A stretch of 64,000 nt of DNA, from NCBI GenBank assembly GCA_907165135.1, contig OU015569.1:4588001-4652000 (forward strand), written 5' to 3'. Each line of letters opens with the position of its first letter. Within the stretch, counting starts at the first letter, position 1. Source of the DNA: Oikopleura dioica (taxonomy: Eukaryota; Animalia; Chordata). Under the pieces are notes generated by a model. The model did not search any database. It saw only the letters and a program-made list of their open reading frames with translations, and was not told the DNA's origin. Shown one piece after another: positions 1 through 64,000 of the stretch. The translations under genes and the position numbers were made by a program.

Positions 1-3000
1 GATATACTGGAGAAGCTCAAGAGTATTCAAAAGGTGAAGGAGAATGCGCGGGCAGTGGTCGAATTCCACGTTGTCAATCCTGACCTCATCTTCAGCATGA
101 CGCCCATCCCCAAGTCAATTAGCGTTTTTAATCTTGTTGAACGGTCGGCGGTAAAAGCGAGAAATCGTTACGGCTGGAAAACGAAGGATATTTCCAAGGG
201 TGAGGATGTTACAAAGATCTGGGCAGCGAACTTCAACTTGAATTTCCTGAAGAAGAACGGAATTCGCTGCGCGTTTGGCCGTTTCGACTCGGAACATAAT
301 AACTTTCACCTCCAACAGCGATTTTGCCTAAAGGTATGCCCCAAAAGGAAAGAAGGAGCATTTTCCAAACGAGAAAGCAGCCCTGCAATTAGTGATGCGC
401 TAATAGTAGAAACAGTCAGAAGTAAACTCATAAAGGATTTTCACTGCCCCATCTCGTTAGACAATGTGAACCAAATCAATTCCTCTTTTCTGAGCGGTAA
501 AATCTCCCAAGAAGGACTCGATTGGATCGAGTCCCTTGGTCAAAACCCCAAGAAATCACTGACAAAGCTCATCCTTTCCCCTGTTTCCAATATCTCTCAC
601 ATAAATCTCATTAGGTCCGATCGGGAATCGAACAAGAAGGGGAGGGAAGTGAAGAAAAAGGAGAAACTACTGGAGGACATTAAGAAAGGTAAAATCCCCA
701 ATTGCATTTATCCAGAAAACTTAATCAGCCCTAGTGAATTCGCCAAAGCAACAGTCTCCAACGCCCTTTTCCAAAAAATTGATCAAGCGCTTCATCACCC
801 AGCCCGACACCTCAAAAAGAGAAGAGTCGTGAAAGAAAAACCTCCACATGGATGTACACATTTCGAAAGCCCCTTTCTGCCCTGCATTGACAACCCGTCA
901 AACTCTGACATTCATAAACTGAATTCTTACTGCAAGGAACTGAACACATTTAATAAAAATAATGCTCGCAAACTAAATCTAATCAACATAAACCCAGGCA
1001 AAGCAAAGAGCACAGGAGAAACGCTACGACTAATCAGCAGCCAAAGTGATGAGACTGATTTATTCATGATCAACGAAATCAGGCTCGAAATGGACATCCT
1101 ACTCACATCCGATCTGTGGCCCGAAGGCTATACAGTCTATTCGCACAATGAAAACCCCCTGTACAGCACGGCCTACACGGCAATCATGACCAGGAACTAC
1201 AGCCTCAGCGATAGGGTAATCAGGCATTTCAGTTTCGGAATCTTTACAGGAGTCCATATCAGGAATGAACTCGATCAAGAAGTACTGATTGTGAGTGTCT
1301 ACAGACCGATTGCCAAACAAGATGACAGTTGCTTTTATAAAAAATATCATAACAATAACCAATTGATCTTTGTAGACTGGGTCAGAGAAGCGATCAAGAC
1401 TGCTGGTGATTTGAACCTGCCACTGGTTATTGGAGGCGACTGGAACCTTGATTTTGATGGACGGCCTCAAGACGACTGTGAACTTGTGGACCAACTCAAG
1501 GAAATCCTCAGTGGCTACACAGACATCTGCTCGACTAACACATTCTTCAGAGGTAACAGCAACTCGAGAATTGACCACATCTTCACAAAATCTATTCGAT
1601 TTCATAATTGCAGAAACTTACAGTGGCATAAAAAGCTATCCCTAGATGGCCACAGTGGACAAAGCTTCCAGTTCTACTTCCAAGTCCCGAAGCACAGGAT
1701 GAAGGTCGTCTTCAACAGGAAGCTTGATGAACCGGAACTCATCAAGAAAAAAGCCCTGGGTAAGTTTGATGCAATCTGGGATAGAATAAGGCTAACTGAA
1801 GAGGCGGAGGAGAAGGTAAACCTCATTTTCAACGAAACCCGCAAACTACTAATGAGTTGCTCGAAACCACAGGCAAGAATAGTGGAAGACAAGTTAGAAT
1901 TCACATACAAACAGAGCAAAGAGCAGGTTAGCTTCATTAATCTCAAAAACATCTGTAGGAATCTTCTCAAATCAGCGAACGACCGGGAAAAAGATGAACT
2001 CAAGAGGCTCCTTTCCAAAGTGGGAAGCGTAATCGCTAAAATCGAGGTGAGAGACAAAAAAAGAACAAGACAGAAATTATCTCTTAGAGCAACCGATGAC
2101 AAAAATGCCGTATGGGACATCTTCAACAAAGAATGTAAACCGAATCAAGTATGGGATGTGGACAGGACCTACACCCCGAATGAACTAGCTGACAAAGTCA
2201 CAAAACTACAGGAATCAACTGCCTCAGACAGATGGCTAAATGAGCCTCTAAATCGGAACCTACCAAGCGACATGATGGAATTCTTCCCCTACTGCTTTAA
2301 TGGAGAAAACAAACACCCGTCAATTCTACACAAATTCAACAACCTAAAAGACTCGACAAAAGGCTGGTCTGGTGTAAACAAAACATTCTTGGACGCGCTA
2401 CCACTGGCATTTCTCCGCATCTTCCTCTTGCTTCCGATCTCAACCTGCCTGGAGAATGGAATCTACCCAGAAAGCCTCAAAACGAGCCGCATCACTATCC
2501 TGCCGAAGAAGAACAAAGGAATTCGCCCAATAGCTATAGGGGAAGTTCTCACATCTGTACTTGAAAAAGTGATCAAAGGAAGCCTCAACCAATTCCTCGA
2601 ATGTGTCGGTGCGTTACCTGATGCCCAAGCAGGATTTAGAAGTGCAATGAGCTGTGGCACAAGTCTCTTCGAGGTAATCAAATTCAACGAATGCGCTTAT
2701 ACGGAAGGCAACTCCTGCTCCACAACCTTCCTTGACGCGAAAAATGCTTTTGGATCCTTGGGGCATAAATCTCTAGTAAATATTTTAAAATTCTTTTTCA
2801 AGGGAAGAGCCCTAAAGCTCCTAAGCGATTCTCTTCATAGATTTTTCGTAGTAAATAGCAATGGGTTCTACTCAACCAGAAGAAGCGGCTCCCCGCACGG
2901 AGTACCGCAAGGTGGAAGCCTATCCCCTTCGCTTTTCTGCCTATATGTTTCGCAAATAACTTCCATTTTCAGTGATACTCCCGCAGTCAAGGTAATCCTC

Positions 3001-4329
3001 TTTGCTGACGATACCTGCGTCCTTTGCAAAGGAAAATCCCAATTAGAAATGGCCAGGATCACAAATGAAGCAATTAACAAGATATCGATAACCTTCAAAT
3101 CAATGGGCCTGGAGCTGGTCCCACAAAAAACCCATATTCTAGTAACATCTCCAGCAAAAACAAGAAATTACGGGCGGGACTTAGAGTTCAACCTCAATGG
3201 CACTATTCTTAAACCCTGCTCGTCAGCAAAATACCTCGGCTCGACCATAGACACCATTAAAGGGCAACTCTCATTCGGAACCAACACTAAAAACATCCAT
3301 AAACGAATGAAAATATTGAATAGCAAGGTAAGCTGCATCATCGATACAATTAACCTATCCCAAACCAGCGAATTACTGAGGGCCACCTCCATGGGCACCT
3401 TTCAACACAACCTTCAAGTCACGCCCCCCCTCTCCATTGCAGAAACCGCGAAACTTCAAAGAACATACCACAATGGTCTAAGCGCCAAAATGAGCAGACG
3501 GTATGGAAACGAAAATAATCCTTCAGCTGATAAAAGGTTCGGAATGGATAGTAATAAATACGAAAGTGTAGTAAAACTCCTTAAAGCAACAAAGCAGCCA
3601 TCCTTAAGCGGAATCAAGATTAGATCGGTCCTTTGTCACATTAACAGCGTAATGACCAATGACAGATCCGAATCCCAATGCAACTTCCTTTGTGAAAACT
3701 CGATTTTTATAATTAATGGGAAAAACACGAACTTCAAACTCATTCCACTCTTTAGAGAACGAATGAAACTTAGGAAGGCCTCAACTCTCGACGGACTTAA
3801 TCTTTCTTCGCTTAAAGCTGGAATCAAGGTGAATAGGAAGATGCTGTTTGCGGAGATTTTTCTAAGCCTGCTGTTCAACTTCAATCATATCTCTTATGCC
3901 ATTAAACCAAATAGGAACACTGCCAAAGGTAGGTGTAAATCGATGATCTGGCCGCTGTTTGCAGCAGATTGGATAGCTGATCTGCCGGTGGATGTAAGAA
4001 ACTGGACCCTTCTAGAGGGAAGAAAATCCGACATTAAGCGTTATCTTAAAGGTTTGCATCTGCATTTGGAAAGAATGGTCTTCTGCAACGATTGTCTCAT
4101 CAAAAAGTACGAACCCTGCGTTCATAAAGCAAAAAGTATATATTCTATCTCCTGCGAAGCGCTGTTTCAATGTAACAAGCTACTCCCCAATCATATCTCT
4201 CCTCTTTCCAGACGCGAAGCTGGTATCAACGCCATCGTGCCATTCCATCATAACAGGGAACAACTGCTGGAGTTCATAAGTTCTCTTTGCATTTCCTTCT
4301 CTGAGCAAAGTCATTCTTTCGCTCTCTAA
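1..4329 (+). CDS. Non-LTR retrotransposon polyprotein: N-terminal extension + APE endonuclease + reverse transcriptase + C-terminal Cys motif (frame open off the left edge of the window)
   Basis: Frame 1 has no stop from base 1 to TAA at 4327-4329. APE motifs: LNLININPG (973), INEIR, GGDWN (1432), SRIDHIF, SLDGH. RT motifs: IRPIAI, QAGFR, FLDAKNAFGSL, GVPQGGSLSPSLFCLYV, FADD (3001-3012), KYLG. CNDC...H...C near 4084 resembles a LINE C-terminal knuckle. Confidence 0.95.
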   Translation, partial: DILEKLKSIQKVKENARAVVEFHVVNPDLIFSMTPIPKSISVFNLVERSAVKARNRYGWKTKDISKGEDVTKIWAANFNLNFLKKNGIRCAFGRFDSEHNNFHLQQRFCLKVCPKRKEGAFSKRESSPAISDALIVETVRSKLIKDFHCPISLDNVNQINSSFLSGKISQEGLDWIESLGQNPKKSLTKLILSPVSNISHINLIRSDRESNKKGREVKKKEKLLEDIKKGKIPNCIYPENLISPSEFAKATVSNALFQKIDQALHHPARHLKKRRVVKEKPPHGCTHFESPFLPCIDNPSNSDIHKLNSYCKELNTFNKNNARKLNLININPGKAKSTGETLRLISSQSDETDLFMINEIRLEMDILLTSDLWPEGYTVYSHNENPLYSTAYTAIMTRNYSLSDRVIRHFSFGIFTGVHIRNELDQEVLIVSVYRPIAKQDDSCFYKKYHNNNQLIFVDWVREAIKTAGDLNLPLVIGGDWNLDFDGRPQDDCELVDQLKEILSGYTDICSTNTFFRGNSNSRIDHIFTKSIRFHNCRNLQWHKKLSLDGHSGQSFQFYFQVPKHRMKVVFNRKLDEPELIKKKALGKFDAIWDRIRLTEEAEEKVNLIFNETRKLLMSCSKPQARIVEDKLEFTYKQSKEQVSFINLKNICRNLLKSANDREKDELKRLLSKVGSVIAKIEVRDKKRTRQKLSLRATDDKNAVWDIFNKECKPNQVWDVDRTYTPNELADKVTKLQESTASDRWLNEPLNRNLPSDMMEFFPYCFNGENKHPSILHKFNNLKDSTKGWSGVNKTFLDALPLAFLRIFLLLPISTCLENGIYPESLKTSRITILPKKNKGIRPIAIGEVLTSVLEKVIKGSLNQFLECVGALPDAQAGFRSAMSCGTSLFEVIKFNECAYTEGNSCSTTFLDAKNAFGSLGHKSLVNILKFFFKGRALKLLSDSLHRFFVVNSNGFYSTRRSGSPHGVPQGGSLSPSLFCLYVSQITSIFSDTPAVKVILFADDTCVLCKGKSQLEMARITNEAINKISITFKSMGLELVPQKTHILVTSPAKTRNYGRDLEFNLNGTILKPCSSAKYLGSTIDTIKGQLSFGTNTKNIHKRMKILNSKVSCIIDTINLSQTSELLRATSMGTFQHNLQVTPPLSIAETAKLQRTYHNGLSAKMSRRYGNENNPSADKRFGMDSNKYESVVKLLKATKQPSLSGIKIRSVLCHINSVMTNDRSESQCNFLCENSIFIINGKNTNFKLIPLFRERMKLRKASTLDGLNLSSLKAGIKVNRKMLFAEIFLSLLFNFNHISYAIKPNRNTAKGRCKSMIWPLFAADWIADLPVDVRNWTLLEGRKSDIKRYLKGLHLHLERMVFCNDCLIKKYEPCVHKAKSIYSISCEALFQCNKLLPNHISPLSRREAGINAIVPFHHNREQLLEFISSLCISFSEQSHSFAL

Positions 4330-4392
4330 CTGTCTCCAAGTCAATATCAACAACTGTACAACGAGACGCTTACTTTATCCAAGATGTTTTAG

Positions 4393-6581
4393 ATGAGTTT
4401 ATCGAAACTGGCGTTTGACGGCTGCGGCAGCTGGTCTAATGCCAAAAACTCCGAACCGAAGGTCTTCGGCTTCCTCAACTCGGTCCTGGATACAATCTAT
4501 GCGAGGGACATTGATGAATTAATGGAGTCAGCGAACTCTGAGCTTCGGTTAGTACGATAAGAACTGTTAAAGAAAGCAGGAGCCGCTGGCAAGCCATGGC
4601 ACCGAGCCTCACTCGCTGATCTAAAAATAAATAGTTGCCTGCCGAATTTCAAAAGCTTTTCAGACTGCTCGAGGATGTCTTGACAACCCTTGGGATTGAA
4701 CAACTTCTGAATAACAACAATGTCGGGACACTATTTCGCATCATGTTGGTCGATCTCTGGGTACTTGCAGTCAAGAATTGTATTCCCCCTTGCATGATCT
4801 TCACGTATTTGAAGATCTCGCCTGCTGGTGCCAAGAAGCAATTCCTCAGCGAAATTTGTGTCAAAAACGACGGGTTACTTCCGACCGTCTCTGACCTTCG
4901 TTTTAAAACTAAACTCTTGGTCCCAAGTGGTCTCATTCACACCAATCTTTTCTCTGAAGACATAGGCTTACCATCCAGCGAAGCTGCGATCAAATTCGTC
5001 CACCAGCTTAAATCACGATGCTCATGGGGTGAACTAATCAGTTATGTTGCCAAATTCGGAAACGACAAGGACTCCATAACGGAAGACGAAGTAGAAGAAA
5101 CGCTCTTGAGTTGGGTCAGTCAGCAGGAAAAGGATAACGTCCTACTCAGAAACATAGCTGACTGCATGACGAAAACTCTGGGAGGGGAAATTAACGATTC
5201 GAACTCCTTCGCTTTGTTCTCGGGCCCCTACTCTTACGCCAATGCATGCGCCTTCGACGGCTTGAAGAAGAGTGCTCCCTTCATGGCTGACGACGTAAAA
5301 GTGGAGCTAGTAAACGCAGCGGGGATCCCAGTCAATAACAGTATTCTGAACAAATGCAAAGCAAGGCATGGCCTCAGGGTCAACTGCCCTTTAATTTTCC
5401 ATCCACTTCGAATGTTCCACTTCAAGAATGATCGGGAACTGGTTGGCGCGGCTACCACCATTTATAACCACCTGGTCAGATCTCTTGGAAATGCTCTAGC
5501 AACAGCTCAGCTAAACTTCAAAGACGCTTATCTTGGAAGTAGCGCTATTGAAAACGCTGCACCTTCGGTCATGGAATTCTCCCTGGCCAAACTCACAACC
5601 AATCTTCTAGAAGCTTCGATCCTCACCACCCAAAACTCATTAAACGGAACGCGAGATCTGGTTGCGAAAAAATTCTCCCTCTTACTCACGGAGCACTGCA
5701 AAGAAGAGGTAACAATCGAAAAACTCGAGGAAGCGGAGATGGCCGAAGGCATTTCCACATGCTGGGCAACTTTCCTGCTAAACACGCTGCAAATTGGGAC
5801 AAAGGGCCTAAACTTTCTGGAAGTCATCGCGAATGAAAGAAACATCTCTCTGGCCAACTTACTACACAATTGTCTCGGAACATTCTTTTGGGGAAAAGGA
5901 AGCATCGGCCAACGACCCACTCCAGGCCCTCGTGGGATTCATCTGGAGAGGAATCAGGATGAACTTCAGGTTAACATCTACCTTGCCTTGAACCACCTGA
6001 CTGCCAACGGCGAAGAGGTGGAAAATATTATCTCCAATCTCTTTGACATTACCCCAAGAATGATCTTGAAAGAATTCAAGCTCTCAAAGAAAAGAAAAAG
6101 ACTTTCGAATGATTTGCTGCCACCCCTCTCCCCAGTGAAGACCAGCAAGTCCCTCAAATTTGCAGATGAAATGGACTCACTCATCCTAGCCGAACCGCTA
6201 GCACGAAATACCGCCGAGCAAGCTCCGATTGCTGGACGCAACAAGATTGGATCACCAAGGATGGGAATGTCAGAGACAACCAATTCGTCGCCACCAGGTC
6301 CATCAACCCAAAGCCTTCTCAAGCCAGACGCTAACAATGAGGAGGCGAGTGAATCAAAGAACTCCGTCTCAGCTGAAGATGAAAGCGCTGGACTCGAGGA
6401 CACTCCTTCCTCGCATGATGACAGCTTCTTGGACGAAGAAGAGCCCACGGGCGGAGTAACCTTCCACAAAGAATCCGCAGAAAGTTTGAGGATTAACCTA
6501 GCCGCCCTTTGCGCCGAGGACAAAGAAGTACCATCCAGTGAAACCCTCGGAAACCAGCCAGATCCACTCGACAAGAACTAA
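4393..6581 (+). CDS. Novel ~690-aa protein (ORF-A), predicted join(4393..4547,4664..6581); basic NLS-like patch and acidic low-complexity C-terminus
   Basis: TTTTAG directly precedes ATG 4393. A phase-2 GTTAGT...CTTTTCAG intron (4548-4663) joins the 5' exon in frame to the 648-aa ORF, giving ...ANSELRLLEDVLTTLG.... Total 2073 nt = 691 codons. KLSKKRKRLS and a D/E/S-rich tail are present. Confidence 0.7.
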
Positions 6582-6983
6582 AGCGAATGTTATGTCACGC
6601 TTCTCCCCATGTCAACTTCATCGGTAAAAGTTTCTAGCTAAGCAATTTCCCTCTTCTATCATGATATCACCCACGCAGTTCCTTCACCTGCAGTTCAAAT
6701 ACCAAATCAAGTCTTACTCACACACAGCTAAGTCAAATCATACTAATAAAAGTTGCGCTCGAAATCCTTTAACTAGAATCCCAGTAGTTCAAAACCATGA
6801 TGCTTTCAAGCCGCCCCACTGTTTCAAATAAAGCGCCAAAATAAATTAACTGTAATTCTGTCCAACTCTTTTCCCGAACCCTCTGCACTGCAAATATTTA
6901 ATCTTACTGCCAATAGACTCTAAAATCTCATTAAGCTCAGCCACCGGCATTAACCACAACACTTTTAGAAGCACCTGTGCACT

Positions 6984-7619
6984 ATGGCGAATCTTGGACA
7001 AGGGACACGTAACTCGGTGACATGGTCGCGCGAGGAATTCCGCACGCTAGCCACTGGCAACGCGGACCCGATAAATTGGCCCGATTTCTGGGAGTCATTA
7101 ATGATCGATTTGGATGAAAAAGAACGCGCAGCTCTCGCAAATAGTGGGGGCTCTGGCCAGCCAGCCTGCCCTCTCAAAGCTTGGCCTAATCAAGTAAATA
7201 AAGTCACCATCAATCTGACTAAAAGCACTGTCGAACTAATCGCCGACAAGGGCATGATCGCCTCTAAGGGTGATGAAGAGATCGTCTCCACAACTGTCTT
7301 TAGCAATGACAGCTTCCCACTTGTTGACCGAATCAACCTCAAGGATGCGAAAGACAATAACGCTTGGTGGAGAACCAAAGTCAGAGCAGTCATTGGCCAG
7401 GCTGAGCAGAATCTCCGTGAAAGGCTCACCCTAGTGAACCTAATAATAGAAGCCGAGGACAAGAAATGGTCCATCAAGAAACTCAATGATTTGGCTGGCA
7501 CTATGAATGTCCTCCCAACGCGAATCTCACCCGATCAAGCTGCAATGCTCATGGATATCTCGAAAGCCCCTGGCCGGCCTCTTCAGGTAATCTTGCCTCA
7601 CGAATCTGACCCAAATTGA
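6984..7619 (+). CDS. Novel 211-aa protein
   Basis: Intact ATG-to-stop ORF, Trp-containing and globular-looking. TTAAC...ACTTTTAG acceptor lies 15 nt upstream of the ATG. No family recognised. Confidence 0.7.
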   Translation: MANLGQGTRNSVTWSREEFRTLATGNADPINWPDFWESLMIDLDEKERAALANSGGSGQPACPLKAWPNQVNKVTINLTKSTVELIADKGMIASKGDEEIVSTTVFSNDSFPLVDRINLKDAKDNNAWWRTKVRAVIGQAEQNLRERLTLVNLIIEAEDKKWSIKKLNDLAGTMNVLPTRISPDQAAMLMDISKAPGRPLQVILPHESDPN

Positions 7620-8033
7620 TTTGACATAGCCTCCCCAACCCCTAGATGTTGAGGCCCTCCATGCGAAATGGCGACAGTAGAAAGCTCCTCGAATCGACAA
7701 AAGGATCTGCACCACTAAAGTATTCTCATCTACCCCGAACACACTGCACTCTCCTCTAGCGACTAACTGGCGCAGCCTAACGAACATCTCCAACTGAAAC
7801 TGAGTTAAATCCAACTGACCCCCTGTCCAAGTTTTACTGCATCTCGCATCGTCCGCTAGTCAAGCAAATTCACTTATTCTGGAGCATCTCATCAAGATAA
7901 CCCTGACAATCTCCTATGCCTCCCTACCTACCCTTTAAATTTGAAACTGGAAGATCCACACCCCTGAACACCGACCTTAACATTCACTCTTTATAGATTT
8001 CTGACGTCCGGATTCCGGAACACAACGGGAGTA

Positions 8034-8339
8034 ATGAGCGGAAACCTGTGCCAACTACTGAATCATATGCGATGTCGCATCTGCACATTCATCATGGACG
8101 ATTCTCGGAGATCGGAAATTGCCATATTCCCGTGTGGCCACAGTAAAATCTGTAAGATATGCCTGGAAAAGCTGAGCAACTGCCCCATCTGCAGAGGCGA
8201 AGTGCAGGGCTCTCTCAAGCTGATAAATGATTTCGGAACACAAGGGGAGATGGGAAGAATTCTCGATGGACTCGAATTGGACTTGCTGAAGGATGAAACC
8301 AAAGAAAGAATCGGCGACAAGCATGGTCCAGGATTTTAA
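8034..8339 (+). CDS. Small C3HC4 RING-finger protein (IAP/MGRN-like RING spacing), putative E3 ligase
   Basis: CRIC-x16-CGH-x2-C-x2-C-x6-CPICR pattern. TCTTTATAG acceptor lies 37 nt upstream. Confidence 0.85.
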   Translation: MSGNLCQLLNHMRCRICTFIMDDSRRSEIAIFPCGHSKICKICLEKLSNCPICRGEVQGSLKLINDFGTQGEMGRILDGLELDLLKDETKERIGDKHGPGF

Positions 8340-8600
8340 CAACACCCACTTCAGAAACGGCCAACTCACCCGCTAGCGACTTTGAGCTCACCCAAATTCA
8401 ATTCTCATCTACCCAGTCACGGCAAAAAAATCTTCCCCGCTCACCGACATCGTTAACAAACCCTCCTCCTGACTCTAATTTTGACCATCCAGAACGAACC
8501 CGTCAACTGTCCATCTCCTTCAATAAATCTGCACTGAATTAACAACTCCTGATAAGATGCTGACCTTACTCTAACCCTTTAGACTGAAATCAATCTGGAC

Positions 8601-9884
8601 ATGATCACAGAAAACATCTCACGCTCACCAGTTGAATTAAAGCTCTGGATCAGTGCCACGTGCCTCACTCTCTTTCACAATGGGGGCTGCAGCTTCTTAC
8701 AAGAAATGAATTACCTCGCCAGCTATCTCCAGATGCAAGCAAGGGCAGAAGGCATTGTAGTCCCTCAAAGTCACCAGCTCGGGATAGTCTTCATGGTGCA
8801 AAACTTAAAACAGATCAACTCCTGCATCAATAATCTGCACTCACCTGACTACCTGGACAGAGTGATCATCTGTTTCCCGGCGGCTAAAGAATTCATGATC
8901 CTCAATGAAATGGAGCTGAATAGCCCAGATATCAAACACCGACTACACCACACGATGTTTATGCCAAGCGGTCTGATTCACACATTACGGAAACAACAAC
9001 CGTTTAATCCGCCAGAAAGTGAAGTATCCTCTTGGGAGCACAGGTGGAAAATAATCCTTGAAGGCACCGACCCACTAGCGCGAGAGCTGTACTGGGAGTA
9101 TTTCGGGCTAAATAGCCTCACTCAGGAAAACACTGAATCCGCCTTCAAATCGCTCCTCTGGGCGAGTGAACTCAACGTGAAAGCATTATGGAACCTAATT
9201 GAAAGTGGTCGCAAAGTGAAGGTAGTAACCACGACGGGAATGGAGTCACTTCAAACGGATCCCAAACCTTGCAAGGCTGAAGCCAACATCACCGGAACTA
9301 GCAAAATCAAAGCGCGAATCATCATCCCAGGTCAGTGTTCCTATGAGCTTTGTTGGAAGCCAAGAAGACCACTCCTTAAAAGAGACCATCAAATTGATGA
9401 ATGGCTCGACCAAAAAGCCTTCATAAAGATGGAAGCATGGACGAACCGGAACTTTCTAACACACGAGCGGCTCCAATCACTAGACGCAGAGGTGCAGTCA
9501 ATGGACATCAATGCCACTCCAATGCTGGGCCTAGAGAAACGCCCGAGAATGTTATCGTTTGATGAACTCAACCTCATCAAGGATGTCTGGTTCAGAAGAT
9601 GGCAGAATGCTGATCTGTGGAACCCCAACTACTCTCTTACAAAGATTCTGGACACCTCAACTCTCAAATTGTGGAACTGTCTACATCGGATCCTAATTCT
9701 TGAGTTGGAGGAAGACCTCCAAAAGCGCGGCAATAGTTTGGCGACAATGATGAACCTGTACTCGATCTCCAAATGCTTGGAAGTCGTCAATGAATGCGGA
9801 AAAGAACTGAGAACAATTAGCGGCTCAGGCGGGAGTTCTAACTTGATTAACTTAACATCACATTTCCTGTCAGTCGTTTTCTAA
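8601..9884 (+). CDS. Novel 427-aa protein (ORF-B), probable paralogue of the ORF-A N-terminal domain
   Basis: Intact ORF. CTAACCCTTTAG acceptor lies 18 nt upstream. Shares PSGLIHT and a preceding P-A-x-K...L-x-E segment with ORF-A. Confidence 0.8.
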   Translation: MITENISRSPVELKLWISATCLTLFHNGGCSFLQEMNYLASYLQMQARAEGIVVPQSHQLGIVFMVQNLKQINSCINNLHSPDYLDRVIICFPAAKEFMILNEMELNSPDIKHRLHHTMFMPSGLIHTLRKQQPFNPPESEVSSWEHRWKIILEGTDPLARELYWEYFGLNSLTQENTESAFKSLLWASELNVKALWNLIESGRKVKVVTTTGMESLQTDPKPCKAEANITGTSKIKARIIIPGQCSYELCWKPRRPLLKRDHQIDEWLDQKAFIKMEAWTNRNFLTHERLQSLDAEVQSMDINATPMLGLEKRPRMLSFDELNLIKDVWFRRWQNADLWNPNYSLTKILDTSTLKLWNCLHRILILELEEDLQKRGNSLATMMNLYSISKCLEVVNECGKELRTISGSGGSSNLINLTSHFLSVVF

Positions 9885-9982
9885 CAAACGTAGAGTTCTT
9901 GAGGAAAATTAATTCCTTAGAATTGTTATCTCTCGATAAGAGAAGTACCTTATCTTGCAGCTAATTCATTCAAGGTCCGAAA

Positions 9983-10483
9983 ATGATCAACTCTGAAAAA
10001 GCAAGTCTGGGAAGACTAAACGAAGCGCCAAAACTCCATCTTGAAGCCGCAAAGATTTTGAAAAAAGCGATTTCCAAAACCAACAGCTCCAACTCCGACC
10101 TCCTGATTAACCAAATAGATGGTGGGGCGTCAACTCTAGCCATAGTCCAAAGAAGAAACCAATTAAAAGCCCTCTTTCCGGGTCGCATCAGCACCCAAAC
10201 AAATGGCACTATCTCACCAGAAGTTAGTGAAACTAACCCAATAGAATGGGCTGCGAAAATCCTCACTAGACGGGGGAAACCCTTATGGAAAATCACTAAA
10301 GTGGAATCGACGACTATTCTCACCAAGCAATGTGGATTCCAATGCCGGAAGAACAAATTGGGATGTTTTGGTGCCTCACTAGCGCTGATATCTCCGGACC
10401 TGCGACTTGCACATAAAAGCTGTGAATCCTACTGCTCGACAGGTGAAGAGGAAATGGTCACGAAATTGGAGAACGATGAGTAA
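9983..10483 (+). CDS. Novel 166-aa protein with Cys/His-rich C-terminal half
   Basis: Intact ORF containing QCGFQCRKNKLGC...AHKSCESYC. Acceptor candidates TCTTGCAG (9960) and CATTCAAG (9974) lie upstream of the ATG. Confidence 0.65.
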   Translation: MINSEKASLGRLNEAPKLHLEAAKILKKAISKTNSSNSDLLINQIDGGASTLAIVQRRNQLKALFPGRISTQTNGTISPEVSETNPIEWAAKILTRRGKPLWKITKVESTTILTKQCGFQCRKNKLGCFGASLALISPDLRLAHKSCESYCSTGEEEMVTKLENDE

Positions 10484-10810
10484 CACACAATACGATAACG
10501 CTGCTGAAGCCGGGCTGGAACCCGAAAGATCGACCTAACTTACATTACTTCCTTAATTCCTGCATTTCCGCCTCTTTCAACTTACTATACTCTTACTACT
10601 TGTTTGCCCAGTTAATGTGGAACTAAGATTAAACTTTCTTGCGAACCGAATACACCACTCAAATGTCTTTACTCTTCCTATGGCTCGTGAACCTTGAGTT
10701 TGAAATGCTGAACTAATAGTGTCAAGAAAATGCATAATCCTACTCAATGTTAATGTTCTGGTTTGCTACTTGATCTTGCAAAGGCTTGGCTTGTTATATT
10801 TTCTTTCGAG

Positions 10811-10841
10811 TTTATTGGGTTCTTCTTAGCTTTTCAATAAA
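10811..10841. terminator. Opposed polyadenylation signals of two convergent gene arrays
   Basis: TTTATT at 10811-10816 (AATAAA on the minus strand) and AATAAA at 10836-10841 (plus strand), in an AT-rich, ORF-free spacer where the strand bias flips. Confidence 0.55.
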
Positions 10842-10998
10842 ACGGCAGTTCTTGCATCAGGGAAACAGAGAACGCAAAAGAGGAGAAAGGTGAAGGGGGA
10901 TTGGACTGTTGAGAGGTGCAGGGTTCAGGAATGTTGTTTCAGTAGTTTTCGTGCAGGGTAGCGGAGTTGTGAAGGCGAGGTGAGGCGGAAGGGATGAG

Positions 10999-12022
10999 TC
11001 AGCACTCGAGGTCGAAGGAGCGCAACTTGGCGAGGAGAGCAAGTCGTTCAGCAGGCGTCATTGGAAGGACCAAGTTGGCTTTGAGGATCGCCAAGCGTGT
11101 AGCTGAAAATCACTGGTCAACAATTGAATTACTTCGCAAGCGGAAAGCTCCATCAAAAGTTTAACTTACAGTACTGGGCGATTCGGGCACACTGCTTTTG
11201 GAAGTTGTAACGCTTCTCATGAGATTCGGGGGAGTACCAGGTGTTCCAGGAGTCGTCGCATTCTTGGATCTGCAGGTCGATTGGGCAGCTCAGCATCTCC
11301 AGACCAAAGTGATGAAGCTTGACCTGAGAGCGAATGGAGGACCACTCGTCGAAAGAGTTCACCCCAAGATAAGTCCATCTTGGATCAGTCTGATTCCTGA
11401 AGGAAGGATTGACCAGGGCGTCGATGAGGAGATCCAAGTCGAACTCCGCGTTTTCGCAGACTTCTTTCCAGCATTTATTGAAGAAAAGTCGGGATCGAGG
11501 GGAGGAGTAGCTGACCGGAGCCTGGCAAAGATGCTGGGATACGTTGGTGCGGTAATCGGCTCCACAAATGATGTTGACGTTGGGGTTGTTCTTGAGCCAT
11601 CGTCGAAACTCACCCACAGTGAAAAGGTGACCCTTGCCGGTGCGGATGTTAATCGCACCATATTGTATGGCGAGCTCTGGGTTCACATTATTCTGAACCA
11701 GGGTGTTGATGTCCTCGGAGATGGCCAAGCCAAAAAGAGCGAAAACTCGCTGGCAAGGTGGAGGAGGAGGAGCAGCCGAGTTGGTGATCGTGACCAGTTC
11801 GCGCCAGATCGAAGTCATTTTGGCGGACATCTCAGCGAAGGTCTGGGCAGAGGTGTTGAGGAGGACGCTTTGTGAAGGGCTAAAGAGAAGGTGCCGGTAA
11901 AAGGGCGGGAGCTGGTTGTGCTCGAGGTCGTGATTCTGGAAGGGAGCGAGCTCCCCTTCGCGCCACTCCTCAGGGAAGTCACCGAGACAATTAGCATCGC
12001 CGAGAAGCTTGAAGTGAACCAT
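10999..12022 (-). CDS. Novel 318-aa protein, predicted complement(join(10999..11102,11170..12022))
   Basis: ATTTTAG acceptor lies 7 nt upstream of ATG 12022. A canonical 67-nt GTAAGT...TTTTCAG intron (11169-11103) replaces the ORF end with STRLAILKANLVLPMTPAERLALLAKLRSFDLEC*. Total 957 nt = 319 codons. Confidence 0.7.
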
Positions 12023-12145
12023 TCCGAATCTAAAATATATGAGGGTTAGAACCTGAATACTTCCAATCTAAGGCTAAATAGAACTCAAGAATTGAATAGT
12101 TCCCATTTAGGGATACATCATAAAGGAACAGGTGAATTAAGAAAC

Positions 12146-12328
12146 TTAGTAATCTGACAAGCGAAAGAGCGTCTGATGCAAAGGGAAACTGGTTAAAACA
12201 TAAGCTAAAGGACCAAAATCAACGAGGAGCATTTGACGAAACTCAGGAAATTGAATGGCGAGGGAAGCGAGGAAACTCAGCAGCAGTGAGACGATAATCG
12301 ATCGACTGGTCTGAATCAAATTCGTCAA
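12146..12328 (-). CDS. Possible small hydrophobic ORF or exon
   Basis: 60 codons containing SIIVSLLLSFLASLAIQF. No ATG start, so it would need splicing. Confidence 0.25.
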   Translation of the reverse strand: MTNLIQTSRSIIVSLLLSFLASLAIQFPEFRQMLLVDFGPLAYVLTSFPLHQTLFRLSDY

Positions 12329-12377
12329 AACAGCACTCTAGTGCTCTAACTAACCAGTATCCTATGGCGAAGCAGAT

Positions 12378-13181
12378 TTAGCGGCGAGGTGAGCATCTCC
12401 GTTGGGTCTGAGTGCCTCGGGAACGTCGAACTCGAGAAGTAGGTAATGGCTGAGTAGTAACCGCACCTTGATAAGAATATCTGCGGGGACCTAAGTAATT
12501 AAAGATAAGTATGGAAACTCGGAAACTGTAGCTCTCACCGGTCTGGGTTGCCTGATCGAGGTAATAACGCTCCGGAAAGAATCGTAGGGGTGCACTTAAT
12601 CGAGAACGTCTTGCATTTTCAGCCGATTGGAGTCGTAGGGCTCCGGGGGTGAATAACACCGTCTCTTCACGAGAATTCCTTGGTGTAGCTGATGCCCGGC
12701 CGGAAGCTGAACTTGACTCTTCCTCGTTGCTGTCGGAACAGGAAGAACTGGAAGAACTGGAAGAACTGGAAGAACTGGTAGAACTGGAAGAACTGGAAGA
12801 AGAAGACGAGGGCCTAAGTATCTGTTAAATTGGTGCTTCCCTTGACTGTACCGAATGGAAATCCAAGAGCCCCCACTAAAATAATATCCTCCAAACCCTC
12901 ATCTCTACTCACATTTGATGTCGCCGTCGATGAGCTAGAGGCATAATGCTAGCCCAACCGTTTTGAGCTGCATACTCAATACGATCTTCCCGGACCGAGT
13001 GGTATGGGCTACCATCGTAATGGATGACTCCAGGTGCAATGGCAGGATATCGCTCTGGAACAGCGCTCATAATGCCATACTGGCGGGCATACTCGAATCT
13101 CTGGCGCTCTGGTAATCGCAAAGTATCGAAGTGTGGAACTTGAGTAGTGGCTCGCTCATCATCATCGTCAGAAAAACACAT
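12378..13181 (-). CDS. Novel spliced gene (exon structure ambiguous) with an internal repeat and Arg-rich C-terminus
   Basis: CTTACAG acceptor lies 5 nt upstream of ATG 13181. GTGAGT donor at 12912. Several downstream acceptors are possible. An in-frame 48-nt GTGAG...TTACTTAG intron candidate lies near 12.49-12.54 kb. Confidence 0.45.
12741..12800. repeat. 9-bp tandem repeat (GGAAGAACT) x6 plus partial
   Basis: Read directly; one unit is the variant GGTAGAACT. Confidence 0.95.
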
Positions 13182-14624
13182 TTGATCTGTAAGTGTTTGC
13201 GGAGCAAGTGCGGAGCAAGTGCGATGATTCTGAAGGCTTCTGCCGATCCTGCTTTTCGTGGGCGCGTGGGCTGCTTAGCGCCACCGCTATGAGCCATTCA
13301 GAGTTGCGCGTGGACTCAGGTGAGAACTACTCACTGCTAATGATTCAGCTCATCTCGGTTCGATCCCTGCTCAACTCGGTACGACTTGCTAACTCATCTC
13401 AATGTCACAAAAACTCCCGGCCCTGCATTAACAACCTAAACCTGCTGAAAGAACGAGTTGACGGGGAGAACTGGAGCGGCTCAATCAGCAATAAGCTCTT
13501 TCACAGATCTCCTCGGATTCAATCAAATTAACGCAACATAAACTGTATTAGTATATTTCTTTTCGTAGTGGTCCAGAATCATATATGTATAACTTTATTA
13601 AAACTAATACAATCTATTCCTAAAGCGAACATAGTGGCATAATGAAGTCAAAAGGCACTCGCGATCCCCAATTCCTTCTTCAGTGCTGCGGCACTCCTCC
13701 TGCTCATTTGAAGCAAGGGTTAACTCTGCAAGGCCTGGTGCTAGGCAGAGTGGACTCACATTGCGGATTTGAGCTTTTTTCCTCCATGTCGGCGAGTGGT
13801 CTACGGACCCGACCCGCTTCTACGCTGCAGTCGGTCTGCTGTGGTGGTTGGATGGTTGGACTGGTATTTCTCCGCTCATTTCGCCTGGACCGGTCCACAA
13901 TTCTGACGCCCTGTGCTTTAACACATTCCTTCTGTATCTTTTACTGCTCGTACATCGTTAATGGTTCTTTTTACCTGCAAATAAATTATAATGAATTGAA
14001 AAAATTGAAACGGAAAATGAGTTTGGCTATTGGTATTTATCAGGCGGCGCGTGCGCTTGATCTTATGGCGTTTTGTAACGAGAAACGCATTTCCCCAAAC
14101 AGCCCCAGACTCGCCCTTTGATTATCATAGGCGTAGACTTTGACCCGTAAATTTCAAAGATTTCGATAAACACCCTTCCCAAACAAATATTTAAAAAGAT
14201 CAGTACTAAACGCGCCGCCGGAAAATATACTAATTCGCAAGCAAACGCATTAATTAGGCGCCAAAAACAAAAATACGATTTCTGCGATTTGCTCCGCCGC
14301 CTGCATCAGAAAATTATTGGACGGGGGGCTCTGATCAATCATTCCGTGTCACTTACTCTTTCGTAAATCAAGAAGATGTGGCACATTGTCCAGCTGCAAC
14401 AGAAAATTAGACCCCTAAATGAAATATCATCGCGCTGAATTCCCCTTTCAAACAGACACCTTTTCAATTATTCACACATCGGATTATTTTCGGCTCTAAC
14501 TTATGAGCAGATGATGATCAACTATTTGGTAGCAAAATTACAATGCACCGATTTTTTAGCTTGAAGAAAAAACGGCAAGCCGCTTGCGGCTTCATGAAGA
14601 AATAAACACAGGAAAGCCGCGCTT

Positions 14625-14650
14625 TAACCTAACACTAACCCTAACCCTAA
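14625..14650. repeat. Short degenerate telomere-like (TAACCC)n tract
   Basis: TAACC TAACAC TAACCC TAACCC TAA. Confidence 0.7.
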
Positions 14651-17511
14651 TTTTCTGTAAAAAAAATGATTGATTTGACTTTAGAAAAGAAAGATGAATT
14701 ATCGCAACTTTGGGTGCAACTAAGAAAGACCCGAATGTAATAATTAAAAAGATAATTGTAGAAATAAGAAATGGGAAACGAGTTGACTCGGGCTTGTCAT
14801 ACTTCTGACCGGTTAATGGTAGTATTTTGGCGAATTACGTGTCACGTGTTTGATTTATTTGCCGAAATTAGATGAAAGTAGCATCACGTGATCGCCCTTT
14901 CTCACCCGTTTTGATCTTTTTATGATTTTTGGATTTTCGCGATTTTCTTGAGGCCGGAAATTTCGACACCCTTTCTCACGTGTCCATAAAGCCAGCCGAA
15001 GCACCGCGACGTCCGATCGACAAATTTACCTTTGAAGTCGCCACGAATTACAAAAAAAAAACTACTTTTGCAATTTCAAGCTGCTTCGTTTCGAGCAAAG
15101 GCCATTGTGGGCAAATAAGGGCTTTATCCAGTTATGTATTTAATTGGTCTGTATTTGGCGGTGCAAAGGTGGTCGTATCATCTCAAGTTGAGGTGTAATT
15201 ACTGGAGAGGCAGGTGATGATATTGTAAAATCACGCTGGCGGTGGCGGAGCCTCAAGAAATACTCACTCGGTGATAACCTTTTCCAGTGGCACCAAATTA
15301 AGCCGGACGACAGCCGCTGCATATTCGATAACGGATAATATTGCTCCACCGTCTGACACTGCCTCCAAAAACAATTTGTCATTATCTGTCAAAAATATTC
15401 TGCAAATTTGCATACACCAGGTGAAACCTTTTTGCAATAATCACCATCATTCTTACACCGCCGAAATTTTCTTGATATGATTTAATTCGAAGACGATACA
15501 AACAACTAATGAAGCGAAAGAAACAAAATAGAGTCAATCAGTTGACAGAAAAAAAGAATAATCAAGGAAGCGTATTTTGGAAGAAATTTGTTATTGAGTG
15601 TCTACTTAATCAAAAGTTGCGTTTTTCTAATTTTGAATATTTTTGGTCAAAGAGGCTGGATGTCCAGCGCGGGGCTGGGCCGACATTTTAATGCATATCC
15701 GAAAATGATTTTGCGATCGAGGCCCGCCCAGCTAAGAATGTCAATCAATGAATATACAATCCAGGGAGCTTCCACTCGCACAACAAATCGTCTAGGCTCA
15801 GTACAAGGGACATACATCGCCAAGCTGATTTTCCAACGGACTTTTCTTTCTTCCAACATTTTGATCTTATAAACATGCCCCTCTAATGTCTTCTTAGAAA
15901 ATTTCATCGTCAGAAAGTCTGCTCGAAATTATACAAAATCAGCCTCATTTGAGCAAGTTTTAGAAGGGCATATTTCTAGTTGTGTTTTGTTGAGGGAGCG
16001 GATTTCCATTATATGTGTTTATATATTTGGCCTCGGTGGTTGATAAATTCAAATCTGCAACAATGTGCCTCGCAAAGCCGCTTATCTTCCATTTTGCATA
16101 AATCGTTTATTTGAGCCTTTTATATTATTTGTTTTATGCGAGTATTATGAATTATATTGGGAAAGTGTGAGATTCGAACTGCTGCGACAGATTGGCGGGC
16201 GGCGCGCAACTAATATTTAGCAGTTACTGAATTTAATAAGCTTAGTCCGTTTGTTGTGAGCCTCGATGCCAACTCAAGTCAATCGAGAATCAATCTTGAG
16301 AAAGAATAGATCCGGCTACTGTTCTAGCGGCGAGCGAGGAGCCGGCAAACAAGAAATCTTTGAATCGCCAGTTTATGTTCGATTACTTGCCTTCTGCTCG
16401 CCTCGCTAGAATTATGATTCAAGCTTATTTTCGACCTTTGATAGGTTCTTGTGACCTTTGAGTCTCATTCTCATCTTTTATCCTGAGCTAGCGTCTCAGC
16501 TGCGTTGTCGCGCCCGGCTATCGCCTAATTCGAACAAGCTCAGCTGCTTCCCACTCTCTGTAAAAGCACATTGACGACAAAACGGATAACACCATTTCTT
16601 CCGCTACACCTGCTTAGCCTTCCTCTAGCAAAAAAAAAGACAGAAAACGCGATAATTTCAAAAAGAAAATTTTCAATTTTGAAATCAACTGAATAAAAAA
16701 ATAGTTGTTTTATTAGCATCTGATCCAGATAGTAATGTAGTAGCAAGCTTTCGCTTAACGAAGAGTTTGAGGTGCGTAACACAGCTGAAAATAAATGGTA
16801 TAATTGATGACATGTTTCTATCAAGTGGGAATTTACCTCGTTTCTTTGCCTTTCGGACTTGCTACTTCCAAGAGCAAGAAGTGAATGAAACTTATTCAAC
16901 AACATTGGCCGCTGAGGCCTAGTTCTAGAAGCGATTTGGATGTTACTGACTGTCTCTCGATGAGGAGGACAATAAAATGCGCTTTCTGAGAGCTGAGTTG
17001 TCGGTGTTAGTAAGCATGATGTGAAGCGACTCGTAAAGGTCGTATATTTGAATCAAAGGTCGGTTAATACGCGCATGTCACTCAATTCTTGAGATAGTAG
17101 GTAGATCAGCCTAAGACCTGCCGGTGACATTTAGCCTATATGGAATGCTACGACTGACACCGACACTCACCTTTCAAAATGCTGGCAAAAAGAGTTACTT
17201 ACAAAAGTAGATTTACATCTGTTTTTTATTTGTTCTAGAAAAGTCATTACATACTGCAATATAACTTAGTTATAAATTAAACAAAGAAACGGAAATTTGT
17301 TGCGTTAGTAAATGTGCGACTATGATACGCTACATAGAAGGTAGCAATTAGGATGTTTCGCTAGTTAGACGAAGCACTAGCTTTATCGGCCACAAAGGGA
17401 TTCAATCTCATAAGTGCCCTATCACGGAGGAATGTATTTTGAGGTTTTTGGAAAATGGGAAAAGGAATTTATTATCAAGCAAACAGGTGTGGATAACAGC
17501 TAGGGATGATT

Positions 17512-18193
<682 letters not shown>

Positions 18194-19498
18194 ATCAACC
18201 GGCAAAATGCAGGCTCTCTTTTTTCTCGCCACCGATTTCAGATCTACTTTCGCGTCAACGGACTTTTTCTCAACAACAAATCTTTTTTCGTCGTCGCCCG
18301 CGCCAAACAGCCATTTTTCAAATTATAGGTCGCAGAAAAAGAGAACAACCGGTTATTCCTTCTTTTTACAATGCCCTACTTCAAGTTCAATTCAGTCAAT
18401 CATTGATTTTTAATTAGCTTATTTATTGAAGAATGATTAGTCGAATCTTCCTTCGATCAGGCCGTCGAATGCAAAGTGTCTCTCCTCCAAAAAGCGGTGG
18501 CCAAGCGGGTCCGCTTTCCTGGCCGGCCAAGGTCACAGGCAATCCTGCGCCCAAAAAGTTCGTCACTTGCAAGTCGTCTTTTTCAATACATATATTTTTA
18601 GACCGGCGAAAAAAAGCGGTTTCTTCCCTTCGCTTCGAAAGAATCTCCTGGCTGACCAAGAAAAAAATCTTCTCAAGGCAGAGCAAAATCGATGGTTTCC
18701 ATTTCTCAGGAACAGTTCTATGCAATCTTAAATATAAAGTGAACGAAATATTTTAAACTTAATTTTTAAATTTTAAATAGATTCGACATAAAAGTAACTT
18801 TTTCGAAGAAAATCTCAAGATGAGTCGCCTTCGCCCTCGAAAACGACCTATTCCGTCAAGACAAACCAAAAAGACAAAGAAGATGATCTTGTCGTTTGGT
18901 GAATATTTCAATATTTTAAGTTGCAGAATCTTTCCCATTTTAAACTGCCAATAAATTCAATAAACATACTGTCGTCGTCCGAGAAAACTCATTGATCTGA
19001 GATGCCAATTTACTGTTCAACTTGCAAAAAGTCATTTAGAAGAAATGCGAAATAATAGCAGAAACTGGGCAGTGGGATGATAAACATTATTCTTAATTCG
19101 CTGGGTCAATATTTAATCAGATATATTACACGATGCATAACTGACGAGGCTAAATTGTCATATTGCATAAAGGATTGTTATTTGTCAACTCTATCGAACA
19201 AGAAGTCCTGAATCTTTTATTTCTTGGAGCGTTCAGAAAGCTTCCAAAATTGCGGATTTCGAAAAACCACACTCAACGCTTTCCACAGCAATAAAGATGT
19301 TTTTGAGCTCGCTTGTAAAGAGAAGAGGCACCCAAGGACACTCTTTCCCATCAGGTGATACTTCAATACCTATATTTTCTGGTTAATGAAATTTGCTTTC
19401 ATAAAATCTAATTCATAAAACATTTCTTTACAGAAAGAACGGTAAGTTATGAGCAGAGACGCACGCCGACAACAACGAAGAAGAATCGAGGACCAAAG

Positions 19499-20455
19499 AT
19501 GCTCAACCCGTATGAAGTGAAACTTTCTCCGTGGCGTCGATTGTGGGTTACCATCCGGGTTTCTGGTCTAGAATAAGATACATAAATCACAGCTTAGATT
19601 TTCATTCGATGCCTTTTGAGAACCAGCGTATAGTCGCACGAGTCGAGCCAGATCATCATGGCTTCAACGATGACACTAACCATCTTTTCGATGATGTCTC
19701 TTATTTGGGTAAGTCGACATGTTTAGCAAGCGTAAAATGTCTGATTTCAGACATCTGTTACTGTCATTCCGTGGTATGTCTCGAGAGACTACGCGGAAGA
19801 CTCCTGCAAACTCGTCTCTATTCAAGGCTGGCCGAAGCGCTGCGAAATTCCAAGGAATTCATCCCATCTCATAGGAAACCGTCTGCAATTATAATCACTT
19901 AGTTTGATTATAAGCAAAATAATAGCTGATTTCAGATACCATTTAATGAACGGGTAATAAGAAAGCCGAAAATGCTCGGAACACATTTGTCTGCAAGTTC
20001 ACGTATCGAGTGCCAACTCATCCGATCATATCATCCTTGGCGACGAGCTAGAGCTGGCAGGCCTTTGTCAACCAAATTGCACCAAAGCCTTTGCAGGACG
20101 AACTAAATGCAAGACTTTTCTTTCAGAAGTAAGCAACACCTTATATTGAAAGATAAAAAATAAACAAACATCAATTCAGACGCTTCCGATGGTCAAGCAA
20201 ATAACGGATACTCCCAGCTTCACTTGCTATACAAGCTTCCTGGAGAGCAAGTATGCACTCAAAAACAAAATTTACAAGAAGCCATTTCCTTGGAGGGTCA
20301 TCTTCTCGATCGTTATTCCAGTTTCTGGAACAGTAGTAAGTGATCCTCGTCATCGAAATAAACAGAAATAACTCTACTTCTAGTGCGGAGTAGGAGGAAT
20401 GCTGATCTTCATCTGTCAAAATAGAGGTTCACTCCTTTCCCTGACAAAACTTTGA
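19499..20455 (+). CDS. Two-TM protein resembling BK-channel beta subunits (KCNMB-like)
   Basis: TM1 IMASTMTLTIFSMMSLIW-TSVTVIPWYVSRDYAEDSCKLVSI; CLQVHVSS; SFTCY...ALKNKIY; TM2 VIFSIVIPVSGTV-CGVGGMLIFIC. These follow the order and Cys spacing of KCNMB as I recall it. Start uncertain. Confidence 0.55.
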
Positions 20456-21475
20456 ATGCACAACTATTTATTTTAAACGAAATTTAAGGTTTCCACTTTT
20501 TTGTATGCTTGCTTTTCGCTGAAAAATTCAAAATAAACTCGCAAAACACATTTCGTAGCGGTACTACAAAAAACAAGTTTGCACGCTCAGGTTTATGGAT
20601 GTTCATCCTAACAACTTCTTTCAACAGCATCTTTTCTTTGCTCTCCGATGTGAGATTTTCGACATTGGTTTTTTCATTGTGAGATTTAAAAAAAAAGAGA
20701 GAATATCTTAACACCCTAGTAAGGTACTCCTAAGTAAGGTAATTACTTAACCCTTTTTTGCGTATTTATAAAATATTCATCAATGTAAAGATAAGTTATG
20801 TTTCCCTCGCGAAATATCTGGCAATTTTTTGTGTTAATAAGATTATGCGATGATGGCTTCTCTTTTGATTAAGTAGGTTGATGGGGCAGAAGGTCGTTTT
20901 ACTTCTAGTCAGATCTTACCTGTTTGCTCAGACTTTCAATCTCTCATTAATCAACGATTGACCAAACTTCATTGAAAGAGAAAGGATGTTTGAGCGTTTT
21001 AAAATTTTAAAATTGAAGTGATTCGCAATGCCTCGCAACTGGACATTCCTCCTTGTCCCATGCATCCAACTCTTCATGCACGGATTCGCTAAGCAACAAG
21101 CATTCGTAAAAATATGCACAAAGAGAATCCAAAGAAAAGAAACGCCGTTGTGGGAATAGATCCGTCAAGTGAATCATGTGATGGACTTCTAGGCAAGGAT
21201 TTTAAATCATAACAATTTTGTTAAAAAACACTAAAAACCTTGTTTTCCGCCTTTCCATCACGTGGAATTGATCATTGTCGAGCAAGATGTGCAGCTTCAG
21301 CGTTTTGTTGCGTTTGGCAAATCGTTGGTGATGAATGTCGAATCAGTACTGGCGTAATTAAAAAGTGTCAAAAAAGAGAGCACCCGGTCAAAGCTGGTGC
21401 TATTTTAAGACCGTTGATTTACTGTGAAAAGGTCAGCAGCTTCGAATATAAAAGTAACAACTAAATAATTTGCAG

Positions 21476-24400
21476 CGCTCGAGAATGGTTGGAGCGATCG
21501 TGGTGACTCGGCGAACGTCTAACAGCGTAAAACTGCGCTGGAGTCCTCCAGGTGATTTTTAGTAAAATAAGTTTTATACTGTTTTCAAAGTGCGAGATAA
21601 AATAAAAAAGGGAGCATTTATAAATCTCGGGCTGTTTCACGATGACACTCTTTAGACATCCCTGCTGATGGGTACTTGATCAAATTCCAAGAGGTGGCCA
21701 CACGACGGCGGCGGAGTCAGCGAGTGTCTTCGACTGAAGTAGTATACGGCGGTTTGAGGCCAGGGACGACGTACGAGTGCGAGGTCAAGTCGATTTACAA
21801 CGATACTGGACTTGGGAAACTCTCCGCGAAAGCCAATGTCCAAACACAGCTACTTGACAAGGGTTCAACGCCGCTCTGAGTCCATTTTAACAAGTTCGCT
21901 TCTGAAAATTGATAAAAACGAAGACAGGAATAACCAGCAGTAACTTTCTTGAATGAAGTTGAACCCTTTTGATCGCGCCCACGATTGAAAACGTTTTCGT
22001 AAATATGACAAACCTCAATTTCTCGTGGATTTACAGACCATTGATCGAATCAGCTGAGGATGAACAAAATAGTTTCGTCATTACTCTGGGCCCGGTTCGC
22101 AAACCTTGTGGCCGATTTGACACCTCAGACATAAGGTTTGTAAATTATTCTGATTCCAGTTTGATTTGTATGCTTCAGGAGGAAAGTACTTGATTCTGAA
22201 GCAAGAAACACAACCTTTGATGATTTACGACCAGGAACAAGTTATTGGATCAACTTGCAGCTTCATCGTGGTCTTCGGAAATCAGCCGTTGTATCTGCTA
22301 ATTTCACTACAAGTGAGCGAATTTTCGAATCCTTCCAACGCTGCGTCCAAGGGGTTATATCGTTTGTTCATTAATTTCGCGTTTTCTTTGATTAGGGGTT
22401 GAAAAATCGAGAGAAATTGCATTGATTGCGGCGCAATATCCATCTGCGCCTTTCTCATCCATCAAGAAGGCCCCCTAGCGGCGCGTGTCTAAATGTTTAT
22501 CGTTTTAATTTTGTTGAACATTCCAGTTAAAATTATCGGATTGTCCCTTCCCCGTCCTTTTCAATTCGTGCTTTCCTTTTTTAGTGAGAGGAAACGGTGC
22601 CAAATTAAAGTTACCCGTGAGCCCTAATGTGACTGATGCGAATATGGGGCGGATTCCAAACCTCTAGCTAGTGTCTTTACTTTAAATAGCTTGCCAATTC
22701 GGGCCTTATTTCCAGCGTCAGCTCAAATGATAACACCATGATTTCATACCGACAAATATGTTTATATTTTTTGCCTTTTATAGGCGGAGAGATGGCGAAG
22801 ATAGATTCAAACTATATCAACTACCCAGGTAACCTTGAGTAAACTATGGCTGAATACGCGTATTTCTACAGACATTTTCAACAAGAAGCTCGATCTCGTC
22901 GTTTTGATCGATAACAGCTGGTCGATGGGGAAAACGAACTTTTATTATCAGGAAATTTGTTATTTTGCTTTTATTTCTTTACATTTGATTCATCGTAAAA
23001 ATCATTTTTTAACAAAATGCAAGAAAAAATTCCTCTGGGAGCTGACAAAAAAACTTGATATGGAAGCAGTACGCCTTTCAGTGTGGAGTTATTCGGGAAG
23101 ACCGCGGCTAGAGTTTACTTTTGAAGAAAAGTATGTTCGCTCAGCACTGGGACGTTTGAAGTATCGAGGCGGCGAGTCCATGCTCGGCCGCGCACTCAAT
23201 GTGCTTGATCGTTTTGGGTGGAAACGAGCGAGACAGGAACTGGTTCCCTTTTTTGCGTATTCAAAAGCATAGATAAAATTATACTTTTGAGCCAGTTTAC
23301 AGAATACTAATCGAGCCTTGCTAGTTATTACGGATGACGGTTCTAAGGATGAGTTCCAAGCTGCAGCGACAACTTTGAAAGACAAAGGAGTGCAAGTCAT
23401 CTCTGTAGGGCTGAATAGAGCTCGGCAAGATATGCTTATGCGTAAGTTTTTCCTACGAATCACAGAAAAACTGGTATTATAGAACTTGGAACTGAGAAAA
23501 ACGCGTTTTACTCTCACAGTGGATATGGATTGACGCAGCTGGTCCCGAGTTTGATTCACAGACTTTTTGAGATTGAAGCCGAACACGAAAATGTACCGCT
23601 GAAGATTCACTGGCAATATGTGCAAGAAAAGCCAAAGACAATTCGTATTAGCTGGCACGGAGCAATCGCGGATGTAAATGCCTCCTACAATGACCGCGTC
23701 ATCAAGACTATCCAACAAAGAAGTCCGCCGTTAACTTTCAGTCATCTCTCGCCATTTGCAATGTATCACTTTAGTGTAAATAGTGTTAATGCCTCCACGC
23801 CTGGTTTCGAGTTCCAGCTTTCTTACGACTGGTTCAAAACAGAACACGACATCGGCGTACTGCTTGATCAATCTTGGTCTGTCGGCGCCATCGATTTCTC
23901 ACGCCAGCTTGACTTTGTAAAGCTGCTCTCTCTAGGAATCGACCCTCTCGCTCAAAAACTCATGGTGATGTCCTATTCGCACAAAGTTCGCATGCTGAAA
24001 ACTTACGAGCAAGATATTTCCATTCTGGATATGGCGAAATACGAATCGGGAAAAAGATTGGCCGGCTCAGGAAGATGCTTGAACAATTTTCGCATTTTAA
24101 AATGATTTTTATGATCAAAATAAATTTTGAGCATTTTAAGGCGCGAAAAAAATTTTCAACTTGATGCGAAAGAAAGGAAGTAAAAAGATACCAAAGACGA
24201 TTTTGATGATCAAATGCGGCCCGAGTCTGGATAAATTGGAGCCTGTGCTGAATCGACTGCAGAAACTCGGGATCCGAGTTATTCTAATCAGCGCCTGGCC
24301 AAGGTCCAATGAATCAACTTATAAAGACAACTTCATCCATCTAAAGTTCGACACGGTCGCAAAGATTTTGAATCTGCAGCCGAAAATACTCAAGCTTATT

Positions 24401-27400
24401 CTTTCTCAAGAAGACGACAAAAGAGTCAGTACAGAAACTCATACTGCTTCGGACATCGAAAACGATGAAAAAGATAAAGAAGAAGTCACGACTTTAAAGT
24501 CACCGAAGAAAACAACGAATCCGATTACGACGTTATCAACAATTGAGGACGGCGCAACCACAACAGTCTATAATATCGAAACGACAACCTTTTCGCCGAC
24601 AGAATCAGACAAAAGTACAATATTTACAACTGAAAGAGAACTGACCACCAAATTAACGGACATAACGATTTCAGAGGATAACGACGGCATTGCTTCGAAC
24701 AACATGTTCACAACTTTAGATGTATTTTCAACGACTACTGATAATTATGTCGCAAATACAACTGGTGATATCAACAAGATAAACTCTCAAACAACGGCAA
24801 TGTTTTCTTCAAACGAAAAAGAATCCACTTCAAGAGAAACTGTGGATCCAGCAAACTCACAACCAATAACGCCAGTGATTACAAATTCAGAAGCCGAATT
24901 AACTAAGGAAATAAAAGCAACGATAACGTCAGTCGTATCAATAATCCCCACCGAAACTGGCATCTTGAAAGAAATGGAAGCTGCAACATATGGATCAGCA
25001 GTAACTACAGCTCAGACGACAATGTCGGAGATGTTTTTGACAACTGAAATAGCTACTGAAGAAACTTCTATGGCCTCAATTTCTTCAACCGCCTCACCAG
25101 ACACAAATGAATCCATAGTATCGAATACAACATCGTCAATTATTTCTACAGCTTCAATAATGCCTGAAATATTACCAACTGAAATGTCCACAACAACTTC
25201 GACGAAAACATCAACGACAACATCAATGCCGACATCAACCAAAGCTTCAACAACAACTTTAACAAGGGATTCAACATCAACAACTACAACAACGACGAAG
25301 ACAACAACTTCAACTTTCATTTCGACTACGCTACCAGTAACGCCGCCAACGATAATTCCAAGTACACAATCAACAGCACCGGCCACCTTATTCTCAATAA
25401 CCCTACCGCCAATATCTACAATGATACCAGATAGAACAAGTACTGCATCTACCGATTTGGAGTCGCTTGTGCCAACAACGTATGCAACTGATGGGCCTGA
25501 GATGAAATTCGAGTACTCGACAAATATTTTTGAAACTTCTCAAGCAACGAATAGACTCAAGGATATAACCGAAACAAATCCAGAAGCATCCACGTCGCCG
25601 ACGTTGGCACCATTAGAATATACCCTGACGGATGAAAATACGTACATTCAGTCTTCAACGAAAAATCAGTTCACCCATCCCTCAGAAACTACAACAGCTG
25701 CTAATACGATAGACAATAAAAAATATACTTCAACCTCAATAGATTATTCAACAACAGAATCTATTACAGCTAAGATAGGCGATACTACTACTGCTAGTGA
25801 ACTCATTGGTAAAGAAACTCATGCTCCAACGGAAGGATCGATAATATCCAAGGCTGAATCGTCAACGGAATCTCTTTCGAATGAAATTACAAGTATGAAG
25901 ACTCTATTAATTCAACCAGAAGACTCCACTATCAATTTTGATGATATCTTTGTTCCTGAGGTGGTATCAATCGGTAATGATCTTGACAGCAATGAAGCGT
26001 CCGGTTCTGGAGATACAAGTGGAGAATCAACTTCAAACAATTATGCAACGGAAGCGGCAGTTGTAAATTCTCAAACAACACATCTCCCAGCAACAACAGC
26101 GGCTAAAAGTAGTCAAGTAACGACTGCATTTTCGACAGTAGCTACAGATCATTTATCGAAAAGGTTTTCTTTAAATTATAGCTTTTTAGTCGAAACTAAA
26201 GAACTTAGAAAACTTAGAAAACCTTGACATAAGACAACAAGTGATTCGAAACTCAATACGATTGGAAGTGGTTGCGGCGAGGATGAAGACTGTGTTGACG
26301 ACGACCTTTACTTGATCGATGAAGAAGTACTCTTGTTTGAGTCAAATTGTGGCCCTGGAATGGTTTGCTCCGAGAATGAAATTTGTACGGAAGGAAGATG
26401 CGTTTGTAAAGACGGCTTTGGCGGTGTAAAGTGTGCAGTAAAAGTTTCGTGTGCCAAGGATTGCTCCAGCCATGGGAAGTGTATTTTGCCACTTGGGAGA
26501 GAGTGTACACATGGAAACTGCGAGGGTAGCTGTGAATGTCAAGACGACTGGGGTGGTGAATCTTGCGATGTATCGATGAAAGATTCACCAAAATGCCAGC
26601 TTGACTGTGGCGATCATGGTGCGTAGCCTTAATAGTGCTTCAAAAAGCCAGAACTTGATCGATAGCCTGTCAATCACAATCGCTTGTTTAGGATCGTGCG
26701 AGATGTACTCTGACAGCGAATTCAAGTGTATGTGCCGCGAAGGGTTCACGGGTGCGCGCTGCGAGATAGAAACTACAGAAGCTGTGGATGCATTTTTAGA
26801 CGTGAAGAAAGATATTAAAGAAATCCAATCAACAATTAGTTCAACGAGCACTCTGCAGTCTACGAATGGGTAATTGATTTTTGTCTCTGAAGGAGAAACA
26901 AAAACGGTTTAAGATTAAAGACAACGATGAGTACCTCAACTACTGCTTCGACGCTGCTTTACGACGAAAATTTGGAAGCATCCGGTTCGGGAGACTTTGA
27001 GTCATCTTCCGATCCGCTCTACGACCCAGTTGACGACACTGAAGATGACTCTGAGGACTTTGACGATCAGCTGTTTGAAGAAACGTTTCTTTTTACGACA
27101 AAGCCATCGAAACTGAAAGATGAAGATTTCGTGACTGAAGATCTTGTGATTCCAGGTATAGAGCAGGAGTGATTGCGGTGTTACCTTCTAAGTTAGATCG
27201 CGGCGATTGGGTTCCGATCCATTCGTCCGATTCGTCAAAAATGCTTTCGGAAATGTCGCCCGAAGATGAAATTCCAGAGCTAGAGCTTCCCGACATAGCT
27301 CGAGGAGACAGTGTTTCGAACAACTATGACACTGTCTATCTGGTTCCTCCAGAACAAGGTTATCATTAACCTGAAAATTTTTCAAACTAAAAATTTGCAT

Positions 27401-29534
27401 GATTAACACATTTGAGTGTGGATTAATAAGCAATAAAACATCTTATCGAACATATTTGACGAATAAATTAAGGACCACAAGGCGCACAAGACTCTTTCAA
27501 GTTCATGGAGCTGGATCTACATTTCGAAGTCGATACGGAAAGCGCTCATGACTGGTCGGAAGCTGATATCCACCAGATCTGGAAAACAATTCTAAAGAAG
27601 ATTAGCTTCCCAAACGTCGAGACTATAAAAATTTCTCCACCGAGAAAGGTTATTTTTAAACCAATATTCATCACTCAGATTCTTAGATATCTTTGCATTC
27701 AAACGCAATGTCAGCACAGTTGGACATTGAGTTCGAGAATGAGGTCAAGAATGGAAAGAAGATTTTTGACGCAATTCTAACGGAGCTCGGATTAGATTCG
27801 CTCAATCGAACTATCCGCGAGATTGACTCTGAAGTCTTCATTTATGTTAAAAAAAGAAGCTCGTCTTTTGAGCTTCTCAAAGAGCTTAAAAATATCGAGC
27901 CAGGTACAGTGTCAATCCATTTTTTCATAACGTGATTCGATAAGCTCCAAAAATGACTGAGATGAAGACGACTACAGCTTCTACAGATTTCTCAACCTAC
28001 ACAAGCGAGACAACAGCAGCAAAAAAAGATCGATTCAGTACATTATCACTTGCAGAGATGACAACAACTGCCCCTTTTTACAAAAAGAGTGAGCAATTTG
28101 ACGTCATTATTGAAGGCAGCGGCGAAATGGAGGACACTTTTATCTCCGAAAATGATCCACTCGTATTCGATAATTTGGAAAACGATGGTCTCAGAACGAC
28201 ACAGATCACATTTTCAGACGATTTTGATCTTTTCGAAGATGATGGAGAGGTCGTTTTTAAAAAACTCGCTACGGAAGCCATAATCACCACAACAATTCCT
28301 ACGACAACGACAATACGGTCTACAATCTTGGAAGAGATAACTACTCAAAAAGTCAGTGCGAACGATCCCTTAGGCTTCGTTGGAGAAGAAGAAGAAGTCG
28401 TTGATGATGCCTTTATCGAAGTGCCCGGTGTTTACGAAAGCGGGGATTCTAGTGGCGACTTTAGCGCTGATTTTAGTGGTGAATCAAGTGGGCAGGAAAT
28501 CGACGATGTTGTTCTCATTGAAAACAGTGGTGAAGGCTCGGGACTGGTCGAAGAGATGGTGAGAGGTTTCCTGGAAACAATTTTTATTAACATTTTTCAG
28601 TTTTTAATCACGATGCAAGACACTGAAAACGACCAAATAACCACACCTCAACCTGGTGAGTCTTTTGAAACATCGTTGATTCCTGAGAATTCTCCATCAA
28701 TAATTACGAACACGGCTAAAACAATCGAAACATCAAACACTACGAGTTCGCCATCGTCTAGCACGTCAACCAATTCTATGACAAATGATTACATAAACAC
28801 TACTTCCGCTCCGAGGCACTCTTCATTTACGACTACAGTTGCTATGGCATCTCCATCGGAACAAGTGATATCTGAATTGGAGTCTTCTGGAGACATTTAT
28901 TACGACGAGGTTTCAGATGACGACGAGATCTCTTCTTCTAAGGAATGCAGCTGCAAACCCCAGGATCTTCTCGAATCAAGTCTCTTTGTCGACTACATGG
29001 AGAAAATGCATGCTAGCTACAGAAAAGAGCTCAACTCTCTTGTAAATGGAATTAATTTGTTACATCAAGAGGTAGAATTATTCAAATTGAAAACAAAAAT
29101 AAATAATTTTTTAAAGATTGACCATCTGAAGTTACAGCTGGAAGTAGCATCCAGCACTCCAGTCGATTCAAAGGCGGCTACGCTGGCGATCATGAGGGTA
29201 AGTTTCTCCAACTAAAAGCATAAAAATTATTTCTTCCAAAGCATCACGTGATGAAGTACCACGATCCAACGAAAGCACCTTACCCCTATCATAACATCGT
29301 CGGACCTCCAGGAATCCCAGGGCAGCCCGGTCCGCCTGGTCGTCAAGGACCCCGTGGATATCCTGGAGTTCAAGGTCCTCCTGGAAATCCTGGCCCTCAA
29401 GGACCAACTGGAGAAAAGTAAGATGTCAAATTAGGGGCGGAGTAAGCATTTCTTTTAGGGGTGATTTAGGCGATCCTGGCTTCGGAAACGTTCAAAACTT
29501 CCCGAAATCCGACTGGCCGACCTACAATGTATAA
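21476..29534 (+). CDS. Large multi-exon ECM protein: FN3, vWA, FN3, vWA, S/T mucin tract, EGF repeats, Ser-Gly sites, coiled coil, short C-terminal collagen (Gly-X-Y) domain
   Basis: FN3 (VKLRWSPP...[12 protein letters not shown]); vWA MIDAS-like motifs DNSWSMG and DQSWSVG; Thr/Ser tract 24.4-26.2 kb; EGF Cys patterns 26.3-26.8 kb; EASGSGD motifs; [22 protein letters not shown]... at 29.30-29.49 kb; stop 29532-29534. The 5' exon was not found. Confidence 0.85.
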
Positions 29535-30014
29535 TTTAAAAAGCTTGTTACATACTGTAAAGTTGCATTTTGTTCAGAAGTTACGTGCAGATTTCCGAGG
29601 GCCCTTTAGTAATAAATTGACGGATAGTCTCGTGTTTACGCTCAAAAAGGAAAATTAAATTGATGTTCCATAAGCTGAGCTTCCATCGCTCACAAATCAA
29701 TGAGTCGTGACGATTTTTTTACGAAATGTGTGCGCTTCGCCGTTGCCTACGCTTGGCTGAATATTTTATCCTTTTGTAGCGCTCGAAAAACGAACAAACT
29801 TTGAAACGCACACGGGCACACTCGCCTCAGGCCCAAAATAACCCCCTTGGACGAAGTTTAGAGAGAATTAGAAAGAACTAGAATGAAACTTGAGCTGCGT
29901 GATGAGAGAATCTATCAAGGAACCGACAGGAAAGCGTTTTTTATTCTTCTCAATATGATTTAGTAAGTTCTCGAGAAAAAGTAAATATGTTGATGGCCAA
30001 AAACATCAAATAAC

Positions 30015-31510
30015 ATGATGCGTTTGCTTATCCAAAAACGCTCATATAGCACGATGCATGGATTTCTGGTGCGAGTGACGAAAGAAAAACCAAAGTTGGA
30101 GACTCATTTAATAGAATTTGAAGATGATACGTGTGTTCAGTTTTATGCCGGGACTCTTCGTCTTCACGAAGGTATAATTATTTTTTCATAAATAGAAATT
30201 ATTATTCGCTAAATATACCCATAGAAAATTTATTTTCAAAAATAGAATTAAAATTAAGGCGAGGACAAAGCCTCAGTGATGATAAATTTAACCCTGGATC
30301 CGAAATTGAATAAGATCGGAATGGAAATGGTTACCTTGGAGCCCACAACGGTCGACATTGAGTTTGCCATCATCGTCGGACGCGCAATAAACAGCCGTCG
30401 AATAAAAGGTGTTACATTCTCAGGCGCCTTTTTGGAGAAAGAGCGCAGCCCGGAACCCACGCATGAGAAGTTCGAGACCTCCGCCGAAATGTATATAAAG
30501 CACAATTACTTGGTACGGAAAGGCGGGGTTAAAAATAGTATCGAATACATATTAAGAACTTGCTGGTAGAGCACTCGCACGGAGCACCGGGCGGAGGACA
30601 TCTATCCCTGCTTCTAGGACGCGATTGTACAATTTCGAACGTAAAGGAAGAGATCGCCAGGAGAATTCTCGACTGCAACGGACCGAAAGAGTTTACTAAC
30701 ACTTCCTGTCAACGACTGATTCACGGCGGACAAATTCTGGCACGGGATAAATAATCAGAAACAAACGATCGGTTTTTTTTTTTAAATTCAGAACTTATTC
30801 ATTGTTTGATTGCGTTTGTCTATTCCTCTTTATGGGCAGCTGATAATTGCAGACTTGACGACGCAATCGGACCTTCAGTGGAGAGACACATTCAAGAAGG
30901 GACCGTGGTCAACATTCTCATGCATTACAGGCAGATAACAGAAGCCAACAAAAACGAAGAGGACAATATGCCTCAAAATCTGCAATGCTCGCAAACTCAC
31001 CAGCGCTTACGAAGCTGCAACATCCTACAGGTCAGTTTTGTCGCCAAACTTTTTATCTAATAATCGGCGTCAAGAGAAATTTCTCTGAATGCATCCGAAA
31101 CGCGCAACTCAACAAGAGCCGCGAGCAACGTGAGCGCTACAACTCGGAGGAGCGTGATCAAGAAGTTCCTCAAATTCCAAAGCTCCACGACATGGGAAAG
31201 ATGACGGAGAGATTGTCGAATGACCTTTTAAAATGGGCAAACCAGCTCGAACGACTTGGTGGGTATTGATTTCCGACAGCTTCTTATATCATTTTCAGGC
31301 GAATTGCTAAAAGAAGACAGACCCTTATCTGCCGGTTCTAGTCAGTTCAATTTTCATCAGAACCTAGTCCAGAACAACATGGACGGTGCGAAATACTTGG
31401 GCCATACTTGCGAGCACCTGGTCAAGCTAACGATACCTTTACACGAAGCGCCGCCTCGAGCTCTTTCCTCGCACCAGCCGCAGCCAAATGCTCCTAATCG
31501 ACCCACCTAA
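30015..31510 (+). CDS. Multi-exon protein with a ubiquitin-like domain and a BAG6-like helical region
   Basis: Ubl-like segment TISNVKEEIARR...QRLIHGGQILA. C-terminal LVQNNMDGAKYLGHTCEHLVKLTIPLHEAPPRAL resembles the conserved BAG6 segment from memory. Confidence 0.55.
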
Positions 31511-31576
31511 TAATTAGGTCGTAATTCGTTTAATCGCCAAATTCAATAAATCAACACTGATAAGCAAGTTTGCTCT

Positions 31577-34500
31577 TTATTTGAATCTATTTGAACCAGA
31601 GAGATTGAGTTTCTTTCGCTTCTTGAATTCAACTGGGCGACGAGGCAACACGCGAGCAATCAAAGACTTGTGGAAGAAAAGTAGGTTTGCTTCAGTTTTA
31701 ACGCAATATTTCAAGTACAAATACTTTTAAATGATTTATCAAGTGATTAATTAAGTCATTTCCTCTGGTTTAATAGAATCATTTCCTTCGGAAGTCGAAT
31801 CGTTGCGCAAAGTAGGAACCAACTGATCAGCAAAAGTTGGAAGAGGCCGCCGAGAAACGGTCCTCCTGGTAGATAATGATAGTCTTCGAGAACAACATCC
31901 AGCCGGCCATTAGTCCACACTGTATTGATATTGTGCTGGACATCCTGATACTTTTCAGTAAAAACAGCGATCAGGATATTGAGAAGTATAAGATTCGAGC
32001 AGAGCATGAAAAAGGCGGTCACCATTGTCGACAAAACTGTTGTTTCTGGACAGCGAGGTAGGTCGCTAGTGTCCTCGAGGACTCCGCGGCAATCGTCGGG
32101 ATTCTCGTATTTGTCTATTGTAACTTCGGATAAAAAGGCCTCGCCATAAAGCATGAAATATGGCTTGAATGCAGCTTTTAACACGTACTTCAGCAAGCCC
32201 AGATTTCCGAAGCTCTGTCCATTGTTCGGTAAGATCAGATTTTCGAGAACAACTCCAATCGGCAGCAGGAAAACAAGGACAACGATGAAAAAGTGTCCAA
32301 CGCTGACTATCGTTTTGTAAAGAGCCATCACCATCGGACCCAAATGCTTTGAGTACAAAAAGTATCGCATCAAAGTCAACGTTTGAAAAAACATTGTAAG
32401 GTTGATGAGAAAGTAGCTAAGAAAAGCAACCCATCGCAGATTTTCTTCGTAGCAAACTTCCTTGTCACAAGAAGAGGAAGGAACAGTGAAAAATTGTCTG
32501 AATCCATCGGAGAAGAAAGCCAAGGGATTTTCATGACTTGTAAAAGATGTTCAAAACTTCAGTGTTTTCCGAAAAAAACACACTTGTCGGATTCCAGAAC
32601 GAGGACAACTTGAGTTGTTGTTATTAATAAATTCTTGAGCAAAGAAATGTCAAGGCTTGTTGTTAAGTTATGGTCTCGTGATGTGTTTAAAACTGTCTCT
32701 AGAATGTTGTTGAGGATCACTCAACAAGTAGCCATTTTCATTTTTTTGCTCATTCCACTCTGGGAATTCTCAGAGTCCGGACCCGCACAATTTCAAGGTA
32801 ACTTTTTCGAATTTGAAAACTCGATACTAACGACAACTTTTTAGTCCTTCAAAAGGATTCAAAATCTACAATTGCCGAGGCAGTTGTAGTCAAAATGTAT
32901 TTCCGAAAAGGGAGCTCTCTTCTTACTCAGGCTCCAAAGCCAGGGGCCTGAATAAAATCAATTTTCCTGAAAAGGAAACTGCATGCATCAAAATCAACCT
33001 GAATAAAATCAATTTACTGTACTAGAAAATCATTGGTTTAGAAGTCGAAACTTTCTTCTATACCTTGTTAGTGTTTTTTGTTCTTTTGCAGGCAACTTTT
33101 GTTAGAAAAAAAGGTCATTATGGCAGTACAAATTAGACAAAAATGCGTTTTAGATGAGGTTGTAGTTTAGAGGTGAAAATTGACCACAACAACTAGGGTG
33201 GTCCGCGTTCTAGAGAGTCTCTAGTAGAGACAGCTCAACTCGTAGTGTTTTAGGAAGACTGTTTTGAATTATCCGGCCTTTTGAGACTGTGGTTTGATCC
33301 ATAAAAGTCTTGATATAGTTTTTGATATGAGTTGTTTGGAAAATAGATTTCTTCTGAAGTCGAAAGAGGTTCTCCTTCGAGAAATGACTCTGTGAAAACT
33401 TCGTCGGGAGTCCATTCAGTAAATATTTTACGGCAAAGTATTGCTGCCAGGTAAATGACGTAAGAGATGCCATAGAATATTGTAAAATATGATTTCGAGG
33501 TTCGTTTTAGATACATTTTTGTGGCGTTAATTTTCCTAGACAACGTTGGCCGCAGCTACAAAACAGGTTTGAATAGAACTTCGTCGCAATAATTATAAAT
33601 CAAAACTGGTAAGTATACCTTTGAGAGAGTAACAAGAAGAAACAGGAAAAAAATCGCGGAGTCGAAAAACGTCCATCTGTATGAGGATGCGGCAGTGGAA
33701 GCATAGAGAGCGAGAATTAGGACGAAAATGACGTCGGAAAGGCAGTTGTAGGTAACCATGACGCGGTTTGAGAAGTGCCAGGTGTAGAAGCGGAACTGGA
33801 TACGCTCGAAAAAGGTGCGCGTCATAAAATTATCGCGCTCCGCAAAGTCGAAGCATTTGAGGTCTATTTAAATTGCAATAGTTCCGCTGTGTCCCTTGAG
33901 TTTATGACTCACCTGTACGATGGAAACTCACTGAAGGATCAAACTCAAAGTAGCCAGGGCCAAACATATCGCCCCACATTTTCTGGTTATAGAATTTCAA
34001 AGAGTCCATTTTGAAATATCCGCTAAAGAAATATAACTTTTAACACTAGCTTTTTTGAAAAAAAAACCTGTATAAAGAGTCTCCGAAAAGAGCAGGAATG
34101 GTTCCAGCACTGACAATACCAAGCCAGAAGCGAAGTTGATCCCTAAACCTTGCGCTTCTTTTCAGCCCACCTCTGAAAATAAAGCCGAGCTGGCGTTGGA
34201 TGACCTCGTCCCATACGAATCGACTTAGTTTGCCGATCTTGGCGATTTCCAAAATTGTAATCTGGTAAGTCTTCGTTATAGCGATCAGATCATTGGGAAG
34301 GAGTGAAGCTCTGTTTTCACTAGGCATGCCTGGTACAATTGATCCATGTCGATTTGCGGGCACTCCCTTTTTGTAGCTCGGATCAAGATGCGACTTCGAA
34401 ATGATCTCAAAGGCTCGCGACGGTCGGCACTGTAGGAGCTCGATAGCGAGCTCCTCGTAAATATCGGAATAGTGAACACAGAATTTTTGAGCATTTTGAA

Positions 34501-35460
34501 AGCCTGTTTTGCCAAAGAACTTGGCATTGTCACGGAGCACGAATGCGCTCACCGCCGCCTCCTCCAGAAAGAGCTTCAACTTCTTCTGGTGCTCTTCGTC
34601 TCGCGTGTTCCATTCGTTCACCTTGCGACTCTGGTTTGTTTTGAAACTCTTTGCACAGTCGATTGTTTGTTTTATCGATGATGCCACTTTTGCGAATTGT
34701 GAAATATCATCGTCTTCTTCCAGAATAGTGGCCATTCCTGCTGGAGCTTGAGCAAAAGAAGCTCCCATAAATGATCGTCGGATTTTAGAGACCTAGAAGT
34801 AATATTAAAATGAGTAGCCATTTATATTCTGAGTATCTAACCCGCGTCTTACAAACTTGTCTCTTCCAAAAATAGCACCACTTGATTTAGAGTTTAAAAC
34901 CAATAACGAACACTTAGATTATACCTGATATTGTCGTCTAACATCATCCTTGAAGTTGTTCATCTCCACTTCTTCGAATCCAAACGCGTCAATCATGATG
35001 TCCTTTGCCCGTTCACAGAGACTGGTCAGATGTTCTTGAGGATTAAGCAAAACATGAAACAAGTTTTGAGTAAATTGATATTCTCCGTCGTCATTCTTAT
35101 CAAAGCTTTTAATATTCTGAAAAAACTAAGGAAGCTCTCCTTCAAAACAAGAAAGAAACTGTGAATTTTTGTATCTAAAAGCGCTGCCTGTGGGAGAATT
35201 AGGCTAATCTTGCTTTTGAGCTCTCCATGAATAAGATTTTCTAGGTGCTGACGTACAATGACATCTCTTTTCGATGGGTTTATAGTTCATACTCTTGCAT
35301 ACTAAACACATACTAAATATCTACCCATTGGCTAAGCTCGCCTTCTGGAGATTTTCGCTCGACATCGTTCGGATCAATCAAGGGAACATTTAGTGAGTCG
35401 GTATTCACGTCGTAGATGATAAAGTACAAGTTCGCCAAGTTGACCTCGCCGACTCCTTCG
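31577..35460 (-). CDS. TRPM-like cation channel (5' end uncertain)
   Basis: S4-S5 linker HLGPMV; pore FKPYFMLYGE; S6 NLILLNILIAVF; TRP-helix region; MHR4-like ITILEIAKIGKLSRFVWDEVIQRQLGFIFRGGL; S1-S3 hydrophobic exons at 33.4-33.8 kb. Confidence 0.85.
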
Positions 35461-38400
35461 CGCGCCCTAAATTTCCTCTTTTAACAAGCTGCTAAAATGA
35501 GCTGTCACTTTTTGAGCAGACGAGTGCAACTGTTAGAAACAAGTTCTACAGTCGCGGGATCCAGCGCCGGGCGGAAAGGCTCTTGCTGATCTATAAGCGG
35601 AGTTCGCAGCGATAAAATACTTAGATTCTAGGATTGAATATATACTGCTTCAAAAATTATATTGTTATACGCAGAGGGAGATTTTTCTGAACTCGGGCCT
35701 CTATCACACTCGGCTAGCTCCATAATGGGCCGTAATGTTTCGCGCGTTCCGTTTGCAGAAGCTGCAGTGGATCGCCATAAACCTGTCTTGAAACTGTCAC
35801 TTCTTACCGTGCTTCGAGTTGGCGCAGCCGCTGCTCCACTACAAGTGCGATTTGTTCCTCGTCCATCCAAAGGTAGCTATTTGTGGCTCATCTCTTTGTC
35901 GAGTTCGTATTCTGAACGCTTCCGCTATGTTTTGTGGTATCAGTTGAGCCGGCCGACTTTACGCCAGAATCACGCTCGTTAACCATCAATAATGACGCCT
36001 GTTTCTCTAAGACCAGTAGAAACTTTCAGACAAAACCAGCTGTAGCACCTCGACACCGCGACGGCTCAAGCGCTTTTATGGCGTCAATAGACTGAAGAGA
36101 AAGTAGAAATATGGCCTCCCTAAAGGTCTTCACAAATCCCACGTTGGGATCTCTCCTAGAGCGAAATTTCACTTTGATTGATTCTCTGGGAATTCATATG
36201 TGAAAAGATTGTATCTGTACCTTCTAACTTTAAGGCGTCTCTTTTTGAGAAAATTAACTCTTTCAAAAGAAAAAACGGAAAAGGCACAAAAAGATAGGTA
36301 GTATGTTCGCTGCAGGGATCAATCCTAAATTGCTCCATCTTAGGTTGCTCATTATTAGATTAAAGTCGAATTCTCCTGAATTGAATTTTGGCAGACTGAA
36401 TTGAACTTGAATTTAACAGATTGAATGTCAGAAGACAGGGGACAAGTTGTTGATTGCGGTTTCAGCGGAGTAGCGGCCAGTCTACCCAAAGCATGCACCC
36501 GCTGAGAGAATACTGCTTTTGCATGAGGTGAGTTTTGAACATTCGACCAGAAATGAAGTTGATTTCTTACAAGTTGCTGTAGCACGAGAATTCGTAAAAA
36601 CACGGAACCACTTTCTCCTCGCGCCGCTGTTCATGTTCGACGGAGGACTCTTCCAGCTCTTAGCTCTCCAGGAATGATAAGCTAAGTTTCCCTTTCTTCG
36701 TTGATTGCAGTTTACGCGAAGAACTTATCAACTTTGAGCAAGGAATTCGAAAGATATCCAACATGGCTGGAAAAATGCGTTCTTCTATTTTTATTCCTCG
36801 TTAGAGTTTTATGCTGTATTTTAAACCAATAAAATTGAAAATTTGAGAGTTGGCAGTTGCGCTGAATGTTTATTAATAGCTACCAATCAAAATGATATAG
36901 TAAATTTCTGACAAGTTTCCATGGTTGGAAGTTTTTAAACAGACAACGTGCGAGGTGCTGAAAGTCATGTCAAGAATTTTAAATTTGCGAATCTACCATT
37001 AACAGGGGAGCTCATTGACCTGAGACCCCTTTCAATGTCGAATTAGCACCTGACCACTCTTAAGCTCCACACGTACAAACTAAATCATTAGATTTGCTCC
37101 GAAGTCTGATACGTCATTCTTTTTAAAACATTGATTATTTCAAATTTTCAATTATCTTCTTCTTTTTTGCCGAGGAAGGCAAAAAAATATATGCTTTTCG
37201 TGTCGAGCGCAAGAACTTATTTATGGGCTCATAATCGCCATCCTCAACTTATAGACGTCAATTCAAGCATGTGTCCTCGAAAGTCACTTTCAGTAATTTT
37301 TTGTCTGATCGGCTCGATGCTACGCAATGAAAAGGTTTCTCTTTGAAGGTACTAATTATATCGCTATTTGAGTAGTTGTACCCTTCCAGCTCCACTCACT
37401 TTGTTTGGTCTTGTATCGCTCTGATAAGTCCCGGGTCCAGATCCTGGGCAAGGAGCCTAAATCTCATTCATCAACTTCCGAGAAACAATCTCAAAATGCC
37501 AAAAAGTAGCGTTTTCTATACAACAACATTATCAGAGAAACCGCTTAGTGAGTCGGAAAAATCTTCTCTTATAAATAGGTACAAAAAACATGAAATAAAA
37601 CGAAGCCATCTAATCAATCCCGTTAATAGAACTAAAAGTTAGAATTATTGTAAGCATTTAAAAACCTCTTTATTGAAGTTATCCGACAGTTTCCTTTTAG
37701 TGACTCGATGGAATATGCCGCAAACATAAAGGCAGATCTTACCGGATGCCACCAGGGCGCGTTGAGCCCACCTCTGAGCACATGTAAAAGGTCGTTTTAT
37801 ATATCCGGGTAAGTGTGTATCTTACTTCTTGCAAGGAGAAACTACAAGTAGCAAAAATAATCTCACAATGATACTATGATTTTCATAAGAAAATGAACTT
37901 GAGACGAATTGAGATATCGTCATAAATAGAGGTCTAAATCGCTTACTTTATTCATTAACTTTCTGCTTCTACCAGTACATGAAAAGAGCAATAAGGAAAG
38001 CGAAATCGTCAGGAATTAGTGGTAGAATGACTGAGTAGATGATTTTCTGCGACAGTCACGATTTAGTCAGAGAACTAATCTTTGACTTCTGAGATGCTAA
38101 ATAAGCGAAATGACTTATCACAGAACCCATGGTCATCCGGCGTGGAGTTGCCCAATCATTGATACAGTAGGGGAGGTAGTCCCAAGTGCCACTTTCAAGG
38201 AGTGCTATATAGATGTCGAGCTTTGGCAGCGTGCAAGGCCAAGAGAAGTAGATCAAGACCCAAAATTTGAATAGTTTTTCAAGGTGCCCATAATTTTAAA
38301 AGTGTTTGGATCATTGAACGGGGTACTAATCCGAGAGAAAAGCGCCACTCTTCGCACCCCGCCAAAAATGCTATATGCGCCCCTAGTCGAGATTTTTGAC

Positions 38401-38565
38401 CATAATGATCGGCAGAGAGACAATTCACTACTTCTTGAGTCACACTGCCTCTGATTTCTGTTCTAATTGCGCCGGCCAGAAATTAGGGCCGATTTGGCGC
38501 GAATTAACCAGCTAGCTTCACCGACTTCAATTTTCAGTGTGCACAGTGCGTCAGAGAAGTCGAAG

Positions 38566-41500
38566 ATGACCAAGAGCTACGAAGAGCGCGTTTCTTCCTA
38601 CCGACGAACTTTTGGCCCCGAAGGTCCCGGCCAGGCCCAGGCCTCGCAACAGTCCACTCGCTCTGAGCACGTTTCCTACAGGTAACCATCAATCAACTAC
38701 TTCCGAATCAGAAAGAACAAACTCGCGAGTAATGCCATTTCAGCACTTCCAATCTTCTCGGCTCATCAATGGGCGGTGGACGCACCACTCCAACTGGCAC
38801 TTCCGGTACCAGACGAGTTCAGCGATCACATGAGCGAGCAAAGTCCTCCGGAGTCACTCGACGAGGTAATTTTTTTTTCTTATGAAACATTGATTACTTA
38901 TAAGTAAGGAAAACACATTTCTTTCGAAATTTATTTCTTTCAACCGCTGCGACTGGAGTAACTTTAGTAGGGATAATTGATAACGACCTGTTGATGACGA
39001 TCCCATAGATCGCTCTCTCTTTTCAATACACGCGAGCTGCCAGAGCTCTGTGAGGTCAAGTTCATTAGTAATCTTCAAAGAGCGTCAGTTCTGTTAAATA
39101 CTTTTAGATCTCGAAAACTTGGCTGCTCCTATCGGTCCCCAGTTTGTCTCCCAGAGAACCAACGAGAAAGAAGAACTCAAGACCTTGAACAACCGATTCG
39201 CCCGATACCTCAAGCGAGTCCAGGATCTCGAACGAGAAAACAAAATTCTTGAAGCACAGCTCACTCAGGTAAGAGTTTTTCGTCAATTTCCGCCGTCAGT
39301 AATCAATCAAATCATCCGAATTATTGTCGGCAAATTAACTCAGAAATTGTATTCAATTTACTCTTAATTTTTCAAATAACGACTAAAAAAGTTTAATGTA
39401 AATCTAGCTCAAATCTCGAGGACCTTCCAACCTTGCTGAAAAGTATGAAGAAGAGCTCCGACGACTCCGCCAGATGGTCGACAAGCTCACTCATGAGCGA
39501 GCTAAGGCCGAGATGGAGCGAGACAACTTCGCCAACGAAGCCGAGCAGTACCACGAAAAATACGAGGAAGAACTTGTAAATCAATGATTTCTTGGCATTC
39601 TCTTACCAGTTTTTAGGCCCTCCGAAAGGACCTCGAAGCTGACCTCGCTCAGATGCGAAAGGATTGCGATGACGCCACCCTCGTCCGAGTTGACCTTGAG
39701 CGAAAGATCGAAACCATGGTCGAAGAGATGGAGTTCCTCAAGAAGATCCACGCCGATGTAAGTCAATAATCGAGGTCCAAGGTGCTCAATTAATATTCAG
39801 GAAGTCCGAGAACTCAAGGATCAGCTCAACTCTGTTGAAATCAAGATCGAGGCTGCTCCTGGACCAGATCTCATGGGCATGATTGACGAGATCCGAGCTC
39901 AATACGATAAGCTCGCTGGTAAGTCTGACTAAGATCGTAATTTATGACCTCGAGAGATTCTCTCTTCTGCTTTCTGCAATCGTGGTAATAAGTATATAGT
40001 TGCTGAAGTAATTACGTAAGCAGAAATTAGGATTTCCGTGAGGGTTAGTGCTAAGTATCTCGAGTGTTCTAGTTTTACTAACGATATAAATAGCTCAGAA
40101 CAAGATGGAGGCCGAAGACATGATCAAGGCCCGCGTCGCAAAGGCCACCGAACAGTCGAAGAAGGACGCCGAGGCTATCCGAGAATACAAAGACCAAGTC
40201 GGCGAATACCGAAAGACCGTCCAGACCCTTCACATGGAGATCGACTCGCTCCGATCTGCGGTGAGCATTTAGCAAATTATCTATTGATACGTAGATTACA
40301 CGCGGCCGGGTGGTAATCCACATTAGCAATCCACAGGGCGCTGTCAAAATGTACAGATTAGGAAATTTTCATAATTCGTCGTCTCACATTCAAACGCATA
40401 TTTCGTTCAGAACGACTCTCTCAACAGAAACTACTCCGACTTGGAAGGACGAAGCCGACAAGATGCTAACAACTTTGAGGTTGACAGATTTATGTAACGA
40501 GCTGTTATATAACAACTATTCTAGGACCAGATCCGTGCTCTCCAGAACGAAATCGAGGACCTCAAGTCCCAGATGGCCAACCATCTCAGAAGCTACCAGG
40601 AATTGATGAATGTCAAGGCTGCTCTCGACTTGGAAATCAACACATACCGAAATCTCCTCGAAGGCGAAGAACAGAGGTTCGATCAAGCTCAGCAGAATGC
40701 TCAGCAATTTGCCCAGCAGTCTCAGTTTGACAAGCCCTTCTAAATTTGATTGTCCATCTATTGCAGAGACTGCTTAGTTAGCCCAATTAACCCCACTTCA
40801 CCCGTTAACTGAAAAACTAACCTTCTAACTAAATATCGATAAAAATGAGCCAGGACGACCCTGTTCTTGGAACGGTCCGGCGGGCCAGAATGCGTTCCAA
40901 CTCCAAAGTTCATATACGTATTTAAATGTCCCCTTTTACCTAAAAAATACGAAAAAAATCTACAAAAAGATAGAGAAGCTTCTGTTTAGATTGGATTCCC
41001 GACCCAACAATGCCGATCTTATGTCATACGCTCAGTCTACTCTCCAGGTAAGCTCAAATCAAATCGACAATAAGCAATCAAAATTATTAGCAGAGCCAAC
41101 CTGTTGCACAGCCTGAAGAGCTCTCGACGGTGACGCACAAGCGAGTCGTTGTTCGAACTATTCAGACCCGAGATGGAGAGGTAAGCGCGAGATTAACCCT
41201 TGAATGTGGCTTGTTGATAACATAAAAGTGTAGCAGACCGAATCAACGGAATCGACCACGGTTAGCGCGGGTGAGGTAGAGCCAGTCTCAGCCTCACTGA
41301 AGCCTCCCATGTCCCCGAGTCCAGCGCGACGCGCGTCCGGGGAACAGGCAGGTCGAGACCGCACTAAAAAATCCAGAGTCGGAAAGAAGGGCTCGCAAAG
41401 TCCCCAAATCCCTCGCAAATTGCTCCAGCGCGCGCGCTCGAGCTCCCGGGATTCCCTTCACTCTCTTGACAGTGAAGAAGTCTTAGTCCGTCATTATTCT

Positions 41501-41763
41501 ACCGAAGATCTTAGTGTAAGAACAAGTGCTAACAGTCACAAGACACGCGTTAAAATTAACTCACCCGCACCAGTGTCGAGCCTGTGATCCGGTCTTAAAC
41601 ATAGTACTTCCGTTTTGTAAAACTTCAATCAGCATGTTCGAGCCTGGTTCGGCTTTTTGTGCGTTGAACCGTTTATTTTGCATTTCGAAGAAGCCTTCGA
41701 AAATCTCACTCTCTTCTTAAGGTAATTGCTCAGTCAGAGGATGTCCGTGAATCCAATGAGTAA
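38566..41763 (+). CDS. Cytoplasmic intermediate filament protein, type III (vimentin/desmin)-like, with alternative tails
   Basis: Rod start [23 protein letters not shown]; rod end [20 protein letters not shown]; tail exon [13 protein letters not shown] and terminal exon [13 protein letters not shown] (41722-41763). No lamin Ig tail or NLS. Confidence 0.92.
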
Positions 41764-42177
41764 ACCAAAACAACGCAGACAGAAGCCACCCTGATTGATA
41801 CTTAAAAGAATGAACTATTCGTCAGTAAATATTACCCTTGTAAATCCATATTATTATCATTTATACCATTACTTGTATACATGTTCCTGATTTTTAAACG
41901 GCAGGACGATTGCCATGAAACTAACAAAGAATAAAGCGAATAAACTGCACTATGACTGGAATCAAATGAGATTGATTTATGTTATATTTAAAATTTACCT
42001 GGGCGTGCGTTCTTGAAATTGGTGGAAGCCGTTGTTGGTACGCTCCGTTCAGTTCCGCTACTAGTTATTTTCCGTTCGTAAAAAGTGTTTGATTGCACTC
42101 GGCAAACATCATGAAAATGAAATTTTCATTCTGCCAAGGACGCTTGAATCAATAGTTTAACTGAACTAAGGACAGAG

Positions 42178-43035
42178 ATGAAAGTACTGTTGGCAATAAT
42201 AGCTGCTGTTCGCGGGTAAGAATCAGAGGTGTTATGAAATCAAGGAGGACAACTAACTTTATTTTCTAACAAACATGAACTTTTGATAGTCTCACTTGCG
42301 AGGATGGTCAAGTGAAGACTTTTTTTAAAATGACGGAAGCGGAGCGAAATGCGAATTGGGACGATGTTTCCAAGGATCTTTTGAGAAACACCCTGACTAG
42401 TGCCTACAGGAAACACGTATGGCATATAGCAAGAGTTCGTTATCTATCTGTAGCTAGAACAACGACCAGAATGCGGAAATCGCTTGGGGCGAAGAGACAA
42501 GACGGGTTTCATTCTGTCTTCGAGTCAAGGATAACGTCAACAATGAATCTGCAAGAAAAATCCGCGAAGCCATCTACTACCTCAAACGTAATAGAACTTT
42601 GCATGAATTTTCTAAATAAAAATTCCAGCGAATATCTACGGAGCTATGCAAACAAATGAGAGTGTGCTTGTCTTCGACGGTGTCCCAAAGACATACGTTA
42701 TCGAAGAGGAGTCCAGTAAGTTGTTTGGCGCGTCCAAAGTATTATTTCTGATTTAGGACAATGGCTCTACCCTTATTACGCGTTTATGGGACTTGGACTT
42801 ATCGGTATTGCTGCTTCTCTCTACGCATCGGCGAAAGAAAACAAGGTCGACGAAGCGGAAGAAGAAGAGATGGAAGAAACAGAGAGAAAGTCATCCATCA
42901 GGTGCACTTATCCTATCTTGAAAAATTGAGAACAGCAATAATTTTAGCCCGTCCGACGTTAACACGAATTATCAGTCGATTGAAAAGGGCGATGGATTCG
43001 AAAGTCACGCTGATGATGGAGAAGCTGCTTTTTAA
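42178..43035 (+). CDS. Collectrin-like (CLTRN/TMEM27; ACE2 C-terminal domain) type I membrane protein, 6 exons
   Basis: Signal peptide MKVLLAIIAAVRG; ANWDD...SAYRK; ETRRVSFCLRV; AIYYLKPNIYGAMQTNESVLVFDGVPKT; TM WLYPYYAFMGLGLIGIAASLYA; tail GFESHADDGEAAF*. All introns are GT-AG and in frame. Confidence 0.7.
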
Positions 43036-43133
43036 ATCTATCGGACATTTGTATAGAATAAATCTAGTATAAACAACTTAATTTTGTAAATATCATTGGC
43101 ATTTATTTGTTAATATTGCAGGTTAATTAATTT

Positions 43134-44211
43134 TTAGTATTTTGAGGAAAGAAGTGAAGTGATTTCTTTGACCCTCTTCGGGTCGATTTCGTTTTCCCAA
43201 TATCCGTGTTCCTTGAACTCAGAGCCAATGATGAATCCATCAACCGACTCAGCATAGTGGAGAATATTCTTGGCGCTAGTACCAGAGCCGATAAAAACCT
43301 TCTGGTTCACTGATGCGCGCACTTGAGTGATATCGTTCTTCTCCACTGGTGTGCCTGTATGCTGCCTGTAATTTGACTTTGAAGAAGTTGAATGAGGAGT
43401 AAACCTTACCCGGTGACTATCAGGCCATCAGTTAGAAAGAAATCTGCAGCTACAGCTACGTCCGCTATTGAAAGATCTCCTGTTATAGCATGCGATGAGT
43501 GTTTCTTTTTGATGTCTTATTTTATGATTAAAAAGAATTATTTTCTAAATCAGTTGCATTTTTCTTTCTACAATCAAATTCCTGTGAAGATCTTAATATT
43601 GTCTGCTCCTATGTTGCGTCTATACCTAAGCAGTTCCGCTGCATCCGACTGCGCAAAGCCCTCGTCGCCGATATGTCCGAAGACAAACGATTCGCATCTA
43701 ATGCGACGATTACCATCGACTAATCTCAACAAACGCGGTCAAATCACCTGATAAAATCTAGATCCGCGGCGAGGGCTATAGACAGAGCTTCTTTATTTCC
43801 GCAGCTTAGGACTTGCACTCCAGCGGTGACTGTGGGAAACTGGGATCTGAATTGCTGCGCGATCGCCGCTCAATTTGGGTTTTCTCTGTTTCTAATTTCA
43901 GTTCTCAATTTGTAAGATTGCTACTAATTGCGCTCAAAACCGGACCCATTATGGCAGTTACTTCCGGGTTCCGATGTTCCGGCCTCTGATATGGGACATC
44001 ATGCATGTTCTCAATTATGATCCCATCGACCCCATTGTTTAGAAGGGTATCTACCTCTTGGAGCGCTTTGTCGGCTATCTGGCGGACGGTAAGTTTATTT
44101 CGGGGCGCACCTGGCAGCGCACGCTAAAGAGAACTGGGTCAATCATGCACACATCACCTATCACTAGGTATTTACCAGGTGTACCATGCCAAAGATAAGA
44201 GGACGCTGCAT
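43134..44211 (-). CDS. BtpA/SgcQ-family TIM-barrel protein
   Basis: IFGMVHL-RALPGAP; GVDGIIIENMHDVPY; KHSSHAITGD; DGLIVTG; FIGSG; DGFIIGSEFKEHGYWEN. Confidence 0.9.
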
Positions 44212-44540
44212 GATTGAAACCTGAAATGATCTTTGCTTATACTGGATCACAAAAAATGAAACTCCTCGCAGCAGAAGGAAAAATCTCATTTTGAATAAAA
44301 TTGAAATGTTAAATTTCAGTATTATTATCTTCGAGGGCAGTGTTGCTTATGAGCAGACGCGATGTATAAATGCGATAAAATGACATTGCATGTCGTGCTA
44401 CAAGCAAAAAGAAATGTACAAGATTTAAAGAAAGATAAAAATAGGGGAAATTTGGAAAATGGGACATTTGTAATTGAAAAAGTGAGGGTAAATTTGAAAT
44501 AACGACGTAATTTGCCAGTTAGATTGATAAGGACGGTCTA

Positions 44541-45323
44541 TCAGTAAGATGTGCCAGCTTCTTGTTTTTCTTCCTCGAGCACAACTTTGTTTTTCCGGTT
44601 CTCCTATAAAAATAATTAAGGAAAAAGTGAAAAAAGTGAATGTACCCAGAGAATTCGCTCCTCGTAGAACTGGAAGACCAAGTGAGGACATTTTGCCTTC
44701 GCTTCTTTTGCACTAACGATATCTGCAGTCTCGCTATTCTCCCTATATACCGCGTTTGTTTTCTAAGTCAAAAAGGATACTACTACCATTTAATCAAGAA
44801 GACAAGCTCTGCATCAGTACTAGCCTTCTTTCCATTTTCACCCTTTTCGTTGATCGTGGCCGCGCCGATAATTCTTTCTGGGACTAGCCCCCTTTCGAAG
44901 CCCTTCTTCTTGGTCAAGTCGACCATGTCCGTCAGTTTGCCCTCTGCACCTCGTTTCTTTCGGTTCTGCCACTTTGGATCGCTCTCCCTTTCCTTGCGCG
45001 CTTTGGCCAGCATCGCTTCTTCAGACTTTTTGGAATCTAAAAGTTATTCATTTGACTCCTTTGTTTGTTGAATTTGCGTTACCTTCCCAAGCTTTGATGA
45101 TCCCAGGGCAATCGAGGTTCTCTACTGGTTCCCAAGTGTCATCCTCACTAAGAATATAATATTTTTCAAATATGAAAGGTAGATCATACGCATCATAACC
45201 GCGCCATCTGATGAGGTATTGCAGTTGGCCCTGATAAGTGCGCTGGTTGAGGATTTTCTCAACTTCGAATTCATCTTCTTTGAATTCTTCCTTAGGCTCA
45301 GTCTTGGATTGGGGCTTCGACAT
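44541..45323 (-). CDS. CBX: HP1/chromobox protein (chromo + chromoshadow domains)
   Basis: [10 protein letters not shown]...YLIRWRGY...[12 protein letters not shown]; [14 protein letters not shown]...VFLIKW; [17 protein letters not shown]. Confidence 0.93.
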
Positions 45324-45922
45324 TCTAAAATGATTGCGACTAAGTTGTGGGTCCGGTAAAACTGTTGGAAGCGCGAATAGAAGGCCACTAACTCATGCTA
45401 ATGGGCTGTAAACTTGGATCAGATACGGGTTTTTACAAGCTCCAATAAACACGGCGATTCTGCCTCCCCATCGCCACCTGGGAGCCTAATCATTACGCGA
45501 ATAAATAGTCGACGCGCTCTCCTCCTTGGTGAGTAAATGAGCATGTTTAAAAAACAGCTAAAATACAGGGTCAGTTTGCCTGAAGAAAAGCCCATTCCCC
45601 CTCCCAGAGACTACGAAAACAACGACGACTCAATGCAGTACGACTATATTCCCTCTGAATCTTCAGAGAGTCTGAAAAGCTTCAGCAGCTCCTCAAGTAG
45701 CAGCATTAGCACCAGAGCACAAAGCAAACGGCTCAAGGTCAAACATTTTCTCTGCTTTCTCTAATACTAGTATTATCAAAAATGGTGTAAATAAAACGAA
45801 AAATTATCGAAAAGAGGTCGCTGTTTTGATCGATTTTTCTCAATCAAGCTCTATCCCGATTTAAAGAGTATTCTCACGATTTAGCAAGAGTTATTTTAAT
45901 TTTGTTTACTATTTCAATACAG

Positions 45923-46600
45923 CAGAGTTTGAAATGCTCGCAAATGCTCGCGAGCGCAAAGAGCGAGAGCGAAAATATATTATTGCTCTGAGAGCAGGGG
46001 AGCGGGAGCATGAAAATGAATATGTTCGAGAGCCAAAAGAGCGAGAGCCCAAATTTGAAACCGCTCGCGAGCGCGGAGAGCACGAGCGCATTTGTCGGCA
46101 ATGCTCGGGAGCTAGACGAGCGGGAGCGGCTGCTCTCGTGCTCGCCATGGAATCGACTCACGAGCGGCTCGCGAGCAAAATTAAAACAACAATTTTTTGC
46201 ATTATTATTCACTTTGATGGATAAATTTCTCTTGTGGATCAATTTTTCGTTTTTCCGTTTTGTGCAAGCTTCATTAGATCCGTTATCTCGGCAGCAGAAC
46301 GCGAAAAGCCGAGAGTAAACAGATAAAAGGTGCCCACCGCGAAGTGCTAACTCCTGTGAGAGGGACTCATTTGGAATTTGTTACGGGGTCGTCGAATCAT
46401 TTTAGGTTCTTGAAAGCTGCTCGGGAGTCAGATTTTTCAGCTCGGGAGCCAATCGAGCGAGAGCAAAATTTGACCAGTGCTCGGGAGCCAGGAGAGCGAG
46501 AGCGCGAAATGAAATCCGCTCGGGAGCACAAAGAGCATCATGCTCGTGCTCGCTCGCTCTCAAGAGAGCCGCTCGCGAGTCACGAAAATTTCAAACTCTG
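45923..46600. mobile_element. Non-autonomous hAT-type MITE, 678 bp
   Basis: 13-bp TIR CAGAGTTTGAAAT / ATTTCAAACTCTG; exact 8-bp TSD CAATACAG (45915-45922, 46601-46608); dense internal GCTCGCGAGC/GAGCGAGAG/GCTCGGGAGC repeats. Confidence 0.9.
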
Positions 46601-46673
46601 CAATACAGTATGTTTTCCGTTTTTATATGGTAGGAGCAGGACAGAAATTATATATTCATAAATTTGGGAGTGG

Positions 46674-48947
46674 TTAGCTGAGGTTTTGCTTCACTTTGGG
46701 ACCGTCCCAGAATGACTTCAATTCTTTGCGACAATAACCAACAAGAGCGACGCCAATGCATGTACTAGGGACGATGAAAGCAAGTGCAGGCTGTCCGGAT
46801 TCTGATAAAAAGCTCTTTATTATTCACCACTGATTTTTCATCCGAGGATTTTCGAGCTGTTCCTGTAATGATCAGCGCAAGGAAAGTGAAGATCAACCCA
46901 AGTGCGTAACTTCCAACAAACGTCCAGAAAAACGGCATCCTCGTGTAGCCATTGGCCCGATCAAAGATCGCGCAGTAAGTGCCTTGAGTGATCGTTAATT
47001 CCTTGGAGAGGACAAAATTTGGTGTTACCTAGAACGCCTGGCAGAATGATGTCGCCATAGCCGAGCATTGACTCGCGCGTCCCGTCGGAACAGAGATCGT
47101 CGTAAATAGAAGGAACTATGTGCGGAACACGGAATAAAAAGGGAATCTTCTCTTTTGAAGCCGAATTCGAAGCGCCGCCAGTTGCAACGTCTAACATCAC
47201 GGAATCGCCGTTCTTCGTGAAGAAAGGAGTAATGTATACCATGAAGATATCGTACAAACAGAAGGCGATCTTGAATCAGCTATTATTACTGTATGCTTGA
47301 AAAACCTACTTGAAGAAGGTAGACATTAGCTCCCTTGGAGACTCGAATTTCGGAAACGCACTCGATGCAGAAGCAAAAGCCAATGATATCCTGCAAAATC
47401 CAAGACCAAGGATAATGCCGACATACGGCCCAGGTGATACCAAGCCCCATCGAAACAATGATAGCGAATACAACTAAACTCGATTAGTTTTTACTCAGAA
47501 GCGATAAGGTTTATTCTTACGGGACCACGGTGCACCGCTTCGACATATTGCCTTGGGAATGCAATCTAGATAACGCCAGTGGACATCTTTGGTAGGCATT
47601 CTGTATGAATGGCTGCAATTGAATCGGAGTAAAATTTGATTGTACAGAACTAGAATAGGTTAAACATTCGATTCTGGATAGTAGGTACCTGAAAGAACAG
47701 CGAAACTGCCGCTTATTGTGAAAATGGCGATAGCGAACCAAACCATGTAATCGTAGAAAAAGTAAATTCCTAGAAGGGAGCAACTTGCGAGAAGAACAGC
47801 GACTAGTAGATTCAATATTTCTTGATCTGAATTGAGCGCTTCTACCTAAACTTTGACGGGCAGTGAATTGATCTTTCTCTTCGTCATCAGCGGGCAGGAT
47901 GATTCTTGTTTCGTCGGAAGTCGTCGAACTTGTGCGTGCTAATTGTGGTCGATCTGACTGCGAGTCTGAAATTCTCGTTAGATTAAGGACGATAGGAAAG
48001 CTCAACAGATGATGCACAATCACGCACGCACGCACATTTACAGAAGCAACTACAAGCGAACAATCGAATTAAAACATGCTGGCGAATTCGCTGTCAGCCT
48101 CTTTTTTATTCAGAATGATCTCTGATTCTTTAGAAGAAATCGTAGATTCAACGCAGCACGAACTAATATGCGAAATTATACCTATAGTCGTACGCGAGGG
48201 CGGACCGGACTGCTCTGCAGCTAAAATTGGAGCGTTGCGAGTACCTGATCCACTGAGCCAGCCGCCGAGAGTGACAGAAGTGAGAGCGATGAGAAACATG
48301 GGCAGCAGAGTCCAGTCGACCAGTTTGTGCGCCGGTGCATACAAAAGTCCTTTCACAAGACTTCCATCAGCAACCAACTCGTGTATTTTCCGGTAACTAT
48401 AATATGATTGGGAAAAAGCGCGATAGCGGGACGACATACCTTGAATTTGAAAGAGTAGCAACGAACATACCAAGGTGATCCGCGTTCGAAGTGTTACCTG
48501 GCGCAGATAAGGGCGTCGTATCGTTGTTTACCTATGAAAGTTAATTAACTTCTTTGTAGTGGATATGTTTAATTTACGCTGATAAGGCCGTATAAAGAGC
48601 CGCCAGCGGACTCTTTCGCATTACTGGATTTGTCCTGGAATGAGCACATTCCTCTTTCGACAAGTGTGGCTGTACCAGCTTCGGCTGTAGCCTCGGAACC
48701 ATTACAAAACGCATTCTGACCGAGGGAGTATTTGTCGGAGAAATGAATGAAGTTGTTTCCCGTGGGCGTCTCGGGAAGCTCTTCAGAAAACCCGAACTGA
48801 AAAGTATTCTTACGATGATGAAAAGATGGACAATAGTACCGATCTTGCGAAAGACGTGCATATGTCTATTTGCGTCAAACCAGCGTCATTTGCGAGTCGT
48901 ATAATCGCGTACTCCGCCACCACGGCAGGTATTAAAGACAGCTTCAT
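46674..48947 (-). CDS. SPPL2: Signal peptide peptidase-like 2 (GxGD intramembrane protease with PA domain)
   Basis: WILQDIIG; YDIFMVYITPFFTKNGDSVMLDVA; LGYGDIILPG; PAL motif; ELKSFW; N-terminal signal-like MKLSLIPAVVAEYAII. Confidence 0.92.
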
Positions 48948-49071
48948 TCACCGCTCCTCGATTTTTGGTCCGAAATCTGAAACCAGAGAGTTTTAAATTT
49001 GGATGATGAAGAATGAACGGGTTGAAGAATCAATGAACTGGTGAATAGTTGGAACAGAAAGGGATTTAGAA

Positions 49072-52000
49072 TCAATTGAATGGGTTGTTGGCGTCGTTTT
49101 CGTCCTCGTCGTCGCCGAATGGGTTCCCTGCGTCTCCTGAATCGTCTTCGCCGAAAGGATTTCCTTCGCCTTATGTGAGGGGTCGTTTATACGGCATTAT
49201 ATTGAGATATTTCTTATAATTCTTGTTGACCTTTCCTGGACTTTCAGAATCATCATCGCCAAACGGATTCCCACTTGGTTCGCTTGGTGACTCGCCAAAC
49301 GGATTACTGAATTCGAAGTTTTTCTTTTTCTCTGCAGTTGGCTCGGGCTCATCTGGCTCGCCGAAAGGATTCCCTTCGTTCTCTGAAGAAACTTCCTCTC
49401 CAAATGGATTCTCAGCGGGTGGAATCGTCGCTGGTTTGTTCAATTGGATATCGAAAGGTTTTTCCTCTGGCGGTACTTCCAAAATCGCTTTCACCGAGTT
49501 TGTCTTTGGACTTCTGGAGTCTTTGGAGAAGGATTTAGGCGTTTCTGGAGTCAGACCAAATTTAAGTTCGCTTGCTATCCGCGCTCTGTTCGCCAGGAGC
49601 TTGTTTGAGACGGGTTTGGACTCGGTTACAATTTCGTCTTTAGGCTTCTCAATTTTCCTCTTATGAGTTATAATTTCTCCACGCGCGAGCATGTCGATAA
49701 TTGTCCCAAAGCTGTCCGAAGACTTGCTCACTTGCCCAAGAAACTTTTCGTCCGACATTTCGCCACTGCTGGCGAGTTTGAGCGACTGAAGGACCTGTCG
49801 GTTCTGCTGCGCGCAGATCGGACACTCGCCATCCTGATCAATGTAGGTAGTGAAGCAATGACGATGAAAGCTGTGGCCGCAGAGGAAGTGCACGCTTGGC
49901 AGTGAAAGGTCCTTCGCGCAGAGCTTACACTTGCTTAATTTGAAAATGCTCGCTTGTTGTAAAAGATTCTTGCGCTTCTCTTTCTGCTTTTCAATATTTG
50001 AGGAGAGTTTTGAAATGCGGCTTTCGCACTTTCGTATATCTTCGTCGTCCTTTTCCAGCTTCTTCAAAATCAGAGGCTTTAGAATCGAAATTGGAGCGGA
50101 GGAAGATTTCAGCATATTGATTAATGAGCTCAAATCTATGCATTCGGACGCAGCAGGTATCGCTTCGGTCAAGATTGCTTGAACTCCGTCGTAATTAGAC
50201 CTACTCGACCAGTACAGGATCGCTTTTCTCCAAAGATCTGGCTCGTTTCGACCATTTTTCTTGCACAAATTGAGAGCCTGCTCGTTTTGTCCACTTTCCA
50301 GCAAGACGGAGAGTAAGTCCGTAAGATCGCCACCCGCTCCACTTTCTAGCAGTTTAACAAGTCCGGCTGTGAAATTGAATTGTCTACAGTAGACTAACGC
50401 TTGTTTGTACTCTAGCTTCTTGCTTTCAATCAAGCTGATTATGCTTTGCTCGAGGCGATGGATTTCTGCTTCATCGTTGGAAGAAGTAAGTCGACGAAGT
50501 TGCATTTCCATGAACCGCTGTGATAGAAATTTGAGGCCTTGGCATTTTCGTATAGATAGGCAGTACTCTGTGAATTCTAGTGCTAGCGAACTGTCTCCTT
50601 CGAGAATATCTAAGAGGTACTTGATCGATGGATATTTCTTTTTATTCTTTCTTGAAAGCTCTAAAAATGAAAACATCCATGCCTGAATATTCACTTCTGT
50701 CGACGGTGCCAAATCTAAATCATCTTTATCAATAAATTGAACTCTTCTGGGTGGAATTTCCTCGCCAGGCGATGTGACAACAATATTCTCCGCGTTGACG
50801 ATTTCTTTCAGAGCGACCAGAAACGCTTTGCTGCAGTTTTGAACAAAATAAGGTCCATACTTTCGGAAAAGATTGAGTCTTTCCTCCAGAGAAAGGGATT
50901 TCACGTAGTTGAGCGCGTCGATAGGATTGGATATCTTTTCTGTCAAGATCATCATCACAAGGCTTTTAAAAAAGATGAAAACGGCTCATGCTTATAAATT
51001 TTGAGATGATTCGAAACGATTTCACCCTTTCCTGTGATTCTTCGATGCTTTGGCGAAGCTAAGGGCAGCTTCAGTAAGGCCTGATTGAAGCAGTACTCCC
51101 ATCGCATTTTCAAGCGCATCTGAAGAAGGAAGCGAATCGAGCTCAAGAAGACGTTTCAGATTGTGCTCGTCTTTTTCTTTCGCGTAGCATGTGATGAGCA
51201 GACTTCTGTGTTCTGTGGCACCATTAACGATGTTGTGCTGCGAGTTATAGCTGACCAGGGCTTCGAGGTAGAGAGTAAGCGGTGGCAAGCGCTGAGCATC
51301 CATCAGTTTGTGCAGGACGTACGAAGGCTCTAGTTTGCCCAGCGTTTCGACATACTTCTCAGCTGCTTGCATCAGATCACCCTTTTCGAACAAGTAGTCT
51401 GCCCAGCGTTTGTTGACATCGGCCAGGCCACTCTCTCCGAATCCCTGCTCGTGGCAGATCGACTTCGCGATGTCAAAATGGTTTCGCTGGAAAAGCGTGT
51501 CCAGCTTCGCGTCAACATCGCACTCAATCAGTCGGGTCAGCTCTGAATTAAATTTTCTAACTGGAAAAGATAGCTTCGCTACCTAATTCTTCAGTGCCGC
51601 TGAGGATGCATATCGATGTCCATTCGCAGCAAATTGCGTGCACATCCGTGAAAACCGACGTAAATACAGAGAGACGATCTAAAAATTGAAAAAGAAAATA
51701 ATTAATGATGATTGAAATTTATTTTTGGGACGCGTTTCGGTCTCAGTGGACCTTCGTCAGCCCTAAGTACAGATTTTAAATGAAAGTTCAAAAACAGGAA
51801 AAAACAGTCTCTCACCTAGAGTGGACAATTTCGAATGAAGGCAGAGATTGAAAACATAAAAACATAATTCGCTTTCGCGGGCAGATGTAATGGAGCGCCA
51901 GAAGAAAGCGAATTACAAATGCTCCATTACAGAAATTTAACTTCAGCGAATTTGATCTGCTTATTCAAGCAAGGATCATTTAACTTGATCGAAAACGCTT

Positions 52001-55000
52001 CACAAAGGACACGGTCTTTGTAGTACGGTTGGTTGGAGATAACAGAAATAAAGTTCTTTTCGAAACAGAATTTGGTTTTGATTAACGCTCTCGATGTAGT
52101 AGGCTTGTATTTTGGAGTGTCTGGCTCACTAAGATATTTATCATATTCCTCTCTGAATTTTGGACACTTCAAAGAGTGGAAAAACATAGGACTACGATAA
52201 CGTGGCTCAAAATGTTCACGAATTCTAGTTCCAAGCTGTCTCTTTGTCTCCCCCTGGTAATCCGTTTTCCCACATGGACATTGGAAATGGTACACCACTC
52301 CACTTTTCTGCTCAATCGGTACCGGGCGCTTCCAGGTTGGGTGCAAACATTGTTCTATTCTCACTGTTTTCCAACAAAGTCTCAGAAAGAACTTCGGGGT
52401 AACTTTTTAAGAATAGCACGCATTTTGCCGCCAATACTGTCGCACCGGGGACCAGTAAAGCTTGCGCAAAAATTGTGAACTATTTCCCCTTCCACTTTGT
52501 TATCATTTTTGGGCTTCTCAAGGAGTTTTATTTTATCATCGACCAAACCTGGTGGATATCCATTGAGAATGAATTTCCTCTTGGCTTTTCGGAAACCTTC
52601 AGTTTTGGCCTCTTCGCAGGATGAAGCATTTTTCACCCTATGAAGATGCCCAACTAAGAGACTGATCTTTTGTGACTTAGGAGCTACATTTGTGCGAAAA
52701 TTGGGAAGGAAATCCTTCGAGGATTTCTTTTCATAATGAAACATCTCAATTCCATTCTTATGAATTCTGAATTCAGTGTCTAAATATGCAAGTTTGCCAT
52801 CAACCATCTCTTCCTTGGTAAATTGGATATTTTTGTGAAGTCTATTGGCCTTGTCAAAAATATACTGTATATCCGATTTTTGCACAATAAGGGCACAGTC
52901 GTCCACGTACCTCCGGATAAAAATGGCTCTACCTTCTCTTATCAATTGATCGAAAAACGGGGTCTCCAAAGTGTGCATGAAAATGTCTGCCAAAATAGGG
53001 GAAAGCTTCGACCCCATAGCTGATCCGTCTTTCTGTCTAAAGAATCCATCTGGCGTGCTAAAGCTTGTAAGCTTGAAAAGGACAGTATCTACTAAATTTT
53101 GAAAATCGGATCTTGCCGGGAACTCCGAAACATGTCCGTCTTCTAATTCCTCCGGACAAAAATATGACTGTGGGTTAGCATAAATAAGATCTACTACTAT
53201 TTTGCTTATTTCTTTAATGGGAAGAGAAGGAAACATACTCTTTATGTCTAAAGAAATAATAGTATGTTTATCTAAATCAATTTTGTCACGAATTTTAAGA
53301 AAACTGTCTTTAAGCTCAGCAGTATTCTTTAAATTGTACTTGACATGATCTCTAAGCTTTTGTAAAATTGGTTGTAAGAAAATTTCCGCACCCTCGGCAA
53401 TTGATCCCCTTGTCCCAATAATCATCCTACTTGGTTGACCAAACTTATGTGTTTTAGTCAAAGAATATGCTCTTTTGAGTGAATGTCTGGGACGGATAAG
53501 ATTATAGGTAGCATTAGAGAGAGAAGATTTTAATGGTCGAATCGTCTTTTCATATTCGCTTATGTCTCTTTTTAATGGATCGACCTTCAATTTCTCAAAT
53601 TTCGATACCGGTAGCTCATTTCTAATTTTCCGATTGTAAGTATCTTTGGTCCATATACAAACTTTCAACTCCTTGTCCGCTTTCGTGATAACTAAATTTT
53701 GACCATTTTCGGAATCAAGGAAATCTCTCAAAATTTTAACGGATGTGTCATTAGAGTGTACTTTGAGTAGGGAATTAAAACAACAAGCCAGCTCAGAATA
53801 GACTCGAAAAATCTCGAGCTTGGAAATATTTTCCGACTCTGCATGAATTTTCCAATTTTCAAAAAGCTTTTCAAATTCGACTAGAAGTTCGAGTGGCCGG
53901 GGCCTTCCACCAACACTCCTTTTCAATCCATGCTTTAATACATCTAGAACTTGAATCGGAATGGTAACATTAGTAAAATTACAGATTTCAACAATAGGAC
54001 CAAGGTCTTTAGATTTGAATTTCAGTAATTTACGAAGTTTACGTTCACGTCTTTGGTCAGGTAAAAATTCGAGCCGGGAAACAGATTGATTTAAACGAGA
54101 TAAATACTCGTTTTGTGATTTTGGAGACATAGAAGAGAATAACGAAACTTTTAAAGAGTCAAAAGAATTGGTGAGAGACCGTACTTTTTCAATTGAATCT
54201 TCATAAGCTCTGTTAAGCATTTCCATTCTTTTCGAAAAGATAGTTCTAGGACTCCAATTGACGTACCGAAGAACTCTTACTGGTATTTTAGTCCATTCGG
54301 GTGTGATTCGATTTAGTAATTCGATTTGTAATTCGCTTTCTTCTGGCGCTCCATTACATCTGCCCGCGAAAGCGAATTATGTTTTTATGTTTTCAATCTC
54401 TGCCTTCATTCGAAATTGTCCACTCTAGGTGAGAGACTGTTTTTTCCTGTTTTTGAACTTTCATTTAAAATCTGTACTTAGGGCTGACGAAGGTCCACTG
54501 AGACCGAAACGCGTCCCAAAAATAAATTTCAATCATCATTCATGAGAGGTCAACACCGACAATCTTGAAAATAATTAACTATTCTTTAATGATTTTTACC
54601 GTGAAGGCTAAAGATAGTGACGCGGAAAAGTTTCTTGTCTGCGGAGCTGGAGTTGTCTTTTGTCAAAACGACGAGATATATCCCAAAGGAGATGAGCTGG
54701 AATTTCTCTCCGGATATAGGATGAGACGTTACTCGCTTAGTTTCACGATCGTAGCTGAAAACATCGTCCGATCTGCCGACAATAAGCTCATTTGACGAAG
54801 ACAAACACGCACAGTTCGGCGCGCAGCCCTTTTCGTCCAAGTGCTTTCTCCCCGGATTCTTCTCCTGCATTTCATAAAGTTGACTGTCTTTCACTGTAAT
54901 CACATACAGCCTGTTTTGATCAAACGACAGGTTCGTGACTGGATAGGCCGAAGAATGAAGCTGCGATATTTTTGAATGCTTTTCCCGGAGAATATCGCCT

Positions 55001-55574
55001 TTTAAAAGCAGCACTTTTCCGCCAGTAAAGCCGATCTACAGAAACGTTCACTCATCATGAAATTCAAATCGAAAACAGAGACACTGTATTTTTTACTTAC
55101 CGCAGCTTGTGTCAGAGCAGAGTTTACAGCCAAAGCGGAAACATCTCCAAGAAAATCCTGCGCCGTCAGAACCCGCGAATGGACGCATTTGGGTTGGTTC
55201 TGGGCGTCTTCCGCGAACTTCTCGTCGTAGGTCCACACTTTCAACGTGGGCTGCGAATCGTCGATGCCGACGGAAATGAAGATGTCCTTGGACGGCGAGG
55301 CCCATATTTGAAAGACTCGCCCTTCGTGAGCGCGGTACAGATTCGATTGATAGTGCCCGTTCAACAAGTGAATAGACCCTGTCCGTTCTCCGATGAATAA
55401 AAGTCCCTTTTTTCGACTGATAAATCATTCTTTTTCTGCATCTTTATACGCTTTATCATGATTCAGACCGATTTCCTTTGCAGAAGTAAGGGCGAAATCT
55501 ACCGGATCAACAGCTGGTAAAGGAATAGAACTTGCGGACGAGAAAAAGGCGAATTTCCTCCAATCAAGCGACAT
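49072..55574 (-). CDS. VPS11: VPS11 (HOPS/CORVET subunit), intron 54599-51679 carries a Penelope-like element
   Basis: N-terminus MSLDWRKFAFF; AAEKYVETLGKLEPSYVLHKLMDAQRL; C-terminal RING-H2 CKLCAKDLSLPSVHFLCGHSFHRHC...CPIC. Confidence 0.93.
51729..51760 (-). ncRNA. Minimal hammerhead ribozyme core (sense to PLE and VPS11); second copy at 54484-54515 on the plus strand
   Basis: CTGACGA-A-GGTC-CACTGA-GACC-GAAA-CGCGTC: conserved core, 4-bp stem II, palindromic stem III, GUC cleavage triplet. Stem I looks weak. Confidence 0.75.
51927..52364 (-). CDS. GIY-YIG endonuclease of the Penelope element (out of frame with RT by one base)
   Basis: SGVVYHFQCPCGKTDYQGETKRQLGTRIREH...EAFSIKLNDPCLN. Confidence 0.88.
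   Translation of the reverse strand: MRIEQCLHPTWKRPVPIEQKSGVVYHFQCPCGKTDYQGETKRQLGTRIREHFEPRYRSPMFFHSLKCPKFREEYDKYLSEPDTPKYKPTTSRALIKTKFCFEKNFISVISNQPYYKDRVLCEAFSIKLNDPCLNKQIKFAEVKFL
52382..54226 (-). CDS. Penelope-type reverse transcriptase
   Basis: ITKADK; SLDIKSMFPSL; RQKDGSAMGSKLSPILADIFM; RRYVDDC; LAYLD. The frame stays open ~115 nt upstream to the inverted-repeat junction. Confidence 0.92.
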   Translation of the reverse strand: MEMLNRAYEDSIEKVRSLTNSFDSLKVSLFSSMSPKSQNEYLSRLNQSVSRLEFLPDQRRERKLRKLLKFKSKDLGPIVEICNFTNVTIPIQVLDVLKHGLKRSVGGRPRPLELLVEFEKLFENWKIHAESENISKLEIFRVYSELACCFNSLLKVHSNDTSVKILRDFLDSENGQNLVITKADKELKVCIWTKDTYNRKIRNELPVSKFEKLKVDPLKRDISEYEKTIRPLKSSLSNATYNLIRPRHSLKRAYSLTKTHKFGQPSRMIIGTRGSIAEGAEIFLQPILQKLRDHVKYNLKNTAELKDSFLKIRDKIDLDKHTIISLDIKSMFPSLPIKEISKIVVDLIYANPQSYFCPEELEDGHVSEFPARSDFQNLVDTVLFKLTSFSTPDGFFRQKDGSAMGSKLSPILADIFMHTLETPFFDQLIREGRAIFIRRYVDDCALIVQKSDIQYIFDKANRLHKNIQFTKEEMVDGKLAYLDTEFRIHKNGIEMFHYEKKSSKDFLPNFRTNVAPKSQKISLLVGHLHRVKNASSCEEAKTEGFRKAKRKFILNGYPPGLVDDKIKLLEKPKNDNKVEGEIVHNFCASFTGPRCDSIGGKMRAILKKLPRSSF

Positions 55575-55987
55575 CGTAAATTTCCAAATATCAATTCAAA
55601 GATGCATTCTAATATTTTCGATTTTGGATTTCAGAGAATTCTATATTTAGACAGAAGAGATGTATGAATGAGAGAGCTTCTCTGGGGAACATTGATGGGG
55701 GCATTCAAGTCGGAAAATCGGCTCCAATGGGCGGGCTCCCACGGAGAAAGGAGCCAATCAGCGCCACTGGCTCCGCACTAGCGCGAATGCTGCGTCTTCA
55801 ACACTCCCTCCGAACGTTTTACAGGTAAAATTCACAACCTAAGAGTACCCATTGGCCCCTTTAACCCCTTGGCGCACAGATATCCGCGCGAATTCCGCCA
55901 GTGGAAAGCGCGCTAGAGAGGCTCCGCGCCGATAAACTTCCAGGGGCGATTTTTGAAGGAGAAACTAAAACAAGCTAAATTAGAGAA

Positions 55988-57333
55988 ATGGGAAAGCCAA
56001 AAGTGTGTTTCGTTCTGGGCGGCCCAGGCGCGGGCAAAGGTACCGCCTGTGAGTTCCTCGTCAAGAAGCATGGCCTTGCTCACCTCTCCGCCGGCGACCT
56101 CCTTCGCGAAGAAAGAAAACGAGCCGGCTCCACTTATGGAGAACTTATCGAAAGCTGCATTGTTCAGGTAAACGCCTAACTATTCAATTTGGTTCCGTAA
56201 AAGAGAGTTTTTTTTTCAGATTAGAGTCGTCTACCTGAATTTTGCGTTGTTGCTAAAATTCTGGCTACTTAACTTATTTTAAAAATTCGTTTCTAGGAAG
56301 GACTTTTTCTAAGCAAAATTAGAGTTTTAAAAAGGGTCGTTTTGAAAATAATTTTACAGTGCATCATTTGCTTCTGTTTGCTCGCTGGAAAACGAGTAAA
56401 CACTAGTTCAGATGGCTCTTGTCTTCCATTGTCGATTTCGAAATTGAAATCGCGTCAGATTCTCAGCATGAGACTACGCTTTCTTTGCGATTAGCTTTCG
56501 TGATATGCGTTTTCTCATGCTGTATCAAAATGAGGCAAAAGATGGGACATGGGAATTGTTTACTTTTTCCTTCTCAAATGTATCTTGTAAGAAATATTCA
56601 TTAGGGAACGATTGTGCCTGTAGAAATCACATGCAAATTGCTCGAAAATGCGATGAACAAAATCATGACCGAGAGCAACGGCGAACAGGACAAATTCCTG
56701 ATCGACGGATTCCCAAGGTTAGTGACCATGAATTCGCTGGTTTGATTGACGAGTTAAGAAATTTGGACAATCTGGAAGGATGGACAAAGCAAATGGATGG
56801 AAAAACCGATGATAGAATAGTTTTGTATCTGAACTGCCCCCTGGAAGTCTGTGAAGCGAGAATAATGGAAAGGGCAAAAACCTCCGGCAGATCGGATGAC
56901 AACATAGGATCGTTATGAGCTTCATCTAAATAATCCAGATGCCACAGTAAGAAAACATCGTATGGCTACCTTTCCTCGTGAACGTAGTTAATGAAAGTTT
57001 GCTCATGGCGACTACAGAGGCCCTAAGAAAAAGGTTTAAGACATATGAAGAATCAACCAAAGGAATAATTGAACATTATCGTGGCATAGGAAAAGTCAGA
57101 GAAGTTGACTCAAGGTAAGATTTTTAATCCTCAACGAGATGCGATAAACCATCTGTAGTCAATCGAAAGAAGCTGTTGGAGACGCCGTCTCAAAATTGTG
57201 GAGCAGGACTTTAGCGATGTCCAGCAGCCATCTGTTTCTGGTGATCATTAGTTTGCTTTTACTGGTAGTTCTTAACTCTGTTCCAGTTGACACACTATGG
57301 ACCCGTCCTTACTCACAGGACACAACCTGGTGA
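55988..57333 (+). CDS. CMPK1: UMP-CMP kinase (adenylate kinase family)
   Basis: [12 protein letters not shown]; [11 protein letters not shown]; FLIDGFPR; GRSDDN; LRKRFKTY. Divergent from VPS11 across a ~410-bp spacer containing a CCAAT motif. Confidence 0.93.
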
Positions 57334-57799
57334 CCTCTTTATGCTCATACCCCTCGCATTACACTTAGATAATTTCCAATTCTCCTATTTTCTGTGCTTC
57401 TTCCAGGTTGATGTTTCCGGTGGGTTCTAGCTCCTTCAGTGCAGCTAGTAGACGCGTCAATAGTTGAAATTCAAGAGTTGCAATCCTTAAAACATACCAC
57501 CGTCTATGCACGTCTACTAAGTGCTCTGGCCAATCTTAGACAATGCTTTCTTTCGTAAACACTAATAATTAGCACGTGGATTCTCTCCAATAGCAGTCGT
57601 CAGTTGCTTAGCGGGAAAAATAAATCAAAATTCGCTTTCAAAACGATAGCACTTTTTTGCTTTAGGTGAAAGTCTTGCATCCGAAGGATTTAGTTCTTTA
57701 ATGTAAACTGCAGACAACAACGATTTTATATCCTGCAGATAACTAGTAAGAGTAATTCGAAATAAGAAGCACTAGAAATTGATCACTAAAAATGAATGG

Positions 57800-58760
57800 C
57801 AAGGAAAAGAGCATCCGGCAACATCTAAAAGTTATCATAAAGTGGAGGAAAGTCCTGACGATCAAAAGAAGCAGAAATGCATGGAAAGTTTGCCTCAAGT
57901 CTGGATAGCATCAAGCCTTCTTCTTCATGCCTTCATCCTCACTACTGTACAATTACTATGACAAAGAAATACAAGCAACAAGAATTCACAGGGAGTTAGA
58001 CTGAATTCCTTTCTTCTGCAACTTTCATTAAACATATCGTAATCGAGATACCCCTTTTGCTAGATTCGATTCTAGCAATCAAAAGTCCGTGTCAACACCT
58101 AACACTTCTGATATTTATGATAATTTCAGCCCCTAAATATCAAAAGGTTTTTCTCATTGCGAATTTATTTGTGTCCACAATCTTAGTTGTCAGAAAAACT
58201 TATCCGAGTCGGTTCTCTTTTTGTGGAGGAGAAGTAGGCTCGTCAGATGAATCTTCTGTATCAGCGTATGGATCAGCGCTGAAAAGCGGTTCAATTATCG
58301 GAGGAGCGAAGCTTTTTCCAAAGGCAAGCTGAGGGTGAGCCACAGAATGGGCGAGGAATTCCTCTCTTTAGTCAAGGTTTATTGCTTCCATAATTTACCT
58401 TTGATCCGTAGTTAATCATCACATCATTTTTCTAAAAATAAGAGAATCTTGCAAACCGATCCTTGCATTTTCATATTCCATTCTAGCCTTGATAAGATTA
58501 AATTCAGCCGTTCGTATGTTGTCAAATTTTTCTTCTTGTGTTTTCTTCAACGTTTCATAAACTTTGTTGAAATCTCCTTTGACTTTGAGGAGATAAAAGT
58601 AAACTAACTATCGGAACAAAGTAAAGTGTTTTAACTCTTCTCTTTCTCTTCACGGTTAGCCTTAGAAAACATGGATTGGAGTTTCTCTTCCGTTTCACGG
58701 CCAAATTTGCGAACAATATCTTCGATCACGAAATCATCGTAGGTTGCGTATTTATTCCCG
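57800..58760 (-). CDS. Uncharacterised multi-exon protein with a coiled-coil-like segment
   Basis: Exon-like segments MSGNKYATYDDFVIEDIVRKF..., VYETLKKTQEEKFDNIRTAEF.... No family recognised; boundaries rough. Confidence 0.3.
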
Positions 58761-59331
58761 GACATTATAAAAGAAAAGCCCTGGTTTCGAGAAATGAAGT
58801 CTGACTGAATTTTATGAAAGTAAAGCGTCGCTTCGCTGCAGCCTGCAGGTGAACCTGAAAAACACGGCATTTCCGTTGAAAACAAGATATTTTTTTCGAT
58901 AAAAACTGTTCGATGCCATTTATCACTACACATTAGCAAACAGATTTTTTTAATCAGAAAAGCATTTTTGTCAAAAATATATAGCTAGAATATCAAGAAT
59001 AGAACGCGTTTGTTATTTTTGGACGCCATTTATTTTAAAACACAAGACGGTAAAGTGGTTTTGTACTTGGTTTTTGGGTAGCCAAAGGTGTACGTTGAAC
59101 TGGTGAAGAAATTCGTTACTTACTGTAGCCTGCTGAAATTCAAACAGCAGCAGTACTCAAGCAGTCGAGAAGAAGAAGAATAGAATTATGTACAGGAAGA
59201 GCTGGAACAAACAGATAGAAAAAGTGAGAGGTCAATGTTCGGTCAAGTTTTTTGACAGGGTTCATTTGTCTGATTTAAGTTAGGCAGTTGAAATATTTGA
59301 AGAAATTACGCGCGGACACTTGCCCATCGAG

Positions 59332-61400
59332 TTACATAAAATACTCCTTGTTGTTTTTTGACATATCTGATAGCGACGGCACGTCTTCTTCTTTTAACGT
59401 TTCAGTTTTATAGATGCCAGCTACAAAAAAATGTTATTCCAGGGTACCCTTCGTCGAGAATATCTTTTGATAGTTAGCCAGAAAAAGATAAAAAGAGGTT
59501 CTACTTACATCTACGTTGCTGAATCCAACGATTAAAGAGCATACAAAGCGCGACGATCATGACAACTCCGATGACTCCAACAAGAGCCCAGAGGAGACCC
59601 AGCGCCCCTGCCGCATTAGGAACATCTAAACAGGCTCGTGAGTTAACCGAATCATGTTCGAAGTGTGATTTCAAAGCAAATTGTAATTTGACCAAAGCAA
59701 AGCACTTAATAATAGTGCTCACATCGGGCAGCGCGACGAAAATACCATTTGCGATTTCTCGCCGGCCAAAATAATACGACTCACGTAAAGATCATGAGAA
59801 GCATTAAATATGCGCTGTTTACCTTCTACAAGTAGCCGAACATAGTCGGAAGTGACTGAGCCGTGTCGGTTGGTGGTGGAGCAGACGAACATGAAGTCCT
59901 CATCCGATTTCTTCAAGCTCGTGGTTGAAATGTATGTGCCTAAAGTCCACCGTCAAATAAGGAAGAGAAAAGGTCGCCCGGTTTCCGGTTTTGAGAAAAG
60001 CGGCGGAGCATGAAGCTATTTGAATATGATATTGTTCCTGGAGAGAAGGCAGAATAACATTCGACTTCCAGGGCTTATCTATCTTCGACCTCTATTGTCT
60101 TTATCACAAAAGTGGAATTATTTGTGTAGCGGAGGTTATCACCGCGGCGGGTCACTTTGAGCAGTGCGCACTCCGCTTCCGTCGCATTCCCACCTGGACA
60201 AGCTCGGGCCGAGGATGACCTCGCAATCGAGAAAGAATCTTACCGCTCTCAGTGGCTTCCTCCGTCCAGTGCGCGTACTCATCTGCTGTCTTGTTCGCGA
60301 TACTCCAGGAAACTCTCGGCAGCGGGTTGCCAGTGCTTGCGCAAAGGAAACGCACGCTTGAGCCAACAGAATGCGTGAAGTTCGACTCCACGGGGATCTC
60401 CTTATTGGCATCGATTGAAAACGTCGAAATGGCCGTGATCTCGGGCAGGTACTCGACGTTCATCGCTTTCGAGAAGTTGGAAGTGTACATAACGGCGCCA
60501 TCTTGTGATATTTTGCATCGATATCGCCGCTGAAAATTTTAAATAAGCTTTCAAAAGCAATAGCCAATTTCAAAAAATCTTTGTTGTAAAAGGTAGCTTC
60601 TTCATTCTATTACCTGTTGGTGCTGGCTCCTGCGAACAGTATCGATGCGAAGCTCGGACGAAGTTTCGGCGGTCAAGCCCGCTCTGGTGGTCTTTTCGAT
60701 TGCGGTTACGGGCTTTCCTAAATTGATTTGAGTCCCCATTTTGCGCCGTTGCCAAAAACTTGACGCTTGAGTTATAGCACCCACTTGCCGCGAGAAACCA
60801 AAACGCATAAGTCAATTACGCGTCTTGGCGCAGTGTGAGAATTTATGGGAAGGTACCTTTATCATCTTCCCACGTTATGCGCACGGCGGGCTTTGCATCT
60901 CGTGCTGAGCACTTGCCAACGTAAAATTGGGTACTTCCGCTTTCCACTGCGAAATCATCGGCGAATAATGATGACACGTTTGGTTTGGCTAAACAAAAAT
61001 AATAATTCGAAAGAAATTTCTCAACTTACAAATGACGACGACATTAATCGTGTTGATGATTTTCTTGGTGACATCTTTGCAGTGATAGACGCCCTCGTCG
61101 CTAAACTGTGCTTGAGCGAGCTCAGTAATCAGTCTCGAGTTGTTGTCGTCCGCGGAGTAGCGCGACAGGGCAGCGTTAAAGTTCCACTGGCGATCCTTGG
61201 TGTCTATCATCATCACATCCTGATCTTCAATTCTGAGAAGCAGAACCGAGGTCGTCGATCTCCTGCGACTTGCTTCTTTGATTTCTCTACTCAGCTCGAC
61301 GTAAACGCCAGAGTAGTCGCAGCTAAGTCTCAGCCGCTTTCCAACTTCTACTTTAACTGTCTCCGACGCTGCATTTGCCAGCTGTGTCAAAGCTAAAAAC
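59332..61400 (-). CDS. CADM/SynCAM (nectin-like) Ig-superfamily adhesion protein; signal exon not located
   Basis: V-type Ig domain (LSC...DEGVYHC), two further Ig domains, TM LLWALVGVIGVVMIVALCML, juxtamembrane RRSGIYKT (if the long intron is spliced directly), C-terminus NNKEYFM*. Confidence 0.7.
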
Positions 61401-61949
61401 GAAAAATTAAAACATGATCCAAAAAGAAATGGAAGCGATGATGGAAACTGATTCGCGATGTACATTAGAGTCCAAATAACTTATTAATTACAGTAATAAT
61501 CGAGTACACGGCGCACAGCGTGTAATTGAAATTCCACGGGCGATGGAATGTAACGAGCGCTCAGAATTGCTGCATGTGCACGGATGCGCCCATCGCGTTC
61601 TTGATGCAAAACAAAGTACTTTTCCGAAAAAAAGCGACTTTCAGATCAAAAACTGCTAGAGATTAGCTAAAATATCGAATTTATAATTGATAACAAATCA
61701 ACTTTAAATCGCCAAATTCAATCAAAAATTCGAAATGTGAATATTCTAAATTCCATTTAGAACTTGGTCGATTATTTATTAATTAACACTTGAACTGGAA
61801 ATGCTTTTGATAAACAACGTGTGATTTTAACAGCGTTTTTGAAAAGTTTAGTGCGCGGGATTCCTCGGAGCATGTCTAAATATCGGCCTGGTGAAGAATA
61901 TCTCGAAAATTTCCAGCTTAGCTGACTGCTGCGGGCGCGGATCAGTCGC

Positions 61950-62420
61950 AATATCTAGAGGCCCATCAGCCACTTAAAACTCTCAAGAAGGAGAAGATTA
62001 AGCTTATCAGAGAACACAAAGCGGATATCGCCATTGCCCATAATAACTCGTTCTAAGAAGGGATAGATGCCTTCGGACTAGAGCCGGGCGCGATTGGGAC
62101 ATTCCAGCGTTTCCGGTTGACTTGTTTAGACAAATTTGCAGGATTATCTACTCATTGCGCTAAATATTTGGACGCGTTGCCGGACACTTTCGATGAGCAA
62201 CGCTCGGCAACTTCCAAGCGCTCCGTGGTTGAAGATACGCCACACCTGAGACTCCCTCTTTTTCAGTTTTTTTTTTTTGAAACGTTATCTGGTCTTTTTA
62301 TCGGGCGCGCAGATACCCTGCTTCTAAAGACAATCTAGCTCGCCCTTCCTAATCCTGTGGCTAAGGCCGCTCTTAACTTGTGCTCTGAAAAAACTACGCG
62401 TTTTGTTCCTAAAATCACAT
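61950..62420 (+). pseudogene. Degenerate reading frame, possibly a decayed mobile-element ORF
   Basis: A frame of ~150 codons broken by isolated stops and a long T-run. No motif recognised. Confidence 0.2.
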
Positions 62421-64000
62421 AACAGCATTCACACGATTCACAAGCCCTCTGGAAAGATGACATGCTCCCCTGCTCCTTTCTCAAGAATCTGAAAAATTAG
62501 AAATCGAATCAAGAATTTCAGAGCTTTGATTGTAGCCGGGCTTGTAGTACCTCGTACTTGAGACAATTAGACGACCTGGCGAGCCCGCAGAACCCAATTC
62601 CGCGGCTCGCTCCGGCCTGCCTAACAGTCTCGGCTCAATTTGAAACCACAGCCAAGAAAAGACGAAATTCGCAAATGATGTTCGCTTTTATACCACTGCT
62701 TGTTAGCCCGCGTTCGTACCTACAACTCGCCTTCAAAAGGCCACAGCGGTGCACCTGGACGCGCTCAGGGGTTAAAGGTTTCTCAGCTGAGAGATTACGA
62801 GTGTTTCTTCCCCAGTATCACTTCCAGTGCTGTTCCATCTAAGTGCCTGTTGAAGTTCAATTTCCGAAAATCCAGCTGCGCCATAAAAAGGTCGAAAGTT
62901 GGCCAAACCAGGCTCATAAATCACCCGCGCTCCCACCATTCCCAAGAGCACTAAGAAAATTTGGGCACCTGGGCGGAAATGGCCTCAGGAGGCCGCAATC
63001 GGAAATGTGAGGCTCTATCGCTTCACGCTGATTTTATGGCTGCGGCGATATTTCGCGACGTTCAATTAACAAAAGCATAGTACCCCCTTATGGCTTTGAA
63101 TTTTTAATCTGCATCCGTTGAGCCCCCCTTTCTCGATTATCTGGGCTAAGCTGCGTGCTGCGGGCGACTTGGCGCTGAGCGATTCAGGTCTCTGCTGGAT
63201 TGATGAATTTCCGACAAAAACGAAAGAAAAACGCAAAAATGGCTCCGCAAGGCCGATTAGTTTCACCCGATTTAGGTTTCAGCGCTTTTCTTTGCCATTT
63301 GTGAACTCATTTACTTTTACCAATATTTCTCATTTCTAAACGCTTTTGAACACACAATTGCTTTCTAAAGTAAAAGACACAAAAGTCGGCTTAGACTGTA
63401 ACTCTTACAGTCGCTAGTTTTGCTTTGCTTCCTTGTACCGGTTGTTATTTGGACTGTTGCTTCTTGCATGCTGTATGCATATTATCCGTAAGTTGGAAAT
63501 AACTTGAGTAGGTGAAATTCGCCGCTAGAAGGTCGGCTTAGCTCGCAACAGAGCTCGCCCTGTCTTAGGGTCGAGGGTTGCGTTTGTATTGGCAATCGGC
63601 GATAAAGAGTCACAATTTCTGTTTCCAAACAAGGAGAAAGGCCCGATACTATCGCCGTGCAAGATGGAGGGGAGCGTTGTTTAGAATATGCTATTTTGAT
63701 TGGTAAACAGTAAATCTATCTCTCGAATCAACACAAGTGTAAACAGCTCTGCAGGAAATAAAGAGCGATAAGAGCGACTTCCAGTCGCTGGATTCCGTGA
63801 TTTCTTGAATATTTACTCTTAATTGCTGCCCCGTGAGAAGTTCGGCGCCGGCTTATATTTGGTTTTTACGGGAAAGAGGATATTCTAGCGCATGTATATG
63901 GATATGCAACTCGACAGGTGCAATCAGCTCGTGAATATTCGCAAAAATGATTTAGCAAAGAGAAAGTCACGCTGCTGCATTACAAGTGGATTACCCGATT

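Follow-up and report, generated by a model that had tools for sequence, protein, structure and literature searches.

The window analyzed here, a stretch of 64,000 nucleotides from the Okinawa assembly of Oikopleura dioica (OU015569.1:4,588,001-4,652,000; all positions below are counted from its first nucleotide), begins with an open reading frame (ORF) that contains APE and RT domains of the LINE type and is closely followed by a series of ORFs on the same strand. The question raised by this locus is whether these genes are parts of a single giant retroelement or the retroelement merely adjoins unrelated host genes. Conventional LINEs (L1, I, CR1, R2) are 4-8 kb long, contain one or two ORFs and terminate a short distance beyond the RT, and LINEs are generally viewed as minimal one- or two-gene elements; the known giant multi-gene retroelements, the Terminons, have a different RT, lack an endonuclease and are telomeric. 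Comparison with related loci of Bergen O. dioica leads us to conclude that the region from position 1 to ~14,025 is probably the 3'-terminal 14 kb of one LINE-type retroelement with APE and RT, at least 17 kb in size, from an Oikopleura-specific clade; this clade is probably 'Odin', judging from domain organization and host. Some six genes beyond the usual set would belong to the element, among them one that encodes a RING finger and another, intron-containing, on the opposite strand; LINEs normally carry far fewer.

The APE-RT ORF (1-4329, plus strand) is open at the first nucleotide of the window and represents the last 1442 codons of an 1808-codon ORF, the start of which is located 1097 nt upstream, as read in the extended locus L007. 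A Pfam search with the plus-strand ORFs of the window identifies RVT_1 (E-value 2e-27) and Exo_endo_phos (5e-6) in this ORF and a RING finger (5e-9) in a 101-aa ORF further downstream. The APE domain (~1057-1593) is N-terminal to the RT domain (~2503-3249) within the same ORF, and the RT contains a FADD variant of the (F/Y)xDD motif (~3001-3012) that is also present in the four relatives examined (L001, L002, L005 and L008); this is the organization that characterizes APE-type non-LTR retrotransposons (LINEs). The protein shows 36-44% identity to the RT ORFs of Bergen O. dioica, and the closest relatives of the searched APE-RT region are all O. dioica proteins (42-48% identity, E-values down to 1e-227); matches outside Oikopleura are far weaker (E-value 1e-23 or worse, at most 29% identity over partial length). 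Non-LTR retrotransposons of Oikopleura denoted Odin were reportedly described by Volff et al. in 2004, and to our knowledge, Odin is the only non-LTR group reported from O. dioica. The window element resembles Odin in its APE plus RT polyprotein and in that its closest relatives are all from O. dioica; the proteins nearest to the window RT are unnamed O. dioica products, and the databases searched contain no sequence with the Odin name. In the literature searched, the original Odin description aside, there is no mention of a multi-gene structure of Oikopleura LINEs. The initial annotation placed the RT at the head of the gene array, but a large ORF (hereinafter UP; 1100-1500 aa) precedes it upstream of the window and overlaps or abuts the RT ORF in another frame; none of the usual ORF1 domains was found in UP.

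Downstream of the RT, the array of co-oriented ORFs is found as initially described, with every ORF on the plus strand and gaps of 63, 402, 414, 261 and 98 nt from the RT through the last ORF, E166. The array exceeds the chance expectation: in 2000 shuffles of the segment 6582-10483, an ORF of at least 211 aa appears in 0.1% of the cases, and neither an ORF of at least 427 aa nor four ORFs of at least 101 aa were ever obtained. In a six-frame codon usage test, each ORF scores highest in its own frame. The shared C- and A-rich appearance of these genes also holds, in the form of C over G and A over T skews that run unbroken across ORFs and spacers up to ~10.8 kb and are then reversed, as does the lack of a 3' end after the RT stop codon, where there is neither a tandem repeat nor an A-run. 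The layout was incomplete in three respects, having missed the upstream ORF, an intron in ORF-A and a gene on the opposite strand. No terminal repeats, long direct repeats or LTRs were detected in the window, and scans of it against Rfam and for tRNA genes gave no match.

The 63-nt spacer between the RT and ORF-A (4330-4392, plus strand) ends with TTTTAG immediately before the ATG, which looks like a splice acceptor. ORF-A itself is not one continuous ORF starting at 4393 as first described, but consists of two plus-strand exons, 4393-4547 (51 codons plus 2 nt) and 4664-6581, separated by a 116-nt GT-AG intron (4548-4663, gttagt ... ttttcag). Excision of the intron restores the reading frame and regains the exact 14-residue spacing of the intronless Bergen A proteins. 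With the exons of ORF-A and those of the antisense gene searched separately and unjoined, the Bergen A profile matches exon 1 with an E-value of 3e-7 (profile positions 17-58) and exon 2 with an E-value of 4e-41; a tblastn search started with exon 2 yields E-values of 1e-21 to 1e-26 against the regions downstream of the RT in L001 and L002. The product of exon 2 is conserved and mostly helical over its N-terminal ~470 aa, contains a KKRKR motif and has an acidic tail rich in serine. A word-seeded homology search with exon 2 returned nothing, a PDB profile search with the A alignment produced no match, and the AlphaFold2 model of A obtained from a 5-sequence alignment is poor (pLDDT 37).

The four distal sense ORFs differ in the amount of comparative evidence available. 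The small RING-finger protein C101 (8034-8339, plus strand, 101 aa; Pfam zf-C3HC4_3, 5e-9) shows 29-39% identity to the RING ORFs of four Bergen elements, with the common motifs E[IL]A[IL]xCGH and CPxCR; the Bergen RING profile finds it as the best match in the window (E-value 7e-4). The C3HC4 zinc-binding pattern is present, and its cysteine and histidine columns are invariant with respect to the four Bergen proteins, so that C101 is likely to be a RING-type E3 ubiquitin ligase, as predicted from sequence. The other three are orphans: B211 (6984-7619, plus strand, 211 aa), annotated by NCBI (P0044) and located between A and RING, both of which are conserved in related elements; D427 (8601-9884, plus strand, 427 aa), also annotated by NCBI (P0045); and E166 (9983-10483, plus strand, 166 aa), which is unannotated and the weakest call, with an ORF of at least 166 aa arising in 0.85% of shuffles and its own frame on top in the codon test. 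A word-seeded search among 5.8 billion proteins recovered no homologue of D427 other than D427 itself, the annotated Bergen proteome contains no orthologue, and a single-sequence AlphaFold2 model is poor (pLDDT 37). The heptapeptide PSGLIHT is common to D427 and ORF-A, and a local alignment of the two reaches z=3.5 over shuffles, which is only suggestive of a kinship. Homologues of E166 were not found; more generally, no homologue of B211, D427, E166 or the window antisense gene was detected in the related elements or databases searched, and profile and profile-profile comparisons of these ORFs with the Bergen genes X, Z and M gave nothing significant. Beyond the APE, RT and RING hits, Pfam has no match for A, B, D, E, UP, X, Y, Z, M, the N-terminal part of the RT ORF or the antisense ORFs of the window. 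Given that B, D and E lack homologues, their membership in the element rests on position, bracketed by conserved parts.

The far bracket is provided by the region beyond the sense array. A multi-exon gene on the minus strand (10999-13181; gene call in L007, annotated as 410 aa, with the largest exon ORF at 11153-12022) is placed like the antisense genes in the Bergen elements, with no sequence similarity to them detected; the GC skew is reversed over 10.8-13.2 kb, coinciding with this gene. It is followed by an unstranded spacer of ~760 nt (13182-13940; ~830-930 nt in the Bergen counterparts, L004/L009, L002/L006 and L008), which presumably includes the antisense promoter, and by a conserved non-coding block (13941-14025, plus strand) that terminates with CTGCAAATAAA (13975-13985), after which comes an A-rich tail of ATGAA-like sequence. 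This block is presumed to be the 3' end of the element. In four elements, those of the window, L002, L004 and L008, it ends in AATAAA, with an (ATGAA)n, (GAAAT)n or (CAAA)n tail behind it, and it occurs once per element, distal to the antisense gene or genes, in all four elements the far end of which was read. The 11-mer CTGCAAATAAA is expected 0.07 times per window, and when only the three Bergen blocks are used to build a model, its best match in the window is the window block, with a modest E-value of 0.017; a metagenome scan for the block gave no match. Between 13.8 and 14.4 kb, the GC content drops from ~0.47 to ~0.38-0.40. AATAAA with an A-rich simple-repeat tail and no LTRs is the configuration of a LINE 3' end; the 5' end of the window copy is located upstream of the window. 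Because the block is located beyond the antisense gene, B211, RING, D427, E166 and the antisense gene at 10,999-13,181 fall inside one unit of at least 17 kb, in support of the original proposal of a single element of more than 10 kb, possibly more than 13.5 kb, now with a candidate terminus at 13.94-14.02 kb. Several other candidate 3' ends were discarded: an A14 run in L001 belongs to the antisense strand, where it forms the pyrimidine tract of an intron, an A14 run after ORF-A in L008 is followed by the conserved 3' block 3.9 kb further on, and a telomere-type repeat at 14,628-14,650 of the window is absent from the Bergen loci. The latter is a CCCTAA-type repeat of 23 nt, ~600 nt downstream of the 3' block.

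The Bergen relatives comprise six dispersed loci (L001-L005 and L008), which are found on separate scaffolds or at separate sites and differ in the host genes that flank them. Five of the six share the gene order UP, APE-RT, X, ORF-A (L004 without UP), and in four this is followed by a small RING ORF, a 123-aa ORF denoted Z and the antisense multi-exon gene M; L005 contains only UP, RT and M. Thus, the fixed-order co-occurrence with the RT by which the initial annotation proposed to assess the array is found for ORF-A (five loci) and RING (four loci), and not for B, D and E, which have no homologue. In no relative does the element stop only a few hundred bp past the end of the RT ORF, the outcome that had been named in advance as telling against a single large element. 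The RT, UP and A trees are congruent, with the supported groups (L001, L003) and (L002, L008) in common and the window copy outside the Bergen copies; in the RT tree, the window RT does not join the L001-L004/L008 group but is placed inside L005. Between the lineages, synonymous sites have reached saturation and the ORFs are still open; Z shows a dN/dS of 0.13, and for most pairs the ratio could not be computed because dS is saturated. The sense genes of the Bergen elements are intronless, whereas gene M on the opposite strand is split into several exons by small canonical introns; with an M exon as the query, an exhaustive HMMER search yields nothing but Oikopleura-like fragments and the L002 protein. 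UP is missing from L004, as are the first ~115 profile positions of the RT ORF (~150-260 codons by blastp), but X, A, Z, RING, M and the 3' block are retained, as would be expected of a 5'-truncated LINE copy. At L008, a candidate target site duplication (TSD) of 14-15 bp, imperfect and found post hoc at this one locus, TTACGACGAAAAAAT versus TTACACGAAAAAAT, would delimit a 16.6-kb element; searches at L002 and L004 found no TSD. The Okinawa copy appears to be single-copy, in each Bergen lineage, too, just one copy is annotated, and no near-identical copies were seen; with one copy per lineage, no recent transposition is documented.

These comparisons bear directly on the possibility that an ordinary LINE, consisting of UP, RT and perhaps A, lies beside unrelated host genes, e.g., a host operon composed of B211, RING, D427, E166 and the antisense gene. 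B, D and E indeed have no counterpart in the Bergen elements, co-oriented genes of O. dioica are tightly packed, and RING fingers are common host domains, but in four Bergen elements A is followed by a RING ORF that shares the private motifs of C101, and the 3' block is located distal to this whole set of genes, not only in the window but also in three of the Bergen elements. Neither a tail nor a repeat follows the RT or A in the window, the four consecutive intronless ORFs have the strand skew of the RT, and D427 has no orthologue in the annotated Bergen proteome. We therefore disfavour this explanation and regard it as improbable. The size of 17-23 kb, the presence of genes on both strands and the variation of the distal gene content between lineages could also be accounted for by a composite of another class, such as a large DNA-based or virus-like element or a set of nested insertions, that merely contains a LINE. 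Such a composite appears very improbable: searches of the ORFs revealed no transposase, integrase, capsid or polymerase domain besides APE/RT, the window has no terminal repeats, and the combination of intronless sense genes, intron-bearing antisense genes and a one-ended AATAAA/A-rich tail fits an RNA intermediate.

A different alternative accepts the multi-gene retroelement as the ancestor and holds that the Okinawa locus is a domesticated or immobile descendant, a resident single-copy cluster under host selection that has lost transposition. B211 and D427 each form a one-member cluster on one contig, the search brought up no second Odin-like RT (787-2504 aa) among the proteins annotated for Okinawa, and every ORF is intact despite the lack of close copies. 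In the same direction, elements named 'LINE/Odin' are almost absent from OKI2018_I69 according to the assembly paper (PMC8008620). The spliceosomal-type intron of ORF-A, absent in the Bergen copies, can be counted on this side as well, and an intron on the sense strand suits a resident gene as easily as a mobile one. On the other hand, a domesticated accessory cluster would have no need of intact APE and RT motifs or of the long, intact ORFs of UP and the RT, the LINE-like 3' end is kept, and low copy number combined with intact ORFs is also seen in the Bergen lineages, at unrelated loci. Taken together, these observations make an immobile descendant unlikely, and a LINE-type element that carries its extra genes as its own remains the preferred interpretation.

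Under this preferred interpretation, the sense strand of the element would comprise the ORF1-like UP, the APE-RT and the intronless or nearly intronless A, B211, RING, D427 and E166, and the antisense strand an intron-containing gene with its own promoter, followed by a ~0.8-kb spacer and the 3' block with the polyadenylation signal and the A-rich repeat tail. A single long sense transcript would run from a 5' promoter to the AATAAA at 13,980 and be translated into UP and APE-RT; the distal sense ORFs might be expressed via the spliced-leader trans-splicing of host operons, at pyrimidine-AG sites near their ATGs, or from internal promoters. Acceptor-like sites are found no more than 45 nt upstream of 7 of the 21 distal ATGs, compared with a background of 6.7%, a soft enrichment because the background includes coding sequence. 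The unspliced full-length RNA could then be copied into a nicked target by target-primed reverse transcription from the A-rich tail, and the antisense introns would survive the cycle, since in the sense RNA they do not act as introns. Both A and RING may be long-standing accessory genes, with RING perhaps acting as an E3 ubiquitin ligase on a host factor, and the distal and antisense genes could be lineage-specific, swappable cargo. As a broader and more tentative proposal, to which we would give slightly less than an even chance, an Oikopleura-specific clade of APE-type LINEs has grown to multi-gene elements of 17-23 kb that combine a fixed architecture, swappable antisense cargo that keeps its introns, a conserved 3' recognition block and the use of host operons and trans-splicing.

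Compared with known systems, the element shares with conventional LINEs the APE-RT with FADD, an upstream ORF in another frame, the AATAAA and A-rich repeat end, a candidate TSD and an apparent 5'-truncated copy, and differs from them in what separates the end of the RT ORF from that of the element: ~10 kb of sequence with at least five additional genes, of which one is antisense and contains introns. Terminons, the giant Athena/Penelope-like retroelements of bdelloid rotifers, reach 40 kb (PMC5408684). Like the window element, they are built around one RT with many extra ORFs, the content of which varies by family. The Terminon RT is Penelope-like, whereas that of the window is of the APE-LINE type, and in contrast to the Terminon hallmarks of an RT without APE and a telomeric location, an APE is present here and the locus is chromosome-internal, 4.59 Mb into a 12.96-Mb scaffold; the extra ORFs of Terminons include recognizable enzymes (GDSL, DEDDy), whereas those of the window are orphans and a RING protein. 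The Tor LTR retrotransposons of O. dioica have a third gene, env (PMC4402516), and thus resemble the window element in the host and in an extra gene downstream of pol, in some classes of Tor with an additional internal promoter; they differ in being Ty3/gypsy-like, with LTRs and one envelope-type extra gene, and show no sequence relation to the window ORFs. Operons are described as widespread in O. dioica (10.64898/2025.12.04.692336), and the co-oriented ORFs, short spacers and pyrimidine-AG just upstream of ATGs in the window are reminiscent of them, but the window array is physically attached to an RT, the unit is found repeatedly at unrelated loci, and trans-splicing is putative here.

If this interpretation is correct, there is a LINE lineage that regularly carries at least 10 kb of extra genes on both strands, a LINE counterpart of the rotifer Terminons, and target-primed reverse transcription would be able to propagate very long, gene-rich templates. 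The element would also be a natural case of a LINE taking an antisense, intron-bearing gene through retrotransposition, such that retroelements could shuttle intron-containing antisense genes, and a host with operons and trans-splicing would permit a polycistronic retroelement. Such elements supply orphan genes to a genome that is well known for its compactness, and the conserved RING and Z proteins are candidates for element-encoded manipulation of host pathways. The public annotations of O. dioica represent these elements either as giant "genes" produced by fusion (at the present locus, a model of 2835 aa) or as gene-free gaps of up to 10 kb.

The APE-RT ORF (Exo_endo_phos and RVT_1 domains), which ends at 4329, is followed on the plus strand by ORF-A (two exons, from 4393), B211 (211 aa, from 6984), a RING ORF (101 aa, from 8034), D427 (427 aa, from 8601) and E166 (166 aa, from 9983), with successive spacers of 63, 402, 414, 261 and 98 nt. 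B211 and D427 are residue-for-residue equal to annotated GCA_907165135.1 proteins on OU015569.1 (12.96 Mb), where window nt 1 is position 4,588,001. Among 2000 shuffles of 6582-10483, ORFs of 211 aa or longer turn up in 0.1%, and no shuffle has one of 427 aa or longer, nor four that each reach 101 aa; E166 alone is weaker against chance (0.85%). When codon usage is scored with either RT and A or the window's host genes as training set, the actual frame of each ORF ranks first of six. The co-oriented array described in the initial annotation is thus borne out by coordinates, domains, spacers, shuffles and codon usage, and so is the C/A-rich look that its ORFs were said to share with the RT: C>G and A>T skew runs unbroken through ORFs and spacers to ~10.8 kb, is reversed to ~13.2 kb and then disappears, and GC falls from ~0.47 to ~0.38-0.40 between 13.8 and 14.4 kb. 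As had also been noted, neither a tandem repeat nor an A-run follows the RT stop in the window. The RT ORF is intact but does not head the array: it is open at window nt 1, and the Okinawa locus record (L007, window -3016 to 17,619) contains its full 1808 codons, starting 1097 nt upstream of the window, preceded by another large ORF (UP) that extends past the start of L007.

ORF-A begins with exon 1 at 4393-4547, and a long ORF in another frame runs from 4635. Removal of a 116-nt GT-AG interval (4548-4663) brings ORF-A back in frame and also gives the exact 14-residue motif-to-motif spacing of its intronless relatives; judged from these sequence features, ORF-A is a gene of two exons split by a GT-AG intron. 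Each of its exons was searched on its own. The public annotation has one 2835-aa model that merges part of UP, the APE-RT ORF and ORF-A (L007 1-9598, window to 6581), and the RING ORF and E166 have no annotation in the public Okinawa models.

The best matches of the window RT are unnamed proteins of Bergen O. dioica (identity 36-44% across the whole ORF and 42-48% in the APE-RT part used for the search); all other matches are far weaker. Six Bergen loci (L001-L005 and L008, with L006 and L009 as extensions), on different scaffolds or sites and with different flanking host genes, contain related elements. All-against-all ORF comparison combined with profile searches yields an architecture in which, on the sense strand, UP (1100-1500 aa) is abutted or overlapped in another frame by APE-RT (~1900 aa), followed by X (~300 aa) and A (600-780 aa). 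Four of the loci have, in addition, a small RING ORF (Pfam), the very conserved Z (123 aa; dN/dS = 0.13) and, on the opposite strand, a multi-exon gene M (~4.5 kb); L008 lacks RING, Z and M and has other small antisense genes in their stead. The L004 element, without UP and the start of the RT ORF (~115 positions of the profile; in blastp, about 150-260 codons) and with all distal parts kept, looks like a 5'-truncated LINE copy. Past the RT, the Bergen gene models leave gaps of as much as 10 kb with no gene.

The window copy shares several of these components. UP matches the Bergen UPs with E-values of 1e-49 to 1e-57, ORF-A matches Bergen A both in profile searches (E 4e-41 for exon 2, 3e-7 for exon 1) and by tblastn (E 1e-21 to 1e-26), and the RING ORF is 29-39% identical to the Bergen element RINGs, with private motifs besides the zinc ligands. 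Maximum-likelihood trees of RT, UP and A have the supported groups (L001,L003) and (L002,L008) in common and agree in setting the Bergen copies apart from the window copy, which falls outside them; A has therefore travelled with RT through lineage diversification. Synonymous sites are saturated between lineages, and the ORFs are nevertheless open. Counterparts of X, Z and M were undetected in the window, and B211, D427, E166 and the annotated antisense gene (10,999-13,181, minus strand, 410 aa) have no detected counterpart in the Bergen elements or anywhere else searched. The expected co-occurrence of RT and downstream ORFs at other loci therefore holds for A and RING and was not seen for B211, D427 and E166; these three and the antisense gene are assigned to the element by their position between conserved parts.

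Comparison across elements of the DNA past the antisense genes reveals one conserved non-coding block, TGCYCAGCTT(A)GCTGTTAATG, followed after a short gap by CTGCAAATAAA and immediately by an A-rich simple repeat, (ATGAA)4 in L002, (GAAAT)6.8 in L008, CAAA/CAA repeats in L004 and ATGAA/TTGAAA-like in the window. Each element has a single copy of it, in sense orientation, some 760-930 nt past the antisense gene start; in the window it occupies 13,941-13,985 on the plus strand, with a tail to ~14,025. The 11-mer that ends the block has 0.07 expected occurrences per window, and a model built from three Bergen blocks only finds this site as its best match (E 0.017). The remaining non-coding DNA between elements has diverged past recognition, so the block is a conserved cis element; with its polyadenylation signal and A-rich repeat tail, it is, in sequence, of LINE 3'-end form. 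The unit, initially put at >10 kb and possibly >13.5 kb, accordingly has a LINE-type 3' end past all genes, and the window copy is estimated at 17.0 kb or more, its 5' end lying beyond the reach of the data. The corresponding estimates are ~19 kb for L001 and ~23 kb for L002. In L008, the post-tail sequence TTACACGAAAAAAT has a counterpart, TTACGACGAAAAAAT, that lies 92 nt ahead of the UP ORF, a candidate target-site duplication that would make this element 16.6 kb.

We class the window element as a LINE, probably of the Odin clade, that carries an array of accessory genes along with antisense cargo. To our knowledge, its multi-gene structure is undescribed, and it is also absent from the literature searched, a set without the original Odin description. 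It resembles LINEs in the APE-RT, the A-rich 3' end, the candidate target-site duplication and the seemingly 5'-truncated copy, and Terminons, giant Athena/Penelope-like elements of rotifers of up to 40 kb (PMC5408684), in size and gene number; because the window RT has APE and the locus is chromosome-internal, it falls outside the Terminon definition.

The element has the enzymatic core of a LINE, a multi-gene order that is conserved, and a LINE-type 3' end past all genes. The whole unit would be transcribed into one sense RNA ending at AATAAA and copied via target-primed reverse transcription. The Bergen sense genes are intronless, whereas the antisense genes bear introns (e.g., gtgagt...T14ag in L001), which would be retained, as they do not read as introns in the sense RNA. 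The distal sense ORFs would require some translation route. Operons are described as widespread in O. dioica (10.64898/2025.12.04.692336), and pyrimidine-AG acceptor-like sites lie close upstream of ATGs (TTTTAG adjoins the ATG of A), with a stringent site at most 45 nt from the ATG in 7 of 21 distal ORFs versus a 6.7% background that includes coding sequence (p=3e-4). Alternatively, the distal ORFs might be driven from internal promoters, a mode demonstrated for env in the O. dioica Tor elements (PMC4402516). The window RING protein is likely an E3 ligase. A has an acidic tail and, in addition, a KKRKR motif, and the remaining ORFs, B, D and E, are orphans; the AF2 models of A and D427 both have pLDDT 37. 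Since near-identical copies were seen in neither the Okinawa nor the Bergen genome, LINE/Odin elements are reported to be almost absent from the Okinawa assembly OKI2018_I69 (PMC8008620) and ORF-A has an intron, the Okinawa copy may descend from such an element and now be immobile or domesticated.

Several further observations concern individual genes. The heptapeptide PSGLIHT occurs in both D427 (8601-9884) and ORF-A (4664-6581), about equally far from the N-terminus, and a related (V/I)LPSALI is present in Bergen X; local alignment of D with A gives z=3.5 over shuffles, hhalign is not significant, and the likeness may reflect an old duplication within the element. Between L001 (19876-20727) and L002 (21094-22078), the RING and Z ORFs have a protein identity of 75-81% and a DNA identity of 77%; the RTs of these two elements are only 40% identical, and there is no DNA similarity besides this stretch, which points either to exchange of the module between lineages or to a much stronger constraint acting on it. 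In L008, an A14 run 52 nt past AATAAA just downstream of ORF-A (19200-19270) is possibly an internal polyadenylation site, and two paralogous small antisense ORFs (19853-22242), in the place of M in other lineages, have an MG(G)N start and a hydrophobic segment suggestive of myristoylated membrane proteins. The flank past the L002 element 3' end (L006 2116-7011) consists of dense tandem repeats with 41-, 59- and 91-nt units that overlap annotated genes, so those gene models may be spurious.

Elsewhere in the window, a telomere-type (CCTAAC)3.8, i.e., CCCTAA, repeat at 14628-14650 (0.11 expected by chance) lies ~600 nt past the 3' block; the Bergen loci lack it, and it is therefore probably no part of the element. 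Long plus-strand ORFs at 24161-26227 (688 aa; within the strongest A>T, C>G skew of the window apart from the element) and 27953-29215 (420 aa) have no Pfam match. A second, unrelated retroelement (51701-54543), which may be DIRS- or Penelope-like, contains a 614-aa minus-strand ORF (52382-54226) with RVT_1 (3.7e-8) between perfect inverted repeats of 220 nt (51701-51920 and 54324-54543), the identical arms suggesting a recent insertion.
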